Assembly (NCBI GenBank): GCA_000182565.2
Contig: KQ257462.1
Strand: one strand, 5' to 3'
DNA from: Spizellomyces punctatus DAOM BR117
Taxonomy: Eukaryota
DNA: 64,000 bases
Shown here: piece after piece, positions 1-64,000 of the stretch
Layout: every line of letters starts with the position of its first letter
Position numbering within the stretch: position 1 is the first letter of the stretch
Notes under the pieces: generated by a model
Told to the model about the DNA's origin: nothing
Databases searched by the model: none
Seen by the model: only the letters and a program-made list of their open reading frames with translations
Translations under genes and position numbers: made by a program

Positions 1-509
1 TGATTCCTGAGGATGAAAGGATCCCAAGGGTTACCGGGGCTCTCTGGTATTTGCTTTGTCTTCTCGATATTGCCCACGGTCGATAGTTGCTTAATCCGTC
101 AGGATAGGAAATACACCTCAGGCGCCGTTGGCACTCTCTTGCACACTATAAATCTTCAAACTCCGTCTCCGTATCCAGACACAGATGTCGAAGTTCATGC
201 GGACGGATATCTCTTCAAAATTCTGGACCTTTATCACGCACCGACGTTGCTTACTCGTGCCGGGGATCATGATCCGTTGGTTCTTCAGGTAGGCGCAACT
301 TGGGTATGTAGTCTTAAGCGGCTGATCTGATCCCGATGTTCGTCGATGCATAGTACCAGAATGATGACCCTTATCTGCGCGAGGTGGCCGCGGTTGTCGA
401 TGCCGTCGAGGGAAGGGGCAAAGGCAAGGAGGAAATCCTATGTGATTGGAATGATGCAGTGGAAACCTATTTGCTCAGTTGGGCGATTAGGAACGCTTCT
501 GAGGAGTAG
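1..509 (+). CDS. 3' part of a Gfo/Idh/MocA-type NAD(P)-dependent oxidoreductase (YMR315W-like); partial, spliced
   Basis: KYTSGAVGTLLHTINLQ...DVEVHADGYLFKILDLY, then after an intron (about 289-353) YQNDDPYLREVAAVVDAVEG...DAVETYLLSWAIRNASEE*, stop TAG 507-509. Resembles the C-terminal domain of fungal YMR315W-like oxidoreductases. Confidence 0.7.
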
Positions 510-1019
510 CTTGTATAGCGCTATCCTTTGGTCACTGCTTTGCATCTAAATATCTGGCACGATCTTGAATTTCGCAATCACATTTTTGATCACGTAATAA
601 CTCCCGATCATAATGAAAAAACCCAGTAGTTTAGACAATTTCTGGAGGGCAGAGCTTGTTTAAAGGCCGATATCAAACCAAAAACTTTCTCCAACAACCA
701 CGGTAGTGGTCCCTGAGCGGTCAGAAGAGCTTCAGCTGAAGCCAGGGGCTCCACTGACGTGACAAGCCAATTGTACTTGAGCCCCATTGAGTCAGTATGC
801 ACTCAGCAATCGTGCTGTCGTGAAGGATGAGCTCGTTAGGTAATGAAAAGGTACAAAGAACCTCCCAGAAAGAGTTTCATTCTGTAAATACGGACATTGT
901 CATAAAACCCCGTCGAGCAGCAACAACAAGTGATTAATTTTCGCATCGCTCCTGTCTACTTTGGCTGTTCACTACCTATAGTCTCTGCTTCACGAAATCT
1001 GCTTAGAAACATAGCCATC

Positions 1020-2563
1020 ATGGCCACAACCCAAACTGCACCTCAGACAGCTCCTACCGCGCCCACCAGCCTAAAAAGTCTTCCCTGGCCTTTCCCTATC
1101 GACTTCCTCAGAAACCATACCATTGATGAGATTCTTGAAGATCGCATGGTGGCTCGTGCCAATTCAGCAGCCAACTATGAGCTGGCAGAAGTTAATGAGA
1201 ATGCAACCGTTGCGCAGGTATTGTCTATCTCCGGTCAAGTACACAGTTTGAAATTTGGTCTTGTCTGATTGAAACCGCCTTGTTACATATTGCAACATTG
1301 CATAGGCATTTGACAAACTCCGCGCAGACGATGTCACCGCCCTTCCCTGTTTTCGCGAGGAAGGTGGCAAAAAAGAGTACACCAATATGATCAATATTCT
1401 CTCCCTGGCCGCTTATACTATCTTTATGGTGATCAATAACTCTTTTAGCACATGTTGCAGCCAACCACGAAATGACTGTTTTCTTTTGGATGGTTGATAG
1501 ACTCTCTGGGACGAATTGGAGGATAGAGATTTCCGCAAGGCAGAGAGCGAAGCGGAACGAGACGAGCGACGTGCCCGCATGGTCAAGGAGCACATGGACA
1601 ACTACTTTACGGTAATAGAAGCCTTTGGATTGATGTCATTACGGTTGCTTATCATGTCGCCTATTCTCCCCAATATAGCGGCCTGTAAAAGATGTGATTG
1701 GCTTTCATGCCGAGTCCTTTAAACTCCATTCGCTTCCCCGTACAGCCAGCGTCCTCGATCTAGTCAACATAATGAAGGACGGAGTTCACCATGTCCTGAT
1801 TCCGCCGCAAGGTGACCAAGAAGCGGATATCGTCAGTCAGGGTGATCTGGTGAGGTGGTTAACCAGCGAAAAACATGACGATTTGAGTTTGAGGCAGCTG
1901 TGGCAGATTGGAGTGGATACTGCTACAACGTATGCGTTGAAGGTATGAGTCGAAAATGGGCTACGTTGACATCACCGGTTTTCCTGTTCTCACAATCCAA
2001 CACTAATAATTTCATCTTTTGGGGAAAAGTTTGAAGGCGACGGTGATCCGAACCAGCTCAAATATCCCGACGGTCGGTGGACGGGGCGACAGAGGCGGTA
2101 AGGCGAGAATGGAAGATATCTAATGTCGAAAGCTGGAGCACTGCCTCATCTCTCTTCAAACCACTTTAGATACGCTCTGCACCTTCCTGACAATCTGCAG
2201 GCTGTAGTGGCGTTCAAGTCCATGATGGTCCATCACTTGTCTAGCGTCGCTATCGTTGATTCTAAAGACGGCACCATTAAAGCCAATCTTAGTGCTACAG
2301 ATCTTCGTGCCATCACTCCCGACAATGTTCTGGACGTGTTCCGTCCTGTGATGGAGTATCTTTCGACACTACCTGATCGTCGTGAGGAGCCTGTAACCAT
2401 CAGTCGGCATAATACGATCAAAGACGCAATCAACAAATGTCTTCAATATGATGTCCACAGGGTTTGGGAGATTGATGATGAGACCAAGAAGCCGATGGGA
2501 AACTTTTCGTTGACAGATGTGATTTGCTGTTTGTTGCCGTTGGATGCTCCAAAGGAGGAGTGA
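1020..2563 (+). CDS. CBS-domain protein (Sds23/AMPK-gamma-like), multi-exon
   Basis: ATG 1020. CBS-like segments AFKSMMVHHLSSVAIVDSKDGTIKANLSATDLR and TIKDAINKCLQYDVHRVWEIDDETKKPMGNFSLTDVI. Stop at 2561-2563. Confidence 0.8.
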
Positions 2564-2870
2564 GTGCGGTTTCCTGCACTGGTAATTTTCATTGTGTACA
2601 TATCTTGCTTCTGCTGGTATTCGAGAGCCATTTGTGCATGGGATAAATCGCTGTTAAAAACATGCCATATGTATAGCTTTCTGCAATCAATGATGGGGTT
2701 AACTCGGTGGATGAACTGGGACGCAGGAGATCGATCGCGGTGCGCTCCTTGACTCAGCTGAGTGAGGTCATCCGTTCCAGGGCGGTTTTGCTAGTACTTT
2801 CAATTTGAGTTTGATGGCCAAAAGACCTTTCTCAGCGATTGCAAACTACAGACTAGCTTAAACTCCAAGA

Positions 2871-3454
2871 ATGACCAGCGTCCTATCTCTCATCAACCGC
2901 CCGCTGATTGTGTCCGTCGGCATTCCCGTGGTGCTTGGGATGTCATCCGGTCTCATCACACAAAAGTCAGTTCGCGACTGGTATCCAACCATCAAAAAGC
3001 CGAGCTGGACTCCACCCAACTGGGTCTTTGGACCAGTGAGTTTCCAAAGATTTCTAGTTTATTCATTTGCAATTCTTTGTATTCATCGGGGTTTGTTACT
3101 TAGGTTTGGACTACCCTTTATGCATCAATGGGCTACGCCTCGTATTTGATTTATAAAGCCGGCGTAGAGCGGCCTTTCCTTGATACCACTGGGCCCCTTC
3201 AGCTATACGCTACCCAGCTTGCCCTCAACGTCTTGTGGACACCCCTGTTCTTTGGCGTGCATCAGCTTGGAGCAGCCAGTTTGGACATTGTAGCCTTGTT
3301 TGGCACTATTGTTGCGACTACTCGGGAGTTTGGAAAGATTGACCGTCTAGCTGGATGGCTAATGGTCCCGTATGCGGCATGGGTAGCATACGCTGGGTCT
3401 ATTACCCTGTATGTATGGTGGAATAACAAAGATACAAAGGGGAAGAAGAACTGA
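2871..3454 (+). CDS. tspO: TspO/MBR family translocator protein, 2 exons
   Basis: [36 protein letters not shown] and LMVPYAAWVAYA family motifs; one intron at about 3036-3103. Confidence 0.92.
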
Positions 3455-3749
3455 TGCTGTAAATAAAAGATTTTCAAAACCCTATTCGATTTGGGAACAT
3501 CGTTCCCAGTTCAATTGATAGAATTTACAATCAACGGACGTTGGTGGTTTACATATTGGGCGGCAAAGAGGAGCAGGCCTTGAGCATTTCCGATTACTGT
3601 TATTCCCTCGCTGACATGTAGGTAAACAACAATGCGATATCTCTGTAGGAGTTACGAAGGTTCGCTGTGCCACCACTTGACTCATATCCGGCAATCTGGA
3701 CAATGTCGCTCGCTGTTCGCTTGCTTTCTGAACGAGATCCATTTTCACA

Positions 3750-5247
3750 ATGGCAGATTTTTTCAAACCGTCAAAATCCGGAAGGTCAAAGTCCTCTTCA
3801 AAACCCCGTGAACCTCCAATACGACCATGGATAGAAAAATATCGACCGAAGGACATGAACGACATCAGCTCCCAGGAAGAGGTAGTCGCCGTTCTAAAAA
3901 AGACATTAGAGTCGCAGAACGTGAGTATATATGATACATACTCCAAGATAGTATTCATATTGCTGATTACCTGGCTCTTTATTGCTCTAGCTGCCGCATC
4001 TTCTTTTCTATGGACCACCGGGAACTGGGAAAACTTCTACTATTTTGGCGTTGGCGAGGGAACTGTACGGGTAAGTGGGCGCCTGATGAGACGGTGTGCG
4101 GTACTAAAGGCTAATGTGAACCGGACTGTAAAGTCCAGAACTCATAAAAGACCGAGTTCTTGAACTTAATGCCTCCGATGAGCGCGGTATAGATGTCATC
4201 CGTGCCAAAGTCAAGAACTTTGCGCGAACAACAGTGAGCGGCTCGGCAAAGTATATATCGAGATCTTGGTTGTTGCCACCAGAAAATCTGTCAACTGATG
4301 GATTTTCTATTTAGTGGCTACCCCTCCCCGCCATACAAAATCATTATTCTTGATGAAGCAGATTCCATGACGCAAGACGCTCAATCCGCCCTGCGTAGAA
4401 CAATGGAAACTTATTCGAACATTACCCGATTTTGTCTCATTTGTAATTATATCAGTCGGTACGATATGGCAGTCTGCATCGATTCACAGCCCATGCATGG
4501 TGTCGCTTATCCTGTCTATCACAGTATCATTCAACCCCTGGCCTCCCGATGCGCCAAATTCCGGTTTAAGCCCCTCGATACGACATCCACCAAACAGCGC
4601 ATCGAAGAGATATGTCGCAACGAGAGTGTGAATTGTCCTCCTGAGGTATCAAGTGCATATTCATGTCCTCCTGATATGACCCGCCTAACCTGGTTTTCAT
4701 AGACGGTTGACCATCTTGTTCGAGTCTCGGAAGGCGATATGCGGCGATCCATCATGCTCCTGCAAAGCGCGTACAGATTATATCAGTCAGAACCCATAAC
4801 AAAGGATGCCATGTCTGAGATTGCTGGGGTAAATGCCTGCCTGGTTCAGAATCAAAAGATTGAGGAAATAACGCGGTAAACCGTTTCCTGCTCCTTTTAC
4901 AGGTTGTTCCGGAACCCTTAATTGACAAGCTCATGGCGGTATGGCAGTCTAAAAACATAGCTCATATTGAAAGTACGGTGAACCAAGTCATCAAAGCCGG
5001 GTATTCTGGGGCACAGTTGATGAGTCAGGTTTGTAGTAGTTCTCCTGATGCGGGTGATTGCTGTCAAAGACGGATTTTGACACTCAAATATCTCACGTAG
5101 CTCCACGATCGTGTGATATCAGACGCCCACCTCTCTTCAATTCAGAAATCAAAAATGGCACAGACCCTAGGCCAAGTGGACAAGGCCCTTGGGGACGGCG
5201 CGAGCGAGCATTTACAGTTGTTGAGGCTGCTTGTTGCTGCATATTGA
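3750..5247 (+). CDS. RFC2: Replication factor C small subunit (yeast Rfc2 / human RFC4), multi-exon
   Basis: [25 protein letters not shown] (Walker A), [45 protein letters not shown] and GDMRR motifs; stop TGA 5245-5247. Confidence 0.95.
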
Positions 5248-5461
5248 CCGTTGTTCTTATCATGAACATTTTATCTTGCTATAATGTTAATATATTTCGG
5301 ACAGATTAAAATCAGTAATTTTCCCACTGCGTACAGGTTCCGATCCCATATTTTCCGTTACATATCTACAGGCATGGTTCTTTATTATTAACATAAAAAT
5401 CCGGAGGCGCGACCACGCCGACCATCCAGACCATCCAACCTCCCAGTATACGCACCCAACC

Positions 5462-8400
5462 TCAAGTGGGCACAATCCACTTAATCTCACCGAACAGCAT
5501 CTCATGCAACCGAATTAGGGTCCAATCGAAAATTCCGTAAGGGTGCTGTTCCATCTCGGGGTCGACCCACCATGCTGTGTAGTACATGGTGATAAGGCAC
5601 GCAATAGTCATCATTACCAGAGTTTGGAACCATGTGGTGGTAGCTGGCACTCGCGGTTTCGGTGTTGATGGCACTTGCTTCGGGCGATGACCAATTGACA
5701 ATTCGTCATCGGACCATGTGTCAGCGGGTGTGAAAGAAACCAAGGTTTGAATACTGACGGTTTTGCGCCGGGGTCGTACTGTGGTGGGCTGGGATGTATT
5801 GTGCTTCGATACTTGAAGGGTCAGTTCTGCGATAGTCGCTCGGTATTCAATGATTTGTTTTTTCAGCTCGCTGACACGTTCGGTTAGCTGGACGTTACGA
5901 CCAGTTTGTTTTTGGAGTTCTAGTAGAAAATTTTCAATGGGGAGCTCACTCCCAAACGATGGCGGGAAATCTAGTACCAACCTCTCTGTGCATCCTGTAC
6001 AGTATTCTCCGTTTGCGTCACATCCCGCTTCAGGGCCTGAATCCACCGATCTGCCTCCGCATCGTAATGTTTACGGAAGTTGAGGATGCGCCGTGTTTCC
6101 AGGACCTCGTCTTGCAGGTTTACAATATTTTCCCGAAGTCGGCGCTGTATGAAGTTACGTATTATTACACTGTACTATCACAGAGGCTAGCAATGGTTTC
6201 TTACGTTCTCTGTTTCAACGGATGTCAAAATCTCTGTGAGGCCCCTTAAACGCTCGTCTAATGAAGTTGAAAAAAGTTTTCCTTGTCAGCATGCCGCTGC
6301 ATATGCCTTGGGGTTGAATCGCATCACTAACCATCCAATTCCTCGCGCTCTCTCATCGCCTCCCGGGCTGCAAATTCCCTCTCCACCTGCTTTCTGATCG
6401 CTTTTTCCAACGCTTTAAGTCGAGCGTCCTCATCCGTTTGAACTCCCTTCCCGTAGGTTTCAACCAAGCCAACCCCAGTTTGTATGCCAATATTTTGGCT
6501 ACACACTTCTGGGTCCTCAGTCTGCAACCACTTGTTATGAACAACTGGGACGACCTGCTCCGATTGAACGCCAATTGATGTCTTCACTGCCTCCGCTTGC
6601 ACGACTTTGCTTTGCGTTTCAGTCGTTGCTACTAGACATTGCGTGCCCACTTCGCATTTCGGAACCTCATCGTGCGACCTATCAGTCTGGGTAGATGCTG
6701 AACTGATGTCTGCTGTTGTTTGCAGTCCAACGCTACAGTCCGGGCGTACCGGAAATTGCTCCATGGTTTGCACTTCCTGTTGAAGTCCAGATATCAAGCC
6801 CGAACCCGCCTGTACGGAAACCATACAGTCGGGCCGGATTGCTATCTTTCCTCCTGTTTGCACTCCTTTGTCACATGAGTCGATGATACCTGGACCCGCC
6901 TGTATACCAACGCACGCCTCATGCCGAACCACTTCATCTGTTTGCACACCCTGCACAAGTCGTTGACCCATCCCTGCCCCGAACTGCACCGATTGATCCG
7001 ACTTTGAAATCTCGTCAGTCTGTATTCCCTCGTCAGAATATCCAACACACCCAATGCCCTTCTGTGTGCCAATCGAACATTCCGGTTTCAATGAGACTGC
7101 TCCCTCGGTTTGCGTCGCCTTTGATTGCAACGCTAGCAGAAGAGCAGATTGCGATTGTAGTCCAATGGAACTACGACGTGTTCCATACATTGACGTGAGT
7201 GCCATGCCAATTGTTTGGGTAGCCTTCGCACTGGTCTGAGTTGAAAGCGTGTCAGATTGCACAGCAATTGACTGCGTCGATTTCAGCTGAGGTATATCAA
7301 TCGAAAGGACATGATCCAGTAATGGCGCTGTGGGAGATGTTTGAATTGATGCGTCCGGCGCGTGGGAAGGTTCAGTCTGGGTAGTCATATCTTGCCACTC
7401 CGTAATAACGGGGATCAACGGTAGAAAAGGTCTTTCTTGTAGCATTTCCTCCAGTTCTTCAACTGTGGGTTTGAAAGGGGATCTAGGACGTTTTGATGGC
7501 GACTTGGGCATTTTGGAGGGAGAACTGACTGGAACCCCGGAATTTGGCGAGGCAACTAAGTACGACGATAACGTAAGCTCATCCAGCAGGCATTTGACGA
7601 TGCAAACGTTGAGTTAGCTACTTACGGGTAACTACCATATGCGGCATGTTAATTAGTTTTCCCTTGGACGGCGAAAAAGTTAACGAGTCCATATCCGGAT
7701 CGGGCATCTTTAAGCGCAAGATCTTGCATTAGGCCATGCACACGCAGGGGAAACAATGGACTCAACCCACCACCATAAATCTAGCCTGATGCTTGTATTC
7801 TCTTCGTCGATGGCCCTTGCGGGATTCGTGGGAGGGGTGTGTATTCTGTAAGATATTATCAATGTAACAGTTGGACTAGGTTTTCAGGGACGCCCTCCCT
7901 TACCCCATCCTCCTGACCAGACTCTGAACCATAAGTTGAATCCGAGCACTCCATTTCCTGGTTCAATGGCTACCACCCAGCCATATGATCAGCGCCAGAC
8001 TCTATTTACACCGCCCAATTTGCATACCTTTGAAGTAGATGGCGCTTCACGAAGCATTTCCATGGTTCTCGGTGGGCGTGAACTATTGCCTAGCTCCTCT
8101 AAGTTGGCTTTGAGAGTTTCAATGGTTTCCTTTAACTCCAGATTTTCCTTTCGTAGCTCATTCATCAGATCATCAGCCTTTTCCACATCGCGTTCGAGTC
8201 TTTGTATATCATCCTCTAAACGCCCCTTGTCGTCCAATGTCTATAAAGTCAAATATATAGTGTTAACACAAGTATTCGTTGCCTCCTCCTTCAGATCATA
8301 CCCTTTGTAGGTCGCGTTCGAAATGCTGGAGGTTCGTCTCTGATGTGGCGAGTTCAGATTCCTTCCATTGCAACATATCGGCAAGTTTTTTGTTGGCAGC

Positions 8401-9834
8401 TAATGTAGCAACACCTATCGTTAACCCTTCATATATTGACTTTCCAAAATGAATTGAATACCTGTTTGCTGCTCCAGTTGATGACGCAGGTGCATGCTGT
8501 TGCTTTTTGATGCTGTCAGCTGCTTCTTTAAAGAAACTATCGAAGTTTCAAGCTGGGTAGTGATGTCAAATCAGTACCTCCGATCTCAAGACTCATCTCA
8601 CCGCAAAACTTACAGCTTCCATTTGCAGCAGCAATAACTCCTCTCTGCTCCGCACATCCCCGCACTCTTTCCTCTTGGCTGTAAGTTCGGCCTCCAACTC
8701 ATCCACTTTGCGCTGAAGCTCATGAATCTGATCATCGGCACGCCGATGAGACCTTTCCGACTCGTGAAAACGTCGTGTGATTTCAGAACATCGGCGCTTT
8801 AATGAAGATATTGTCCCGATTTGAGAAGTTATCGTGTCCTATTAATCAAGCAATTAAAGGGCGAGCCACGACCGCTTGTTGGTAATTCCCCAACCTACGT
8901 CGTCGTCTTCCTCACTGAAAGGGCTTCTGGGAGCAGAATGAAATGGGCTCCCATCTACATCAGCTTCAGAATCACTAAACAGATTCTTGCGAGGTGATGA
9001 AGACAAAGAGCTGCTAGTGTCGGAAAAAGTTGCCCTAGGGCTCCAGAACATCTCGGGGGTTCTTACGGCGCCCGCATACACGGAGTATGGCTCGTTAGCA
9101 CCATAGGTACTCATACCGCCGGCTTCAATCACTTCAAAATCTGGGCTATTGGTGTTCGAACGAGACCGAGGGGACGCTGACCCAGGGGTATGTATCTCAA
9201 ATTGGTCAAGATAATTCGGGGATTGTGTGCCTCCGGCTCGCCGAGCCGTTGGGCTGGACGTTGGACTGTGTACTGACCGTCGACGTGCCGCTTTCGCTGC
9301 TCTCTGAGCAGAGGGGAACCGTCCAGGCATGCGCACGGTTGATGGTAATGTTGGTAGTATCTGTCGTGTTGGTGGTGGTGTCGGAGTACGAAGCACTCGT
9401 GGTGGGGGTGATGGTGTCGCCATGGCTGTAGGACGCGCACGCTGAAACAGTCCCAAGAATTCCTCCGCGTCGAAACCTCTGGTCGGATCGCAGGACGCCA
9501 ATTCCTCGCATAGTTGTCGGAGACCAGACCGTTCTTTCACTGTGAAAATCTGAATACGGTGCTCATTCTCCAGATCTTCCACAAGAGGTAGTACGTTTGC
9601 GTATGGGATAAAATCGGAATTTTCGCTGTACCGTGTCCAAAGCTCTTGTGCCCGAAGGAGGAGGTATGCACTCAGAGTTGCTTCTGGCGCCGGCGTCAGG
9701 TTCTGTCAAAACGGAGGTCACTTGAAGACACATTCCAACAATATACAAAGAAAACTCACCAGTTCTGATGAAGCATCCTCTTTCCCAGCGTACGTGTCTT
9801 CAGTACTACCAGTAGACTCTAGCTCGTCCGTCAT
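5462..9834 (-). CDS. Putative KASH-domain outer nuclear membrane protein (EF-hand-like N-terminus, coiled coils, QT-motif array, C-terminal TM and tail ending VPT), multi-exon
   Basis: Minus-strand exons join through GT-AG introns from ATG 9834 (MTDELEST). Heptad-rich exons lie at about 8030-8840, and the QT repeats are in exon 6327-7557. The last exon encodes TM WFQTLVMMTIACLITMYYTAWWV plus a 33-aa tail ending IVPT*. Confidence 0.7.
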
Positions 9835-10561
9835 TGATCGAGCGTAACGGCCGACCGCAGAATTGAATGGCGCTACCCTGGGGTGTTGGCATACGCGTTC
9901 GGCGCGTTTTCGCACCACCCCTTCTGAGAGCTTCCTTTGAAGCTAATGTTCCCCCCCCGGACACCTACTTGATTCTGCCGATAGAAGTTAGGTTGAATTT
10001 CTCCCACGACCGGAGACTCGAGTTTCCGGGTGGTCGGGCTGCTCAACGTTTCAGAATGGTTTGGGCTTCGTGAGCTGCAGCCCTCAAATAGTACGGACGG
10101 CCTTTATAGCAAAATGCTTAACGAACACTGTGCTTATCACCAATAGTGGCCGCGATCCGCTGCCGAGATGGTCGTCACCTTTGCAGGGTGGGAAACAGCG
10201 CAGCACGAATGTGTGTTGATGCCCTTCTGGATGAATCATCGGACACATCACATGATCTATCAAACCGCTTTTGGTGAATCGAATTCATGTGGTCATTCCG
10301 TCCGAAATAAACGATGCAAAAGGTCGATTGGATGTATTTCTCTACAGATATTTATTTCCCACACCTTTCAGAGCTCAAACTAATCTTATATCAGCCGTCC
10401 TAAACTACGGCGGCGAGGGGGGGACAAGACGAGCAGAAAATAAAACATAGATGGACGACCAAAAGGAAAGACAATATATACACAAAAGAATCGCAAAGTC
10501 CCGCCACCATTATCATCGGTCATCATCTATCAGCAAAGACCCGTATGTGGGAATTGCTGTT

Positions 10562-12240
10562 TTAGCGACGATCAGGTGAATCTTCCGACAGTCTACTTGT
10601 CAACATATCTGATGTCAGAGGTTTTGCGACCACAAATTTCTAAACAGCTGCATAAGCAACTCACCGAACCACACCAGCCAATACTGTCACATCATCCATC
10701 TTGCCACCTTGATAGTATAATCCTTCCTGAATAGCGCGTGACTGGAAAGGGCTAGACGAAAATCGTGAATCTTCCGCAATCTCCCTCGCTCGCTTCAAAA
10801 GGGCATCCGTTATGCGCTGGGGATCAACCGATACCGCCTTCTTGTTTTGTGTAACTGAGCGAACAATGTCCACAATGTCTTCATCAAATACATTGTCAAA
10901 CATTCCATCGCTGCCGAGAATGACAATGTCTCCTTCTTCAACTTTTACTCGAAACGTTTGAGCGTCCGCCGGTGAATCGCGGCTCCCCGTACCCAGTTGG
11001 AAGGGGAAATTGAAAGAGTGTTGTTGCTCCTCCGTGCGGAAGATCGGTTCGCTGTCCCGGATGATCAAAACTCCGCAATCACCTAAATTCGCTATTCGTA
11101 ATTCATCATCCTGAAAAAATCGCCAAAAGCATGAGTTATTTCTTTTGCAAGGGCGCTCTACTTTTCAAGCAAACATACCCTTAATATTGCAATGATCGCC
11201 GTGGTCGACCCTAGCAAATTCTCTGCCTTTGCATCGAGGTTGGTATGATCATAGCTCTTCTGCAAGATATCCCTCGGATCTACATTGTTATAGTCCTCAA
11301 TGGTATAATCTGAATTCACAATGTCATCCAACTTCTCCAGCTCTGCGCTGGCATAGTGCATAATCTTTCGAGAATACAATGCTGGGTTTGCCCCTAAAAG
11401 CATGGAAAGTTAGACGGGTCAAATTTCTAATTATTTCCCCATCGTATTTCTTACCCTTCACTTGCGCCCAACCTCCGACCCCGTCTGCCACCCCTAGAGA
11501 ATCCGGACGAACAAAATACGCATCTTCTCCAACTTGGACCGATAGAAACTCCCCCGAGTCGTTTGAACACGGCCGACTCGCTCTCTTTGGCATTGCGGAC
11601 GCGGCATGTGCAAATCGAAATGTCCGACGAGTAGTTGGTATAGCCTACAGTGCGCGAGCATTAAAAAAAAAAATGGCTACTCCAAACGCTCCTGCACCAG
11701 TTTTCTGCTGGCCCATACCTTTTCAAACAGTTCAAAAATGCTCGGGCTTTCTCTCCGTTTGAACCAGTTTAGAGTATCTGGCTGAGATGCCACGGCCGGC
11801 ATAGACATGTGCCTTATGTGCTGGTGCTTGGTATAAGCCAAGTGCAGTTGCTCTGCCCCGGCGGTGTGCACCCCACAGCGAGGGGCATAGGTAGCGCAAG
11901 CGGCGGCATAGTTGAAGTTTGACGCTTCAGTGAATAGTCTATACGCTCTACGAGGCCCTTCACTGTGACTTTTCTTTCCACCTGGCGGACTTGGTGGGCG
12001 GACTATAGGGTCTGTGCATGGTTCTTGGAATGGTGGGATAAAGGCGATACGATATGGAGGGAGTGTGGGCTTGGCTGTCGAGAGGGTGTGATTGGGGAGG
12101 GGAGACTTTTCTATTGATGGTGAGGAGAATCGTCCTGAGGACACATAGAGAGGGGTCCGGACAATGTTCCGCACATAGCGGGATACTGTTTGAGCAACGA
12201 TGCGCACCGCTGAGAATGGGTTCCCTCGTGCATACAGCAT
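10562..12240 (-). CDS. PTC7: PP2C-family phosphatase PTC7/PPTC7-like with long N-terminal extension, multi-exon
   Basis: GEDAYF, LGVADGVGGW, GSTTA, ANLGDCG, EEQQHSFNFPFQLG, GSDGMFDN and GGKMDDVTV motifs; last exon LSEDSPDRR*. The start at 12240 is inferred. Confidence 0.9.
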
Positions 12241-12598
12241 AGTGCACGGGCAACGAGAGTGTGCGCAAACAGTTTGACACAAACGTCTTCACAGAAAGGC
12301 TAGCTCCAAGTATGCGTAATTGTGAAAAACGAACGTAAAATCCTGGTAATGTCCCGTTGGCGTTTTGGTGCCCTCGTCACCCCGTTCATGTGTTGGCAAA
12401 AATAGGCGATTCCAGTGATAAGCAACAAACTATTCATTTGGATCATTCGGTACGCTTGGATCTTCTGGTCACCATCGATGCCTTTGCGCAATGACTGTGC
12501 CACTGACCCACAAATCTGGATTGACTGTCGATCCGTGGTGCTGGGTATTGATTATGTAGGCAGATCATTATGACTTGCCCACAGCGTTCTCCATCGTG

Positions 12599-12631
<33 letters not shown>
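12599..12631 (+). repeat. (GTC)11 microsatellite directly abutting the ATG at 12632
   Basis: Read directly from the sequence. Confidence 0.95.
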
Positions 12632-12632
<1 letters not shown>

Positions 12633-13493
12633 TGTCCCCAGCTACCTCAAACGGCCAAACGCTGTCCCCACCCATCATCCACTTGGTCCGTCATGCACAA
12701 GGATGGCACAACGTTGACGATGACAGCACCATCAAAGACCCCACGCTCACCCCCTCGGGCGAGAACCAAGCCCACACACTCGCAAGTCAGTTCCCCTACC
12801 ATGATCAGATCACGCATATTATCTGCTCCCCTATGAAGCGTACAATCCAGACCACTCTCCTGGGTTTCAAACCTGCTTTGGATAGAGGTGTTCAAGTCAC
12901 AGTTTTGCCTGAATTTCAGGAATGTGGTGATTGGCCTGCGGATACAGGAACAGATCGTTCCCTCCTGGAAAAGGAGTTTGGTCGACCTGGATGGGATTTT
13001 CGTGGCGTTGTCGATGGGTGGAATTCGAAATCTGGCAAATGGGCGTCAGATCATCCGAGTCTTGTGGCCAGAGCAAGAGAAGCACGAAGAATCCTGAAGT
13101 CCATCAAAGGCCAGCACATTGTCGTTGTGACGCATGGCGCAGTATGTACAGTACATCTCACGCTGTTGCTCAACCGAGAGTGTTTTTTTAAGAGGTGTTT
13201 CTGCCCTTTTTCAGTTTTTGCACTATCTAACCGAAGATTGGTCCGACTTCAAATCCGGTCATGGCAAGTGTTTGATACTGATTTGTTACGCTTATCCATA
13301 TTTCTCACCATTCTCACTTACAATAGGCACTGGCTATGCTAATGCTGAATATCGATCTTTTGCCTTTGTTCCGGGGACGAATGGCAATGATTCTATCGCT
13401 GAAATTGAAGAAAGTAGAATTCGTAGAACTGGAACCGAGCATGGCTTGGGTAAAGCAGAGACACGAGAATTGAAGGCTACCCATGTAATTTAG
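12632..13493 (+). CDS. Histidine phosphatase / phosphoglycerate mutase-like protein, 3 exons
   Basis: IHLVRHAQGWHN, DPTLTPSGENQA, ICSPMKRTIQT, PEFQE..DWPADTG and IVVVTHG motifs, then YANAEYRSF. Confidence 0.9.
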
Positions 13494-13560
13494 TAGGACT
13501 GTACACTTCCAGATTAGTGCTGTGGACATCTAAACCATCAATATTGTCACAGATAGATAA

Positions 13561-13702
13561 CATGTACCGTTTTTTATTTCAACTGCACGGCTTCATGTCC
13601 TGGGTGCTAACGAGCCGGGTGACGTTAGTCGTTAGCAAAACAGTTTGAACTGCATATGATGCAGATCCAACTGTTAGGGTATACAATTTAATGGCAACAT
13701 CT
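13561..13702 (+). repeat. Direct repeat copy 1 (partner at 15420-15567)
   Basis: Core 13603-13657 matches 15465-15519 at 50 of 55 nt; weaker similarity continues on both flanks. Confidence 0.85.
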
Positions 13703-14019
13703 TTACTGCTTCATTCTTTGTGCCATCGCTAACGACCTTGAATCACCTCATGGCAGAGATTTACAAACTCTAAGGAAAGGCTTCCGTAAAGTAACCAGAA
13801 TGAACCCCATCCCACTCACCGATGGGTCTTTCATTCTCCAGCGTTGGGGGCAGCCCGATCATGCTTCTTGTTCCCCAACCTTCTAGCAAGAATAAGAAAC
13901 GGTGCCATACTAATCCGTGTGTCTAACAATATTATTTTACCATCTAGTGCTATCATATCATCTACAATTAAAATGAACCCTTTGTTACAATGTCCAACCT
14001 CCAAACGCTGATGCAAAGA

Positions 14020-14440
14020 GGTCTACCCGATGTTGGCTAGAACTATCCTGAATTAGATTTTCGGGATTTTTTCCTTTGACCCTTTGTCATTGACCCCCCT
14101 CCTGGTTCTCGGTCGATTTCCTTTTCATCGTTTCCTGTATTTTCCTCTTCTTATTGCATGACCCTTTTCATCGTTTCCTGTATTTTCTTCTTCTTATTCA
14201 TTGACATCCCTCGTGGTCCTCAGTTGATTTCCTTTTGTTCGTTTCCTATACTCTGTTCTTCTCATTCATTGAAATCCTTCTGATTCATTGACCGCCCTCG
14301 TGGTCCTCTGTCGATGTCCTCGGTCCAAGGTCTACCAGATGTTGGCTATCCCGATTTGGACTTTCGAGTTTTTTTTTCCTTTGGCCCCTTCGTTTGACCC
14401 CCCTCGAGTTCCTCTGTCTCTTTTTGATTTCCTTTGTTAT
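14020..14440. repeat. Nested degenerate tandem repeats (about 310-bp period duplication with 40-70 bp subrepeats)
   Basis: ggtctacc(c/a)gatgttggcta at 14020 and 14329; ccttttcatcgtttcctgtattttc at about 14120 and 14163; ccctcgtggtcctc at about 14208 and 14295. Confidence 0.8.
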
Positions 14441-15419
14441 GGTCGATGCCGCCATGGAATGATTGAAACGATGTGATGATTGGAAAATCAGCTAATGGGT
14501 TGGGCGTGGCACTGGTTAGGGTTCTGATTCATTGACACATCTCTTTGAATTGCCGTTCGCCGTTCTTCCTCCTTCTGATTCATTGGCATACTGAGTTTTC
14601 TTCTTTTGATTCCTTGACACATGCGGTGGGATTTTCTGCGCGTGGGAGTGTTGGCTCGATGTGGGCAAAAGATGAATTAGTTGATTCGCCATCCACATAA
14701 GCGAATGCCCCTTGCACGAAATAGCTTGCTAAATCCAAAGTAATCCATTGCGGCCACCCATCCTGGTAACAGTAGGTGCATATGCATGCACGCAATATCG
14801 CGTTTCCTTTGACTTTTGCTGAAACGACATTTGCAGCGCTGATCGTCGTGTCTTTTTGCAGTTTCGTACTCTCAATCCGTTTCTCCAATCTGGCCTTCTC
14901 ACTCGGCTTTTCACTCGGCTGTTCACCACGTTCAACAAAACTCAATACAACAGGCTCAGCTTTTTCGCGCTTGCATCTCGTCATTCGCTCGATAATCTCT
15001 CTTGTTTTAGTTCATTCATTGAAATCCTACACTAAACTATCCAGTCGTTGTTGCATTTCTTCAACATCAGTCTTTGTGTGATCCCCATATTGGAGATCTC
15101 TGCCCAGAGTCGATGACGTTTGCGGTCGTTCCCTGAGCCTTCATACGAGGCTGCAAATAACACAGCTGCCACCCCTGCCAACGTAGCTCAGGAGAAAGGC
15201 AAGCTAGCCAGTCACTTGTATATTCGGTCATCAACACATATCCAACATTCGTGATACTATTTTGGCAACGAACATGTACCCTTGCCAATAAAGCAAAACA
15301 TCGCTGTGGGTGGGGTGATACGATACATCCGAAATCGCCCCGTTCGGATATGTGCGCCGTCACTGATGGGTAGTAGGATTGTCGTAATCCATAATGTACT
15401 GTCAGTAGGGATTCGATAC

Positions 15420-15567
15420 CATGTACCGTCTTTATTTATACCGTAGTACGCTCTTTCAGGTCCCGGTGCTAACGAGCCGGTTGACTTTAGTCGTAAGCAA
15501 AACAGGTTGAACTGCGTATTGCAAGTCTCTAGCACTTCAGCTGGGGTCCAAATTTACATCAACATCT
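15420..15567 (+). repeat. Direct repeat copy 2, in the 3' flank of CFT1
   Basis: See copy 1; ends about 37 bp from the CFT1 stop codon. Confidence 0.85.
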
Positions 15568-15603
15568 GCGCAAAGTGAAGCCTCAGCTACCAAATACATC
15601 ATC

Positions 15604-18600
15604 CTAAAAATAATCTACCCCGCTAACCCCTTCCAATAAATCATCCAAGATCCTCTCCGAAACAGATCCAATCCCCTTCGCCAACTCCTTCTGCTGACTG
15701 ACTGATAAACAAGCGTACTGATAAAGCAGCTCGCCATCCAGTACCAGCCGTGGTCCTGGAGGACCTGTCATTGGGGTCGCGGTTGCGGCTGTTGTAGGGC
15801 GGGATTGAAGGGGCACTTGACTGCATGTAATAGGATATTAGAAGAAATGACGAATTTGAGAATTTGAAGTTACAAATATCATACCGGAACCCGCGCGGAT
15901 TGAGGCCAGCGGGGTGCTGCAGATTGTTCACCATTTTCGAGTAAAGCCCATACAGACGTTTGTATAGCTTCTCGGAAACAGGTAACAGCAATGCAAGACC
16001 ACCTTCCAGGGTACCTTTTAACCAGACCAAGAATCAGTGGCAGTACGTCATAATAGATCAATCTCGCCGCACTCACCAGTTAAACAAACTTGTTGCCGAG
16101 GTATCGTATTCGACCCTTTACGAGAAGATGACATGCGCTGCAAGCGGACAATCTTGCTGACATGTTGTCCAGCATGGAAATCGCCTCTACGAATCAATTT
16201 TTGTCCGCTAGATGATTGTATATCTGTTCAACGGACGTAAGCAAGTGAATCTACAAGCACGTACAACCAAGCAGTCAACGAGGGACGCTACATACGATAT
16301 GGAGAATATGTCATAACATGCACATTTGATTCCCCATCGCCAACAATAAAGGCAAGGGACGAGTCGTCGACCATGAATTCGCAGCCATATACATTGAGGG
16401 AGTGATAATCCTTTCCCAATAGCGCGAGCTTTGGGGGCTCCTCCTATGATGTAGACAAAAATCTTGGTTAAAATGATCGAATTGCCTGTTAACATATCAA
16501 ACTGATTTGCGCACCTGGAATCCCAAGAACCACACGCTCTTCATGATATCCCCAACCAGAATGAGATTTTTTATAGCGCAAACGCTATTGACATACATGT
16601 TGACGTCAATGAATGCCACACCAGTCAGGCTTTCCGAATCGTCGAATGTGTGAATAATGATCTAAAACCAACGTAAAGGAAATGGAAGGTTACTTATGTC
16701 AGTCATGTATTAACCTACCGCCTTGCTCGGCCTTCATTCCTTCCCAATATGTTCTCTGTGCAACTATAGGTGAACGACCATCATCAAAAGGCACCGTCCC
16801 CTATCTTCCACAGTAGTTGATCTTCCAACCAACTTAGAGGATAACAGCCATCGAAAAACATAGTTTCCCGTTTCGGATTGGGTATCTTCCCCGTATCTAC
16901 GCTCCTCCATATGCAAATCATCGGTGAACATACCTTCGTGCCAATCGCCGCAAGCAAATATCCTCCAACATTACAAAGGGCTGTCACCGGACCCTTTTCT
17001 TCGTTTACAAATAATTGTTTAAAACGATGGTTGGTTTGAGGGTTGTCAGGTTCGGGAACGATGTCAATAATATCGTAAATGAATATCTAGGCGTTTCACA
17101 AACGTTCATCTTCGATTCTACCATCAGACAAACTGCAAGTACTGAACTCACCCTTCCTCGCGTCGCCAAGTCCTCCCCACGCACAGTTCCTGTGCCGACA
17201 GCGATGAATAATTTACGTCCAGAAGTGGTTTGCTTGCTTTCCAGTTCAATAGCTTGGATGGCAAGGATGTGCTCGTATTCGTCCATTGTGACTCTGGAAA
17301 TAGGAGCGGCTCTGTTACGTCCGTGCCCAGCGAATAGTATCCAAAAAAGGCGACTTACACGTCCACTGTTTCCCAAGTTACAGGAGAGACCAGTTCCATG
17401 CTGTACGAGCTGACCTGCGGCCAATACATCCCCGCATCTACCCCCATGAATGAGATTATTCGAAAAATCATCCATCAATTTCCATTAGTAACTATAAACA
17501 TACCTCTATCTTCATCCTTGACGCCGAAATTCCTCTTCGTATGCTCAGACTCTGGTAACTCATCACCGGCTTCGATAACACCAGCAGCCACCGCGGCAGC
17601 ATGCTGCGCCTTGGACAAAACAAAGGGAACCGGTACTGATGTCGCCATGACATAGGTCTGCGACGTGTGGTGATAGGTAAGTTTCTGTGGTGTTCGACGG
17701 AGAGGAACTTTGCAGTAGGGCCAGTCGGCATCGTATGTAAAATGGGCAGGGAGTTGACAGATGCGCATGGAGCCCTAGATCAAATATATTGGTTGACTAT
17801 GTCGAATACACTCAAAAGACAAACGTCAAAGACGCGGCGCTCGAAAACTTACCTGTCGAGTAACATATAAAAATCCATGTGGAACATTCACATTGTGTAA
17901 TCTCGTGAACCCAACCACCTCCCCATCCACCATCTGGGGATGAACTCTCACCACATTTTTGCCAGAAACAGCCATGGGCGGTTCAAGAACTGCTTGCAAA
18001 CCCTGCACAACGTCAAACTGCGGCCCCACTCCGCCAGTCTCGGCAACCATAATCCAACATGGTCTTGGCCCGGACATGAAGACGCCAGAATACATCAAAC
18101 TCCCTTCTAGTCCAATTTTGTTGAAAGGTTTCAGATACCGTCTTCGGCGGGTGGACGACTTCTCGGGGTATTGATGTACAGGGTGGAGTTTGTCGCCTTC
18201 AGTGTCGGCATAAAGTTTGGGTTCCCGCGATATATGATCGTGCGAGACACGGACGAAACGGATGGCCAGTCGGTGGGATCGGGAACTGTACAGGACGTCT
18301 CGGGAGTGTGTATTTGATGGGTTAGGGGTAGCAAGCGCATTGCCTAAGGCAGTGGCAGGAGTTTCGATATCATCATCCGGAATGTGAAGGAATGCTTTAT
18401 AGATGATAAGATCGGATTCTTCTGTTCGGCTCTGCCACAGATACAAGCCAATTAGCCATACTTAAGGTAAAGTATTCCAAGCAAATTCCTTACAATAAAG
18501 TATGGATGTTTATGTTTCTTATCTCTTCCTAGATTAATCATCAAAATCTCCTCGAATTTGACGGCAGGTCGTCGACTTTGTCCATTGCCGTGTGGATCGA

Positions 18601-21600
18601 CATGAGGATGATCGTATATCAAACTCGGAAGAAGATCAAACTGCGGAACAAAGTAGCATTGCTCAAAATCTGGAACGCGGAAGATCTGCAGAAAACATAA
18701 ATAAAATAATTATTCAATGTTCCGTGAACGGCAATATCTTCATAGACTCCTACTCACCTCCAGGGCACCGTCCTCTCTGAAAACGATGCACCAGATACGT
18801 CGTTCTGGAACCGACGGCTGACCGTCCTCATCGACGCGGCTGACATTTTCTTCGTTAACTTCAGCGGGTTCAGGAGCTTGATCTGGCGTGTCATCCCGAC
18901 GAAATGTATCACCGTTTGCATCAAGCTGCATACCATCCTCTTGTACAACAGTCTTTTCTTCGACATTCCCTTCCGCCTCACTCTCGCTATCATCGGCTAT
19001 CTCCGCCCCGTAGATATCGTCATGCTCTCCGTATAAATCCAAGTCCAATCCGCTGTTCAAGTCTTCCGCGACACGCTTTCGCTTCTTTGTTTTCTTCTTG
19101 GGAAGCTTTAGCTTGGCAACTGGATTGTACTGGGATACTGGTGTGGCTTTAGCAGCGGCAGTAACGGATTTGGCTGCTTCGCTAATAGTAGGAAGCAAAC
19201 TCCCGCTGGTATCATCGCAATACAAGCAAGCCGCAGTAATGCCAATATCCTACATCATTACCCTGTTATTGGCCACGCCACGCGCGGAGAGTCCTACGAC
19301 GGACACAAGTTGATTCATACCTTGAGCTCTTGACACATCTGCAAGTCTCTGGTGTGAGGATCCATCACAAAAAGCATCACTTCTCCAACGTTCATTAGGA
19401 CCAGGACGTAAGGGTCCACGATGCTACACGCCACGATCCAACGATCATCCTCGCTAATTGGGATTTCTTGTGTTCTCGTACCATCTGGTAACGCGTTATC
19501 GTCAAACACGGACATCTTATTGGATCGAGGGAATATCACCTACCTGAATCCAACACGATAATTCCACGAGGATGAACCTGAACTGTTGCAGTTTCATCTA
19601 AAAGGCTACCTACACCTACCGTAGGTCCCTCTCTGAAAAACCCTTTTCCTTCCACTTCGGCAAACTCTTCGCCAGTCTCTAATATCTGTACCCAAAGACA
19701 GAGTCAAGAAGGAAACATTGAACGTCTAAAGAAAAATGTTCATACCATGGTCTGGTCCTCTTTGGATAGAACTAGGAACTTGTCAAAAGCTTCTTTTACC
19801 ACAGGTGCGCCGTTCTCCTCAACAGTCTCCAGCTTCTCTATCAGGGAAGCATCCGCCACGTCAACAGATTCTCTTCTCTGCTCATTCACTGAGGTACACC
19901 GAACGGACCATACATCCGTTATCCCCGGCATCTCAAATGTGGAAATAATCTGTGGGCGGATGTTACGCTGAAGAATACCCAAAGCCCCGCTGAACCCTTC
20001 TCCAGCACATGTTACGACCTCAAGTGAGGTCCGGGGGTTATCGGGTGAGAAGGCGTGGGAGGAGTATTGGGTCGGTTCGCCAACGACGAGGTCTTTGATC
20101 GGGCCGGTGCAGATGAGGGAGTCGCAGATACGGAAAGTGTATCGGGATTTTGGGGATCGGGTGCTGGCAGATTTCGTTCGTGTTGTGGACGAGGATGATG
20201 TAACTGCAAGCTGTTGAGGCGATACTCCAAAGATATCTTCATCGATCGCCAATTCCATGGATGCGGCAATCCCTGTCTCTTCTCCGCTTGGCTCAGGAGA
20301 GATTGAGACAGCATCGTCATCCTCTTCATTTGCAACCACATCGGCTTCCGTAAACTGGATAAGCATCGCATCGGCAACTCGAGACCCAACAAAGAGGTAT
20401 CCGAAGTTGCTAACACCATCATCATTCTCAAATGTCCCTCCAATCTCTCGAAAGTTCTTCAAGACTCGTATCAGCGGCCTCCCCTGTGCATCCACATTAC
20501 CGATTCGTGTCCCGCAAGATGGCATGATCGTACGCAAGCCCACGCGGGTTACATTAAAGCTTTTAACGCCCCCCTTCCGTCTTTTCCATCCACGTCCAAC
20601 GTCCTCTCCACCTTCCATGTCAACCAGCACAAGCTCGCCGCTTCGCAAGACCAAAAGCAAGGTATCGGGGTTCAAAAAGTACGGAACGCACGCTTCGAGT
20701 GATATTCCCAAAGATTTATGATCGGAGAAATGGGCCGAGTCATAAAGCGGGTTCTTTGTTTCAAAACTATGACCAATGGACTCCATGCTTGGAGGTGCTG
20801 GAAAGTTGGATTCCATGCCGTAGTAGCTATTCACTGCACATGCTACCCCAGGAACGGAGGTTTGGTCTACGTGGATAAGCGCATTTGGGGAAAGGACTAC
20901 CAAACCTCCAACCGGTGGAGGGACAGGGATTAGACTAGTGGCATTGTACGGTAAGTGGTCCACCTTGAATAGAACGGGATAGCTTCGTTGCGTGATGTCG
21001 AGGGAAACGACAATGAGAGATTTGGTGTCCTTTCGTGCAGCCAGACGTCTGTAACGTAATCGCGGATGAGATTCGTACAGGACTCCCGAATAGGGTTTCT
21101 GGCACTCACCCGGTCCAGGTTTGTATGGGCTCATAAAGGATGGCTAGTGTCGGCTCGAAAAACCCGTACAAGAACGCGACGTCAACCACATTCCGAACTT
21201 TTGAATCAATAGCGGAAAAAGGTATCACGAAACTGGAATGGAATGGGTACTTGCTGCAACAAGGATGAGAACATGGTGGAGGTGTGGATTTGAGCTGGTG
21301 ACTAGCAGCCTACGAAAAAATGTTTCTGCAGCTGACCTGGACGTATCGTCAGCGTCGTTAACCTGGACGCCAGTATCCTGCTTAAAAGGCAATATAGCCA
21401 GACGGTCGTTATAAAAGCGGAGGACAGCGCATCGATTTTCGGGATCAATACGAATTTCCGGCTTGAACTTATTTGTGACGCTCTCTTTCTGTTCATACGC
21501 AGACCTATTAGATGCGAATTCGCTAGGCATATAAAAACAACATGATGAAAACCTTGAACTCCTCACGCTCGTAGTAATGGATTGATACTGTGACGATATT

Positions 21601-22341
21601 GTGTGTTGCCGCTGAGTATTCTATTAACGACATCTTTTTGCCAGCTTGTCAACATACGGTCTGACATGAATGTGATGCAACCATCCATGCAACACATGCG
21701 ACCAACTTTTCTTACCTTTGCATCTTTGAAGCTCAACAATAAGCTATCCATTCCCAACAACCCAACAGAAGTCGACGTTCGAACCACTCCGATCGACGTC
21801 ACATTTCCATGTAATCGAAACTGTGCATGAAGCTCCAACTTGGCAACTTTGCGGGGATGATTGCATCGTTGCGGTTCCGGGATAGGTTTGAGTTTGGGAA
21901 AGGGGAGATTCTGCAAGTCGTTTGTTTATACCATGTTTGAAAGAGTATTATGTCGTTCAGCCATTTTTGAATTAAAAACAAACAAGGGCGCAAGAGACCG
22001 CAGACAGATATCGGTGTTTTATTCACTTTTATTTTTTTCACATACACACGAGGTCCATTTGTTCTCGCAAAAGTGCCATGCAGGCACCACTATATCCACC
22101 ATCTCGAAAGCAGAAAACAGAATCCTACCTGATCCTCCTCCTCTTCTTTCTCCTTTGCCAACTGCTGTCGCACTACTTCCGTATCAGCAACATCGTCCTC
22201 TACAACATTGTACACTTGCAACAGCGATCCCCGGGAAACAATCAAGTTTACCGCGTTGGGAGCTGTAAACTGGGCCTCGACGCAAGTCTCAATGGATGTT
22301 GGAGGCAATAGTTCCTTGTAGAGGCTGTAGACAGAAGACAT
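15604..22341 (-). CDS. CFT1: Cleavage and polyadenylation specificity factor subunit 1 (CPSF160/Cft1), multi-exon
   Basis: N-terminus YSLYKELLPPTSIE...FTAPNAVNLIV; DSLLLSFKDAK, RIDPENRCA, YLFVGSRVADAML, ELESKQTTSGRKLFIAVGT...GEDLATRG, GLNPRGFR; C-terminus LDGELLYQY...ILDDLL. Confidence 0.95.
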
Positions 22342-22756
22342 TGTTGGGCGGGAAGGTGGTTCCGTAAGCGAGGTTACGTTTGGTAATGGGGCATGCTGTC
22401 AAATGTATGGAGAGCGCTTTGAAGCATTGATCTAAGACGTTTGCAGATGAGCGAGCAACCTTTGTTGCCATGCCAACAACACGTCACTCTGCCTCTCTCA
22501 GTCCTCCTTGGCTGCCTCTCCGTTTACCCCCAACAAGTGCTACTGGAAGAATCTTTACGCCAATTACCACTTATATACGTGCTTGCGCACTCCCAACAGT
22601 CACCTCTCACTGACCCATCATCAAACTGCTAAACTGTGAAGCATTCCGTGCTGTGTTGTGCCATGCTGTGCTGTTGAGCAGCTCCGCGAAATGAGGCGCG
22701 ATTTCACTCCCTGATCATTACAACAACATGGGTTTCACCTGTCGTACAATTTATAT

Positions 22757-22829
22757 GCCCGGTTAGCTCAATCGGTAGAGCGTGAGGCTCTTAACCTCAA
22801 GGTTGCGGGTTCGACCCCCGCATCGGGCT
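22757..22829 (+). tRNA. tRNA-Lys(CTT)
   Basis: Cloverleaf GCCCGGT...ATCGGGC-T; anticodon arm TGAGG-CTCTTAA-CCTCA; T-loop TTCGACC; T6 terminator at about 22851. Confidence 0.97.
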
Positions 22830-23394
22830 CTAGCGGGGGCAACGCGAAAGTTTTTTCGACAGATGGCGTGGTGCTTCTACTCACAACAATATCGTTTCTT
22901 CAGTTGTCAGTGTCCGCTTAGCTTTTGCTGGGCGTCATGAACCCATTTGCGATTTATTTTCTTGAGGGCTGCTCGTTTGAGGATGTGTCATTATCCTGGT
23001 CGCTTATTGTAAAGGTTTGCATACATTATTTTGAAAATGAATTACGCTTTGGGAGGCATCCTTGGCTTTGGAAGCACTCGTTTACTGCCATTTTATGCGG
23101 TATTCGTTCTGCCCATCCAGCAGGAGCGCAATCTTGTCCCAGAGTCTTTTGTGCATTAAAGACAAGTTTCCATTCTTGCCAGACAGCGCTAGTGTCGATG
23201 CTTGATTGCTCATAGTAAAACACTTTCAACCACAAGTTCTCGGGTATTTTAGCAAGTTTTTATTTTGAATATAATGTACACGATCCAATGGTCAAATCTG
23301 ACCCAGATCAAAAAGCGGAAGCAAACCAAACCAAAATCTACAAAGCAACAAACCACAAGAAAAAGGCCAGCCCTCTACATTATTCTTTTTTTTT

Positions 23395-24822
23395 CTATTC
23401 CTCTTCCTCCAACAAAAACGAGCTGGCCTGGGGGTATCCACAACCTCTAAATTCCCACTCTTCACCACTTCCAGTTTTGACGACGCTTCTGACCACTTTG
23501 GCAGCCTTCAGATACGCACCACTCTTTTCACCATAAAGGTCTTCAAACATTTTCAAAGCGGCACAAGCCTCCATGACATGGACATCATCGTCCAAATGAG
23601 CGGGAGCGCCACAGAGGGCGTGCCATTCGCGGGCCATGAGGGCAGGAGTAGAAGGCAACGTCGGGGATCCGACGGGCGGAGAAGTAGAGAGCGGTTCCAT
23701 GTCCATAGAGTCAAAGTAGGCGGTTTCGAGGCGGTCTGGGTGGAGGTTTGGGCGACCTTGGGAGACGTAGAGAGCTAATAAGACGAGGAGGAATCTGCGG
23801 AGAAGGTGAATTTGATCTTTTTGGGTCGGGAGGAAGGCGAGGGTGGTATGAAGGTATTTACAGGCGATAAGACCTTGCATTAGGGGAAAGTCGAGTTGTT
23901 GAGGAAATACATGCCCAGTTGTGACGGCAACCAACACAACAGCGTTGGTGAGCTCTTCAAGAGCTGCACGAATAGAGTGCTCGTTTTCCTCAATTTTCCA
24001 TTCAGAGACGAGTTCGGCAAGGTCTTGGCCCAATTTGCTGCCGACGGCCTTGCGGACTCGTTTGTGAAACTCTAGTTGACCCCAGTGGGGATGAATCTGT
24101 TCGGGGTCAAAGCGAACATCTTCACGGGCGTCCTGGAGGATTTCGAGAACATTTGCCGTGTCGTCGTCGTCAACGGTTGGGGGGAGAGAGTCGATGATGG
24201 GTGTGTAGGTGTAGGCCCAGTAGGCGAGACCTTGAGCAATGACAAAAGGGTGTTGGAATTCGAGACCGAGGCCGAGGTGGACAAGAGGGTGGAAACAGTC
24301 ATTGCCGAGACCGCGAACAAGAGTGGGGAGATAGGTGGCGATGGTAGGTTTGATTCCGTTGGTTTCGATTTCCGTCAGAAAGAATTGGGTGTACGCAGTG
24401 TAATGGGTCTGTCCTTTGCCGAGATATTCGGTCCAATTGTCCGCCGTGATTTTGACAGTGACCGGACCAGCCGGGTCAAGCATTTTGGATTCGAGGTCGT
24501 AGCGCTCCTTCATGACCGTCTCGCTCGCTAGTGATCGTAATTATGAGTCATTGTCCACACAGACATTGAACTAAGAGTAAGTCATTGCCTTACCATTGAT
24601 TTTGTAAAAGCTCAACAAGGCATGCACAGCATAGTTGGGCTGGTACTCTTTGGTATGACGGTTCAAGACCTCGACATGGTGACTGGCAAAATCCTTGGCC
24701 AGAAGCTGCTCAACAACGTTCCAGCGCTCCCTGTCGGCCTCCACATTGAACGCAGGCACAATGCGGAGGTGAGACGGGACAGCAAGCGTGGCGCCGTTGT
24801 TGGGGAGAGTTGTCACAGGCAT
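23395..24822 (-). CDS. DUF4243 / questin oxidase (AflY/HypA-like) family protein, 2 exons
   Basis: ITADNWTEYLGK, FFLTEI, FHPLVHLGLGLEFQHPFVIAQGLA, LDFPLMQ, LYVSQGRP and DDVH motifs; ATG 24822. Confidence 0.8.
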
Positions 24823-26081
24823 CTTTGGCAATATTTTATTGAAATGTGAAGAATGAGATGTGGGTGGTGGGTGATAATTGCTTTTTGCAAAAAAAAAGCG
24901 AGTTGTCTGGATGTCGTTTTGATAAAACAAAAAAGTAGAACAATGGGGGGGAATTGACAGCTCCTCCCATCCTTTTTATATTCCCCCAATCCCCCCCACC
25001 CACAAAAGTGCTCAACCTTAGTCGGTCTGACACACACACATCACAAACCCTTTTTTCATTGAAATCCAACACGGAAATTTCAAGGGCATTTTGGACAGGA
25101 AGCGCGCGACATTTGGGCACACACACACCGCGACACACTCACACACAACACACACACATAGGCATATTGCAAAAAGGAAAACAACAAAAACCAAAACGCG
25201 ATAACCCTTTTCAACCATCTCTCTCTCCCTATAGGTCAAAAACGGCTGAGACCCATTTGCGTTTATTGACAAGTAGGAGAGAGGAGAGGTCTCGTGGTGT
25301 GTTGGGTTTGGAAGGTTGCAACAAAGGGCAAGATCAAGAAGAAAAAAAGGGTCATGAGAGCAAAAAGAAGGAACCCAAATCGCCACCCCATTCAGCCATA
25401 AAAAGTCGCGCAACACACTCACAAAAGCAAGTAATACGCGGAAATGCGGCGTTGACAAAGCTCACGAGACGCGACACGGATAACCCACTGAGTCAAACAA
25501 ACTACAAAATGGGACCATATGACTCGCATTTTATATTGCAACTATTCAGAGTGACTTGAAATTGTTTCGCTTCTAAAGAGTGTTTTGTTAATAGCAACAG
25601 TTTAAAACCATTTGACATTTGTTGCCAAGCACCTTTTCCACCTTGAAACCTTTTTAAAAAGTTTTAATATGTAAACGCATAATCAAAAACTTGTTAACGA
25701 ACAGCTCAAGCCGCATTGGAGCATCAGCATGGGTGGCGGATCATTCCCTGTTGGACATTTTGTGGTTGTCCCCTTTTCTTGTGTACCTTTACGCAGCAAG
25801 CCCTTTTTTTTTTCTTAAACAGGCGTTCATCCATACCCAGCAGAGCAAAAGTCGTGTGATCAATTGAAACGCCTGGTTTCTGATTCAAGAAGGTTTGGAA
25901 ATGCGCGATTTGAAAGGAAGGTGGTGGAGGGTTCGATTCCCTTTTGCACACAAGGTGGTTGTGGACATCTCACTTTTCTCTGGATCATTGACTTTGATAC
26001 CGTAAGAATGGAGAGGATCGTTTAATGGTTGACCATGCTAAAATGCTCTATTTGGTGTGGATAGATCTGCATGCATACCGG

Positions 26082-26165
26082 CAAGGAGGATCGACAAAGG
26101 ACACTTTCATGGGTGTGCGATACATACAAGGAGGATCGACAAAGGACACTTTCATGGGTGTGCGA
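26082..26165 (+). repeat. Tandem duplication, 45-bp period (39 nt identical)
   Basis: caaggaggatcgacaaaggacactttcatgggtgtgcga at 26082 and 26127. Confidence 0.95.
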
Positions 26166-26726
26166 GTTCCATCGGGTTTGGTTTTTTGATCATCTGTTTT
26201 CCATTTCTCTTTGCCAACCCTCCAGGCCCATTTGTAAATGCACTCGAAAAGTTAAACTTCGTATAGGTACAGCTTGCAATGAAAGTTATCAATTTATAAA
26301 GTTGTCAATCAAATTTTTGATGCGAGTGAAAACTTTTTCTCTACAAACGAGGCTAAAGGCTTAAAACCTTACTTTTTACATCGAATCTAAAGTCTCTTTT
26401 TGAATTTAACATTTACAGTGGGTATAGAAAAGAGTGTACATGCAAGGAAAACAGGAAACAGGTAGCAGGTCACAGAAACCAGTGTAAAATCTATCCTAAG
26501 ATCTGTCCTGGCTAAGGCTGCGGGTAACCAATGTCATGAAAGCGACAGAAATGCAAAAACAACGAAACAACAAAAACCAAAGGAAATGGGGGAACCACAC
26601 AGCGAACAAAAACCCTTCCTCCAATGAGAAAAAACAAAACAAAACAGATAGGCCCGTACCAAATGACCAGAGCAAAACAGATACGAAAACGAAAAATGTC
26701 AATCGAGCGGAAATAGGACGTCCCGT

Positions 26727-28402
26727 TCATATCATCCTCATCGCGGGTGCACACTCACGATCACTGCTCATCAACATATTCCGGACCTCTCTCAACCTTT
26801 TACATTCGATCTCATACGCATCCACCAGAGTCTGAAATCTCTGGACCTCGGTCGTCTCAGAGTGGGTCACAATCTCGGCGGGATTGAGCGCCAAATTACC
26901 AGAGTCAAGAATGTACGAGCAAAAGAGGGCGAGGAGTTGGAGAGGGCTGGAGCTGTTGCTGGACTGGGGAGGTTGGTTCTCTTGAGAGGGTGATGCAGCG
27001 TCGGATGAGACTTGCGAGAGAGAGGTTGTGGAAGTGGTAGAGTACGTGCTCTCATCATCAGAGTCTGATAGATCCGAATCGGACGTGTCCGCGGTAGAGC
27101 TACACTCTACTTCATCCTCCTCAACTTGGTCGTCTTCTTGACCGTTGTCATACGGGGACTCGTCCTCGTCCTCCTCGATCTGGTAGCGATTGCCGGTAGT
27201 GCGAATCACACCGCGACTTTGGCGCACAGTTGCGGGCAAGCTTTTCACCACGGCCCGGCCGGACCGTTCATTGACCGATATACGGAACGTTGGGATATCA
27301 ATTGCATCGTTAGTGGTGGTAGTGGGAGTACCCGATGAGGTCGTTGACGCTACACTGCCAGACCGGATGCGTAAGGCAGCAAGTTTTGTTTCATAGTCCT
27401 TTAGAGTTCGTGTCAGTCAGTATGAGCTGTAAAATGGAACATTTTTAAATGGACTCAATCATCACCTTGAATCCTTTTGCGTGCGGGTTGTAGTTCTTTT
27501 TTAGACTATTCACCTTCTCGCTCTGGTAATGCGTTACGGCGATAAACTTTGTTTCTTCAAACAAGTACGTCGTAACGGACTGTCCTTCAGCAGAGTGCTT
27601 AATAAGATGCACGCGGGGTTGGTACTGGTGGAATGAATTGAGATAAAAGTAGCCCTCCGGGACGGAAGGATAGTCAGGTGAGGAGCCCGGAGAAGGGGAA
27701 CGTAATGAAGACGGGCATCGATTGGTAAGCTTGATTTTGGCAAAGGATATGCCCTGTTGTATCCAGAAGGCGCCAGACTGGGTAGCACTCGAGTGCAAAA
27801 TTGCTCTGCAGGTTGGGACGAGCATATCCTCCGACTCGCCTCCGCTTCCGGCATCGAGGGACACCGGCGCCCAATGACCGTTTTTGAATTTGAATTTGTG
27901 CGGTACGGTTTGCACGATATCGATTGCAATGGAATAGAGGGCTTGAGGATCAAGGCATATGGGCCGGAACCGGAGCGTCGGGAAGAGACAGCGACCGCCT
28001 TTGGTGATGATCATTTCTGATAATGAAATATAAACAAAACACGTAAACGCGGCTGTCGATCTAGGACGAAATGAATCAACTAGACGCACCGTTTCCAACC
28101 GAATGAAACTGCGCCCAAAGTTTGGCATCCTCCAACAATATTGTCGGACCATTGGCATTTCTCATCGTTGATTCTTGTCGAGACCCATGTGGTGACAATG
28201 AAGGCGGAACAGTAAGAGTTCTCATTCCTCCTTGCCGCAGCGGACGCCGCTCAACTTGTTGATCGTTTCCGGATTGCGAGGACATGAGATTGTTGGAAAG
28301 CCGCCGGGTTTTGGCCTTGATGAGGTACGAGCTTTCATGCGAGTCGTCATCATCGGATTTTCGCTTTGGTACGGCGGTATGGGACGACGCTGTTGTGTGC
28401 AT
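26727..28402 (-). CDS. T-box transcription factor (Brachyury-like), 3 exons
   Basis: LEDAKLWAQFHSVGN|EMIITKGGRCLFP (intron 28017-28089), SGAFWIQQGISFAKIKLTNR, LNSFHQYQPRVHL, FEETKFIAVTHYQ and NPHAKGFK|D; acidic, Ser-rich C-terminus. Start codon uncertain. Confidence 0.92.
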
Positions 28403-29483
28403 GCACGTGAAAAAGATGCGTGTGAATATGTTACCTTGATCAGCATGTGCTCGCTTGTATTTTAACGATCTGGCGATCTTACCATTGCTGTCATTTATTC
28501 CACACCTTAAACGATACGCCGACGACACAACTTGCCCGACATGCATGGTTAAAGGCGACAAACACGCAAAAGGTATACTATGAGATCTATATGCCCGCAG
28601 CCACGAGTGCTCACTGTGCGTGAACAACAACGAGGAAAAGGTGACCCTCTCGCTTTTTATATCACTCTCGCAGCTGTGAAGAAAAACAAAACAAAAAAAA
28701 GACTAGCGCACTTTTTCCCACTATTCCAATTGGTTGTCTGGATGGTTAATAAAAACAAGGGTCCTCTCCTCCACCACCAGTTGAGACAGAAGAGCGGCGT
28801 CATTCCAAACCCCCTCAAATGGTACAAACTATTATAAACAAAAGAAAAACGGGTCCATTTGCCGTAAAGCCCCCGCGTCTGTTGTTTTTGTTGCATATCT
28901 CTTTCTCTTTCATAACTGGGTGGATACATTCGAACAAGTGTGTTTCATTTGATTATTATTACGCATAGCACTAGATATTGTGGATTTGGAATGGCAATGA
29001 AATTGACTGCAATGCTAAAACAAAACGCCAAGGCCAATGAACGCAATGGCAGATGCTACTACAAACTTACAAAGAATAACAATGAATACGCAGATCATTC
29101 CGTAGAAATTCGTCATCACTCCAAGCCAAAAGACCCGTGGGAAAAAAGATGATCGCTCATTACCTAATACATTTATCAAGGATGCAACTGCGGGAATGTT
29201 GACTCATTACAGAATGTATCTCTCTCTCTTCCTTTTAGGAGGAGGAGTTGGAACCCCCCATTTTCTCCCAATCTGCGGCAAGGGCGTTTTCACCCCATTT
29301 TTACGCCATCTTTATGTTGTTGTGCGCAAGTGAGAGAGTGGGATGGCGCGAGAGCGGGAGAGAGCCTACTCACAGATGGAAACTTTGCAAGAAATTCCAT
29401 CAGATTTGCAGCTCACAAAAGTCATGTCCTAACGAGTGACAAGTCTGCATAGAAAATGTATGATCTTGAACAAGAAATAAGGA

Positions 29484-29556
29484 CAGTTTTACAGAGCAAT
29501 TCAACCAGATACGGGAAACAAGAAGCCTCACACTCAATCGATGAAGCTAACTAGAC
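29484..29556 (-). pseudogene. Highly decayed tRNA-Lys copy
   Basis: aagaagcctcacactcaatcgatgaagctaactagac aligns to aagagcctcacgctctaccgattgagctaaccgggc of the intact copy; only the 5' half is recognisable, so the left boundary is approximate. Confidence 0.55.
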
Positions 29557-29651
29557 ATTTAAAAATATGTTGTATTCGAGTGACCACGAGCTTGCATCAT
29601 AAATAAGTGACCTCACGCATGAGAAAAAAGAGAGATAAATAGTGAGAGAAA

Positions 29652-29725
29652 TGCCCGCAGCGGGAGTCAAACCCGCAAACTCGAGGTCAAGAATTCTCAC
29701 GCTCTACCGTTTGAGCTAATCAGGC
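29652..29725 (-). pseudogene. tRNA-Lys-derived pseudogene with +1 nt anticodon loop
   Basis: Collinear with 30423-30495; T-loop TTTGACT; acceptor stem mismatched. Confidence 0.85.
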
Positions 29726-29815
29726 ATATAGTAACACTAACAAATGTTTTTCATGAGATAAAATACCGTCAGGGATGACATGCGGGAGAAAAAAAGGAAT
29801 ACTACCTCAGAGAGA

Positions 29816-29890
29816 TGCCCGCGGCGGGAGTCAAACCCGCAATCTTGAGGTCAAGAATTCTCACGCTCTACCGATTGAGCTATTCCAGGC
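29816..29890 (-). pseudogene. tRNA-Lys-derived pseudogene with +1 nt anticodon loop
   Basis: D arm identical to the intact copy; T-loop TTTGACT; acceptor mismatches; T7 run downstream. Confidence 0.85.
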
Positions 29891-30010
29891 ATATAAACAC
29901 TATTGTTTATTTACATGACGAGGTCAAGTTCATTATGGTTGACTTGCACGACAAAAACAAGGTTTCAGATCCAGATCAGGACAGAAAACTACCTAACTGC
30001 AATTATGGAG

Positions 30011-30085
30011 AACCCGCAGCGGGAGTTACACCCGCAATCATGAGGTGAAGAAACCTCACGCTCTACCGATTGAGTTATTCCAGGC
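30011..30085 (-). pseudogene. tRNA-Lys-derived pseudogene with 8-nt anticodon loop
   Basis: TGAGG-TTTCTTCA-CCTCA arm; T-loop TGTAACT (B box broken). Confidence 0.85.
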
Positions 30086-30263
30086 ATATAAAGCGCGACG
30101 AAAAGCAACGTCATGCGGCAGGATTTTGGCAAACTGTCCAACGACATACTTGAGGATATTTGGTGGAGTGCTATGAGGTTGAATATAAACGCTATTGTTT
30201 ATTCGAATGACGAATTTGACTCATATATGGGTGACTTGCACGAGAAAAATAAACTGCATTATG

Positions 30264-30324
30264 GCACCAAAGCAGGTGAAAGCTGCAACCTGAGGGTGAG
30301 AGCCTTACGCTCAGCTAATTGGGC
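30264..30324 (-). pseudogene. Decayed, internally deleted tRNA-Lys copy
   Basis: gctgcaacctgagggtgagagccttacgctcagctaattgggc aligns to the intact copy with a D-loop deletion. Confidence 0.65.
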
Positions 30325-30422
30325 ATGTAAACATATAATGAGGGCGAGCCTGCATCCAAAATGGGTGACAAGTTCGATCGGCACATTGGTGCCAAAAAAA
30401 TTCTTGTTTTCTCTGTGCGCAG

Positions 30423-30495
30423 AGCCCGATGCGGGGGTCGAACCCGCAACCTTGAGGTTAAGAGCCTCACGCTCTACCGATTGAGCTAACCGGGC
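30423..30495 (-). tRNA. tRNA-Lys(CTT), identical to 22757-22829
   Basis: Exact reverse complement of the first copy; T7 terminator at about 30395-30401. Confidence 0.97.
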
Positions 30496-30633
30496 ATTTC
30501 CATTCCATAAAAATACAGAATAAATCCTGAATTAACTCTGCTCATGTTTGACATACCATTCATTCCCATGCCCACTGCAAAATCGGAAAGCCACTCATAT
30601 AAATAAATATATTATACAGTGAATACAGTAGCA

Positions 30634-33029
30634 CTACAGAGCATCAGGAATGGGTCTATTCAACATATCCAATACGTCACGTACACTCGCTTCGTAGCCA
30701 CCCTTTGTGACAAGTGCAACGTAGGCACTCTCGAGTCCCGCTGATGTCGCTATGCGATTAGTATCTTTCATCCATCGAATCACCGTCGGCAACAACTCGA
30801 CACGGCCCGTCTTGATGAGAGTATCGATGAGCTTGGTGGTAGATATCGGTGTGAATATGTATCGACGAGGGGGAGGTGTGATATCTTGGGTAGGTGAGGG
30901 AGAGGTGGTTAAAGGTTTTTGCGTCGCAGCGTCTATGACCGCCTTTTCTCGGGCAGCCTCTATTGCACCGCTGTGTTCGGCGGTATCACTTTTGAGTTGT
31001 TCTGCTGTGTCGCTCCACTCGCCCGTGTCTGCATTTGCGTGTCGCACCACGATTTCATCGGTCGCTTCATGCTCGTTAACGTCGAATGCTGGGGCGGTCG
31101 GCAGTTGAACAGCCAGAGACGAGGTAGGCACGGGAGACAAAAGAACCTCAAGTCGCCCGGTCCGCGCGGCGGCCTCCATCACAGCCTTCAGGGCCATCCT
31201 GGGAGGATTCCGCATTTGGCGCAACGTCTCCCACACCGCAAACCCATCATCCCATCTCTCCAGTCCAAAATAAATCATCATCGCCCATGTGCGCGCCAAG
31301 GGCAGTTCTTGTCGATGCTTTTCCGTCATATCATTGTATATTGTCGTACCCGAAAGAAAGTTGCCTGTTTCGGACGCTAACTGAAGGACCGATGATTTGA
31401 CTGTGGCCAAAGGTTCGACCTTCAATAGTCGCATCTCCTCGTACAATGTATACGCATTAGCCCAGTCCTTTTGCGAGCAATATGCTTTTATCGCGGCATT
31501 GTACGCATTGGCAGATATCACCAGAGAATGCTCTTTCATCTGGTGAATAACGCCCGTTAAAGTGTCCAGGGAGCTGCCATCACGACCAGCGCTATAGGCG
31601 ACAATCAGCAAGTTTAATAGATTACTCGACTCTGACGGAGGAAGATCCCGAACGAAATGTGTCCGCAGCTGTGTGAGTTCATCGAAACGTTTCGCCTTGA
31701 TTAACGCCTTGACAAGCGGGTGATATGCTTCCATTGTGGGCGTCTTTAGAGACCAACGCATCAATTTGTCGATAAGCAATGCCGCGTCAAGATGACCGTC
31801 CATGCATAGGCGGGCAGCCAGTCCGTTTGCATCGGCCATTCCGGGCAGCAAGTACTTTTCAATTAATCTCTTGCCACCATTGAGGGCTTCTTGGGCGTCT
31901 TTCGCTTGTGCCATGCCGATCACCAAAGCCCCCAAGAGGTCCCCCACCTCTTGATCTTTGTACAGAGAGCGGTAGAGGACAAATTCGAGCTCCTTCCATT
32001 TTCCTCGCTTGGCCAAAGGCGGTATCAGAGCCAAGGAGACACTCATTGTTAACGCAGAGCGCTTTTCGATGATTTTTTTGGCATAAGACAGTGCATTTTC
32101 TACCTCTGAAGTTTGGGCCAGAGCTGTGGCGATCGTTGCGTACACTGTGACACTCATGTCGACTCCCGCGTGCTTCATATCGCGGAACATACGCATCATG
32201 AGTGCTGGCTTTTTTGCTGTTGCAAAAGCCCGTATCAGCCCTTCATATGTGTCGGCATCAAGACTGGTGCCTTCGCGCCAGATTCGGTTATACAACTCTA
32301 AAGCTTGAGCAGTATATCCCTTCTTAATGAGACTACACAAAACGACCTTGTACACCTCTTTCTCTAGTTTCATCCCGGTAAATGTGATCTCCCCCATCAG
32401 CGCACGCACACTTCCAGGATTAGAGGTCTTTGCCATACCCATTACAAGATTAGAAAGAACTACGGCATTAGGCGTGATCCCATCAACTTCCATATCGCTC
32501 AAAACTCCTCGGTACTCTGGAGGTATTGCTCCTTTGGTCAGAGCAGCAGATATAATCTCATATTCTTTCAAACTAGGCGGACGCCGCATTTCGCGAGCAT
32601 TTTGGAGAACGATTCGCAATTTTTCCAAGATAGATTTGGGATCTTGATTGGAATTCGTCAAGATCTTGAGTAATTGCAGTGTCACCTTGCGGTTGATACT
32701 TCCTCGCTGCTGTCTATCTTGATAGAGGGCCTGATAGGCGTCCCAGCATGCTCTGGATTCCGCTGTTGCACGGCCTCAACAAAGTCATTCCAAACCGATC
32801 TGCTCGCAATTGGAGGTTTCAAAGTAGGCTTTGGGTTGGAAAACGATTCTCGGGACGGGGTGCGTTTGTTTTGCTTGTCATTTTGGGAAATAGAGCTATA
32901 TCTGCATGTCGAGGTTGGTGAAACGCAGAGAGGAGCAGGAGTCGAGCAGCTGCGGGAAGTTCTTGTCAAAGAAAGAATCAAGCGCCTGGGAGGGAGGTGA
33001 AACAAGGCCGAGGACAATCGCCTTTGCAT
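30634..33029 (-). CDS. Pentatricopeptide-repeat (PPR) protein, likely mitochondrial, 2 exons
   Basis: 35-aa repeats such as TYEGLIRAFATAKKPALMMRMFRDMKHAGVDMS and AYNAAIKAYCSQKDWANAYTLYEEMRLLKVEP; Arg/Ser/Leu-rich N-terminus MQRRLSSALFHLPPRRL. Confidence 0.88.
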
Positions 33030-33204
33030 TGTTTGTGAACGTTGAGACTGAGGTCAAAGTTGGGAGAGGCCACTCGATCTGTGTCGATGGCAACAACCAG
33101 ATCGCCATGACTCACGAACCACCTCTGTACAGTATACACCAAACTTTCCAGATCTACACATCTGCATTTTCATTCACTAACCAAGACTAGTCAGAAGCAT
33201 CACC

Positions 33205-36200
33205 ATGACCGCTTTACCGCAATCAGGAAGAGCCATTGTCAAGAACATCATCTCTGGAGACAGTATTGTACTTCGCGGGAAGCCGGTCAACGGCCCTCCA
33301 CCGGAGAAGGTCTTGTCACTTTCGAACTTGGTAGCTCCAAGGTTGGGGTCTCCCAAAGACCCAGAAAAGGAAGAGGTACGTAGTTTGTTTACGATCCTAG
33401 TACATCCTTTGGAAAGAAACGCGTGTGATCGCCTGTACATGTTCTCATCTGCCCCATTTTGTCGCATACTCAGTCGTTTGCCTTCGAGTCTCGCGAGTAC
33501 TTGCGAAGTCTATTGGTCGGAAAAGAAGTTGCCTACAAAGTGGAATACACCACCACAACGAATCAACGTGATTTTGGCGTCGTCTTGGTACAACATCCCA
33601 TTGACGGGGAGACCAACATCAATCGCATTATTGCGCGAGAGGGATGGGCCAAGGTCAAGTCTCCCGAAGGAAAGCGGACGGCAACCGAGTGAGTGTCTTG
33701 TAGTACTTGCTTCTTGTTGGAAGCGTGGTGTTAAGTATTTCATCTAGAGAGCAAGAGCTATTGGCAAGCTTGGAGGCAGAGGCGCAGGCAGCCAAGAAAG
33801 GAATCTGGCAGGACCAGAATACTTCCAAAGGAGTATGTTGAATGAGAAAGACTCGTGTATGAAGCATTTCAAATTGACATTATCTGCATATGCAGATTGT
33901 TCGCTACGATGTGCGGGATGATGCGAGAGCATTCTTGGACAAGTACAAGGGAAAGCCTATCGACGGTAAATGGCTCTTCAAAGCTAATGCACATGATCGG
34001 AAGGTTGACATCTTTCCCTTTTGTATTCAGCGATTTTGGAGCAAGTACGCGATGGTGTGTAAAATCATGTAGTATCGCTTGTCTTCCATCGTAGGCTAAC
34101 TGGGCATTTACTAGGATCTACATTCCGAGTCTGTCTACTGTTGCCAGAGGGCATTCGTCAATACATTACACTGATGCTTTCTGGTATTAAAGCTCCAGCA
34201 TACCGTAAGGGAGTGCCAAACGTGGAGGATCTGGTGGAAGAATACAGTGAAGAGGCAAAGTACTTTGTCGAATCCCGCCTGTTGCAACGTGACATCAAGG
34301 TGGTTTTGGAAGGGCTTTCATCCAATGATAATTTTGTCGGAAGTGTCCAATTCCCGCTCGGAAACATTGCGGAGGCTCTACTTGGCGAAGGATTGGCCAA
34401 AGTTGTGGATTGGACGATCACGATGGTCACTGGTGGTCCCCAAAAGTACCGCGCAGCCGAGCAGCGAGCAAAGGACAGGAAGCTTCGGATATGGAAGAGT
34501 TGGGTTGGCAAAGCCAAGGTTGGCGGTCCGGAGCCCGAGTTTGATGGCATTGTGACTCGCGTCTTGTCAGGCGATACACTCCTCGTACAGAGTATTGCTA
34601 CAGGCAAGGAACGCAGAATACAGCTTTCCAGCATTCGCGCACCAAAGGCACCGGAGAAACCCCAGCAGCCCACAAAGGACCAGTCCGTGAAAGAGTACGG
34701 ATACGATTTCGAGGCAAGGGAATACCTACGGGGCCGTTGTATCGGAAAGCCTGTCCACGTGGTTATTGACTACATCAAGCCGGCGGATGGCCCGTACGAA
34801 GAGCGCGAATGCGCAACCGTAACCCAAGGACCGAAGAATTTGGCAGAGGTATTGGTAGCCAAGGGGCTGGCAGATGTTATTCGGCATCGAAAGGATGACG
34901 ATAATCGATCATCCCAATATGACCAGCTACTGATCGCGCTCGATCGTGCGCAAAAAGCAGGGAAAGGCATCCACTCCACAAAAGACGCACCGGTTCACCG
35001 TATCAGTGATGCCTCATCAAATGTCGCAAAAGCCCGACAATTTTTCCCGTTCCTACAGCGATCGGGGACAATTTCCGGTGTTGTTGATTATGTGTCGAGC
35101 GGATCACGATTTAGAATATATGTGCCATCCCAAAATTGTACTCTAACATTGGTTCTTGGGGGCATTCGAGCTCCAAGAGCAGGTCGCCCTGGTGAGAAGA
35201 GCGAACCTTATGGACCCGAAGCTTTGGAATTTGTAACCAGGAGAGCCATGCAACGAGACATTGAATTCAGTGTAGAGGGCCAAGACAAGGTGGGAGGGTT
35301 TATCGGATCCTTGTATCTTACAATCAATGGCGAGCGGAAGAATGTGGCAGTCATGCTAATGGAGGAGGGGTACGCCAGTGTACATGGCTATTCTGCTAGC
35401 CAAAGTCCGAACGCCCACGCATTGTACGAAGCGGAGAAGAAAGCACAGGATGCTCACAAAGGTATTTGGAAAGACTGGACACCCGAAGACAATCAGCCGA
35501 TTGTAGAGGAGAAGCCAGAGGAAGACAAGCCGATTGAAACCAAAGACGTGATCGTTAGCCATATTGAAGACGGCGGTCGGATATTTTTGCAGGTTCTTGG
35601 TTCCGGTGCGTTCTAACTCGAGATGATTGAATTGCACACCGTATTGACGTGGAGTTTGATCTAGATTTGGACCGCCTCGAACGCCTCATGGCCGATTTTT
35701 CCCTTCACCATAAGAGCGCAGCAGCTCCACCATACCAACCACGCAACGGCGAATACTGCAGCGCCCAATTCGGTGCCGACGACCAATGGTACCGCGCACG
35801 GGTAACAAAGGTCAACCCCGACAAGACCTACAACGTCACGTACGTCGACTATGGAAACTCGGAAACAGTCCCAGCATCCCGCATCCGCGCCCTGGACAGC
35901 TCTTTCAACACCATGACGCTCAATCCCCAAGCATCTGAAGCCAAACTCGCGTACCTCCAAGTCCCAACATTAGACCAGGATTATGGCGAAGAAGCTTTTG
36001 AGCAGCTCCGTAATCTGACCGAAGGCCGAACCCTTCAAGCACGGATTCTAGGACGCGTACCGAGCTCTGTGGGCTCAGGGCAAGCACTGAACGTTGTGCT
36101 ATACGACACCAAGAATAGTCGAGACGTGAGCGTCAATGAACGTTTGGTCCGAGAAGGGCTCGCTATTGTGGAGAAAGTATACAGAAAACGCTTTGCGGGA

Positions 36201-36420
36201 CAGCAAAACGCGAAACGTGCGAATGGGGCTACTGGCAATACGGCGAAAAAGAGTGTTTTGGACGCTGTGATGGAAGCACAAGAGGATGCTAAAAAGAGCA
36301 GGGTGAAGTTTATATCTCGTACATTTTATTCTTCATGTGCTTGATACTTATCCGTTGTTTTATTGTTGTTTTTAGGCGAATATGTGGCGGTATGGGGATT
36401 TCACAGAGGACGATGAATAA
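33205..36420 (+). CDS. SND1: Tudor staphylococcal nuclease (Tudor-SN/p100), multi-exon
   Basis: Four SN repeats (VKNIISGDSIVLRG, FAFESREYLR, EAKYFVESRLLQRD, DDNRSSQYDQL), Tudor CSAQFGADDQWYRARV...YVDYGNSE, and C-terminus NMWRYGDFTEDDE*. Confidence 0.96.
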
Positions 36421-36594
36421 GCCCAAAAGGAAGGCATTATTTCTCATCTGTCAACAGCAAATCTTGTGCTGTATTCTGGGACCGGTTGAGTTGAACTTTT
36501 GTACTATGTAGGAATGTAGTTTAGGTGATACCATTTCTGCATCACAGTCCAAAAATCAAACTTCTCTATCTGGCGCCAAAAACATGGTTTGCAA

Positions 36595-36654
36595 TGAGCC
36601 AAACCTGGAATTTCTGATCCGTACTCAGCCGCCTGATCTATTGAGCCATGGCCT
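36595..36654 (-). pseudogene. Decayed tRNA-Arg(ACG) copy with an ~11-nt deletion in the T arm / acceptor 3' strand
   Basis: gagcc-aaacctggaatttctgatccgtactcagccgcctgatctattgagccatggcc aligns to 37473-37545. Confidence 0.75.
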
Positions 36655-36748
36655 GCAGTTGGTACACTGTTAGTGTAGAGGTGACAGAAACTGGCACTAG
36701 CTACTACACCAGGGAATAAACCGGCGACAACCGGTTCGGAAAAGCCAA

Positions 36749-37143
36749 CTAAGCTACTACTAGGCAATTATACACGCAATACGTAACGGTTGGTTCTAAC
36801 CGGATAATTGCCCACCACCACACAGTCCCTACTAGGCCTTGATCTGGAACTCTTGATGGCATTGAAGCCAGACTCTTGCATCCAGGAGCGAATCGACTGG
36901 GCAGCGTCACAAGCCAGAGGATGTTCAGTGACAAGGCTTGGAGACTACAAAAAAATGCATGTCAGAAGATGACCCGATGACAAGAAATGCAAGAAATGCC
37001 ATCGATACATACCAACCAAGCTCAACTAAGGTGGCAGCATAATAGTAGGTTTTGTTATCGGATCCGATTGGTTGCCGCTGGTTCTGATCACGGTTGCTGT
37101 CGGGCGGTCGAGGTCCTCGACACCACCACATCTGTATTCTCAT
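36749..37143 (-). CDS. Possible orphan spliced ORF, 108 aa
   Basis: TATAAAAGG at 37231-37239; ATG 37143; intron 36945-37012 (GTATGT...CTGAC...TTTTTTGTAG) whose removal keeps the frame open to TAG at 36749. No recognisable homology. Confidence 0.3.
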
Positions 37144-37472
37144 GATTCGACTGACAGTCGCGATGAGGGTTGCGCAGATGGTTTGAGAGTCGAGGAACTG
37201 GTGAGGAAGGGGAGAGAGAGCAAAGGCTCCCCTTTTATAGACCTTTGGCATGCGCCTCACCGCAGTTTAATAAAAAAACATTACATGCATGCCACACCAA
37301 TCTGAGCGATAGAGGGGGTTCTGATTATGCGATATGATTAACCGGATTAATCCGGATAATAATGAGTCCTAGTGCCATTTTCAATCACCTCCACACTGTT
37401 ATATTTTTCCTAAGTACTTAATCGCAAATTAAAAGTTCGACTGGAAAAAAAGTTATCGCGTGAATTCCTCTA

Positions 37473-37545
37473 CGAGCCTACCAGGATTCGAACCTGGAAT
37501 CTCCTGATCCGTAGTCAGGCGCCTTGTCCATTGGGCCATAGGCCC
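37473..37545 (-). tRNA. tRNA-Arg(ACG)
   Basis: GGGCCTA...TAGGCTC-G cloverleaf; CCTGA-CTACGGA-TCAGG; TTCGAAT; T7 terminator at 37445-37451. Confidence 0.97.
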
Positions 37546-39552
37546 GCTTGACTTCAGAGCAGCACTGTTATTATTAGTTTTCATTCCTGTTGTGCTGGAT
37601 GACCTATAGTTGTGGAGATGGAGCCGACCGTACGACTTGAGGTTCCGCTCCTGAGTTGACCCCCCCCCCCCCCAAAAAAAAGGAGAACTGATACCAAATC
37701 ACTCTTACGGGTGCATCATAGCGTGCATCATGGCGTGCATTCAGACGACACCCTCCAGTCCCATATGCAGTCATGAGCGAGTACATATAATGTACGTGTG
37801 AGTGAAATCGACGCGTAAATCCCGTAATCTGCAACTTGCGGACGCCCTTTATCATTGAAATCACACCACTAGAGTACAGAAGGAGGTGTTACTATTGATT
37901 CAATCTCACATAGCCTTATCATAGTTCAAGTGGACACTGCGTCGATATATGGGCTGTGAGGGCTAGCGACCCAGCCGCACAAAGACGTCTCAGCGGGAAA
38001 CGTCCCCATGGACTGGCGTCGGTGCTTTCATACAGGTTTTTCATTCACTGATACGGGTCGACACAAAGTGCCGAGCTTTACGAACAGTGGCCATCTGAAC
38101 GCCCGCATCCAAACTGAACGCCATATATCCGATCTGATTTCTGCGGCCCTTGTCAGCAAGACACAGCCGAAAGGCCAGATCAAGCTCAAAGCATTGCCAT
38201 GCACTTTGGGATCAATGCATCAAAAGAACGCCTGCTGCTATGTACCCTGCTGCTTGGTCAAAACCGCAGAGACCAGGCGACCTAGTGATACAGATTAACC
38301 CGCACGGGTGTTACGGCAGAGGTACGCCCCGCCAGCCTGTTCAGAACTGGTACGCAGTCCCTCCGTGTCGAGGTCACAGCTGTCCAGTGCGAGAGGATGT
38401 GCGGACCAGGCACAACGTCACACTGACCAGATTTTACGAACATGTGCACCAACATGAATGCCGCTCTCTTGAATAGCCATCAGTCCCAACACACACGGAG
38501 GGGTCGATAAACGTCCACTTGAACCCTTCCCAAAGTAAGCTTAACCCTCAAGCTTACCTCTTATTGTTGGCGATGGTGGTTGAAGAAAGGCGAGGAAGAG
38601 ATACAAAAGAAGCGAGGAAGAGACCCAACGCGTCCTGCTTTTATGGGGTTTTTCCCACGCTCCCACATCCGACTCTTGATAAAACCAAATTTGGGCTTAT
38701 GAACTGTTAGAATGACTGTGCCATTCGTATTTGTTCCTGTGTACTAAATTCGGGTTAATCAAGATTTGGCTCATCATTTTAGCTGACCAACGTGTTACGT
38801 AATGTTATGGTCATCGCTCATCGATCGTCTTCCAGATACTCTTCCAAGACAACAGCGCAGAGGTCAACAGAAATATGCCTTGTAGATATTGGAGGATCAT
38901 TCAACTTACAAGGTTTGCAAATTAAAATCATTCTTTTGTGGGATACACACTCTATTTGAATGGCCCACCTGCCTGCTGGTTAAATCAAACCAAAACACAT
39001 TTCACATGTGCCTTCCAGTAGCTCCACTAGCCACACTTCTAGAAGTCTCTAGCCACCGCCACGTTACCGGATATCTGGATACATAGTGGCCGCAAAAGTC
39101 CGCCTTGCTTACTCCCCCCCCCCCCCCCCTCCTCCTCTTGTCACCTTTATTTTTCCAAAGTCTGCTTTTTGCTCGCTCGGGCCAGCCGAACATTACCGCG
39201 TAAAACCCATATTATTTGCTGTTCGTACGTAGCAGCAACATCCGTTCTCGTGCAGTGACCAACCTATTGGAGAGACGCTCGTGGGAGATTGTTATTAAGA
39301 GTGCACAGTAGGTACGGCATCCGCGCAACTCTGTGAGGCGTGACATTGGGGTGTCTATGGTGGTGGAAAAAAACATGCGGTTCGCATCGGCTAATCGCTT
39401 GCATCACCGCAGTTCTTGTTGCATACGAATAGATTGCAACCATTGCACACTGCTGTACTATCGAACGTTATTATAGTCCCGTCCATACCGCGTCGTCATC
39501 AACGTCGACAGTCCCCAACCTCTCCTTTTTCGCGTAATTTCAATACCAAACC

Positions 39553-40682
<1,130 letters not shown>

Positions 40683-41467
40683 TTGATTCCATGGCGATGT
40701 TCCCTTTATCTCAAATAGTGGATTACTTTAGTGACATGATTTCGAGAAGGTTGGCGAGGGAAATGTTGACACGTCCTCCTTGAATCTGTTGCCCCCCATA
40801 TATAGATTTTGTTGTCGAGCAAAGAATTCTCATGTTGTGTGGCGGAAATAGTGTGGCTTTAGGTTGAGTTGGAACGGAAGCGAGGACAATTGGGGTTGGA
40901 GCAATCACAGAAGAGGATACCATGGAGATTTGATGTTGGAAGTGACAGTTGCCCCATATACATGTTCTGTTTGCCGTGCGTAATGGATGTTCTGTGTTCT
41001 TTTATCTTTACTTTTGTTTCCCATTGAAGCCTGAGTATGCATAATTATTGATTTTAATATGCATCTGGCAGCTTGCGTGGCCCCAACGTTTTGATAATAC
41101 AAGGATAATGCTGGATTGGAAACTTGCAAGCCGACCGACCGTGTTTTGTCACGTGCCGTATTACGCGAAGCTTCGGACCTAGAGTGTCAAAGTTCACTTT
41201 GTCAAGATCCCCAATGGCATCTCTCTGCGTATTGTAATGTCAAGTAATATCATATTTTCCAATGTCCGCTGAGAAGAGAATGATAGTAGCATAAGCGTCG
41301 TAAGAACCGGCGAAAACCTTACGGACCCATTCTACTGTCATTTGTGCGCAATTGCCGGGCCAATTCGATAGCATTTACACCTCCCCCCGGAGGCAGCCGT
41401 ATATATCGTCCTTTCAACAACGTTGTTGAGCTGTCATAATATCATCAGCCGGAGTTTATAGCCAACC

Positions 41468-44400
41468 ATGAGCGACGAGAAAAGGATGGAGAAGCTCTTG
41501 AAGAGAGCCAAGCCCTTTTTGGATGAAAAGTTGAAGGCGAAGCAGAGATTAAGTTCTTTGTGGAATTTTTTAGGTCCGTAGTACAAAGTATTTTATGTAT
41601 TGGATTATGAAGTCTGGCAAATTGGCAGAGGTCTTGGGGCTACTCCCCTATCGGATCGGATCGCATCATTCGAAGAGCTCAATCCTACGCACCAGAAATC
41701 TAATCCTTCTCACCGCATAGACAACGCAAACGAGCAAGATCAATGTAAATTCTTTCAGGAACATGACTATCCCGTCTACACAGTCATGTACGACTGCTTT
41801 TCTCATCAAGTCGACAAAATCAAATGTAAGTAGTTGATTAATCGATTATCCCCTGGGTAGTACCTGATTGGAAGTGATATATTAACACACCATATTACCA
41901 GCACGAGAGAAGCCAGAGAAACCCTTGCCAGTTACGAGCAAGGAAGTCAACGACCTAATGCGAATTTTGCAAATATTGAGAAAGATATTTGCGTACCTTC
42001 CCGAGAAGATGCGATCAGGATGGCAACGGCGAAGCATTGGTAGGTGATGTCGGTCAGTACGACTTTCTGACTACTTTTTTCACAAATGCATTTGTATAGT
42101 TGGAGTACTTCATACGCTGTTGGCAACGACGAATCACCCAAAACTGCGTATAGAGGGATTTCGTCTCCTTCTGATGTATCTTGGCTGTCAGACTAGTGAA
42201 TCAAGCGAAATTATGCCTCTGTTTGCGAATGCTATGCCACTGGCTGTATTCGATGCATTTCCCTTACCAAATCCTATTGAGCTGGCGAAAGGAGACTGCG
42301 AAGATGAAGAGACGGGATGGTTAATATCCGTTGATGATGGAATAAATAGTGGGCGAGGGGCTCCTGGTGAGTGGAAGGGCGAAGGGAAGGGCCGCTTGGG
42401 TCAGACTCCCATCGAGTGGGAGAGACGAGTACATACTTTTATGACTGGCTCGTCTGGTGTGGGTTCTGGGAATAGCTGTAAGTGTTTGCAAAGGTTTCAC
42501 GTTTGGTGTAAGTGTCATCTTGTTTACTCCATTTAATAACTGAAACAGCCATTGACAAGACATCCTTGTTGCCGAGCAATACTCCCTTCACATCTTACGA
42601 CTGTGTCGACCTTTTTGAAGAGATTCTACATAGTCTTGTGGTAGCTGCAGGAGGATCTGATCCTACGGTTCCAATTCAGCCAGCACCAGCATCTCGAACT
42701 ATTTCTTCACTATCATCACGAACACCCTCTTTTGGCGATATTAGACAAAGTATCACAAATGCTATAAGTGATACAAGATCCTCTGGAGGTCGATATGGGA
42801 ATGAGCCGTCATCAACGGGGCGTCCTGAGGACAGCACGGACGATGCGGTGGTATCAACAAAATTGGAGTTCTTGTGGGAAATATTTAAAAAGTATTACTT
42901 GAGACTGCTGTTCCCTCGAGTTTCGCGAAAAGTTGGGATGGAAGTTGAAGATGGAGAAGGTATATCGTTGCTGATCGTTTGAGAGCATTATCATGATATA
43001 TAACCATCAGTTCTGATTATTGAAGGATTCGCGACTTGCCCTCCCCAATTACTGCACTGTCTCATTAACTTTCTCATACGACACGTTGCCGATCCTTCGT
43101 CTTCATCTTCCCCTTTGCGAACTTTACTTCTTGGAACCGATAGCTCGAATCATGACATGGTGCACGAGTGGCTTCGACAGGCGATGCTATTGCCCTATGT
43201 ATGGAGCGATGTAACTCGTGGTGCAATAGGAGTCATAAGGATTTGGTGTAATCTGCCTGTAAGTGACTTTAACAGTTCTACCATATTTAATCAAACAAGA
43301 CAACTCAGTTTTGCCCTACTTGAAAGAACGATGAACGACCGCCGTTTCTCCGATTTCCAGCAGCGAGGCAATCGGTCACAGGTTCAGATGAGAAGCTGGC
43401 TGATGATGATGGTGTCGACCCGAATGTATTCCTGAGGCGGTACATCCGAACTTTACGATTGGCGTTCTTGGAGAAACCGGATAGTGTGGAATACATTGAT
43501 TCCCAAGTACGGAAATGCATCTCCTGATATGGTTTTTTATGCTCTCTCTCACCGTTCAATGGCTTAGATGTCGATTTTTAACGAAGTGCTCTCTTTGTAC
43601 CGTTTCTTGACACTTGACACCACCCACCTTTCACCATCTCGCGCAACGTGGCACACCCTGACTTCAACTCTGTTGGATATTACCTCGCAAGTCCTTTGCC
43701 AAACCGATCCTTGCGCGGTGGTTCACAATTCTACAAGGGCTGCCGAAATCGCCGATATACTTCTGGAGACTGTGTTCTGCACGTGGGTGCGAATCGGCCT
43801 ACGGGAAGATGAGATATGGCGAACACTGAGAAAAGTTATCAAGACTTGTACTCGTTGGAGAGAGTGCATTGTACAATGGGAGGTCAGTGTGGTTATATGT
43901 ACTTTATCCTCGTTCATGCACTCAAAGTTCAGCTCTATTAGAAAACTACAATGAAACTGACTCGGATTCTATCACACCACGTATACTCCATCGACCTGGA
44001 CGTCGGTTCCAACACCGATTTGTCCCGACAACCGTCAGTTGCACCTACGCCCACCAGTGCAACAAGTGCAACCACCGTGACACCCCATAGCAAAACTGTT
44101 CCGACGTCATCTACATCATCGGGACCGACCCGGACCCGCGATCGATCTCAATCCATTTACTCCACAGGAGGTCCTCCAAAGATTACGAGCACCCAAATCA
44201 GAACCAGATCAGATACATCCAACACTCTTCACGGTGCCAAGAGTGAGTCAGATTTGGGTGGTGCATCTAGAAGCGGTGTCAGTTCGCCAGAACCGCGACC
44301 TGCGGAGAAAGCATGGGCAATTGGGTCAATGGCGGGGAGGAGCAAAGAAGGGGACACCAAAACCGGCAGTGTTGGAACAAGCGATGAAGTCACGGACGGA

Positions 44401-47400
44401 TCACTTGGGAGGAAGAATGAGACTGGTGTGGTTCCAGTGAGTTATAGATTTCCTATTTTTGTGCGTAGATTCAGTATATGTAACGGTCAACTTCACCAGC
44501 CAAAGAATGACAAGAAGACCGGCATATCTGTTCACTTGGAAGCTGCTGACAAGTAAGCATCCCAAAACTTGCCTCTGTCAGTGCAAAACCGCTAATTGGA
44601 TGTTTTTGCTACAAGTCCCAGCCGCATTCCAATACTTAGCATACAGCGAAGCTCGCCAACACCGGAATTTGAAGATTTATCTCATCTTCCGTTCTGGGAT
44701 GCGGAAACGGCTCTGTTTGCATGGAAGAATGTTGTCTGTGTGTTGGGTGATGTTAATGAGATTCAAGTGGGTATCTGAGCACACAGGGTGAATTCCCCCA
44801 AACAGGATGGACCTTATTGAATATTGATAACACGTTGCACTTTCTATTGTTAGGTGGCATCAAATCACGCATTAGCTATTGCTTGTCTCATGGCTGTATG
44901 GGATACATTGGAAAAGGTAAGTTCATTCTTCTCTTTCTTTGCGGTGCACCCTATTTTCTCAAATAGTTGTGTTTATGTTGGCAAGATACGAATGAGTCAA
45001 CCCTACGAAGGAGATGTCATACTCATGCCGCCTCTGTTCCAATTCGCAACATGGTTCTTCAAAGCTGCGGATTTGGGAGAGTGAGTTGAGTTGCGGTTTT
45101 TCTGGTGGTCAACTTAGGGAAGTTCTGACCTGTCTCTGTCTGTAGCGAGTACGCAGAAGGGAGAGCCATTGCATACGAGAGCATATGTAAGATGATGTGT
45201 CGTAGGCACGATCAACCATTCCCAGAGGATTACTTTTCACACTTCTTCCGGCTCCTGGCAAAGGTAAGTGGGCACACCCAAGTGGAGAGACGCACTCTAT
45301 GTCAGATGCCATCTCATACTTGCGTGGCTGTTCATAGGGTTTTGCGTCTGATGATAGGAAAGTTGTATACGCCATATTAGCAAATTGCCGGAAACTCTTC
45401 GCCCTCGGCCTACCGGGCAGTTATATCCTCATCCAGCCATTCATGAAATGTATTCGGAACCTGGTAAATAATCCATCTTTATATCCTTGAGTACATGTAT
45501 ACTAAAGTGAGTGTATCTGCAGTTCGTTGATGGAGGTCAAAAGGCCGATGCACAGAATATCCCAGAGTCAATTCGGCAGGACGCGATTGTCATTCTTTCT
45601 TCACTGATTCCCGTTTCAAACCATTACGGAAGGCAAGAAGACATGCAACTACGACGCATGTCGTCGACCTCTCAGACAGTTCCTACCTTGCAACCGTCCC
45701 GACAGTCTAGCAAAGACGGAATGTACATTGGATCGGATTATAGTGGGCATATTGAAAGCTCTCGACCCCAATCCGTGTTGAGTCGTCGAGAAGTCACACC
45801 TCCCAGACCCATCAGTACCAACCAGCTCGGAGCTCCACCACGACCTCCAACCCCATCTCCCGCTGCCATAGCAGCCGCTGCTGCTGCTGCCGCGCGGGCA
45901 GCCAACAAAGCATCACCGTCGACAACATCACCACGTCCAGTTTTATTACCTCCATCTCCTGCAGCCCTCGCTGCAGCTAATCGAGTAGTTACAAGCACGA
46001 TGCCAGTATCGCCTCAATTTCGCCCCTCTGTAGCTCACTCTCCAGACGGTGGGGGATACCTGTTCCCAACTGTTTCATCACCGCAGACACAAATGCCATC
46101 ACCGGAGCTGGCGATACCCATCCTCGGCCATATGCAAACTGCTGACCCTCCGACCATGTCATTCTTGGAATTAAAATTAACAATCAAAGACATATTGCTG
46201 GCCTTGATAACAGAGGAGAGATCACCTTCTCGTCATGAGAAAAATCCGGAGACTTTGGCGCTCTTAATGTGGAGTATAAGCGTCCTTGCATTTGAAGAAA
46301 TGATTGGGTGTCAAAGGTAGTGAAATGGACATGTATCATCCTTCATATGCTTGCTCAAACCTTTGTTTTTTAGACCGGTTAAAGAAGTAGTCGATGATTG
46401 CATAAATACGCTGCTCGATCATCTGACAGTAACAAACTTGAAAGTCGTGCATGCCGCTGCTGATGCGCTGACACTGTTTGCTCACAATTATAAGCTGGTT
46501 AATTATCTTGATAAGGTACGTCAAAGAGAACACAAAGAACCTGCTGGATATCTGGCGAATTTGAACTCGAATATGTTTGCTCCTAGCCTATTCTTCAAGG
46601 TGTGGTTGAAAAAATTGTGGGTGCATTGACTGAGCAGATGTTGTTCCAACATGGCCTTACAAGCAAACAAGTTCGCGGTAAGTCTTTAGTATGGTTTTCA
46701 TGCGGTTATACTGTTGGACTGACAGCATTGATACAGGGTATCTTGTATCCCGGCTCTTGTACTGCCTCCTTGAGTGGGTTATGATTCTCCCACCAGACCT
46801 GTGGGCCGTTCCAAAAGTAGCGCATATGGTGTTTGAGGTCATCGAGAATGCTCTAAGTGCCTCTGATGGAGGCCATGGAAGCGTTGGATCGGGGGTATGT
46901 GGACTCCTTATTCAACCTAATGCACCGCAGTTCACAAAATTAACTCCATGATTGTTCAAAGTCTGAATCCGATCGCTCCATACAGTCATCAGTCCGCAAA
47001 CCACGTATGAGCATCCACGAGGCTGCACCATTCCTCGTAAATACTGCTATGGGTACACGAGAGGGAAGCTCTTCCTTCCCGCGTGATCGTCGGTCAATGA
47101 TGATATCGGACGGGAAGCCTACCGCGACCGATCGAGCCGAAGTGAGCGCTACCACTAACGGGCTGAACCAGCCTACGGCAAAATCTAGCTTTGATGATCA
47201 GGATGGTGATAGCAACTTGATCATGGTTCGTCAGATGCCCAGTTACTTGCTGGAAATACGCTAATGTTCTGGCTCTACAGGAGACCGCTGAGAATGTCTT
47301 GACCCATATCATACACCATGTAAACAATTTTGCACAGCCTTGCGGTGCAGCCATGCTTGGAAGGTACGATGCAGGCCAGATGTCAGATTTCGTCCCTGCT

Positions 47401-49667
47401 ATGTCTAACAGGACCTCACTGGTGGACATCGGCACAGTCAGCTAATTGACCCAGCTCTGACTGAAGATCCTGGGAAGGATGGCGAGCGGTATCTGTACTT
47501 CACTTACAACAAGACCACTCTGATCACGGTGATCGATATGCCGGGGCGTACCCCACTGGGTAAGCATCCAGTGTGTTTAAGTGTAGGATGGGAATTGCGT
47601 GGCCGCGTATATTGATCATGACATTTGGAATCATGCGCAGACTCCCGAGCTCGTCTCATAATTCGCGATATGACTGGTCGATATTCTTGGGATACATATC
47701 TGTTTTACGAAGACTTGCAGAAAATGAGACTAAGAACAGAACAGCAAACTTCTCTTCATCTCTCTGACGAATCCATGGATGATGCTCCAGCCCGATTTGA
47801 TGCAGATCCATGTCAGTATCAAGGAATTGTATCAGCACTCAAACTTGCTGACGACATCAGTTTCGAGGAGAATGTCAGAAGATTTGTGCCGTAAGATTTG
47901 TTGGATTATGTGGAGTTTAATCACTTCGGAGACTGATACTTGATGAACCGTAGTGATCCCGTCACATATGTACGAGAACAGGGAACCATGCCTGAGTGGA
48001 AAGAAAACACAGGAGTTGAGACTGCGGACATGTTGGATGAATTGCTTCAGTAGTAAGTCCGAATGTTAAGCGATTCCGGATGCCCCACCGATGCTAATCT
48101 ATCTTACCTAAAGTATTGGAACGGCTCATCCAGACTGTCTTCTACGGGATAGCACTCCCCTAAATGTTCCACCAGAACTGCACGCCCCCGCTCGCGATGC
48201 CGTTGGCGAGATGGGCAAGCAGCTGCAGCGTCAAATTGATGCTGAACGCCAATGTGCCGAATTCTTTGTCAATGATTCTCTGGGAGAAACAGTTCAGCGA
48301 ATACATGTTACAAACGGAGAAGCGCGACGTATCGAACCACACCCACCACCTGTCGACATGACCACCGAAAGCTCCAATCCTCCACGTCGTCGAGCAACCG
48401 TTCCACATGTGCAAACCTCTCAGCGACCCTTATCACAGCACTCACAGCGAGAATCAATCCTGTCTGAATCCGTTGAACCGACCAAGAGCTACATTCGTGT
48501 GAAACCTGGCCCGCACCCACACACTGCAACTCCGTATCAGCGTGCACGGCTGTTACTGAGCCATTTGGGACATGTTGACTTTGATGGGCTAAAGTTTGGA
48601 TCCTTTCATATGCTCGGGAAAACTCCGGCGTTGTATCGAGACATCAAAGTCCTGGATCGCAAGCATGGGTAAGCTGGCTTGATATGCCTTTCCGGTAGCC
48701 TGCAACTAACCTAACCATACAGGCGAGAAACTATCAAACTTGCCATTATTTATGTTGCTCCTGGACAAGAGGATGAACAAAGCATTTTCAGGAACGAGCA
48801 CGGGAGTGTGGAGTACGAGGAGTTTGTATCTAGTCTAGGTTGGGAGGTACGTCGAGAAGGCTTACATCTTGCATGGCTTGTACAGGACTGACAATCGTTC
48901 TCACCTACTAGATTGATTTGGCTACGCACCCAGGGTTTTTGGGGGGCTTGGAACGAAGTCTTGCAAACGGAAGTATTGCGACGTACTATTGTACCTCAAC
49001 ATTGGAAATGCTTTTTCACGATGTGACCAAGATGCCTACAGACCCTAATGACCCGAAGCAGTTAAAGAAGGTAAGATGTATTGAGTCCAAAAGCTGTTTG
49101 ACTTTCATTTCCTGATATGTTTTTTTGGTTCTATGGTAGAAACGTCACATTGGGAATGACCATGTCCACATTGTATGGAACGAACACCACCGTGAATATC
49201 GGCGGGGAACAATTGGAGGCGATTTCGGAAATGCGCAAATCATCATCACTCCCCGAACGGATGGACTCTTCTCAGTCGAAGTGCTACGGGACGCCAAAGT
49301 TCCATCCTTTGGCCCGCTGCACAACCAAATGGTCGTTAACAAGAAAGTCTTGGGTCCCCTCGTTCGCCAGACGGCTCTGAATGCATACCGAGCCGCACTT
49401 GCCATTGGCGATCCGATGCAAAAGCAGAACAAGCACGTGGTGGGCATTCCACTCAATCGACATGCATTTGTAGCGAGGCGAGAGGATATAAAAACGATTG
49501 CGGAACGCCATAAAGTGGCCAAATGGACATTTGAGCGCTTTGTTGAGAGCGTATTTGCGACTGGGGCTGAAGGCATTGTAGGCCAAGTTGAAAACACTGC
49601 GGGTAGCAATGCCGGATTGTCAGGGTCTTCACCACTAGGGAAAATTGTCAGTGGACTGGTGGCATGA
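41468..49667 (+). CDS. Ral GTPase-activating protein alpha subunit-like (RapGAP/tuberin-like domain), many exons
   Basis: N-terminus [15 protein letters not shown]...FFQEH...ILQILRKIF...[14 protein letters not shown] resembles RALGAPA. C-terminal GAP domain: [75 protein letters not shown]. Confidence 0.88.
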
Positions 49668-50008
49668 TGAGACTATGTCGGACGGTGTTATTAATAATGG
49701 CAAGGACTGATGCCATTTTTCTAATCTCACGCAAAACATCAATCTGGATACGAAGGAATGGGGTACCCAGAGTTCATATTTGATAGAATTTAATACACTG
49801 TAGTTATGGGCATTTGTTTATCCTTTCGTGGTAGGCTATAAAGCTTCCTGTGCCCACATATCCAGCCGGGTTAAACAGCTTCCAATCTCACTGTTAGTTT
49901 TTAGCTGCTGGGATAGGAAGCTCAAAGCACAACTGCGCCGCGAGCTGTCCAAGCTATCGCTGGTGAGTGCTCTCATTTGCCGTCTTCCCGTATATCCTGG
50001 TACGCAAG

Positions 50009-50807
50009 ATGCCTATCGTACCTTTGCCGACGACCAGCCCAAAATTGAAAGATCGCATTTCACCCAATGCTCAGATGCCGCATAACGACATGCCACATAT
50101 TCTATCACTCCCATACAACCTCCTCCATTACATACTGGTGGACCTGATCGGCGAAGATCTAATCGTTCATGCAGCGGGATCTGAATATCTGAAACTAGCA
50201 TCGGCTTGCAAGCTGTTTCAACAAATCCTGTACCATCGCACCTTTCGACGACGGATGATGCAAAGCATGGCGACAGCTTTGCACGCGAGGACGGGAGCGG
50301 TGATGAACAAGCCGGAGGGTGATGATCTTCAGCAGTCGATTTTCAGGTTTGTGCAAAAAAAGGAACTATATATGCCCGGCGGAATATGTACTCATCCCAC
50401 ATTTTAGGCTGCTTGTAAATCGATCACAATGTACCCGAGAAGTATGCAACAACGCTAACCCTTTTCAAAATCCGTACATTGATCGATACTACCTCTTGGA
50501 GCTCCTTCTCTATGTCTATGACCCTCATGAGTTATACCGCATGGCTCTTCCTTACATTCCGTTTGTCCGATCACCGCGCATCTTTGACTTCAGCATGGAT
50601 ACCATGCATGAGACAGTTGCATGCTTGCAATGGTACATAGTGGAAAATGATGAGAACAACATTGTGCTGTTGAAGAATGCGTGGAATAAGCGGGAGCAGG
50701 ACGGCCTGGAGGTGTGGCTGTTAGTGGAGTTTGGAATGATATTTGATTATTTTGGTGGATTTGCTTCTGGATGGACGATTGGGAGGCGGTCAAAGACTGT
50801 TATCTGA
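50009..50807 (+). CDS. Hypothetical protein with an F-box-like N-terminal motif
   Basis: HILSLPYNLLHYILVDL...YLKLASACKLFQQIL; two ORFs are joinable through an intron near 50388-50441. Confidence 0.5.
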
Positions 50808-52167
50808 TGAACAATTGAACGGAGGACTCATTGGCGCAACTGTAAAACGGAGTGTATCGGGGTTGCTAAATCCCTGTCCTATGTCGGACTCTCAGAAATC
50901 CAGCACGGTTTGTAAATAGCTGTTGTATAGCATGATGCACATTTCTCGTTGCTGTGCAGTTGTATTGTATCAAGCATTCATTACACTCAACTATGAATTC
51001 CCTGGAATTAATCTTCACAGATGATGGTGGATCTCTTGATTTCACAATATATGGTCCACCGAGCAGACTAGGAATATCAGATTCGTCCTATGCAAATTTG
51101 AACGACATCAGCTGGTATTCTCTTTGATATTGCAAATGTCGGTTCAAGGACGAATTTGGATATCAAGATATACCTCAGCCTATCCGGCTCAAAAGAATAG
51201 TATCCGACATGGCGGGACTCATTAGTGATAGTAAGCTGGTCGGGAATATCCCCATTTTCAAATATTATGGATGTGGAATGCTTTGAGACATAAATATGGG
51301 GTCAGGCGATGGAATGCCCAATTTTAGCGTTACCGTATCATTGTCAGATATAGGTGGCTGCAAATCGTTTTGACAGGTAAAAAACCAGTAAGAAACTTTT
51401 GCAAAGAAAATATGGCGAGCAAAGAATAGAGGATACGAAAACGTGGCCATGGCAAAATGCCATCTGGAAGCTCCCGTCGTTGTCGTCTACGGGATAGTCC
51501 GACGCCGCGGACTGTGCAGTTGCTGCCCCCAAAAACATCAAATGGAATTGAATAGCGTAGACAGCATGGCATTTTCAGGTTTACAAAAGGGATTGACGTA
51601 GGGTCATGATGGCAGAAATCGTTAGACTTTAGAGACAGTTGACACTTTTTTGCCACGGTTTGCCTTTTCCAATGTGCTATTTTCATATTTATTTTATTTA
51701 GACCCAGCATCAGTTTTTTTGACGTATTTTTAAACAAAATGAGTTTCCAATTGGGTCACGGTTTGGGTGTTTTATAAATCGGCCAAAGCCCAAAATAATA
51801 ACGAGCACACTTGTCGTGTTTTGGGCTTGACTAGTGTTCTTTTTTTTTACTTTTTTTTTATTTTATTTCCATCTGGTGAGCAACATACCTAAATCCGTGA
51901 GTGTGAAAAGGAAACGGTTTTTTACCATAGTCCAAGCTCGCTTTTCGCCAGCAGCTTTTGGAATTTTCCGCAAAAGCCCTGCTTTGGCCTTTTGACACCC
52001 TGGCACACAAACCCTTTTGCGGCCCTTTTTGGCCTTTTACCTGGTGGTCTTTTGCCAAAGTACACACAGCTTCCGCTTGAACCTTTATCTCCCGCCCTGC
52101 TGCATAACAACCCATCCACAGTGGTTCACAAAGCAACCCATAGTAGGTGTTTGCTAGTTGACACGCA

Positions 52168-53892
52168 ATGATAAGACCTACTCCGCGCTGTACCATCCAC
52201 CTCTCACGCCGACCCTAAACCTTCCCCCCGATGCACAAGACATATCCTACATTGCCTCCCGCCCGGATGCAATCCACATTGTCCTTGACAGAGAGTTTGA
52301 TGCGCTCCTCGATCCGCCGCCTCTGCTTATTCATGGGAGAGTTCAAGTGGAGGTGAAGGGATCGTCGACGGTCAATAGGGTGGAGGTAGAGCTTGTTGGT
52401 ATTGAAAAGGAGTATCATCCTGCGAATCCGTTTGTGGAAAAGGAGTTGGTCAAGGAGGAGTTGGTTCTTTGGGAAGGAGTGGAGGGGGAGAGGACTTTGG
52501 GAGATGGGAGGTTCGTGATGTTTTTTTTTTTTTTTTGCTCGTTTTATTGTAAGTTTTTAAATCTTGGTTTTTTTCTTTTTTGATAGTCATGAATTTTCCT
52601 TTTCGATTCCTTTTCCATCCGATGTTCCACCCAGTCTCAAGGTTCCGTATGGCGAAGTATCCTACAAAGTAATTGTCACCCTGCATCGCAAACTCCTCTT
52701 CCCCGTAACAAGTCACCAAGAAGTAATTGTTCGTCGCTGCTTTCCGGCGCGGGCTCGATCTTCGTCCAAAACCCGATCGGTATCGCCTTCCGCCCGCATT
52801 CCAATGCTCGGATTGCGTGGCAGAAGCCCTACCCGAGACTCGGTGCGAAGTAGTAGTAGTACGGACTCGAGACGGTCTTCTAGGCGGTCGTTGACGACGG
52901 TTGACGAGGTGAGTCAATCCGGGAGTCAGACGTGGGCGTCTTTGACTAGGACGTTGAGTCGCGAAAGTGTTGCATCTCCAACGAGGTTGAATCCCCGCGG
53001 TGATGCCGAGTCGTCTCCGCAATACTATGATGAGCGACCCTTTGTAATCGAACGAAAGAATGAAGTATACACTGGTCCGACATCCGATGGGGAATTCATT
53101 TACAGCGTCACACTACCACGCCCCATTCTCCGCGACGAAAATGAAGTAAAAGTCGAACTTTGTATCGAAGATGGGACAGAACAAGTAGGATCAGTGCGAT
53201 CAATTGAATGCGACCTCATTGAGCGTCGATCATTCAGATACGATTGCCCGTTCGATAACCTCCCGTCTTTTAAACCGGCCATGGAAGAATCCACTCTCAC
53301 GAAACCGTCCATAAAGTATAAGCTCTCACAACACCAAATCATGCAGAAGCGACATTCTTTACCGTTTTTGCTTGATGTCACCGAAGCAGCACCGGATGTC
53401 TCTACGGAGACGTTGGCCATCTCTCACATTGTACGAATAGGGATTGAGTTTGAACCTGGTGGTGACGCAGTGAGTGCGCAAGACACGGGTGAAGAACGGG
53501 GACGAAGTATCTGGAGGGGCCATGCAATAGGCAAAAAAAAGAAGAGGCGACGCCTTGTTGTTGTGGAGATTCCTGCCCTGATTAGGGATGCGGTAGCCGT
53601 TGGACCTGTGGATGATGACATTGAAGTCGACGCGGTGGATATACCCGATACAGACCCACCCGAATTCAACATGTTTATAACACCCGCTACACCCGCCGCG
53701 GCCATTGTGCACTCCACACATACAACCGCATCAAACCCTTTTCTGCACGCTGCAGCTGCCGATGCGGAAAGTCTTTCTTCCGCCAGGTCTGCCGCCTTGT
53801 CTGGCTCGGGAGCACTCTCTGTGCCGTGTTTAGCACACACAGCGGAAAGGCAGAGAAGTAGGAGCCCTCTTAGGAGAATCGCTTTGCTTTGA
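52168..53892 (+). CDS. Alpha-arrestin-like protein, 3 exons
   Basis: IHGRVQVEV..VNRVEVELVGIEK, then HEFSFSIPFPSDVPPSLKVPYGEVSYKVIVTL, and LAISHIVRIGIEF. ATG 52168 joins the frame through a predicted 50-nt intron (52190-52239). Confidence 0.78.
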
Positions 53893-54365
53893 ATAGGGGT
53901 ACGTCTGGCCAGGTTACAAGTATAATTTTCCTGTATATAGAATGAATTTATGAATAGAACTGTGTACATGAGCGACTTTTACCTTTTCCTCACTTGGCTG
54001 ACGCTTGACACAATTATGTCGAGAATGAAGTCTACCATTCCTTGGTCATTAGCAGGCAGCGTCTTCGGCTTTAACGTTTCATACGGTCAGCAAAGACACT
54101 GACTGCATGAGCATTTATCAACGTCGATCACAGTGCTGGTTACTTGTCACTCACAAAAGCTTTCTTATAGAACATATATTGACTAGGACCACAAGCAAGT
54201 TTATGTACAATCACCATCAACATCATACTAAAAAAAAGCCTCTGCAATTTTCAAAATGTACAAATTGATTTCCCTTCCTCGACCTGCCATGTAGCGTTTT
54301 TTTTCATGCCCAAACAATCAAGAATCATCGCGGCATCCAAGAACAACAGCTAAGTACATAACGCA

Positions 54366-54770
54366 TCACTCAAGTTTCCTTTGGATCGCTTTCTTGAAAT
54401 AGGCTTTTTAAAATATTGTAAGTAATTAGATCTTGATTTCCAAAAACGTAAATAAACAAATGACTTTACCAGTAGTCTTTTGAGTATGATCATTTTTGAT
54501 AAAGTACCTCGGCTCCTCAGGGGAAGCCCGAACATGACGACCGCCAATGTCGACTGGACAGGTCTCAATATCCTCAATCGTACCTGTCGTGGTCTGCATA
54601 GAACCTTCAACGGGATGATACTCAACCCGATCACCAATTTTGAGTTCAGCGCGGGTTTTCTCGATTTCGGAACCAGGTCTGGGTGTGCCTTTTCCGTGGT
54701 CTGTTTCCGTTGTGCAGGGGCCTTTGTGTTCGGCGTGGAGGGATGCTGCAGGGCGTTCGGTGGTTGCCAT
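54366..54770 (-). CDS. Hva1-like Tudor-domain protein (DUF2945 family), 2 exons
   Basis: LKIGDRVEY...TTGTIEDI...VRASPEEPRYFIKNDHTQKTT|AYFKKAIQRKLE*. Confidence 0.75.
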
Positions 54771-57361
54771 TTTTTTAAAAGAGATAAACTTTGTTGTTGT
54801 GAGGGGGCGTAGAGTGCGATGGATGGGTACTGGATGTGTGCTACTGGTTCGTGTAAAGTGGGCAAAGAAAGTTGGTTTTAAAGAATGGGATAAATTGGGT
54901 TTGAGTATTCTCATGTCCTTTTTAAATGTCCAACTCAGCTTTATGGTCATATAGGTCTTTTTTACTCCAAAAACTTGTGTGTGAGTTCATGATACGTAAC
55001 GATCTCTTTGTGTTTTCTTTTACGAGATGGGATTCCCTGGTCTGAACCCCCCCCCCCCCCCCCCCCCCCCAAATTGGGAGGGGTGGGGGGGCTCCCGATG
55101 ACTTTTTAGGGGCTTTGGAACCCCTATGAGCAAAACCTTTCCAAGAAAGGAATTTGAGTTCCCCACCTTGTCGAGATCGACTATTCTGACGAGAAATACA
55201 GAACCAAGGACCTTGATATCAAACAGTATAATTCTATCCTCACTCTTATAATCTAGTAGAGTAGCCATCTTTGCGTGTTGCCACACAAAGCGACTACTGC
55301 ATGTTTGCAGGAAAATGAGCAACGAAGAACGGTGCTAATGCCTTCACAGATAAGGCATATTTCTATTAAAAGGGTCATTGACGCAGTAATGGTCACCTTT
55401 GAGAGAAGCGTGGACGTTGCAAAGTAAAACCAAATCACAGCCGTCGTAAAATCTTGCAGGCGAGAAGACTAGTTTGTCGCTGATCATGATAAACTCTAAA
55501 AGGGGCGGATCGACCTTGCCCGAACTTATTCAGCACAAAACTATATACACATAGGTCCTCAGTTTGTCAATGTCGTAGTCCCCTATCCAGTAATGTCCAA
55601 ACACTTTTTCCTGGTGCACATTGAGATTTACCTCGCTAAACATCTCACGGATCTCGGTGCGTTGCAATTACCCCAAAACAAAGACTGTACATAGCAGAAC
55701 AAAAACCATGCACAAGTCATAGCCGCAGAGCAAAAAGTACTTGTAATCCAGCACCTGATGACGATACAAAAAAAAAAGAGTTGCCACAGGTGCTCCGTTC
55801 ACATGTCGCCCACTGTCAACTGATATTTAGTCAAGTAGTCGGGTTCGGATGTTCTAAACCGCGCAAATCCCCTTCATAACATCGACTCAACATCTGATTA
55901 TCAGCACCATATCCCTGCTGTGCGTCCCATCACAAATACAATACATTTGACTCAAATATCCCGCTGGCTGATAACAAACACTGCTAATAAGTGTAGTAAT
56001 GTAGAGAACGCCATATGAAGGAATTGGTTGCAACAGTTGCTCTGCATCTTACATAATGACAATTGTACGTAATAACGGGATGATGGAACTGGATTAAACA
56101 ATACCGAATCCGAGATGATTTGGAATCCTAAAAAGTGCGCAGGTATTCCAAGAAAGGGAATGAGTGTCAAAAAGTGCAACGAAAGATGGGTTCACTCTAC
56201 TGAGGGTGCGTCAAGAAAATGGTTTGGATTGAAAAGTCAATCAAAAGATTGTTATAGTGGCGGTTAAGGGAAACTTGTGTTTGAATTGAGACAAAAGGCT
56301 CGCTCTATCATAGTATTCGATGATACAATCACATCGGTAACAGACGTGAGCAAGAAATGATCATCACAAAATAGATTTGCTCAAACGTTCTCTTTCAACG
56401 GCGAGCTCCCTCCAAACCCACATTGCTTGTCCGATTCCGCCGTATTCACTCCTACTTGCAATCTCGTCATCATCATCATCATCACCTGATACTCCCAAGA
56501 AAACCAAGGCAAAAGACAAAGGTTTATCATCCCTGTGCACAAGGTAAGGAATGAACCAGCAAGATTACCAGAGCTCGGAAGCATGAAAAAGAAAAGCAAA
56601 TGAAAATTCCATGTGAAGTGGCTAAAATAACGTAAAGACATATGCAAAAGGTGTGAGAAAACGAATTGCACAGCCAAAAAGAAAAACCAAACTGTTTTTC
56701 AATACCCCAATCTAAACATATGAATGAGCCCCCCCTTTGGGGAGACAAGGAGACAAGCCTTAAGGCGTTCTTGCTTGGTCGTCCACCTATAATCGAAAAC
56801 AGCATTCTTACAATCGGAACTTTGGGGGAAGGAAAAAAAAAAAACACCTCAGCCATTAAATGTTGCAGGGTTCATTTTTGATCGTATTTGTCTCTTTTAC
56901 CGGAGGCATTTACAATAAAACTCGCCAACAAAAGGGCGTTTTTATGTCACCCAGAGTCTGAAGATTGTGATGCAAGTAGGCATTTTAAAAAAAGGGATAT
57001 TATGTGTAAAGGGATTAATATGACCTTAGCGTATCCCCCGCCCCACTTGGAAAAAAAAAAAACGGAGCCGGGTTGGATCTAAACGTCACGAACAGATCTT
57101 TATCCGTTCGCACCTGTCGATAATCTGAATGTGATTCCGACCATTTTTGGATGACCAGAGATACATAGTAGGGGACAGATATATTATAAATGAGATTTTG
57201 AAAAGGCGTAAAGGTTTGGTAAATAAAATGATTCAAAAGGCGGGATTGTTGACCATCCCTGTCTCACACCGACAAGAACTTAGATCGATCGGAGCGGAGC
57301 GAGATCTGCTAGAAAAAGGTCCAGCCAAATGTTCCAGCACCCACCCAACAACAAATCAACT

Positions 57362-58674
57362 TCACTCAGCAATCACCTCCCGTCTCCCTTCGTAAACCCC
57401 AACAAGGCGATCCCCCACAATTTCCAAGGCAGCCCGATTTCCGCCATACACGCTCGATATACCGACATCAATCACAAGGACTTGGTTCTTACATCGAGAC
57501 AGGATTTCTCCGCGGAGTTGGGGTGTGTGGCCAATGACCATGCGATGAGCCTGTGATGCCAGTTAGAGGGGTAGATAAGACGGGGAGGAATAGTGTGCAA
57601 TATACCTTGAGGGCGTTGAGGGCATTCTCGAGCGTTTTGCAGACAACGCGCTCGTCGTCTTGAGCGTAACCGCGGTACCAGAGGGGACCATCGCCTCCAA
57701 ATAGTGGGACATGGTAGAGTTTGGAAGGGGGCAGGGTTTGGAGGTATGTTTGTGATTCGGTGTTGAGGGTGGGAATACCGTAGTGGGCCCACTTGGGGTG
57801 TAGGCTTATAGATCGAATTGAGTTGGTAAGAAAAAACGTCATGTAAACGGTTCCATGTAACAGAAAAGGACTTACCCGCCGTGAAGGAAAATGGTCCCAT
57901 TCACATTGGCTACAATATCCCATGTTCGCAAATACTTTCCCAGCCATCCTAACAAGAGGGTATCAAGTAAGCCATCGACCATGGTGTATATGCACAAACA
58001 AAGGAACATTACCCTCCCGTCCCCAATCCCGCTTTCGTTGTTCCAACCCACCAAAACTCTCTATATCTTCTGGTGTAACATATCGATAGTCTTCCATCAT
58101 GTTCATAACTTCGTGATTGCCTAAAAGGGGAATGACCTATGCAGGATATGAGGAATACAGTAATGTTTGTTGACTGCCAAAACGAGAGTCTTACCTTTCC
58201 ACCAGCTGTGACAGCTTGTTCAGATAGATTCTGCATGAGCTTGTATAATCGGATAGTATCGGGTCCTCTGTCGACTATATCTCCCTAAATATCACAACCA
58301 ATGCATCATTTATGTGCTTTTTAAAAAGAATGTTTTCAAACAAAAACGGTACGAACCGTTTGAACAAAAACCGTCCGTCCAGCAACCCATTCCCCTTTCC
58401 GGTTCGCGATCCCCGCCATTCGCAAAACCGCCAAAGCATTGGCATAATCTCCATGTAGATCCCCCACAGCAACGATCCGCAACGGTTCTTTCTGAATAGA
58501 GTCGTGGAGTGCGATCGGGACTGGAAACACGTTAAAATGGGCAAGAAGATGACTTGTGAGGTAGGCGAGGAATCCGCCTGTAAGGAGGAGGAGGATGGGT
58601 CGGAGTTTGGAGGGTGGAGGTACAGGTGTGGGACGGGGCTGTGGATTGGAACGAGGTGCTTTCCGTGGTGGCAT
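57362..58674 (-). CDS. Calcineurin-like metallophosphoesterase (Shewanella-like phosphatase) with N-terminal TM, multi-exon
   Basis: GDLHG, GDIVDRG, GNHE, FLHGG, GPLWYRG, GHTPQ and IDVGIS motifs; TM ILLLLTGGFLAYLTSHLLAHF. Confidence 0.9.
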
Positions 58675-59239
58675 TGTGATGCAAATACTGAAATGATTCA
58701 CACCCTTTTCACAAACACGCACTCTGCGTGTTGATGACTGTGCCATTTATGGTTTGTTTATCTTCATGACGAAATTGTCTGCACTTGATATTTTAAACGA
58801 CGGACAATCAAGTTCGAAAATGTATTCATTGTAGTTCATGCAGGTCCACTGGGAGCAGTACCAAAAAAAATGTATTGTGTGCACATTATTAATCTGTTAT
58901 GACCAAGTCCACATCCTACGAAAAACTAACGAAAATACGTCTTTTCTTGGAAGCACACTGCAGAATCCCATCAAAGAAAAAAAAAAAAAAAGAAACACAT
59001 AACAAAATAATCGCTTGAGGGCAATATATTACAAGAAGAAAAAAAAATAATAAAACCACACATGACGTGCGATGGGGGAAGACTCGTTTTTTGTGCAAAA
59101 CCAGCCCATTCCCTCCATTTTTCAGTTTTTTTTTCCTCCTTCTTTTGTTCCAAACCACTATTTGTCCATGTAATCAACTATCCGACAACAAAAAAAAAAG
59201 AAAAAGACAGTTGTGCGCAACCCCATAATCGACTTTTCC

Positions 59240-61382
59240 TTAATACCACGCATGGGGTGCAGGCGGTACCTGCGCCCTTCCACTCCTCATTAAACCCTCT
59301 CTTTGTTGCTGTTGTTGCTGCTGCTGCATATGATGAATACCCTCGTACCTCTCTTCAAACCTCTCGTACACCCCTCTAGGAGTGTATTGATGATAATGGT
59401 CGGTTGCAGCAGGAGGTACAGAAGGTGTGTAATGGTACTCGTAGCTTGGATTCCGGATAGGCGACACCGGGACGCGAGTGGGCGTACGGGAGGGAGTCCG
59501 TTTCACAGACGTGCTATGATGCGTTCCGTCCAAGACAGTGAGTTTGGTGGGTGTGTGTGGTGCGTGGGAGTTTGTACTCCAGGACTGCGCTCTGTTACCT
59601 TGGTCCGACGAGCGGGTGTACGGATGAAAGGCAGAGTTGAGACGCGGCGGTGGAAGGTTGGGGGCGCTTGGTTGGTCATGAGAGATATCGTGAATGCCGG
59701 GGAGGGGGTATCGATCGTATGGCGGCATCTGTTGGGTTATCTCGCGGTTTGGATGGTAGGCTGGCAGCGGGGCACCCGTCACAAGACTGTCGATAGAGAT
59801 GCGGGGAGCTGCGTGATTGGATGGAATGTCTGTTCTGTGAAGGCCATTCATACGAGGAGGATGCGGTCCCATCCAGGTATCCATAGAACTGCCTGTGGAG
59901 AGATGTGAGGCGATGCTGCTGCGCCGGTCGCCGACGGTGGATATGGGGCTGGGAAGAGGACTGTCGCCCATGCTGAGCGAAGCATAAGGGAGATGATCCA
60001 GCTCGGAGGCAGGGGAGGTGGCCAAATAAGTGGGTGATTGGATAAGGAGGGAGCTGGGAGCCACATGAACTCTTCTGACGGTTTCTTTCCCATTGTAAGT
60101 CGGTCTCCGCACTTGCTCGTTGGAGAGCCGCTTTGCCGAGCGGTTCATGTCATAGCCTGGCGGTGGTTGTGCAAAAGGCGGGTCTTTGGTATCATGATGG
60201 TCCTCTGTTTTGCGTTTGATGACTTTGCTGTTGACAGTGAAAACCTTGTGAGTGAGTGTGCTTATCAACAAACGATATGATGCAAGAGAAAAATGCTTAC
60301 CGGCGCAATTTAGGTTCATTGCGAACTCGTAGTCGAACGCCTTGTTCAGCAAAGCACCGGCAAAGCGGCGTCGATTCTGTTGTTTCAGTATGCATTCTCG
60401 GTTAGTACTCAGAGGACGTGTAACAAAACTCTGTTGTGCATACCAGCCATTCCCGGGAACGATTTTCCATAGACATAAAACGGCTCCGTTAAACTCTTTG
60501 CGCGACAATGAACCGCACCTCTACAATGAAAGCAAAGCATTGGCCGCAATGATGAGGAATACCATTCTGCAGAGAGTGAACATAGGAATGGATCCCACTC
60601 ACCCACTAATCTCAAATAAATTCAACATGAGTCTAAACCGCCCTTCAATCTTGACTCCCAAATTGCAAAAGACAAAAAAGGCTCCATCGACGTTCTCGTT
60701 ATCCTTGAGCCGGGCCATGGAGGTTACGACAGTGCCATTGAGAAGATGCCGCCCGTTCTCATCCTCGCGGCCGACGACTTCTTCATCCTTTTCATGATGC
60801 CACAGAGTTGCATAACACATGTAATATGGATTGTGGAGGGTATCCCTGTTGTGATTTGCGCCGCGTTAGATGACATGTGTGGGAGACAGAAAACGCATTG
60901 GCCGGGCGGAGACTTACGAGTAGATGGTGCCAGTGTGCCGGTTGGCAACGTGCACTAGACAAAACAATTCAACAGCGGAACCCAAAAAAAAACGCGTCAG
61001 CAAAAGCAATCTCCAGTAGAGACAACAAAAGATAAACATTTTGTTTGGAAACTTACATTGCGCAACCGGCGGTGGGTCTAGCGGACGTCGATCTCCTGCA
61101 AAGAAGAAAACAACGTACGTTAGCGCGAGAACCAAGAGAACTAAAAATGTAAACAATGCATCTATAACGACGACGACGACCATCAATCTGTTTTTGGCAG
61201 TTTGTTCCAAATGGCCCAAATGGGGTGCTTTGGTATTTACCTCTATCGGTAAAGCCGCATGCTCGCGCGCGTTCCGGCTGTTGTCGAATAGTCAACTGGT
61301 GTTCTCTAGAATAACAAAAAGAAATAAAAAAAAAAAAAGAGAGATGGAACGAGTCCGTTAGCGTTGTGCGCGCGCACATCAT
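59240..61382 (-). CDS. Velvet-domain transcription regulator (VosA/VelB-like), multi-exon
   Basis: LTIRQQPERARACG|DRRPLDPPPV, LNGTVVTS..LKD...GAFFVFCNLGVKIEGRFRL, TEPFYVYGKSFPGMA|ESTPLCRCFAEQGVRLRVR; Pro/Ser/His-rich tail with Q8. Confidence 0.92.
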
Positions 61383-61648
61383 GGAGGTGAGCGGAGTATA
61401 TCTTTATATTCCAAGCACTTTTTCTCTTTTGTGTCTCTTTACCTCAAACTCAAGGGGGATTCGCTATTGAGATATTCCGTGTGCGGAACAAATGTATACG
61501 GCGTATTGTCGCTGACACTGGCCATTTTGCCGGGCTCCGGGTTCATTGCCAACAAACAACAACCGACGTATGTGTGTGTGTGTATGCGTGTTTAAACGAT
61601 GCGCGCGTGTGTGTGTGTTGCGTAGAAACACCAACAAAGCGAGAGCGA

Positions 61649-61651
<3 letters not shown>

Positions 61652-61679
<28 letters not shown>
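61652..61679 (+). repeat. (TG)14 microsatellite within a cluster of TG runs upstream of the velvet gene
   Basis: Read directly; shorter TG runs at about 61570, 61608, 61725 and 61829. Confidence 0.95.
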
Positions 61680-61682
<3 letters not shown>

Positions 61683-63742
61683 TGCAAGTGCTATAAATCG
61701 CCGTGTCTCTTTTCCCCCGTCTGCGTGTGTATGTGTGTTTACGTCAAGGGTCCCTTTGTTGCCTGTCGGGAGGGGAGGGGGGCCTTGCAAGCTCTCGACC
61801 TTGTTTGCTCTACTCGACCTTGCTCGCCGTGTGTGTGTGTGTTGCCGTGGGGGTTGTGTGCCAAAAAGTGTGTTCCAAAGGTCGCCGTACGCCGAGGAAA
61901 TGGCCTTCTAAAGGGGGAGAGAGAGGGAACGATGGACGAAGGTCTGGGTCTGGGTCCTGATACGAGTTTCTGGAACGCTTGCAACCTGGGGGTCAATTTT
62001 CAAGCAGTTTGTAGAAAATAAAAAAAGGGGGGGCCAAGTCTCCAGGCGGAAAAAGAAAAAAAATTATAAAAAACACTTTGAGAGAGAAGGAGGGGGAAAG
62101 CCGGAATCAAGCAAAGCGCAATGAAATCGTATGGGCCTTTTTGTCCGATGCAAAAGGGCTCTCGTATTTTTATAGCGCGCTTAACAGTATACGCAAACTT
62201 TATCGTGTTATTAGTGTGTGTAGTTTTGGGGCGTGTGTGCGATGGGGAGGGACGTAGGGGGGGGAGAGAAGGCGGCGGGGAGAAGAGGCAATTTGGGGAA
62301 AAGCCTCTTTCAAAAACTTTTAATTTCGTGGATTATAAGGGCAAAAGAGTTGCCAAAAAGCCGCAAACAATAAGACAAACGACGACGACGGACTTTTGGA
62401 CAATACGCAGAGAGAGACTTGTGCATTTTAAACAGCCTTTCTGTGAAAGCATTTTCCTTCTGCCCTTGTCATAAGATGCGTGAGAATGGAAGCAGTTATC
62501 CTGTACAGTTATGCTGGGGAGGAGAAGAGTGTGTGCTGGGTGTGTATGGGTGTTGGGTGGATGGGGAAAAGGGCAAACCATTCCAGAGATTCGGTAAGGA
62601 GGGACAAAAGCGGGTCTCCGTTTTCTGCAGAGCCAAGTGTTCAAATCTCTCTTGGCTTGCAGCTTATGGCTGCTGCGACTGCTGCGGTGTTTGTGTTTTG
62701 TAGGTGGGCGAGTCCTGACCACATCCTCTCCTTTGGATCGTATAGATGGCGAGAGACAAGAAAAGAATCACTTTTTGCAATGCAATTTGCTGACAAAGCA
62801 CATCTTGTTCCTATTCTTCTGGCAACTTGCTCTTTCAATATCACTCTCATTTGTCCCGTGGCCTCTCCCCTCAAATGGCTGACACAATGGGGACAAACAG
62901 GCAGAGTTTCTCCAATGGGAGATGATCACATCACCAAATCTCACATCACAATAACAACTGTGCCAACAGAAAAAAAGGGCGCTATTTCTCCAGGCTCGTT
63001 CTGGCCTTGGTCCCATTCATTTTTACCGCAGTGCCGAGGGTTCATTTTGCCAACAACACTTTTGTTTTTTTTCCTTGCTGAGGCTGCGACAGGCTGCCAC
63101 AGGCTGCCACAGGCTGTCAGAGGGCTGCAAGAGTGATCCAATGTATCTAACGTGCGTTTTCATGTGCAATTGCCAAAAACACATGGCAAAGCAACAGGAA
63201 AGAAACCGACGAAAAGTGTCTCCCATCAGTCCCTTTTAACTTCCGTCGATTCATCCGAATCCATCAATCTGGTACCTTGGTAGAGCCCTGCAAATTTTAT
63301 ATCAACAACTGGGCGTTCACTAGCCGGCGGCATTTCACATCTTTGGGTTTGGTCAGATGACATGGACAGCCACAATGTCGGGACGACCGGAGGAGCGGAA
63401 CAGAAACCAAGCAAAACGACATTCAGAAACAGACGACGACGACGAGCAGGAGGAAGATGAGTGACAAATGACAACCAATGACAAGATTTGGACACAATTG
63501 AGCAATCAGCCCAGGCAGAGCCAAGAACACACACACATACATACACACATACGACATGCATACGCAATGAATGGTCCCCCCCCCCCCCCCCCCCACAAAA
63601 AGGCATCAGGTAACAAAGGGTCAATATACGAAAATCCAGGGAAAAAAAGTAAAATCTCATACGTTTTTTTTTTTGGGGGGGGGGCTGTGTATGTAGTTGT
63701 GTTATAAAAAAAAAATAAAAACCTTTTAAACAGTCAAGCTTA

Positions 63743-64000
63743 TTACAGCTTCCACTGCGAGATCAACGTTTGACAAATGCTTTGGTACGCAAGCGACGAC
63801 CCCTTCTTCCTGCTCAGCTGCAACGCATGCATGTTGGTCCCTTTCAGACGGCAAATCTCAATTTCAAACGTAGATTGTGCCGTTGTGCAGTGAATCTTGT
63901 ACCGATTGGTTTGATACTGCACTCGGTTGGTGTTGAGGACGCGCTCGATTTCCGATACGATTTCTTCGGGTGGTTTCATGGACGTCGTATCCGCGCCAAA
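63743..64000 (-). CDS. C-terminal KA1 domain of a MARK/Kin1-type kinase; partial
   Basis: TTSMKPPEEIVSEIERVL...FEIEICRL...LQLSRKKGSSLAYQSICQTLISQWKL*. Confidence 0.88.
   Translation of the reverse strand, partial: FGADTTSMKPPEEIVSEIERVLNTNRVQYQTNRYKIHCTTAQSTFEIEICRLKGTNMHALQLSRKKGSSLAYQSICQTLISQWKL

What the first reader, a model, noticed from the sequence alone, without database searches (positions are those of the whole stretch)
6327..7557. Array of more than 20 LC8/dynein-light-chain-type QT motifs inside a membrane-anchored protein
Seen: one exon encodes 14 exact xQT motifs (DMTTQTE, DASIQTS, LSTQTS, KATQTI, KATQTE, EGIQTDE, QGVQTDE, KGVQTG, QEVQTM, VGLQTT, ASTQTD, KWLQTE, IGIQTG, KGVQTDE) plus about 10 QS/QA/QC/QF/QK variants. 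Part of the array is a ~28-30 aa two-motif unit (xxPDCxVGxQxGxG...GVQTD), and it ends just before a coiled coil. Known: TQT/GIQT-type motifs bind the LC8 (DYNLL/Dyn2) hub; multivalent partners such as Nup159 and ASCIZ carry roughly 5-11 sites and are zipped into rigid dimers. Inference: this could be an unusually high-valency LC8 ladder acting as a tunable rigid spacer, or an LC8 sensor, on the nuclear surface.
Basis: partly seen in the sequence, partly recalled or inferred. Interest (0 to 1): 0.85.

Follow-up and report, generated by a model that had tools for sequence, protein, structure and literature searches.

The report
LC8-motif array in a KASH protein
A chytrid fungus gene encodes a nuclear-envelope (KASH-type) protein whose disordered middle part carries about 25 docking motifs of the kind bound by the dimer-forming hub protein LC8, so it may be one of the most multivalent LC8 partners seen and a stiff tether of adjustable length between the nucleus and the dynein motor.

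Summary
The minus-strand exon 7555..6332 belongs to SPPG_09406 of Spizellomyces punctatus (1208 aa, unnamed). It holds 14 QT dipeptides against 3.3 expected (0 of 20000 shuffles reach this) and 25 LC8-type anchors, mostly 14 residues apart. Of these, 9 are canonical and 17 break no published flank rule.

The protein is a KASH-type outer-nuclear-membrane protein. It has a degenerate N-terminal EF-hand pair, a long coiled coil, the QT array, a second coiled coil, one hydrophobic segment and a 33-residue tail ending IVPT. An exhaustive search found 97 relatives. All 28 that carry an organism name are fungal, none from Ascomycota, and 49 of 97 end in P[TVSMQ].

Relatives keep x-[V/I/T]-Q-T-[D/E] motifs at the same place while the rest of the stalk diverges. 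Numbers run from 0 to about 25, and Chytriomyces hyalinus has about 22 at a 12-residue period. The motif is absent from 28 of 70 long relatives.

The architecture resembles vertebrate KASH5, a dynein-activating adaptor. My best reading (0.6) is an LC8-zippered rod between a dynein-binding head and the nuclear envelope.

LC8 binding itself could not be tested, because no LC8 sequence was obtainable. My searches found no paper describing this.

The parts
5462..9834 (-). Whole coding region of SPPG_09406 (1208 aa, with introns), start codon 9834-9832, stop 5464-5462
   Evidence: Sequence and splice sites read. Identical public protein P0003 found and fetched.
9433..9690 (-). Degenerate EF-hand pair, residues about 30-115
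   Evidence: Alignment A1 of 19 N-terminal domains. Its profile's listed PDB hits are almost all EF-hand proteins, best secretagogin at 2e-07. AF2 pLDDT 82.2, four helices and two short strands. Foldseek top hits are troponin C, calmodulin and centrin, but with E >= 0.18. Pfam EF-hand_7 matches 4 of 19 members and not the query itself.
8085..8838 (-). Coiled coil 1 (residues about 300-495, three exons with introns), the most conserved part of the family
   Evidence: Most phmmer hits align here. Only sub-threshold coiled-coil Pfam matches at 297-484. Conserved consensus in A2. The coiled-coil call is an inference; no dedicated predictor was run.
7904..7969 (-). Small exon with the conserved post-coiled-coil motif L-x-x-E-[LM]-x-x-S-x-Y-G-S-E (L504 and E507 invariant)
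   Evidence: It sits in the same relative position as the putative Spindly motif of KASH5 (PMC10071310, passages). The function is inferred.
6332..7555 (-). The QT exon: a disordered stalk with 25 LC8-type anchors (protein residues 636-949), followed by the start of coiled coil 2
   Evidence: AF2 single-sequence pLDDT 37.6, with exon residues 42-372 below 50.
6444..7083 (-). Regular part of the array: 8 two-motif units, 16 anchors mostly 14 residues apart (residues 735-947)
5805..6443 (-). Coiled coil 2 (with introns), including the conserved RRxLNxRKHYDAExxRWI block at 6093..6040
   Evidence: Helix with pLDDT about 90 at the exon end. R1020, H1028, D1030, E1032 and L1040 are invariant in A2. 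RKH[YF]DAE is found in 9 of 97 hits.
5741..5764 (-). Single LC8-type site KTVSIQTL, about 40 residues before the membrane segment
   Evidence: site 1114. A comparable V-x-x-QT consensus precedes the membrane segment in relatives.
5564..5632 (-). Predicted transmembrane segment WFQTLVMMTIACLITMYYTAWWV
   Evidence: Highest Kyte-Doolittle window of the protein, 1.59 at 1157-1175, with the next best elsewhere at 0.92. It fell just under my arbitrary 1.6 threshold. No dedicated TM predictor was available.
5465..5563 (-). 33-residue luminal KASH-type tail ending W-I-V-P-T
   Evidence: It matches the phi-VPT motif and the pattern [DTVAMPLIFY][VAPIL]PT of Zhou 2012 and 2014 (PMC3265956, PMC4050730, passages).

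Best explanation
SPPG_09406 is a tail-anchored KASH-type protein of the outer nuclear membrane. It belongs to an undescribed fungal family built like vertebrate KASH5: a degenerate EF-hand pair, a coiled coil of about 190 residues with a short conserved acidic motif after it, a disordered stalk, a second coiled coil, a membrane segment, and a luminal tail ending phi-VPT that would bind a SUN protein.

The stalk is an array of LC8 (DYNLL/Dyn2) recognition motifs. The flanking coiled coils hold two chains in parallel. LC8 dimers then bind matching motifs on both chains and stack every 12-14 residues. This would turn the disordered stalk into a beads-on-a-string rod, as in Nup159 and KANK1. With 9-25 occupied sites at about 3.5 nm each, that is roughly 30-90 nm.

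The rod would hold the putative dynein-binding head away from the envelope and stiffen the force-bearing link. Gain and loss of motifs between species would set its length.

Shown here: the motif array and its enrichment, its recurrence in relatives, the EF-hand fold, and the KASH-type tail. Inferred: LC8 binding, chain dimerisation, dynein binding, SUN binding, and rod length.
For: 1. Array statistics: 0 of 20000 shuffles reach the observed counts. 17 rule-clean sites against about 3.3 in shuffles, 0 of 5000.

2. Match to published LC8 rules (PMC6607443 section 9). The -1 and +1 positions are T/V/I and T, +2 is often D or E, -3 is often K, V or I, and -4 is often D or S. CDKGVQTG and YGKGVQTD share KGVQT with the validated binder ZFPM1 SDKGVQTPSK. 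Gephyrin EDKGVQCE is also a known site (PMC12057147, passages).

3. Independent evolutionary signal with the query excluded. At 353 QT sites in the 97 relatives, -1 is V (x3.5), I (x3.1) or T (x2.0). Position +2 is D (x3.5) or E (x1.9), and +3 is P (x2.4). QT occurs 357 times against 231.7 expected. Q690 and Q949 are invariant across 8 chytrid proteins while their surroundings are not.

4. Arrays of different period keep the same core: a 28-residue two-motif unit here, and a 12-residue unit in Chytriomyces hyalinus with about 22 sites. Non-repeated sites of the form STQTDP or EVQTEE occur in Agaricales.

5. The spacing fits an 8-10-residue motif plus the 4-5-residue linkers of Nup159 (PMC12057147 and PMC12803091, passages).

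6. No confident fold for the stalk (pLDDT 37.6).

7. KASH tail: 49 of 97 relatives end in P[TVSMQ] and 28 of 97 in PT, where composition predicts 0.0034.

8. EF-hand head. The language-model nearest named clusters are LRMP/KASH5 at 0.88 and 0.86, then FIP3 and ninein. These are leads only.

9. A KASH protein with an LC8-binding region has a precedent in UNC-83 and DLC-1 (PMC2953438, passages).
Against: No binding test of any kind was possible.

An anchor alone does not predict binding. In PMC6607443 only 7 of 19 PSSM-predicted peptides bound. The non-binders include SIQT peptides, and FMN2 AKSIQTSPT is close to DASIQTSPT here.

8 of 25 sites carry a disfavoured residue. 13 of 25 have weak anchors such as QS, QA, QC or LQT.

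The motif is not a family constant. [TVISAC]QT[DEP] is enriched at p<0.01 in only 21 of 70 long relatives and absent from 28 of 70. Those lacking it include Basidiobolus, Calcarisporiella, Geosiphon, Coemansia and one Geranomyces of the same order.

The disorder call rests on a single-sequence model.

KASH5 membership by Pfam is not met: KASH_CCD scores 15.4 bits against a cut-off of 43.3, and EF-hand_9 is not matched.

The Foldseek E-values for the head are weak (>= 0.18).

RNA support for the exon is a handful of reads with no splice joints.
Confidence: 0.6

Rival explanations
1. The stalk is a diverged tandem repeat or low-complexity spacer with no LC8 role. The QT pattern would be a relic of the duplicated unit, and the region would act only as a flexible tether.
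For: 8 units clearly derive from duplication. Many anchor-bearing peptides fail to bind LC8 (PMC6607443 Tables 1-2). 28 of 70 long relatives do without the motif.
Against: No DNA-level tandem repeat remains, so the units are old, yet the anchors persist while the flanks drift. Arrays with different periods (12 against 28 residues) and non-repeated sites in Basidiomycota converge on the same x[VIT]QT[DE] core.
Confidence: 0.2
2. The motifs do bind LC8, but the array works as an LC8 sink or sensor, or as a direct dynein-recruiting platform through LC8, and not as a structural rod.
For: ASCIZ uses multivalent LC8 binding for sensing (PMC5963919, abstract and passages). The protein sits in a dynein-related architecture.
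Against: There is no DNA-binding or signalling domain. The short regular linkers and flanking coiled coils resemble the structural partners Nup159 and KANK1 more than ASCIZ (PMC12803091, passages). That LC8 acts as a dimerisation hub and not as a cargo adaptor is recalled knowledge, not from a call.
Confidence: 0.1
3. The region is an SQ/TQ cluster domain phosphorylated by ATM/ATR-type kinases, or another phospho-regulated segment.
For: Several sites are TQ or SQ (TTQT, STQT, ATQT; many SQT in Thoreauomyces). ASCIZ's TQT motifs overlap an SQ/TQ cluster (recalled).
Against: In the exon, 14 of 25 anchors have V, I or L before Q. V and I are the most enriched -1 residues in relatives. The conserved T after Q and D/E at +2 are not features of PIKK sites (recalled). 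The stalk lies on the cytoplasmic side of a KASH protein.
Confidence: 0.04
4. The repeats fold into a beta-rich repeat domain (solenoid-like) on their own.
For: The AF2 model drew four short strands at repeat positions.
Against: pLDDT is below 50 for exon residues 42-372 and pTM is 0.20. There is no PDB sequence match (best E = 1) and no Pfam match. The composition is rich in S, Q, V, T, G and E, and the region diverges fast between relatives. The single-sequence model makes this weak evidence.
Confidence: 0.04

Closest known systems
KASH5 / CCDC155 (and LRMP), vertebrate meiotic LINC component and dynein-activating adaptor
   Same: Same order of parts: N-terminal EF-hand pair lacking calcium-binding residues, coiled coil of about 190 residues, short motif just after it, unstructured region, membrane segment, KASH tail (PMC10071310, passages). 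It is the nearest named cluster by language-model features (0.86-0.88).
   Different: No significant sequence match: the Pfam KASH_CCD hit is sub-threshold and EF-hand_9 is not matched. The tail ends IVPT instead of PPPX. I saw no QT array reported for KASH5 in the passages read. The family here is fungal. Homology versus convergence remains open.
Nup159 DID-Dyn2 of yeast nuclear pores
   Same: A fungal protein at the cytoplasmic face of the nuclear envelope with closely spaced QT motifs. LC8/Dyn2 stacks on them into a rod; 5 sites with 4-5-residue linkers (PMC5963919 and PMC12803091, passages).
   Different: 5 sites against 9-25 candidates here. It is a nucleoporin, not a membrane-anchored KASH protein, and has no EF-hand head.
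KANK1 L2 linker-LC8 rod
   Same: A disordered linker turned into a long rod by many cooperative LC8 dimers. Stoichiometry about 18 by ITC and 15 beads by EM, more than 50 nm when open (PMC12803091 preprint, passages). The proposed spacer role is the same.
   Different: An animal cortical adaptor with mostly non-canonical weak motifs and one TQT. Here 12 strong [TVI]Q[TV] anchors sit in a regular repeat.
ASCIZ / ATMIN
   Same: High valency: 11 sites in human, 7 in Drosophila. It was called 'the most by far' in 2018 (PMC5963919, passages).
   Different: A zinc-finger transcription factor acting as an LC8 sensor, with heterogeneous low-occupancy complexes.
UNC-83 (C. elegans KASH protein)
   Same: A KASH protein whose cytoplasmic part has a binding region for the LC8 homologue DLC-1 (PMC2953438, passages).
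   Different: No motif array is reported. Dynein is recruited through BICD-1/EGAL-1/DLC-1 and NUD-2/LIS-1. There is no EF-hand.
Plant WIP and SINE KASH proteins
   Same: The tail ends in phi-VPT, and the pattern [DTVAMPLIFY][VAPIL]PT is matched exactly by IVPT (PMC3265956 and PMC4050730, passages).
   Different: The cytoplasmic domains are unrelated, and plant tails are shorter.

Membership tests
KASH proteins (criteria of Zhou et al. 2014, PMC4050730) | Tail lies immediately C-terminal of a transmembrane domain | tested here: met
   A 23-residue uncharged segment at 1153-1175 holds the protein's top hydropathy window (1.59, next best 0.92), and the tail starts at D1176. This is a hydropathy scan only; no TM predictor was available.
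KASH proteins (criteria of Zhou et al. 2014, PMC4050730) | Tail length 9-40 residues and at the protein's C-terminus | tested here: met
   33 residues, 1176-1208.
KASH proteins (criteria of Zhou et al. 2014, PMC4050730) | Terminal four residues fit a KASH pattern (plants [DTVAMPLIFY][VAPIL]PT; animals [PATHQL]PP[QTVFILM]) | tested here: met
   IVPT fits the plant pattern. Among the 97 relatives only 5 fit the plant pattern and 3 the animal pattern exactly. 49 end in P[TVSMQ] and 28 in PT.
KASH proteins (criteria of Zhou et al. 2014, PMC4050730) | Putative KASH end present in most family members | tested here: met
   46 of 70 relatives of 500 aa or more end in P[TVSMQ]. The composition-based expectation for PT is 0.0034. 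Many of the others are partial or fused gene models.
KASH proteins (criteria of Zhou et al. 2014, PMC4050730) | Binds a SUN protein and needs it for nuclear-envelope localisation | not testable with these tools
   No genome is held for the window, so no SUN sequence was available.
LC8 (DYNLL) client with recognition motifs | Anchor triplet of TQT type (mid-sized residues at -1 and +1, Q at 0) | tested here: met
   25 anchors in the exon, 12 of them [TVI]Q[TV]. GTQK and SVQF were excluded as poor anchors.
LC8 (DYNLL) client with recognition motifs | Flanking positions obey the published preferences (PMC6607443 section 9) | tested here: inconclusive
   17 of 25 carry no disfavoured residue under my own coding of the rules, and 8 of 25 do. 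LC8Pred and its matrices were not available because supplements are closed.
LC8 (DYNLL) client with recognition motifs | Motifs lie in an intrinsically disordered region | tested here: inconclusive
   Single-sequence AF2 pLDDT 37.6, plus composition and fast divergence. No disorder predictor was run.
LC8 (DYNLL) client with recognition motifs | Physical binding to LC8 | not testable with these tools
KASH5/LRMP family (Pfam EF-hand_9 PF14658 + KASH_CCD PF14662) | Significant match to the family's Pfam models | tested here: not met
   KASH_CCD E = 0.019, 15.4 bits against a cut-off of 43.3, amid coiled-coil noise. EF-hand_9 is not among the families matched by the 19 N-terminal domains. The whole protein gives no family above cut-off.
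KASH5/LRMP family (Pfam EF-hand_9 PF14658 + KASH_CCD PF14662) | Architecture: EF-hand pair, coiled coil, KASH | tested here: met
Dynein-activating adaptors of the EF-hand class | EF-hand pair that binds helix 1 of the dynein light intermediate chain | not testable with these tools
   The fold is present, but no LIC sequence was available.
Dynein-activating adaptors of the EF-hand class | Long coiled coil followed by a Spindly-type motif | tested here: inconclusive
   A conserved helical region at 297-484 is matched only by coiled-coil-type Pfam noise. An invariant L504-x-x-E507 follows it, but its second position is polar. The L-hydrophobic-x-E-hydrophobic form of the Spindly motif is recalled, not taken from a call.

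The most novel reading that the evidence does not exclude
Fungi outside the Ascomycota keep an ancient KASH5-like dynein adaptor on the nuclear envelope, so the EF-hand/KASH adaptor would predate vertebrates. In chytrids and basidiomycetes its stalk has become an LC8-assembled ruler. The number of motifs (0 to about 25, expanded independently with 12- and 28-residue units) would set the distance and stiffness between the nucleus and the microtubule-organising centre or basal body. S. punctatus and C. hyalinus would then carry the highest LC8 valency known, above the 15-18 of KANK1.
Probability: 0.3. Interest if true: 0.85.

Novelty: new variant of a known kind. Interest (0 to 1): 0.72.

Why it matters
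Multivalent LC8 ladders are known from a few proteins: Nup159 with 5 sites, ASCIZ with 11, and KANK1 with 15-18. How motif number and spacing encode rod length and cooperativity is an open question in that field.

This protein offers natural arrays of up to about 25 regularly spaced motifs. It also offers a series of relatives with 0, 3-6, about 10 and about 22 motifs in the same protein frame, which amounts to a natural experiment.

It also points to an uncharacterised fungal KASH family with the architecture of the vertebrate meiotic dynein adaptor KASH5. That family is a candidate for the link between the nucleus and dynein or the centrosome in chytrids, zygomycete-grade fungi and basidiomycetes, where no such adaptor turned up in my searches.

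S. punctatus is cited from recall as a genetically tractable chytrid; if so, the predictions can be tested there.

Tried and rejected
- No whole genome is held for the window, so LC8, SUN and the dynein LIC of this organism could not be fetched. For that reason no LC8-peptide or LC8-ladder model was run.
The result was 'no answer', score 0.26 against a mark of 0.32, with controls not run. It counts neither for nor against.
- The two word-index protein searches found only the protein itself. The exhaustive search was needed.
- Pfam on the exons and on the whole protein gave only sub-threshold coiled-coil noise.
- The PDB sequence search with the QT exon had a best E of 1.
- Tandem Repeats Finder found no DNA repeat in the exon beyond a 19-base, two-copy stretch.
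- RNA: no RNA holder was listed by the index.
  - An RNA run of the same species label, kept as raw reads, was laid. 314 reads lay on the stretch, all in one orientation.
  - Depth was 76 at 5400-5550, the gene's 3' end. It was 0.09-0.68 in 6 of the 9 bins over the QT exon and 0 in the other 3.
  - No splice joints were listed.
  - The pile at 5400-5700 could in principle belong to the plus-strand neighbour's 3' end if the library reads antisense.
  - Runs X3 and X4 are contiguous with introns, so they are DNA.
- I rejected an SQ/TQ-cluster reading and a folded-repeat reading (see rivals).
- The LC8Pred matrices and LC8Hub lists sit in supplements or on the web and were not available. My rule coding is a rough stand-in.
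- Phylum assignments of the named genera are recalled and were not looked up.
Full report
**What is there.** The finding lies on the minus strand in a 428-codon open frame (6327..7613). Reading the splice sites gives an exon at 7555..6332. A word-index search with the exon returned one protein, 100% identical over its whole length: 'uncharacterized protein SPPG_09406 [Spizellomyces punctatus DAOM BR117]', 1208 aa (P0003). Its sequence matches the exon chain I had read from the DNA: start codon 9834-9832, stop 5464-5462. The window is therefore from a chytrid fungus, and the exon is part of the public gene model.

**The observation.** I shuffled the 408 exon residues 20000 times:
- QT was 14 against a mean of 3.33.
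- [TVI]Q[TV] was 12 against 1.56.
- [TVILSAC]Q[TVSCA] was 25 against 7.02.
- QT[DEP] was 7 against 0.61.
No shuffle reached any observed value.

Successive anchors in the second half of the array are mostly 14 residues apart. Eight two-motif units align as C-x-[VI]-G-x-Q-x-G ... G-[VI]-Q-T-[DE]. No DNA-level tandem repeat remains, so the units are old duplications. The array runs into a helix predicted with pLDDT about 90.

**Quality of the motifs.** I read the positional rules of Jespersen et al. 2019 (PMC6607443, section 9 and Tables 1-2):
- mid-sized residues at -1 and +1 around Q;
- P, D or E at +2;
- no bulky aromatic at -2;
- a large side chain at -3;
- a polar residue and nothing larger than Ala at -4;
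- no internal proline.

Coded roughly, the exon has 25 candidate sites:
- 9 have a strong anchor and no disfavoured flank, for example QDMTTQTE, QSKATQTE, SDEGIQTD, CDKGVQTG and YGKGVQTD.
- 3 have a strong anchor but a disfavoured flank.
- 8 have a weak anchor and clean flanks.
- 5 have a weak anchor and a disfavoured flank.

That makes 17 clean sites against about 3.3 in shuffles (0 of 5000). Validated binders in that paper include ZFPM1 SDKGVQTPSK, SON CVSVQTDPT and MAST1 QSVQTEDG. Gephyrin EDKGVQCE is a known site (PMC12057147, passages).

The cautions are as important. Only 7 of 19 PSSM-predicted peptides bound in that paper. Several SIQT peptides did not, and FMN2 AKSIQTSPT resembles DASIQTSPT here. 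'25 anchors' should therefore be read as 'perhaps 9-17 or more functional sites', with weak ones helped by multivalency, as reported for KANK1 (PMC12803091, passages).

**The rest of the protein.** Pfam finds nothing above threshold.

The C-terminus has the protein's only strongly hydrophobic stretch (1157-1175, hydropathy 1.59; next best elsewhere 0.92). A 33-residue tail ending W-I-V-P-T follows it. This meets the KASH criteria of Zhou et al. 2014: a tail directly after a TMD, 9-40 residues long, with an end pattern of [DTVAMPLIFY][VAPIL]PT (PMC4050730, passages; phi-VPT in PMC3265956).

I aligned the N-terminal about 110 residues with 18 relatives (A1).
- The profile's listed PDB hits are almost all EF-hand proteins: secretagogin at 2e-07, then troponin C, centrin and others.
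- Pfam EF-hand_7 matches 4 of 19 members, though not the query.
- AlphaFold2 gives pLDDT 82.2 with four helices and two short strands.
- The Foldseek top hits are troponin C, calmodulin and centrin. Their E-values are weak (>= 0.18) and TM is about 0.49 over a query that includes a disordered end.
UniRef names the two Basidiobolus relatives 'EF-hand domain-containing protein'.

**Relatives.** An exhaustive phmmer search of 1.84 billion representatives gave 98 proteins at E <= 0.001, including the query itself. 23 were at <= 1e-10 and 8 at <= 1e-30.

I looked up 30 of them, and 28 carry an organism name. All 28 are fungal:
- 18 chytrids, among them Thoreauomyces, Gaertneriomyces, Geranomyces, Borealophlyctis, Rhizophlyctis, Chytriomyces, Entophlyctis, Obelidium and Synchytrium;
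- 5 Basidiomycota (Marasmius, Paramarasmius, Microbotryum, Violaceomyces, Pseudohyphozyma);
- Basidiobolus (two proteins), Coemansia, Calcarisporiella and Geosiphon.
None is from Ascomycota. The phylum assignments are recalled.

49 of the 97 relatives end in P[TVSMQ], and 28 end in PT where composition predicts 0.0034. Among those of 500 aa or more, 46 of 70 do. They have a hydrophobic segment some 30-70 residues before the end. The family is therefore a KASH family.

An alignment of 8 chytrid members (A2) shows these conserved blocks:
- coiled coil 1;
- a post-coiled-coil motif L-x-x-E-L-x-D-S-x-Y-G-S-E, with L504 and E507 invariant;
- a block RRxLNxRKHYDAExxRWI in coiled coil 2, with R1020, H1028, D1030, E1032 and L1040 invariant;
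- a V-x-x-QT site before the membrane segment.
In the stalk nothing but QT, STQT and VG-x-QTDE reaches consensus. Q690 and Q949 are invariant.

**Is the motif selected?** I excluded the query and looked at the 353 QT sites in the 97 relatives:
- Position -1 is V (x3.5 over background), I (x3.1) or T (x2.0).
- Position +2 is D (x3.5) or E (x1.9).
- Position +3 is P (x2.4).
- Position -2 is G (x2.2).
QT occurs 357 times against 231.7 expected. These are the LC8 preferences.

Site counts under the relaxed anchor pattern vary widely across relatives:
- Chytriomyces hyalinus has about 22 sites at a 12-residue period (x-S-x-x-V-Q-T-[DE]).
- Thoreauomyces has about 25 relaxed anchors in its stalk, mostly weak ones.
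- Entophlyctis, Obelidium and Siphonaria have about 10.
- Borealophlyctis has 6.
- Gaertneriomyces has 3-5.
- Agaricales have 4-6, of the form STQTDP or EVQTEE.

The motif is not universal, however. [TVISAC]QT[DEP] is enriched at p<0.01 in 21 of 70 long relatives and at p<0.05 in 35 of 70. It is absent from 28 of 70, including Basidiobolus, Calcarisporiella, Geosiphon and Coemansia. Of the two Geranomyces proteins, from the same order as Spizellomyces, one has none and the other a single non-enriched site. The array is therefore a lineage-variable module of the family, repeatedly expanded and contracted.

**Disorder.** A single-sequence AlphaFold2 model of the exon has mean pLDDT 37.6. Residues 42-372 are below 50, and only the terminal helix is confident. 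This gives no support to a folded solenoid, but it is weak evidence. Composition and fast divergence point the same way.

**Expression.** The index lists no RNA holder. I laid an RNA run with the same species label, kept as raw reads. 314 reads lay on the stretch, all in one orientation.
- They pile at the 3' end of the gene: depth 76 at 5400-5550 and 17.6 at 5551-5701.
- They are thin over the body: 0.09-0.68 in 6 of the 9 bins across the QT exon, and 0 in the other 3.
- There are none upstream of 8571.
- No splice joints were listed.
This fits a 3'-biased library of the minus-strand transcript. It does not prove the exon junctions, and the pile could in principle belong to the plus-strand neighbour.

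**What it works like.** The order of parts is that of vertebrate KASH5: a degenerate EF-hand pair, a coiled coil of about 190 residues, a short conserved motif, an unstructured region, a membrane segment and a KASH tail. In KASH5:
- the EF-hands (36-103) bind the dynein light intermediate chain without calcium;
- the coiled coil spans 166-350;
- a putative Spindly motif sits at 371-376;
- sequence beyond the coiled coil is needed for activation (PMC10071310, abstract and passages).

The language-model atlas puts LRMP/KASH5 clusters nearest among named families (0.88 and 0.86 for residues 1-530; 0.86 for the whole protein). Rab11-FIP3, ninein and other EF-hand coiled-coil proteins follow. The tool rates scores under 0.9 as leads only. 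Membership in the KASH5 Pfam families is not met.

I therefore state the likeness of architecture and leave homology open.

**Mechanism proposed.** Two chains are held parallel by the flanking coiled coils. LC8 dimers bind matching motifs on both chains and stack at the 12-14-residue pitch. That pitch equals an 8-10-residue motif plus the 4-5-residue linkers described for Nup159 (PMC12057147 and PMC12803091, passages).

KANK1 with 15 beads exceeds 50 nm when open. By that measure, 9-25 occupied sites would give a rod of roughly 30-90 nm between the envelope and the EF-hand/coiled-coil head. This estimate is an inference. A KASH protein with an LC8-binding region has a precedent in UNC-83 and DLC-1 (PMC2953438, passages).

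Binding to LC8, dimerisation, and SUN and dynein binding are all untested. The one complex job I could run (two copies of residues 930-1100) returned no verdict.

**Novelty.** Four literature searches found no paper on an LC8 motif array in a KASH protein or on an EF-hand KASH family in fungi:
- KASH + LC8 + nuclear envelope + dynein light chain;
- KASH, TQT, chytrid, Spizellomyces, DYNLL, LC8;
- KASH with fungal taxa;
- KASH5, Kms1, EF-hand, fungi.
A find for six terms (fungi, yeast, LC8, DLC-1, Kms1, light chain) in a 2025 review of KASH proteins (PMC12581424) returned no occurrence of LC8; its one mention of fungi concerns cortical dynein in yeast. The library lacks most subscription journals, so this absence is not proof.

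Known valencies are Nup159 5, Chica and Bassoon 3, human ASCIZ 11 (PMC5963919) and KANK1 15-18 (PMC12803091). I rate the finding a new variant of a known kind: a known mechanism (the LC8 ladder) in a new carrier and at the top of the known range.

Noticed in passing
window 6040-6093 (-), residues 1017-1034: The block RRxLNxRKHYDAExxRWI inside coiled coil 2 is the most sharply conserved short stretch of the chytrid proteins (R1020, H1028, D1030, E1032, L1040 invariant in 8 sequences). RKH[YF]DAE is found in 9 of 97 hits. It looks like a partner-binding site of unknown identity.
   Followed up: partly
window 7904-7969 (-), residues 503-524: Conserved motif L-x-x-E-[LM]-x-x-S-x-Y-G-S-E just after coiled coil 1, with L504 and E507 invariant. 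It sits at the relative position of KASH5's putative Spindly motif, but its second position is polar.
   Followed up: partly
window 6444-7083 (-), residues 735-947: A cysteine recurs 4-5 residues before the first anchor Q in 5 of the 8 two-motif units (ECSIGTQ, ACVGIQ, DCMVSVQ, DCSVGLQ, KCEVGTQ). Cysteines also sit near anchors in Chytriomyces hyalinus (SACAVQT, SCGVQV, SCEVQT). In a parallel LC8 ladder these would face each other. The meaning is unknown.
   Followed up: no
window 6613, 6619, 6626: One low-depth DNA contig of run X3 (depth 3) lacks one base at each of three places within 14 bases inside the QT exon. The net loss of 3 bases would keep the frame. This could be a strain difference or an assembly error.
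   Followed up: no
window 4238-5100 (+): The neighbouring plus-strand gene has ORF pieces reading [22 protein letters not shown] and [14 protein letters not shown], typical of a small subunit of replication factor C (identification recalled). Its 3' end converges on the 3' end of the KASH gene.
   Followed up: no
P0008 (Gaertneriomyces) and P0011 (Phlyctochytrium planicorne): The public models of two relatives are fused to neighbouring genes: a repeat-rich protein of about 1200 residues, and a record named 'Cell division control protein 48 B'. Their lengths and ends are therefore not those of the KASH protein. P0009 and P0036 are marked partial.
   Followed up: partly
P0068, P0073 (Geranomyces): The best matches to the EF-hand head (E about 1e-14 in a local search) come from two Geranomyces proteins. 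They have a membrane segment about 16 residues from an AFVPV end but no QT array. They may be a paralogue or a lineage that lost the array.
   Followed up: partly

What the first reader, a model, noticed from the sequence alone, without database searches (positions are those of the whole stretch)
5462..9834. Candidate fungal KASH5/Kms-like dynein-adaptor LINC component
Seen: the spliced product has an EF-hand-pair-like N-terminus (ELWTRYSENSDFIPYANVLPLVEDL...ELASCDPTRGFDAEEFLGLF), an SP-rich disordered linker, long coiled coils (...ENLELKETIETLKANLEEL), the QT array, one C-terminal TM and a 33-aa tail ending IVPT. Known: KASH proteins are tail-anchored with a short luminal tail ending in a Pro-X motif that binds SUN; KASH5 uses an EF-hand pair plus coiled coil to activate dynein; fungal KASH proteins are poorly conserved and often unannotated. 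Inference: a nucleus-to-centrosome/dynein linker, and the EF-hand + LC8 array + KASH combination is not one I recognise as described.
Basis: partly seen in the sequence, partly recalled or inferred. Interest (0 to 1): 0.8.

Follow-up and report, generated by a model that had tools for sequence, protein, structure and literature searches.

The report
Chytrid tail-anchored EF-hand, QT-repeat, KASH-like protein
This is a real 13-exon gene of the chytrid fungus Spizellomyces punctatus whose protein looks built to tie a membrane, most likely the nuclear envelope, to the microtubule machinery, but neither its location nor its partners have been tested.

Summary
Window 9834..5462 (minus strand) is the CDS of Spizellomyces punctatus SPPG_09406 (1208 aa): 13 exons and 12 GT-AG introns of 57-74 nt. 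A 3'-biased RNA run shows minus-strand reads and a poly(A) end near 5351.

- **N-terminal domain:** residues 26-115 model confidently (pLDDT 84) as a four-helix EF-hand-pair-like fold. EF-hand proteins are the best PDB matches, at middling strength.
- **QT array:** residues 636-949 hold 14 [TVIL]QT motifs against about 1.2 expected, with a 14-residue period.
- **C-terminus:** one hydrophobic segment, then a 33-aa tail ending IVPT.

Only three relatives were found, all in Spizellomycetales. All four proteins keep the terminal membrane segment and a penultimate proline (IVPT, NPV, VPV, VPV). The two Geranomyces proteins keep the EF-like domain but lack the QT array.

Best reading (about 0.45): an order-restricted KASH-like outer-nuclear-membrane adaptor, analogous to KASH5, with an LC8-type multivalent array. 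It is not a sequence member of Pfam KASH (0 of 4 tails). SUN, LC8 and dynein binding could not be tested because no partner sequences were obtainable.

The parts
5462..9834 (-). Complete CDS of SPPG_09406 (1208 aa). Exons: 9834-9760, 9702-8899, 8838-8614, 8552-8462, 8399-8302, 8240-8028, 7969-7904, 7845-7771, 7707-7626, 7555-6332, 6257-6205, 6144-5982, 5919-5462.
   Evidence: Exact spliced mapping of P0001 onto the window, with 12 GT..AG introns of 57-74 nt. Identity to the NCBI protein.
9433..9702 (-). N-terminal EF-hand-pair-like domain (residues 26-115), with degenerate loops.
   Evidence: AF2 pLDDT 84.1, four helices. EF-hand proteins top Foldseek (E >= 0.18, probability up to 0.97), VIA (Z up to 8.5, 75-87 aligned) and the wide VIA search. 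The only part significantly similar to the Geranomyces proteins (E 8.5e-6 and 5.5e-5 library-wide; pairwise 2e-12). No canonical Ca2+ loop by a pattern recalled from memory (0 of 4 proteins).
8899..9432 (-). Ser/Pro/Arg-rich linker (residues 116-293). It lies in the same exon and open frame as the EF-like domain and holds the conserved stretch VRMPGR[FW]P.A..AA.
   Evidence: Sequence. Invariant columns against the ortholog.
8028..8838 (-). First coiled-coil block (residues 294-502, exons 3-6).
   Evidence: Pro-free charged and Leu-rich stretches at 315-372 and 388-482. Only sub-threshold coiled-coil Pfam matches. Best-conserved block against the ortholog.
7913..7942 (-). Short motif DSTYGSESGQ (residues 512-521), identical in the Thoreauomyces ortholog. 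Function unknown.
   Evidence: Alignment A1.
6432..7394 (-). QT array (residues about 631-951): 12 [TVI]QT, 2 LQT and 7 [TVI]Q[SAV] anchors, with a 14-residue period in its second half. Candidate multivalent LC8 site.
   Evidence: Motif counts and shuffles. Lag-14 periodicity in both orthologs. 7 aromatic residues in 335. No DNA-level tandem repeat.
5852..6449 (-). Second coiled-coil block (residues 946-1079, exons 10-13).
   Evidence: sequence.
5744..5761 (-). Juxtamembrane TVSIQT (residues 1110-1115), conserved as TVAVQT in the ortholog.
5564..5632 (-). Single C-terminal transmembrane segment (residues 1153-1175).
   Evidence: Best Kyte-Doolittle window of the protein (1.59). The equivalent segment is the best window in all 4 family members (1.59-2.44). 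The preceding 20 residues carry net +2 to +4 and the tails 0 to -4.
5465..5563 (-). 33-aa tail DPEMEQHPYGIFDWTLIRLHEMLFGEIKWIVPT (residues 1176-1208), KASH-like. The stop codon is at 5462-5464.
   Evidence: Penultimate Pro in 4 of 4 relatives. Fits the TMD + 9-40 aa + XXPT rule of PMC4050730.
5351..5461 (-). 3' UTR up to a poly(A) addition site near 5351.
   Evidence: Run X9: depth 58-70 over 5300-5611 with all first mates on the minus strand. 8 reads carry a loose poly-T lying before 5351 on the + strand.

Best explanation
SPPG_09406 encodes a tail-anchored coiled-coil adaptor. Its single C-terminal helix inserts into the ER/outer nuclear membrane with the bulk of the protein in the cytoplasm.

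Inferred: the short luminal tail, ending in a free phi-V-P-T carboxy-terminus, is captured by a SUN-domain protein. That would make it the KASH partner of a chytrid LINC complex.

On the cytoplasmic side, the degenerate (probably non-calcium) EF-hand pair at the N-terminus is the partner-binding head. By analogy with KASH5, CRACR2a, FIP3 and ninein, the most likely partner is helix 1 of the dynein light intermediate chain (inferred).

Between the two coiled-coil blocks lies a low-aromatic stretch with about 21 Q-centred motifs spaced about 14 residues apart. Inferred: LC8 dimers zip this stretch, one dimer bridging the same motif on two parallel chains. This would turn a floppy spacer into a stiff rod, as shown for Nup159 and KANK1.

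The net function would be a nucleus-to-microtubule/centrosome linker.

Shown here: the gene structure, transcription of its 3' end, the predicted EF-hand-like fold, the non-random motif array, and conservation of head + coiled coil + TM + Pro-X end within Spizellomycetales. Not shown: nuclear-envelope location and SUN, LC8 or dynein binding.
For: 1. **One gene, transcribed.** The annotated 1208-aa protein maps exactly with 12 canonical short introns. Minus-strand 3' reads and a poly(A) end were seen.
2. **EF-hand-pair-like head.** pLDDT is 84.1. EF-hand chains lead three structure comparisons, and the CRACR2a-LIC complex 6psd is among them at Foldseek rank 23. The Atlas feature search also returned EF-hand clusters, at lead-level scores of 0.76-0.79.
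3. **Family-wide architecture.** An HMMER scan of 1.84 billion representatives with the head found 3 proteins at E <= 0.001: the query's own and two Geranomyces proteins. Both have head, then a long coiled coil, then one C-terminal TM, then a 16-20-aa tail ending AFVPV.
4. **Ortholog.** The Thoreauomyces ortholog is collinear from the linker to the tail and ends RVNPV.
5. **Conserved end.** The penultimate Pro is kept in 4 of 4 while the rest of the tail is unalignable between genera.
6. **Orientation.** Positive-inside charge asymmetry fits an N-cytoplasmic, C-luminal orientation.
7. **KASH criteria.** The tail meets the published operational KASH criteria and the plant phi-VPT ending (passages of PMC4050730 and PMC3265956). 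The former paper also notes that lineage-restricted KASH families, such as Kms1/2, are the rule.
8. **QT array.** 14 [TVIL]QT against 1.2 expected. 6 of the 12 [TVI]QT anchors have D or E at +2, and only 1 has a pre-anchor Pro. This matches the LC8 rules in PMC6607443 (passages). Uniform short spacing recalls the Nup159 and KANK1 rods (passages of PMC12803091).
9. **Precedents.** KASH5 is an EF-hand dynein-activating adaptor (PMC10071310). Fission-yeast KASH Kms1 binds a dynein light chain directly (PMC3575533).
Against: - No tail matches Pfam KASH (0 of 4 at E <= 10).
- There is no PPPX, and the last residue is T in only 1 of 4.
- The conservation argument rests on 4 proteins from 3 genera of a single order.
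- Fold matches are of middling strength (Foldseek E >= 0.18; best Z 8.5). The tool itself warns that this range can reflect a common helical arrangement.
- Pfam EF-hand models do not hit the head (0 families at E <= 1). A profile of the head finds nothing in PDB sequences.
- In S. punctatus about 180 disordered residues separate the head from the coiled coil, unlike known activating adaptors.
- The array is absent in Geranomyces. Only 1 of 24 anchors is canonical in Thoreauomyces, so LC8 binding cannot be the family's core function.
- Hydrophobicity of the S. punctatus TM is modest (1.59).
- No junction-spanning reads were obtained.
- Whether the array is disordered was not modelled.
Confidence: 0.45

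Rival explanations
1. A tail-anchored coiled-coil tether of another membrane, such as ER, Golgi (golgin-like) or another organelle. It would have no SUN partner. The conserved Pro-X end would be incidental or read by something else, and the EF-like head would bind an unrelated partner.
For: Tail-anchored coiled-coil proteins are common and nothing here localises this one. Pfam KASH is not hit (0 of 4). Tail sequences and lengths differ between genera (16-37 aa depending on where the TM is ended). Only 4 family members exist. An earlier scan report (e1-645886) judged a comparable tail-anchored coiled-coil protein of Naegleria not to be KASH.
Against: The very C-terminus is the one tail feature kept across genera: Pro at the penultimate position in 4 of 4, and V-P-[TV] in 3 of 4. 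That is what a carboxy-terminus-reading receptor such as SUN would impose. The tail length falls within the 9-40 aa KASH range, and IVPT equals a proven SUN-binding ending in plants (passages of PMC4050730 and PMC3265956).
Confidence: 0.3
2. The membrane-adaptor reading holds, but the QT array is not an LC8 platform. It would be a lineage-specific spacer or repeat with a 14/28-residue unit, binding another partner, forming its own beta-rich structure, or simply setting length.
For: The ortholog keeps the 14-residue Q period: lag 14 is the top lag in both. Its anchors, however, are mostly [SA]QT[DE] or [TVI]Q[SA], and only 1 of 24 is [TVI]QT. The Geranomyces proteins replace the region with coiled coil. 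PMC6607443 (abstract) stresses that many TQT peptides do not bind LC8.
Against: The S. punctatus motifs fit the LC8 rules well, for example SKATQTE, SDEGIQTD, YGKGVQTD and QDMTTQTE (passages of PMC6607443). Aromatic content is about 2% (7 of 335), which argues against a folded core. KANK1 shows that 15 or more individually weak, non-canonical sites with short uniform linkers can bind LC8 cooperatively (passages of PMC12803091).
Confidence: 0.3
3. Gene-model artefact: the EF-hand exon, the array and the TM exon come from two or more neighbouring genes wrongly fused by the annotation.
For: No junction-spanning RNA reads were obtained; the run is 3'-biased and the gene body has a depth of 0-0.7.
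Against: Twelve introns of uniform size (57-74 nt), all GT..AG, keep one frame open from ATG to stop. The head and the linker share one exon. The ortholog is collinear from linker to tail. The Geranomyces proteins independently join the same head to a C-terminal TM and tail.
Confidence: 0.04

Closest known systems
KASH5 / CCDC155 (vertebrate meiotic LINC component, dynein-activating adaptor)
   Same: The order of parts matches: an N-terminal EF-hand pair lacking consensus calcium ligands, an extended coiled coil, a spacer, a single C-terminal TM, and a short luminal tail whose last residues include Pro (passages of PMC10071310). The Geranomyces relatives match even more closely, with the head followed almost directly by the coiled coil.
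   Different: No sequence relationship could be shown. The tail ends IVPT, NPV or VPV rather than PPPX. Pfam KASH is not hit. About 180 disordered residues lie between the head and the coiled coil. The protein has a roughly 320-residue QT array and a second coiled coil. LIC binding was not tested.
Plant KASH proteins WIP1-3 and SINE1-5
   Same: They are tail-anchored, with a short luminal tail ending phi-VPT or XXPT that is required for SUN binding and envelope localisation (passages of PMC3265956 and PMC4050730). S. punctatus ends W-I-V-P-T. They are lineage-restricted families defined by the tail rule rather than by homology.
   Different: The cytoplasmic domains are unrelated. Plant tails are 9-16 aa, against 33 here. 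Three of the four chytrid proteins end PV, not PT.
Fission-yeast KASH proteins Kms1/Kms2
   Same: These are fungal coiled-coil tail-anchored LINC components with no close homologues outside their lineage (passage of PMC4050730). Kms1 binds a dynein light chain directly and helps organise microtubule-organising centres at the envelope (passages of PMC3575533).
   Different: The Kms1 partner is the Tctex-type Dlc1, not LC8. No EF-hand head or QT array is recalled for Kms1/2. No Kms sequence was available here for comparison.
Multivalent LC8 clients: Nup159, ASCIZ, KANK1
   Same: They carry clustered TQT-type anchors in low-complexity sequence flanked by dimerising elements. Nup159 and KANK1 have short, regular linkers and form LC8-stacked rods (passages of PMC5963919 and PMC12803091).
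   Different: The candidate site number here (14 xQT, about 21 with weaker anchors) exceeds Nup159 (5) and human ASCIZ (11). It is at or above KANK1 (15 or more). The host protein is a membrane-anchored KASH-like adaptor. Binding is untested.
EF-hand dynein-activating adaptors (CRACR2a, Rab45, FIP3, ninein)
   Same: An N-terminal EF-hand pair is followed by a long coiled coil and a C-terminal cargo anchor (passages of PMC10071310 and PMC10886578). 6psd, the CRACR2a-LIC complex, is among the Foldseek matches (rank 23).
   Different: The model resembles CRACR2a no more than it resembles calmodulin or troponin C. The anchor here is a transmembrane helix. No Spindly motif or LIC contact was tested.

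Membership tests
KASH domain, operational definition of Zhou et al. 2014 (PMC4050730) | The tail lies immediately C-terminal of a transmembrane domain and is the protein's C-terminus. | tested here: met
   The best hydrophobic window is the last one in 4 of 4 proteins, followed only by the tail.
KASH domain, operational definition of Zhou et al. 2014 (PMC4050730) | Tail length is 9-40 aa. | tested here: met
   33 aa in S. punctatus. 16-37 aa in the three relatives, depending on where the TM is ended.
KASH domain, operational definition of Zhou et al. 2014 (PMC4050730) | The terminal four residues fit a KASH pattern: plants XXPT; animals PPPX or [PATHQL]PP[QTVFILM]. | tested here: inconclusive
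   IVPT fits XXPT and phi-VPT. The relatives end VNPV, FVPV and FVPV, which fit neither published pattern although the penultimate Pro is kept in 4 of 4.
KASH domain, operational definition of Zhou et al. 2014 (PMC4050730) | The putative KASH tail is present in most members of the protein family. | tested here: met
   TM plus a short tail plus a Pro-X end occurs in 4 of 4 known members. These represent only 3 genera.
KASH proteins (functional definition) | SUN-dependent localisation to the outer nuclear membrane, with direct binding of the tail to the SUN trimer. | not testable with these tools
   No genome is held for this window. No SUN domain was seen in the 53 window ORFs scanned. No SUN sequence could therefore be handed to complex prediction.
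Pfam KASH (PF10541) | A match to the family HMM. | tested here: not met
   0 of 4 C-terminal fragments gave any KASH hit at E <= 10.
KASH5 / CCDC155 | Sequence homology to KASH5. | not testable with these tools
   No KASH5 sequence was available. HMMER with the head found only Spizellomycetales proteins at E <= 0.001. A profile against PDB sequences found nothing.
KASH5 / CCDC155 | [quoted passage not shown] | tested here: met
   The predicted fold is EF-hand-pair-like. No canonical loop was found by a pattern recalled from memory. Coiled-coil-type stretches follow. This is a predicted structure, and the matches are of middling strength.
KASH5 / CCDC155 | A PPPX-type KASH tail. | tested here: not met
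   The tails end IVPT, VNPV, FVPV and FVPV.
EF-hand dynein-activating adaptors | Binding of dynein LIC helix 1 by the EF-hand pair; activation of dynein-dynactin motility. | not testable with these tools
   No LIC sequence of this organism was obtainable.
EF-hand superfamily (Pfam EF-hand models) | A match to EF-hand HMMs, or a canonical 12-residue loop. | tested here: not met
   0 Pfam families at E <= 1 on the 268-aa exon. 0 loop-pattern matches in 4 proteins (pattern recalled). The fold-level resemblance stands.
Multivalent LC8 (DYNLL) clients | Several 8-residue motifs with a TQT-type anchor and favourable flanks. | tested here: met
   12 [TVI]QT plus 2 LQT in residues 636-949. 6 of the 12 have D or E at +2, and 1 of the 12 has a pre-anchor Pro. 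Enrichment over shuffles. Rules from passages of PMC6607443.
Multivalent LC8 (DYNLL) clients | The motifs lie in an intrinsically disordered region. | tested here: inconclusive
   The composition is disorder-like: 7 aromatic residues in 335, rich in Q, S, T and G. The structure prediction of the region could not be run.
Multivalent LC8 (DYNLL) clients | Direct binding of LC8 dimers. | not testable with these tools
   No LC8 sequence of this organism was obtainable.

The most novel reading that the evidence does not exclude
The protein is the missing molecular tether that holds the chytrid nucleus to its centriolar centrosome or kinetosome. It would be a Spizellomycetales-specific KASH-type protein whose 20-odd LC8 sites assemble a rigid rod tens of nanometres long between the outer nuclear membrane and the basal body or its microtubule root, with the EF-hand head engaging dynein or a centrosomal partner.

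This would give a molecular basis for two things. [quoted passage not shown] The other is the physical connection between nucleus and basal body inferred during S. punctatus cellularization (passages of PMC11974727, which holds no mention of KASH, LINC or dynein).

It would also mean that the EF-hand-plus-KASH dynein-adaptor design of vertebrate KASH5 either dates back to early opisthokonts or arose twice.
Probability: 0.12. Interest if true: 0.8.

Novelty: new variant of a known kind. Interest (0 to 1): 0.6.

Why it matters
KASH partners of LINC complexes are notoriously unrecognisable by sequence outside animals. My searches found no paper describing one in a chytrid. 'Spizellomyces' + 'KASH' gave 6 papers, none on the topic by title or abstract start. 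'KASH' + 'chytrid' + 'LINC complex' gave 2 centrosome reviews.

Chytrids keep centrioles, cilia and dynein, which most fungi have lost. S. punctatus is genetically transformable (title and abstract listing of PMC7213984 and PMC10267658). A recent preprint infers an unexplained physical nucleus-centrosome link in this very species. This gene is a concrete, testable candidate for that link.

If the EF-hand head binds dynein LIC, the KASH5-type adaptor design would no longer be known only from vertebrates (that KASH5 is known only from vertebrates is my recollection, not checked here). If the array binds LC8, it would be among the highest-valency LC8 clients known. It would also be the first on a nuclear-envelope adaptor, since 'LC8' + 'TQT' + 'KASH' found only one general dynein review.

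If none of this holds, it remains an order-restricted tail-anchored coiled-coil protein of modest interest.

Tried and rejected
- **Pfam on exon translations**. There was nothing above threshold. The coiled-coil exons gave only sub-cutoff coiled-coil families, including KASH_CCD at E 0.013 and 16 bits against a cutoff of 43.3. I treat that as coiled-coil noise.
- **PDB sequence searches.** I used the 134-aa N-terminus and the 3-sequence profile A2. Both gave 0 hits at E <= 10.
- **Homologue searches.** The N-terminal exon with 'longer' lengths found only the protein itself. The whole protein at near lengths found itself plus one ortholog. Profile A2 with 'longer' lengths found the same 3 proteins. 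These are word-index searches with length limits, so absence elsewhere is weak evidence.
- **Metagenome scans.** I ran two, with A2 and with A1. Of 268 and 596 pattern matches, none was confirmed by tblastn.
- **ESM Atlas.** The head gave EF-hand clusters at 0.76-0.79, which is lead level only. The C-terminal 109 residues gave no usable hit.
- **Own-genome search for SUN (PF07738).** No genome is held for this window.
- **Pfam on window ORFs.** I scanned 53 of the window's 79 stop-to-stop ORFs of at least 130 aa. The 26 left out were the finding's own ORFs and ORFs overlapping another on the list. No SUN, LC8 or LIC domain was seen.
- **Sequencing runs.** No RNA holder was listed by the index. 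Laying run X9 (raw RNA reads, same species label) gave 451 reads, almost all at the 3' end, with no joints listed. Splice junctions were therefore neither confirmed nor contradicted. X3 and X4 are low-depth contigs of unrecorded type that match the genomic sequence. X1 gave two 151-nt contigs within exon 2.
- **DNA tandem-repeat search over the gene.** Only two trivial rows appeared, so the protein repeat is not a recent DNA duplication.
- **Earlier scan findings.** There was nothing for this place, this sequence or the combined words. One unrelated Naegleria report came up under 'KASH'.
- **Considered and rejected.**
  - Bacterial or viral origin: short spliceosomal introns and an NCBI chytrid protein rule it out.
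  - The minus-strand ORFs being chance: they splice into one annotated protein.
  - A calcium-sensor role for the head: the loops lack consensus ligands, though this rests on a recalled pattern.

Full report
**What is there**

The window is from the chytrid fungus Spizellomyces punctatus DAOM BR117. The translated N-terminal exon (window:8899-9702:-) is 100% identical to the NCBI 'uncharacterized protein SPPG_09406', 1208 aa (P0001). A script mapped P0001 letter for letter onto the minus strand. The ATG is at 9834 and the stop at 5464-5462. There are 13 exons and 12 introns, all GT..AG and all 57-74 nt. The finding's coordinates are therefore exactly the CDS.

Neighbouring genes are separate. 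A PP2C/SpoIIE-like ORF lies upstream at 10664-11164(-). A plus-strand gene converges on the 3' end.

No whole genome is held for this window.

**Transcription**

The run index listed no RNA holder. Raw reads of an RNA run with the same species label (X9) were then laid, and 451 reads fell on the stretch. All first mates lie on the minus strand, with depth 58-70 over 5300-5611 and 0-0.7 over the gene body. Eight reads carry a loose poly-T lying before 5351 on the + strand. This fits a 3'-tag library reading a minus-strand mRNA polyadenylated about 110 nt after the stop.

No joints were listed, so the reads do not test the splicing. The single-transcript model rests on four things:
- the public annotation;
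- the twelve uniform canonical introns that keep one frame open;
- the EF-like head and the linker sharing one exon;
- collinearity with relatives.

**The head**

Residues 26-115 have no Pfam match (0 families at E <= 1) and no PDB sequence match. With a three-sequence alignment (A2), AlphaFold2 gave mean pLDDT 84.1 and pTM 0.72. The model has four helices (6-25, 34-48, 55-71, 79-87 in model numbering) and short bridges in both inter-helix loops.

The structure comparisons agree on the fold:
- Foldseek against the PDB found no match at E <= 0.001. Every row shown is an EF-hand-type domain, with best E 0.18, probability up to 0.97 and TM up to 0.64 on the target. The CRACR2a-dynein LIC peptide complex 6psd is at rank 23.
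- VIA re-alignment gave Z up to 8.5 (rmsd 2.5 Å, 75 aligned). All 50 rows are calmodulin-, centrin-, troponin C- or myosin-light-chain-type lobes.
- The Foldseek-independent wide search again put EF-hand chains on top, with best Z 8.3 and 87 aligned.

The tool warns that Z of this size is middling for helical models. I therefore take 'EF-hand-pair-like fold' as well supported but not proven.

A canonical calcium loop was not found in any of the four family proteins by a pattern I wrote from memory. The loop residues also differ between genera. This is the situation described for KASH5, FIP3 and ninein (passages of PMC10071310).

**The family**

An HMMER scan of 1.84 billion representatives with the head found three proteins at E <= 0.001. 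One is the query's own. The others are P0003 (8.5e-6) and P0004 (5.5e-5). They are hypothetical proteins of Geranomyces variabilis (711 aa) and G. michiganensis (906 aa).

A word-index search with the whole protein added one ortholog, Thoreauomyces humboldtii HKX48_001105 (P0002). It is 1125 aa, 33% identical over 54% of the query, and sits on a 5.3-kb contig. Its model begins at the position of P0001 residue 119, so the head may simply be cut off.

A profile search and two metagenome scans added nothing.

Spizellomyces and Geranomyces belong to the order Spizellomycetales (Geranomyces: passage of PMC6492006; order lineage). That Thoreauomyces also does, and how the genera fall into its two families, is my recollection and was not looked up. 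Absence elsewhere is weak evidence, given the limits of these searches.

**What the family keeps**

The two Geranomyces proteins have the same head, a roughly 20-residue Pro-rich hinge, and several hundred residues of coiled-coil-type sequence. They then have one C-terminal hydrophobic segment and a 16-20-residue tail ending AFVPV.

Thoreauomyces keeps the linker, both coiled-coil blocks, a Q-rich array, the TM and a 35-37-residue tail ending RVNPV.

Between S. punctatus and Geranomyces only the head is significantly similar (pairwise E 2e-12; everything else is at coiled-coil noise level).

Across all four proteins:
- The last hydrophobic segment is the best Kyte-Doolittle window of the protein (1.59-2.44).
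- The 20 residues before it carry net +2 to +4, and the tail carries 0 to -4.
- The penultimate residue is proline (IVPT, NPV, VPV, VPV).

The rest of the tail does not align between genera. A constraint on the extreme C-terminus of a short luminal tail is the signature of SUN-KASH recognition. It is not what one expects of an ordinary tail anchor.

**Is it a KASH protein?**

Zhou et al. 2014 define a putative KASH domain by three rules. It sits directly after a TMD, it is 9-40 aa long, and it is the protein's C-terminus ending in a set four-residue pattern. The pattern is XXPT for plants and PPPX or [PATHQL]PP[QTVFILM] for animals. Presence across the protein family adds confidence (passages of PMC4050730).

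S. punctatus meets all of these, and W-I-V-P-T equals the phi-VPT ending of the plant WIP proteins (passage of PMC3265956).

The three relatives end in PV. V is allowed at the last position of the animal pattern, but these tails lack the preceding PP, so they fit neither published pattern.

No tail hits Pfam KASH (0 of 4). The same is true of plant KASH proteins, which share 'little to no sequence similarity' with opisthokont KASH domains (passage of PMC4050730). That paper also notes that Kms1 and Kms2 have no close homologues outside their lineage. An order-restricted KASH family would therefore be normal.

The defining property, SUN-dependent envelope localisation, could not be addressed. 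No SUN sequence of this organism could be obtained.

**The QT array**

Residues 636-949 hold 12 [TVI]QT, 2 LQT and 7 [TVI]Q[SAV] motifs. In residues 621-955 there are 14 [TVIL]QT. Composition-preserving shuffles gave a mean of 1.2 and a maximum of 6 in 2000.

From Q781 to Q949 the anchors follow each other at 14, 14, 16, 14, 16, 11... 14, 14, 14 residues. Lag 14 is the top Q-Q lag, with 11 pairs in 740-955. At that lag the shuffles gave a mean of 2.6 and a maximum of 8; over all lags the shuffle maximum was 10.

There is no DNA-level tandem repeat, so the repeat is old. The region has 7 aromatic residues in 335 and is rich in Q, T, S, V and G.

The LC8 rules in Jespersen et al. 2019 are: an eight-residue motif; a TQT-type anchor with mid-sized residues at -1 and +1; D, E or P favoured at +2; an H-bonding residue at -4; a positive residue at -3; and pre-anchor prolines disfavoured (passages of PMC6607443). 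Many sites fit these rules, including QSKATQTE, SAKATQTI, SDEGIQTD, YGKGVQTD, CDKGVQTG and QDMTTQTE. Six of the 12 [TVI]QT anchors have D or E at +2, and one has a pre-anchor proline.

For comparison, known clients have 5 sites (Nup159), 3 (Chica, Bassoon), 7 and 11 (fly and human ASCIZ; passages of PMC5963919), and at least 15 (KANK1). In KANK1, weak non-canonical sites with short uniform linkers cooperate to form a rod that spans 35-50 nm (passages of PMC12803091).

A 14-residue period means an 8-residue motif plus a 6-residue linker. The array is flanked by two coiled-coil blocks that would hold two chains in register. That is the design expected for an LC8-stiffened rod.

Evidence against this reading:
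- The same paper stresses that many TQT peptides do not bind LC8.
- The Thoreauomyces ortholog keeps the 14-residue period (lag 14 is top, with 12 pairs), but only 1 of its 24 anchors is [TVI]QT. The rest are [SA]QT[DE]-like or [TVI]Q[SA].
- The Geranomyces proteins have no array at all.

LC8 binding, if real, is a feature of the Spizellomyces/Thoreauomyces lineage laid onto an older adaptor. Whether the array is disordered could not be modelled.

**Mechanism proposed**

- **Shown:** one transcribed gene; an EF-hand-pair-like head (predicted); coiled-coil-type blocks; a non-random Q-centred array; a single terminal hydrophobic segment with positive-inside flanks; and a conserved Pro-X end.
- **Inferred:** the protein is tail-anchored in the ER/outer nuclear membrane. 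Its tail is held by SUN. It dimerises through its coiled coils. LC8 dimers ladder the array into a rod. The head recruits a cytoskeletal partner, most likely dynein through LIC helix 1, as in KASH5, CRACR2a, FIP3 and ninein (passages of PMC10071310 and PMC10886578).

A fungal precedent for a KASH protein binding a dynein light chain directly is Kms1-Dlc1, although Dlc1 is Tctex-type (passages of PMC3575533).

I put the full KASH-like adaptor reading at about 0.45. My estimates for the parts are:

| Part of the reading | Estimate |
|---|---|
| EF-hand-like fold | ~0.85 |
| Tail-anchored membrane protein | ~0.85 |
| LC8 multivalency | ~0.5 |
| SUN binding | ~0.45 |
| Dynein-LIC binding | ~0.35 |

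**Rivals**

- A tail-anchored tether of another membrane (0.3).
- An array that serves something other than LC8 (0.3; compatible with the adaptor reading).
- A fused gene model (0.04).

**Comparison and novelty**

It works like KASH5 by architecture. It is not a member of that family: the PPPX tail and Pfam KASH were tested and not met, and homology could not be tested. Its ending is that of plant KASH proteins. Its array resembles Nup159, ASCIZ and KANK1.

I found no description of this combination:
- 'LC8' + 'TQT' + 'KASH' gave one general dynein review.
- 'Spizellomyces' + 'KASH' gave six papers, none on the topic by title or abstract start.
- 'KASH' + 'chytrid' + 'LINC complex' gave two centrosome reviews.

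Supplements were not consulted, and subscription journals are outside the library.

I rate it a new variant of a known kind.

**Why it could matter**

[quoted passage not shown] It holds no mention of KASH, LINC or dynein (passages of PMC11974727).

S. punctatus can be transformed (listing of PMC7213984 and PMC10267658). The localisation and tail-deletion tests are therefore feasible.

Noticed in passing
window 7913-7942 (-), P0001 residues 512-521: The ten-residue motif DSTYGSESGQ, just after the first coiled-coil block, is identical in the Thoreauomyces ortholog while its flanks diverge. It may be a short linear motif, such as a phospho-regulated site. No function was assigned.
   Followed up: no
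window 9217-9261 (-), P0001 residues 148-161: The stretch VRMPGR[FW]P.A..AA, inside the Ser/Pro-rich linker, is conserved between S. punctatus and Thoreauomyces. It is unexplained.
   Followed up: no
window 27448-28161 (-): This ORF has a strong T-box DNA-binding domain (Pfam T-box, E 7.6e-43). It is a T-box transcription factor gene in a fungus.
   Followed up: no
window 34063-36341 (+): These ORFs carry staphylococcal-nuclease repeats followed by a Tudor domain (SNase E 2.1e-47; TUDOR E 9.8e-22). The gene is Tudor-SN-like.
   Followed up: no
window 10664-11164 (-) and 4238-4699 (+): These are the immediate neighbours of the finding gene. Upstream is a PP2C/SpoIIE-type phosphatase ORF. Downstream, a plus-strand ORF converges on the 3' end. 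Its translation reads like a clamp-loader (RFC small subunit) by eye, but this is a recalled resemblance with no Pfam hit at 1e-5.
   Followed up: partly
window 30637-32775 (-), 23398-24540 (-), 49140-49664 (+), 15644-17484 (-): Other domain-bearing ORFs in the window: a PPR-repeat protein, a Questin_oxidase-like protein, a Rap/Ran-GAP fragment and CPSF_A-region pieces.
   Followed up: no
window 8400-8461 (-), intron 4: An alternative acceptor 18 nt upstream of the annotated one (AG at 8419-8418) would also keep the frame. It would replace one residue with seven (…EQQTGVATLAANKK… instead of …EQQTAANKK…). I saw this by eye in the sequence. The annotated form is the one that maps.
   Followed up: partly
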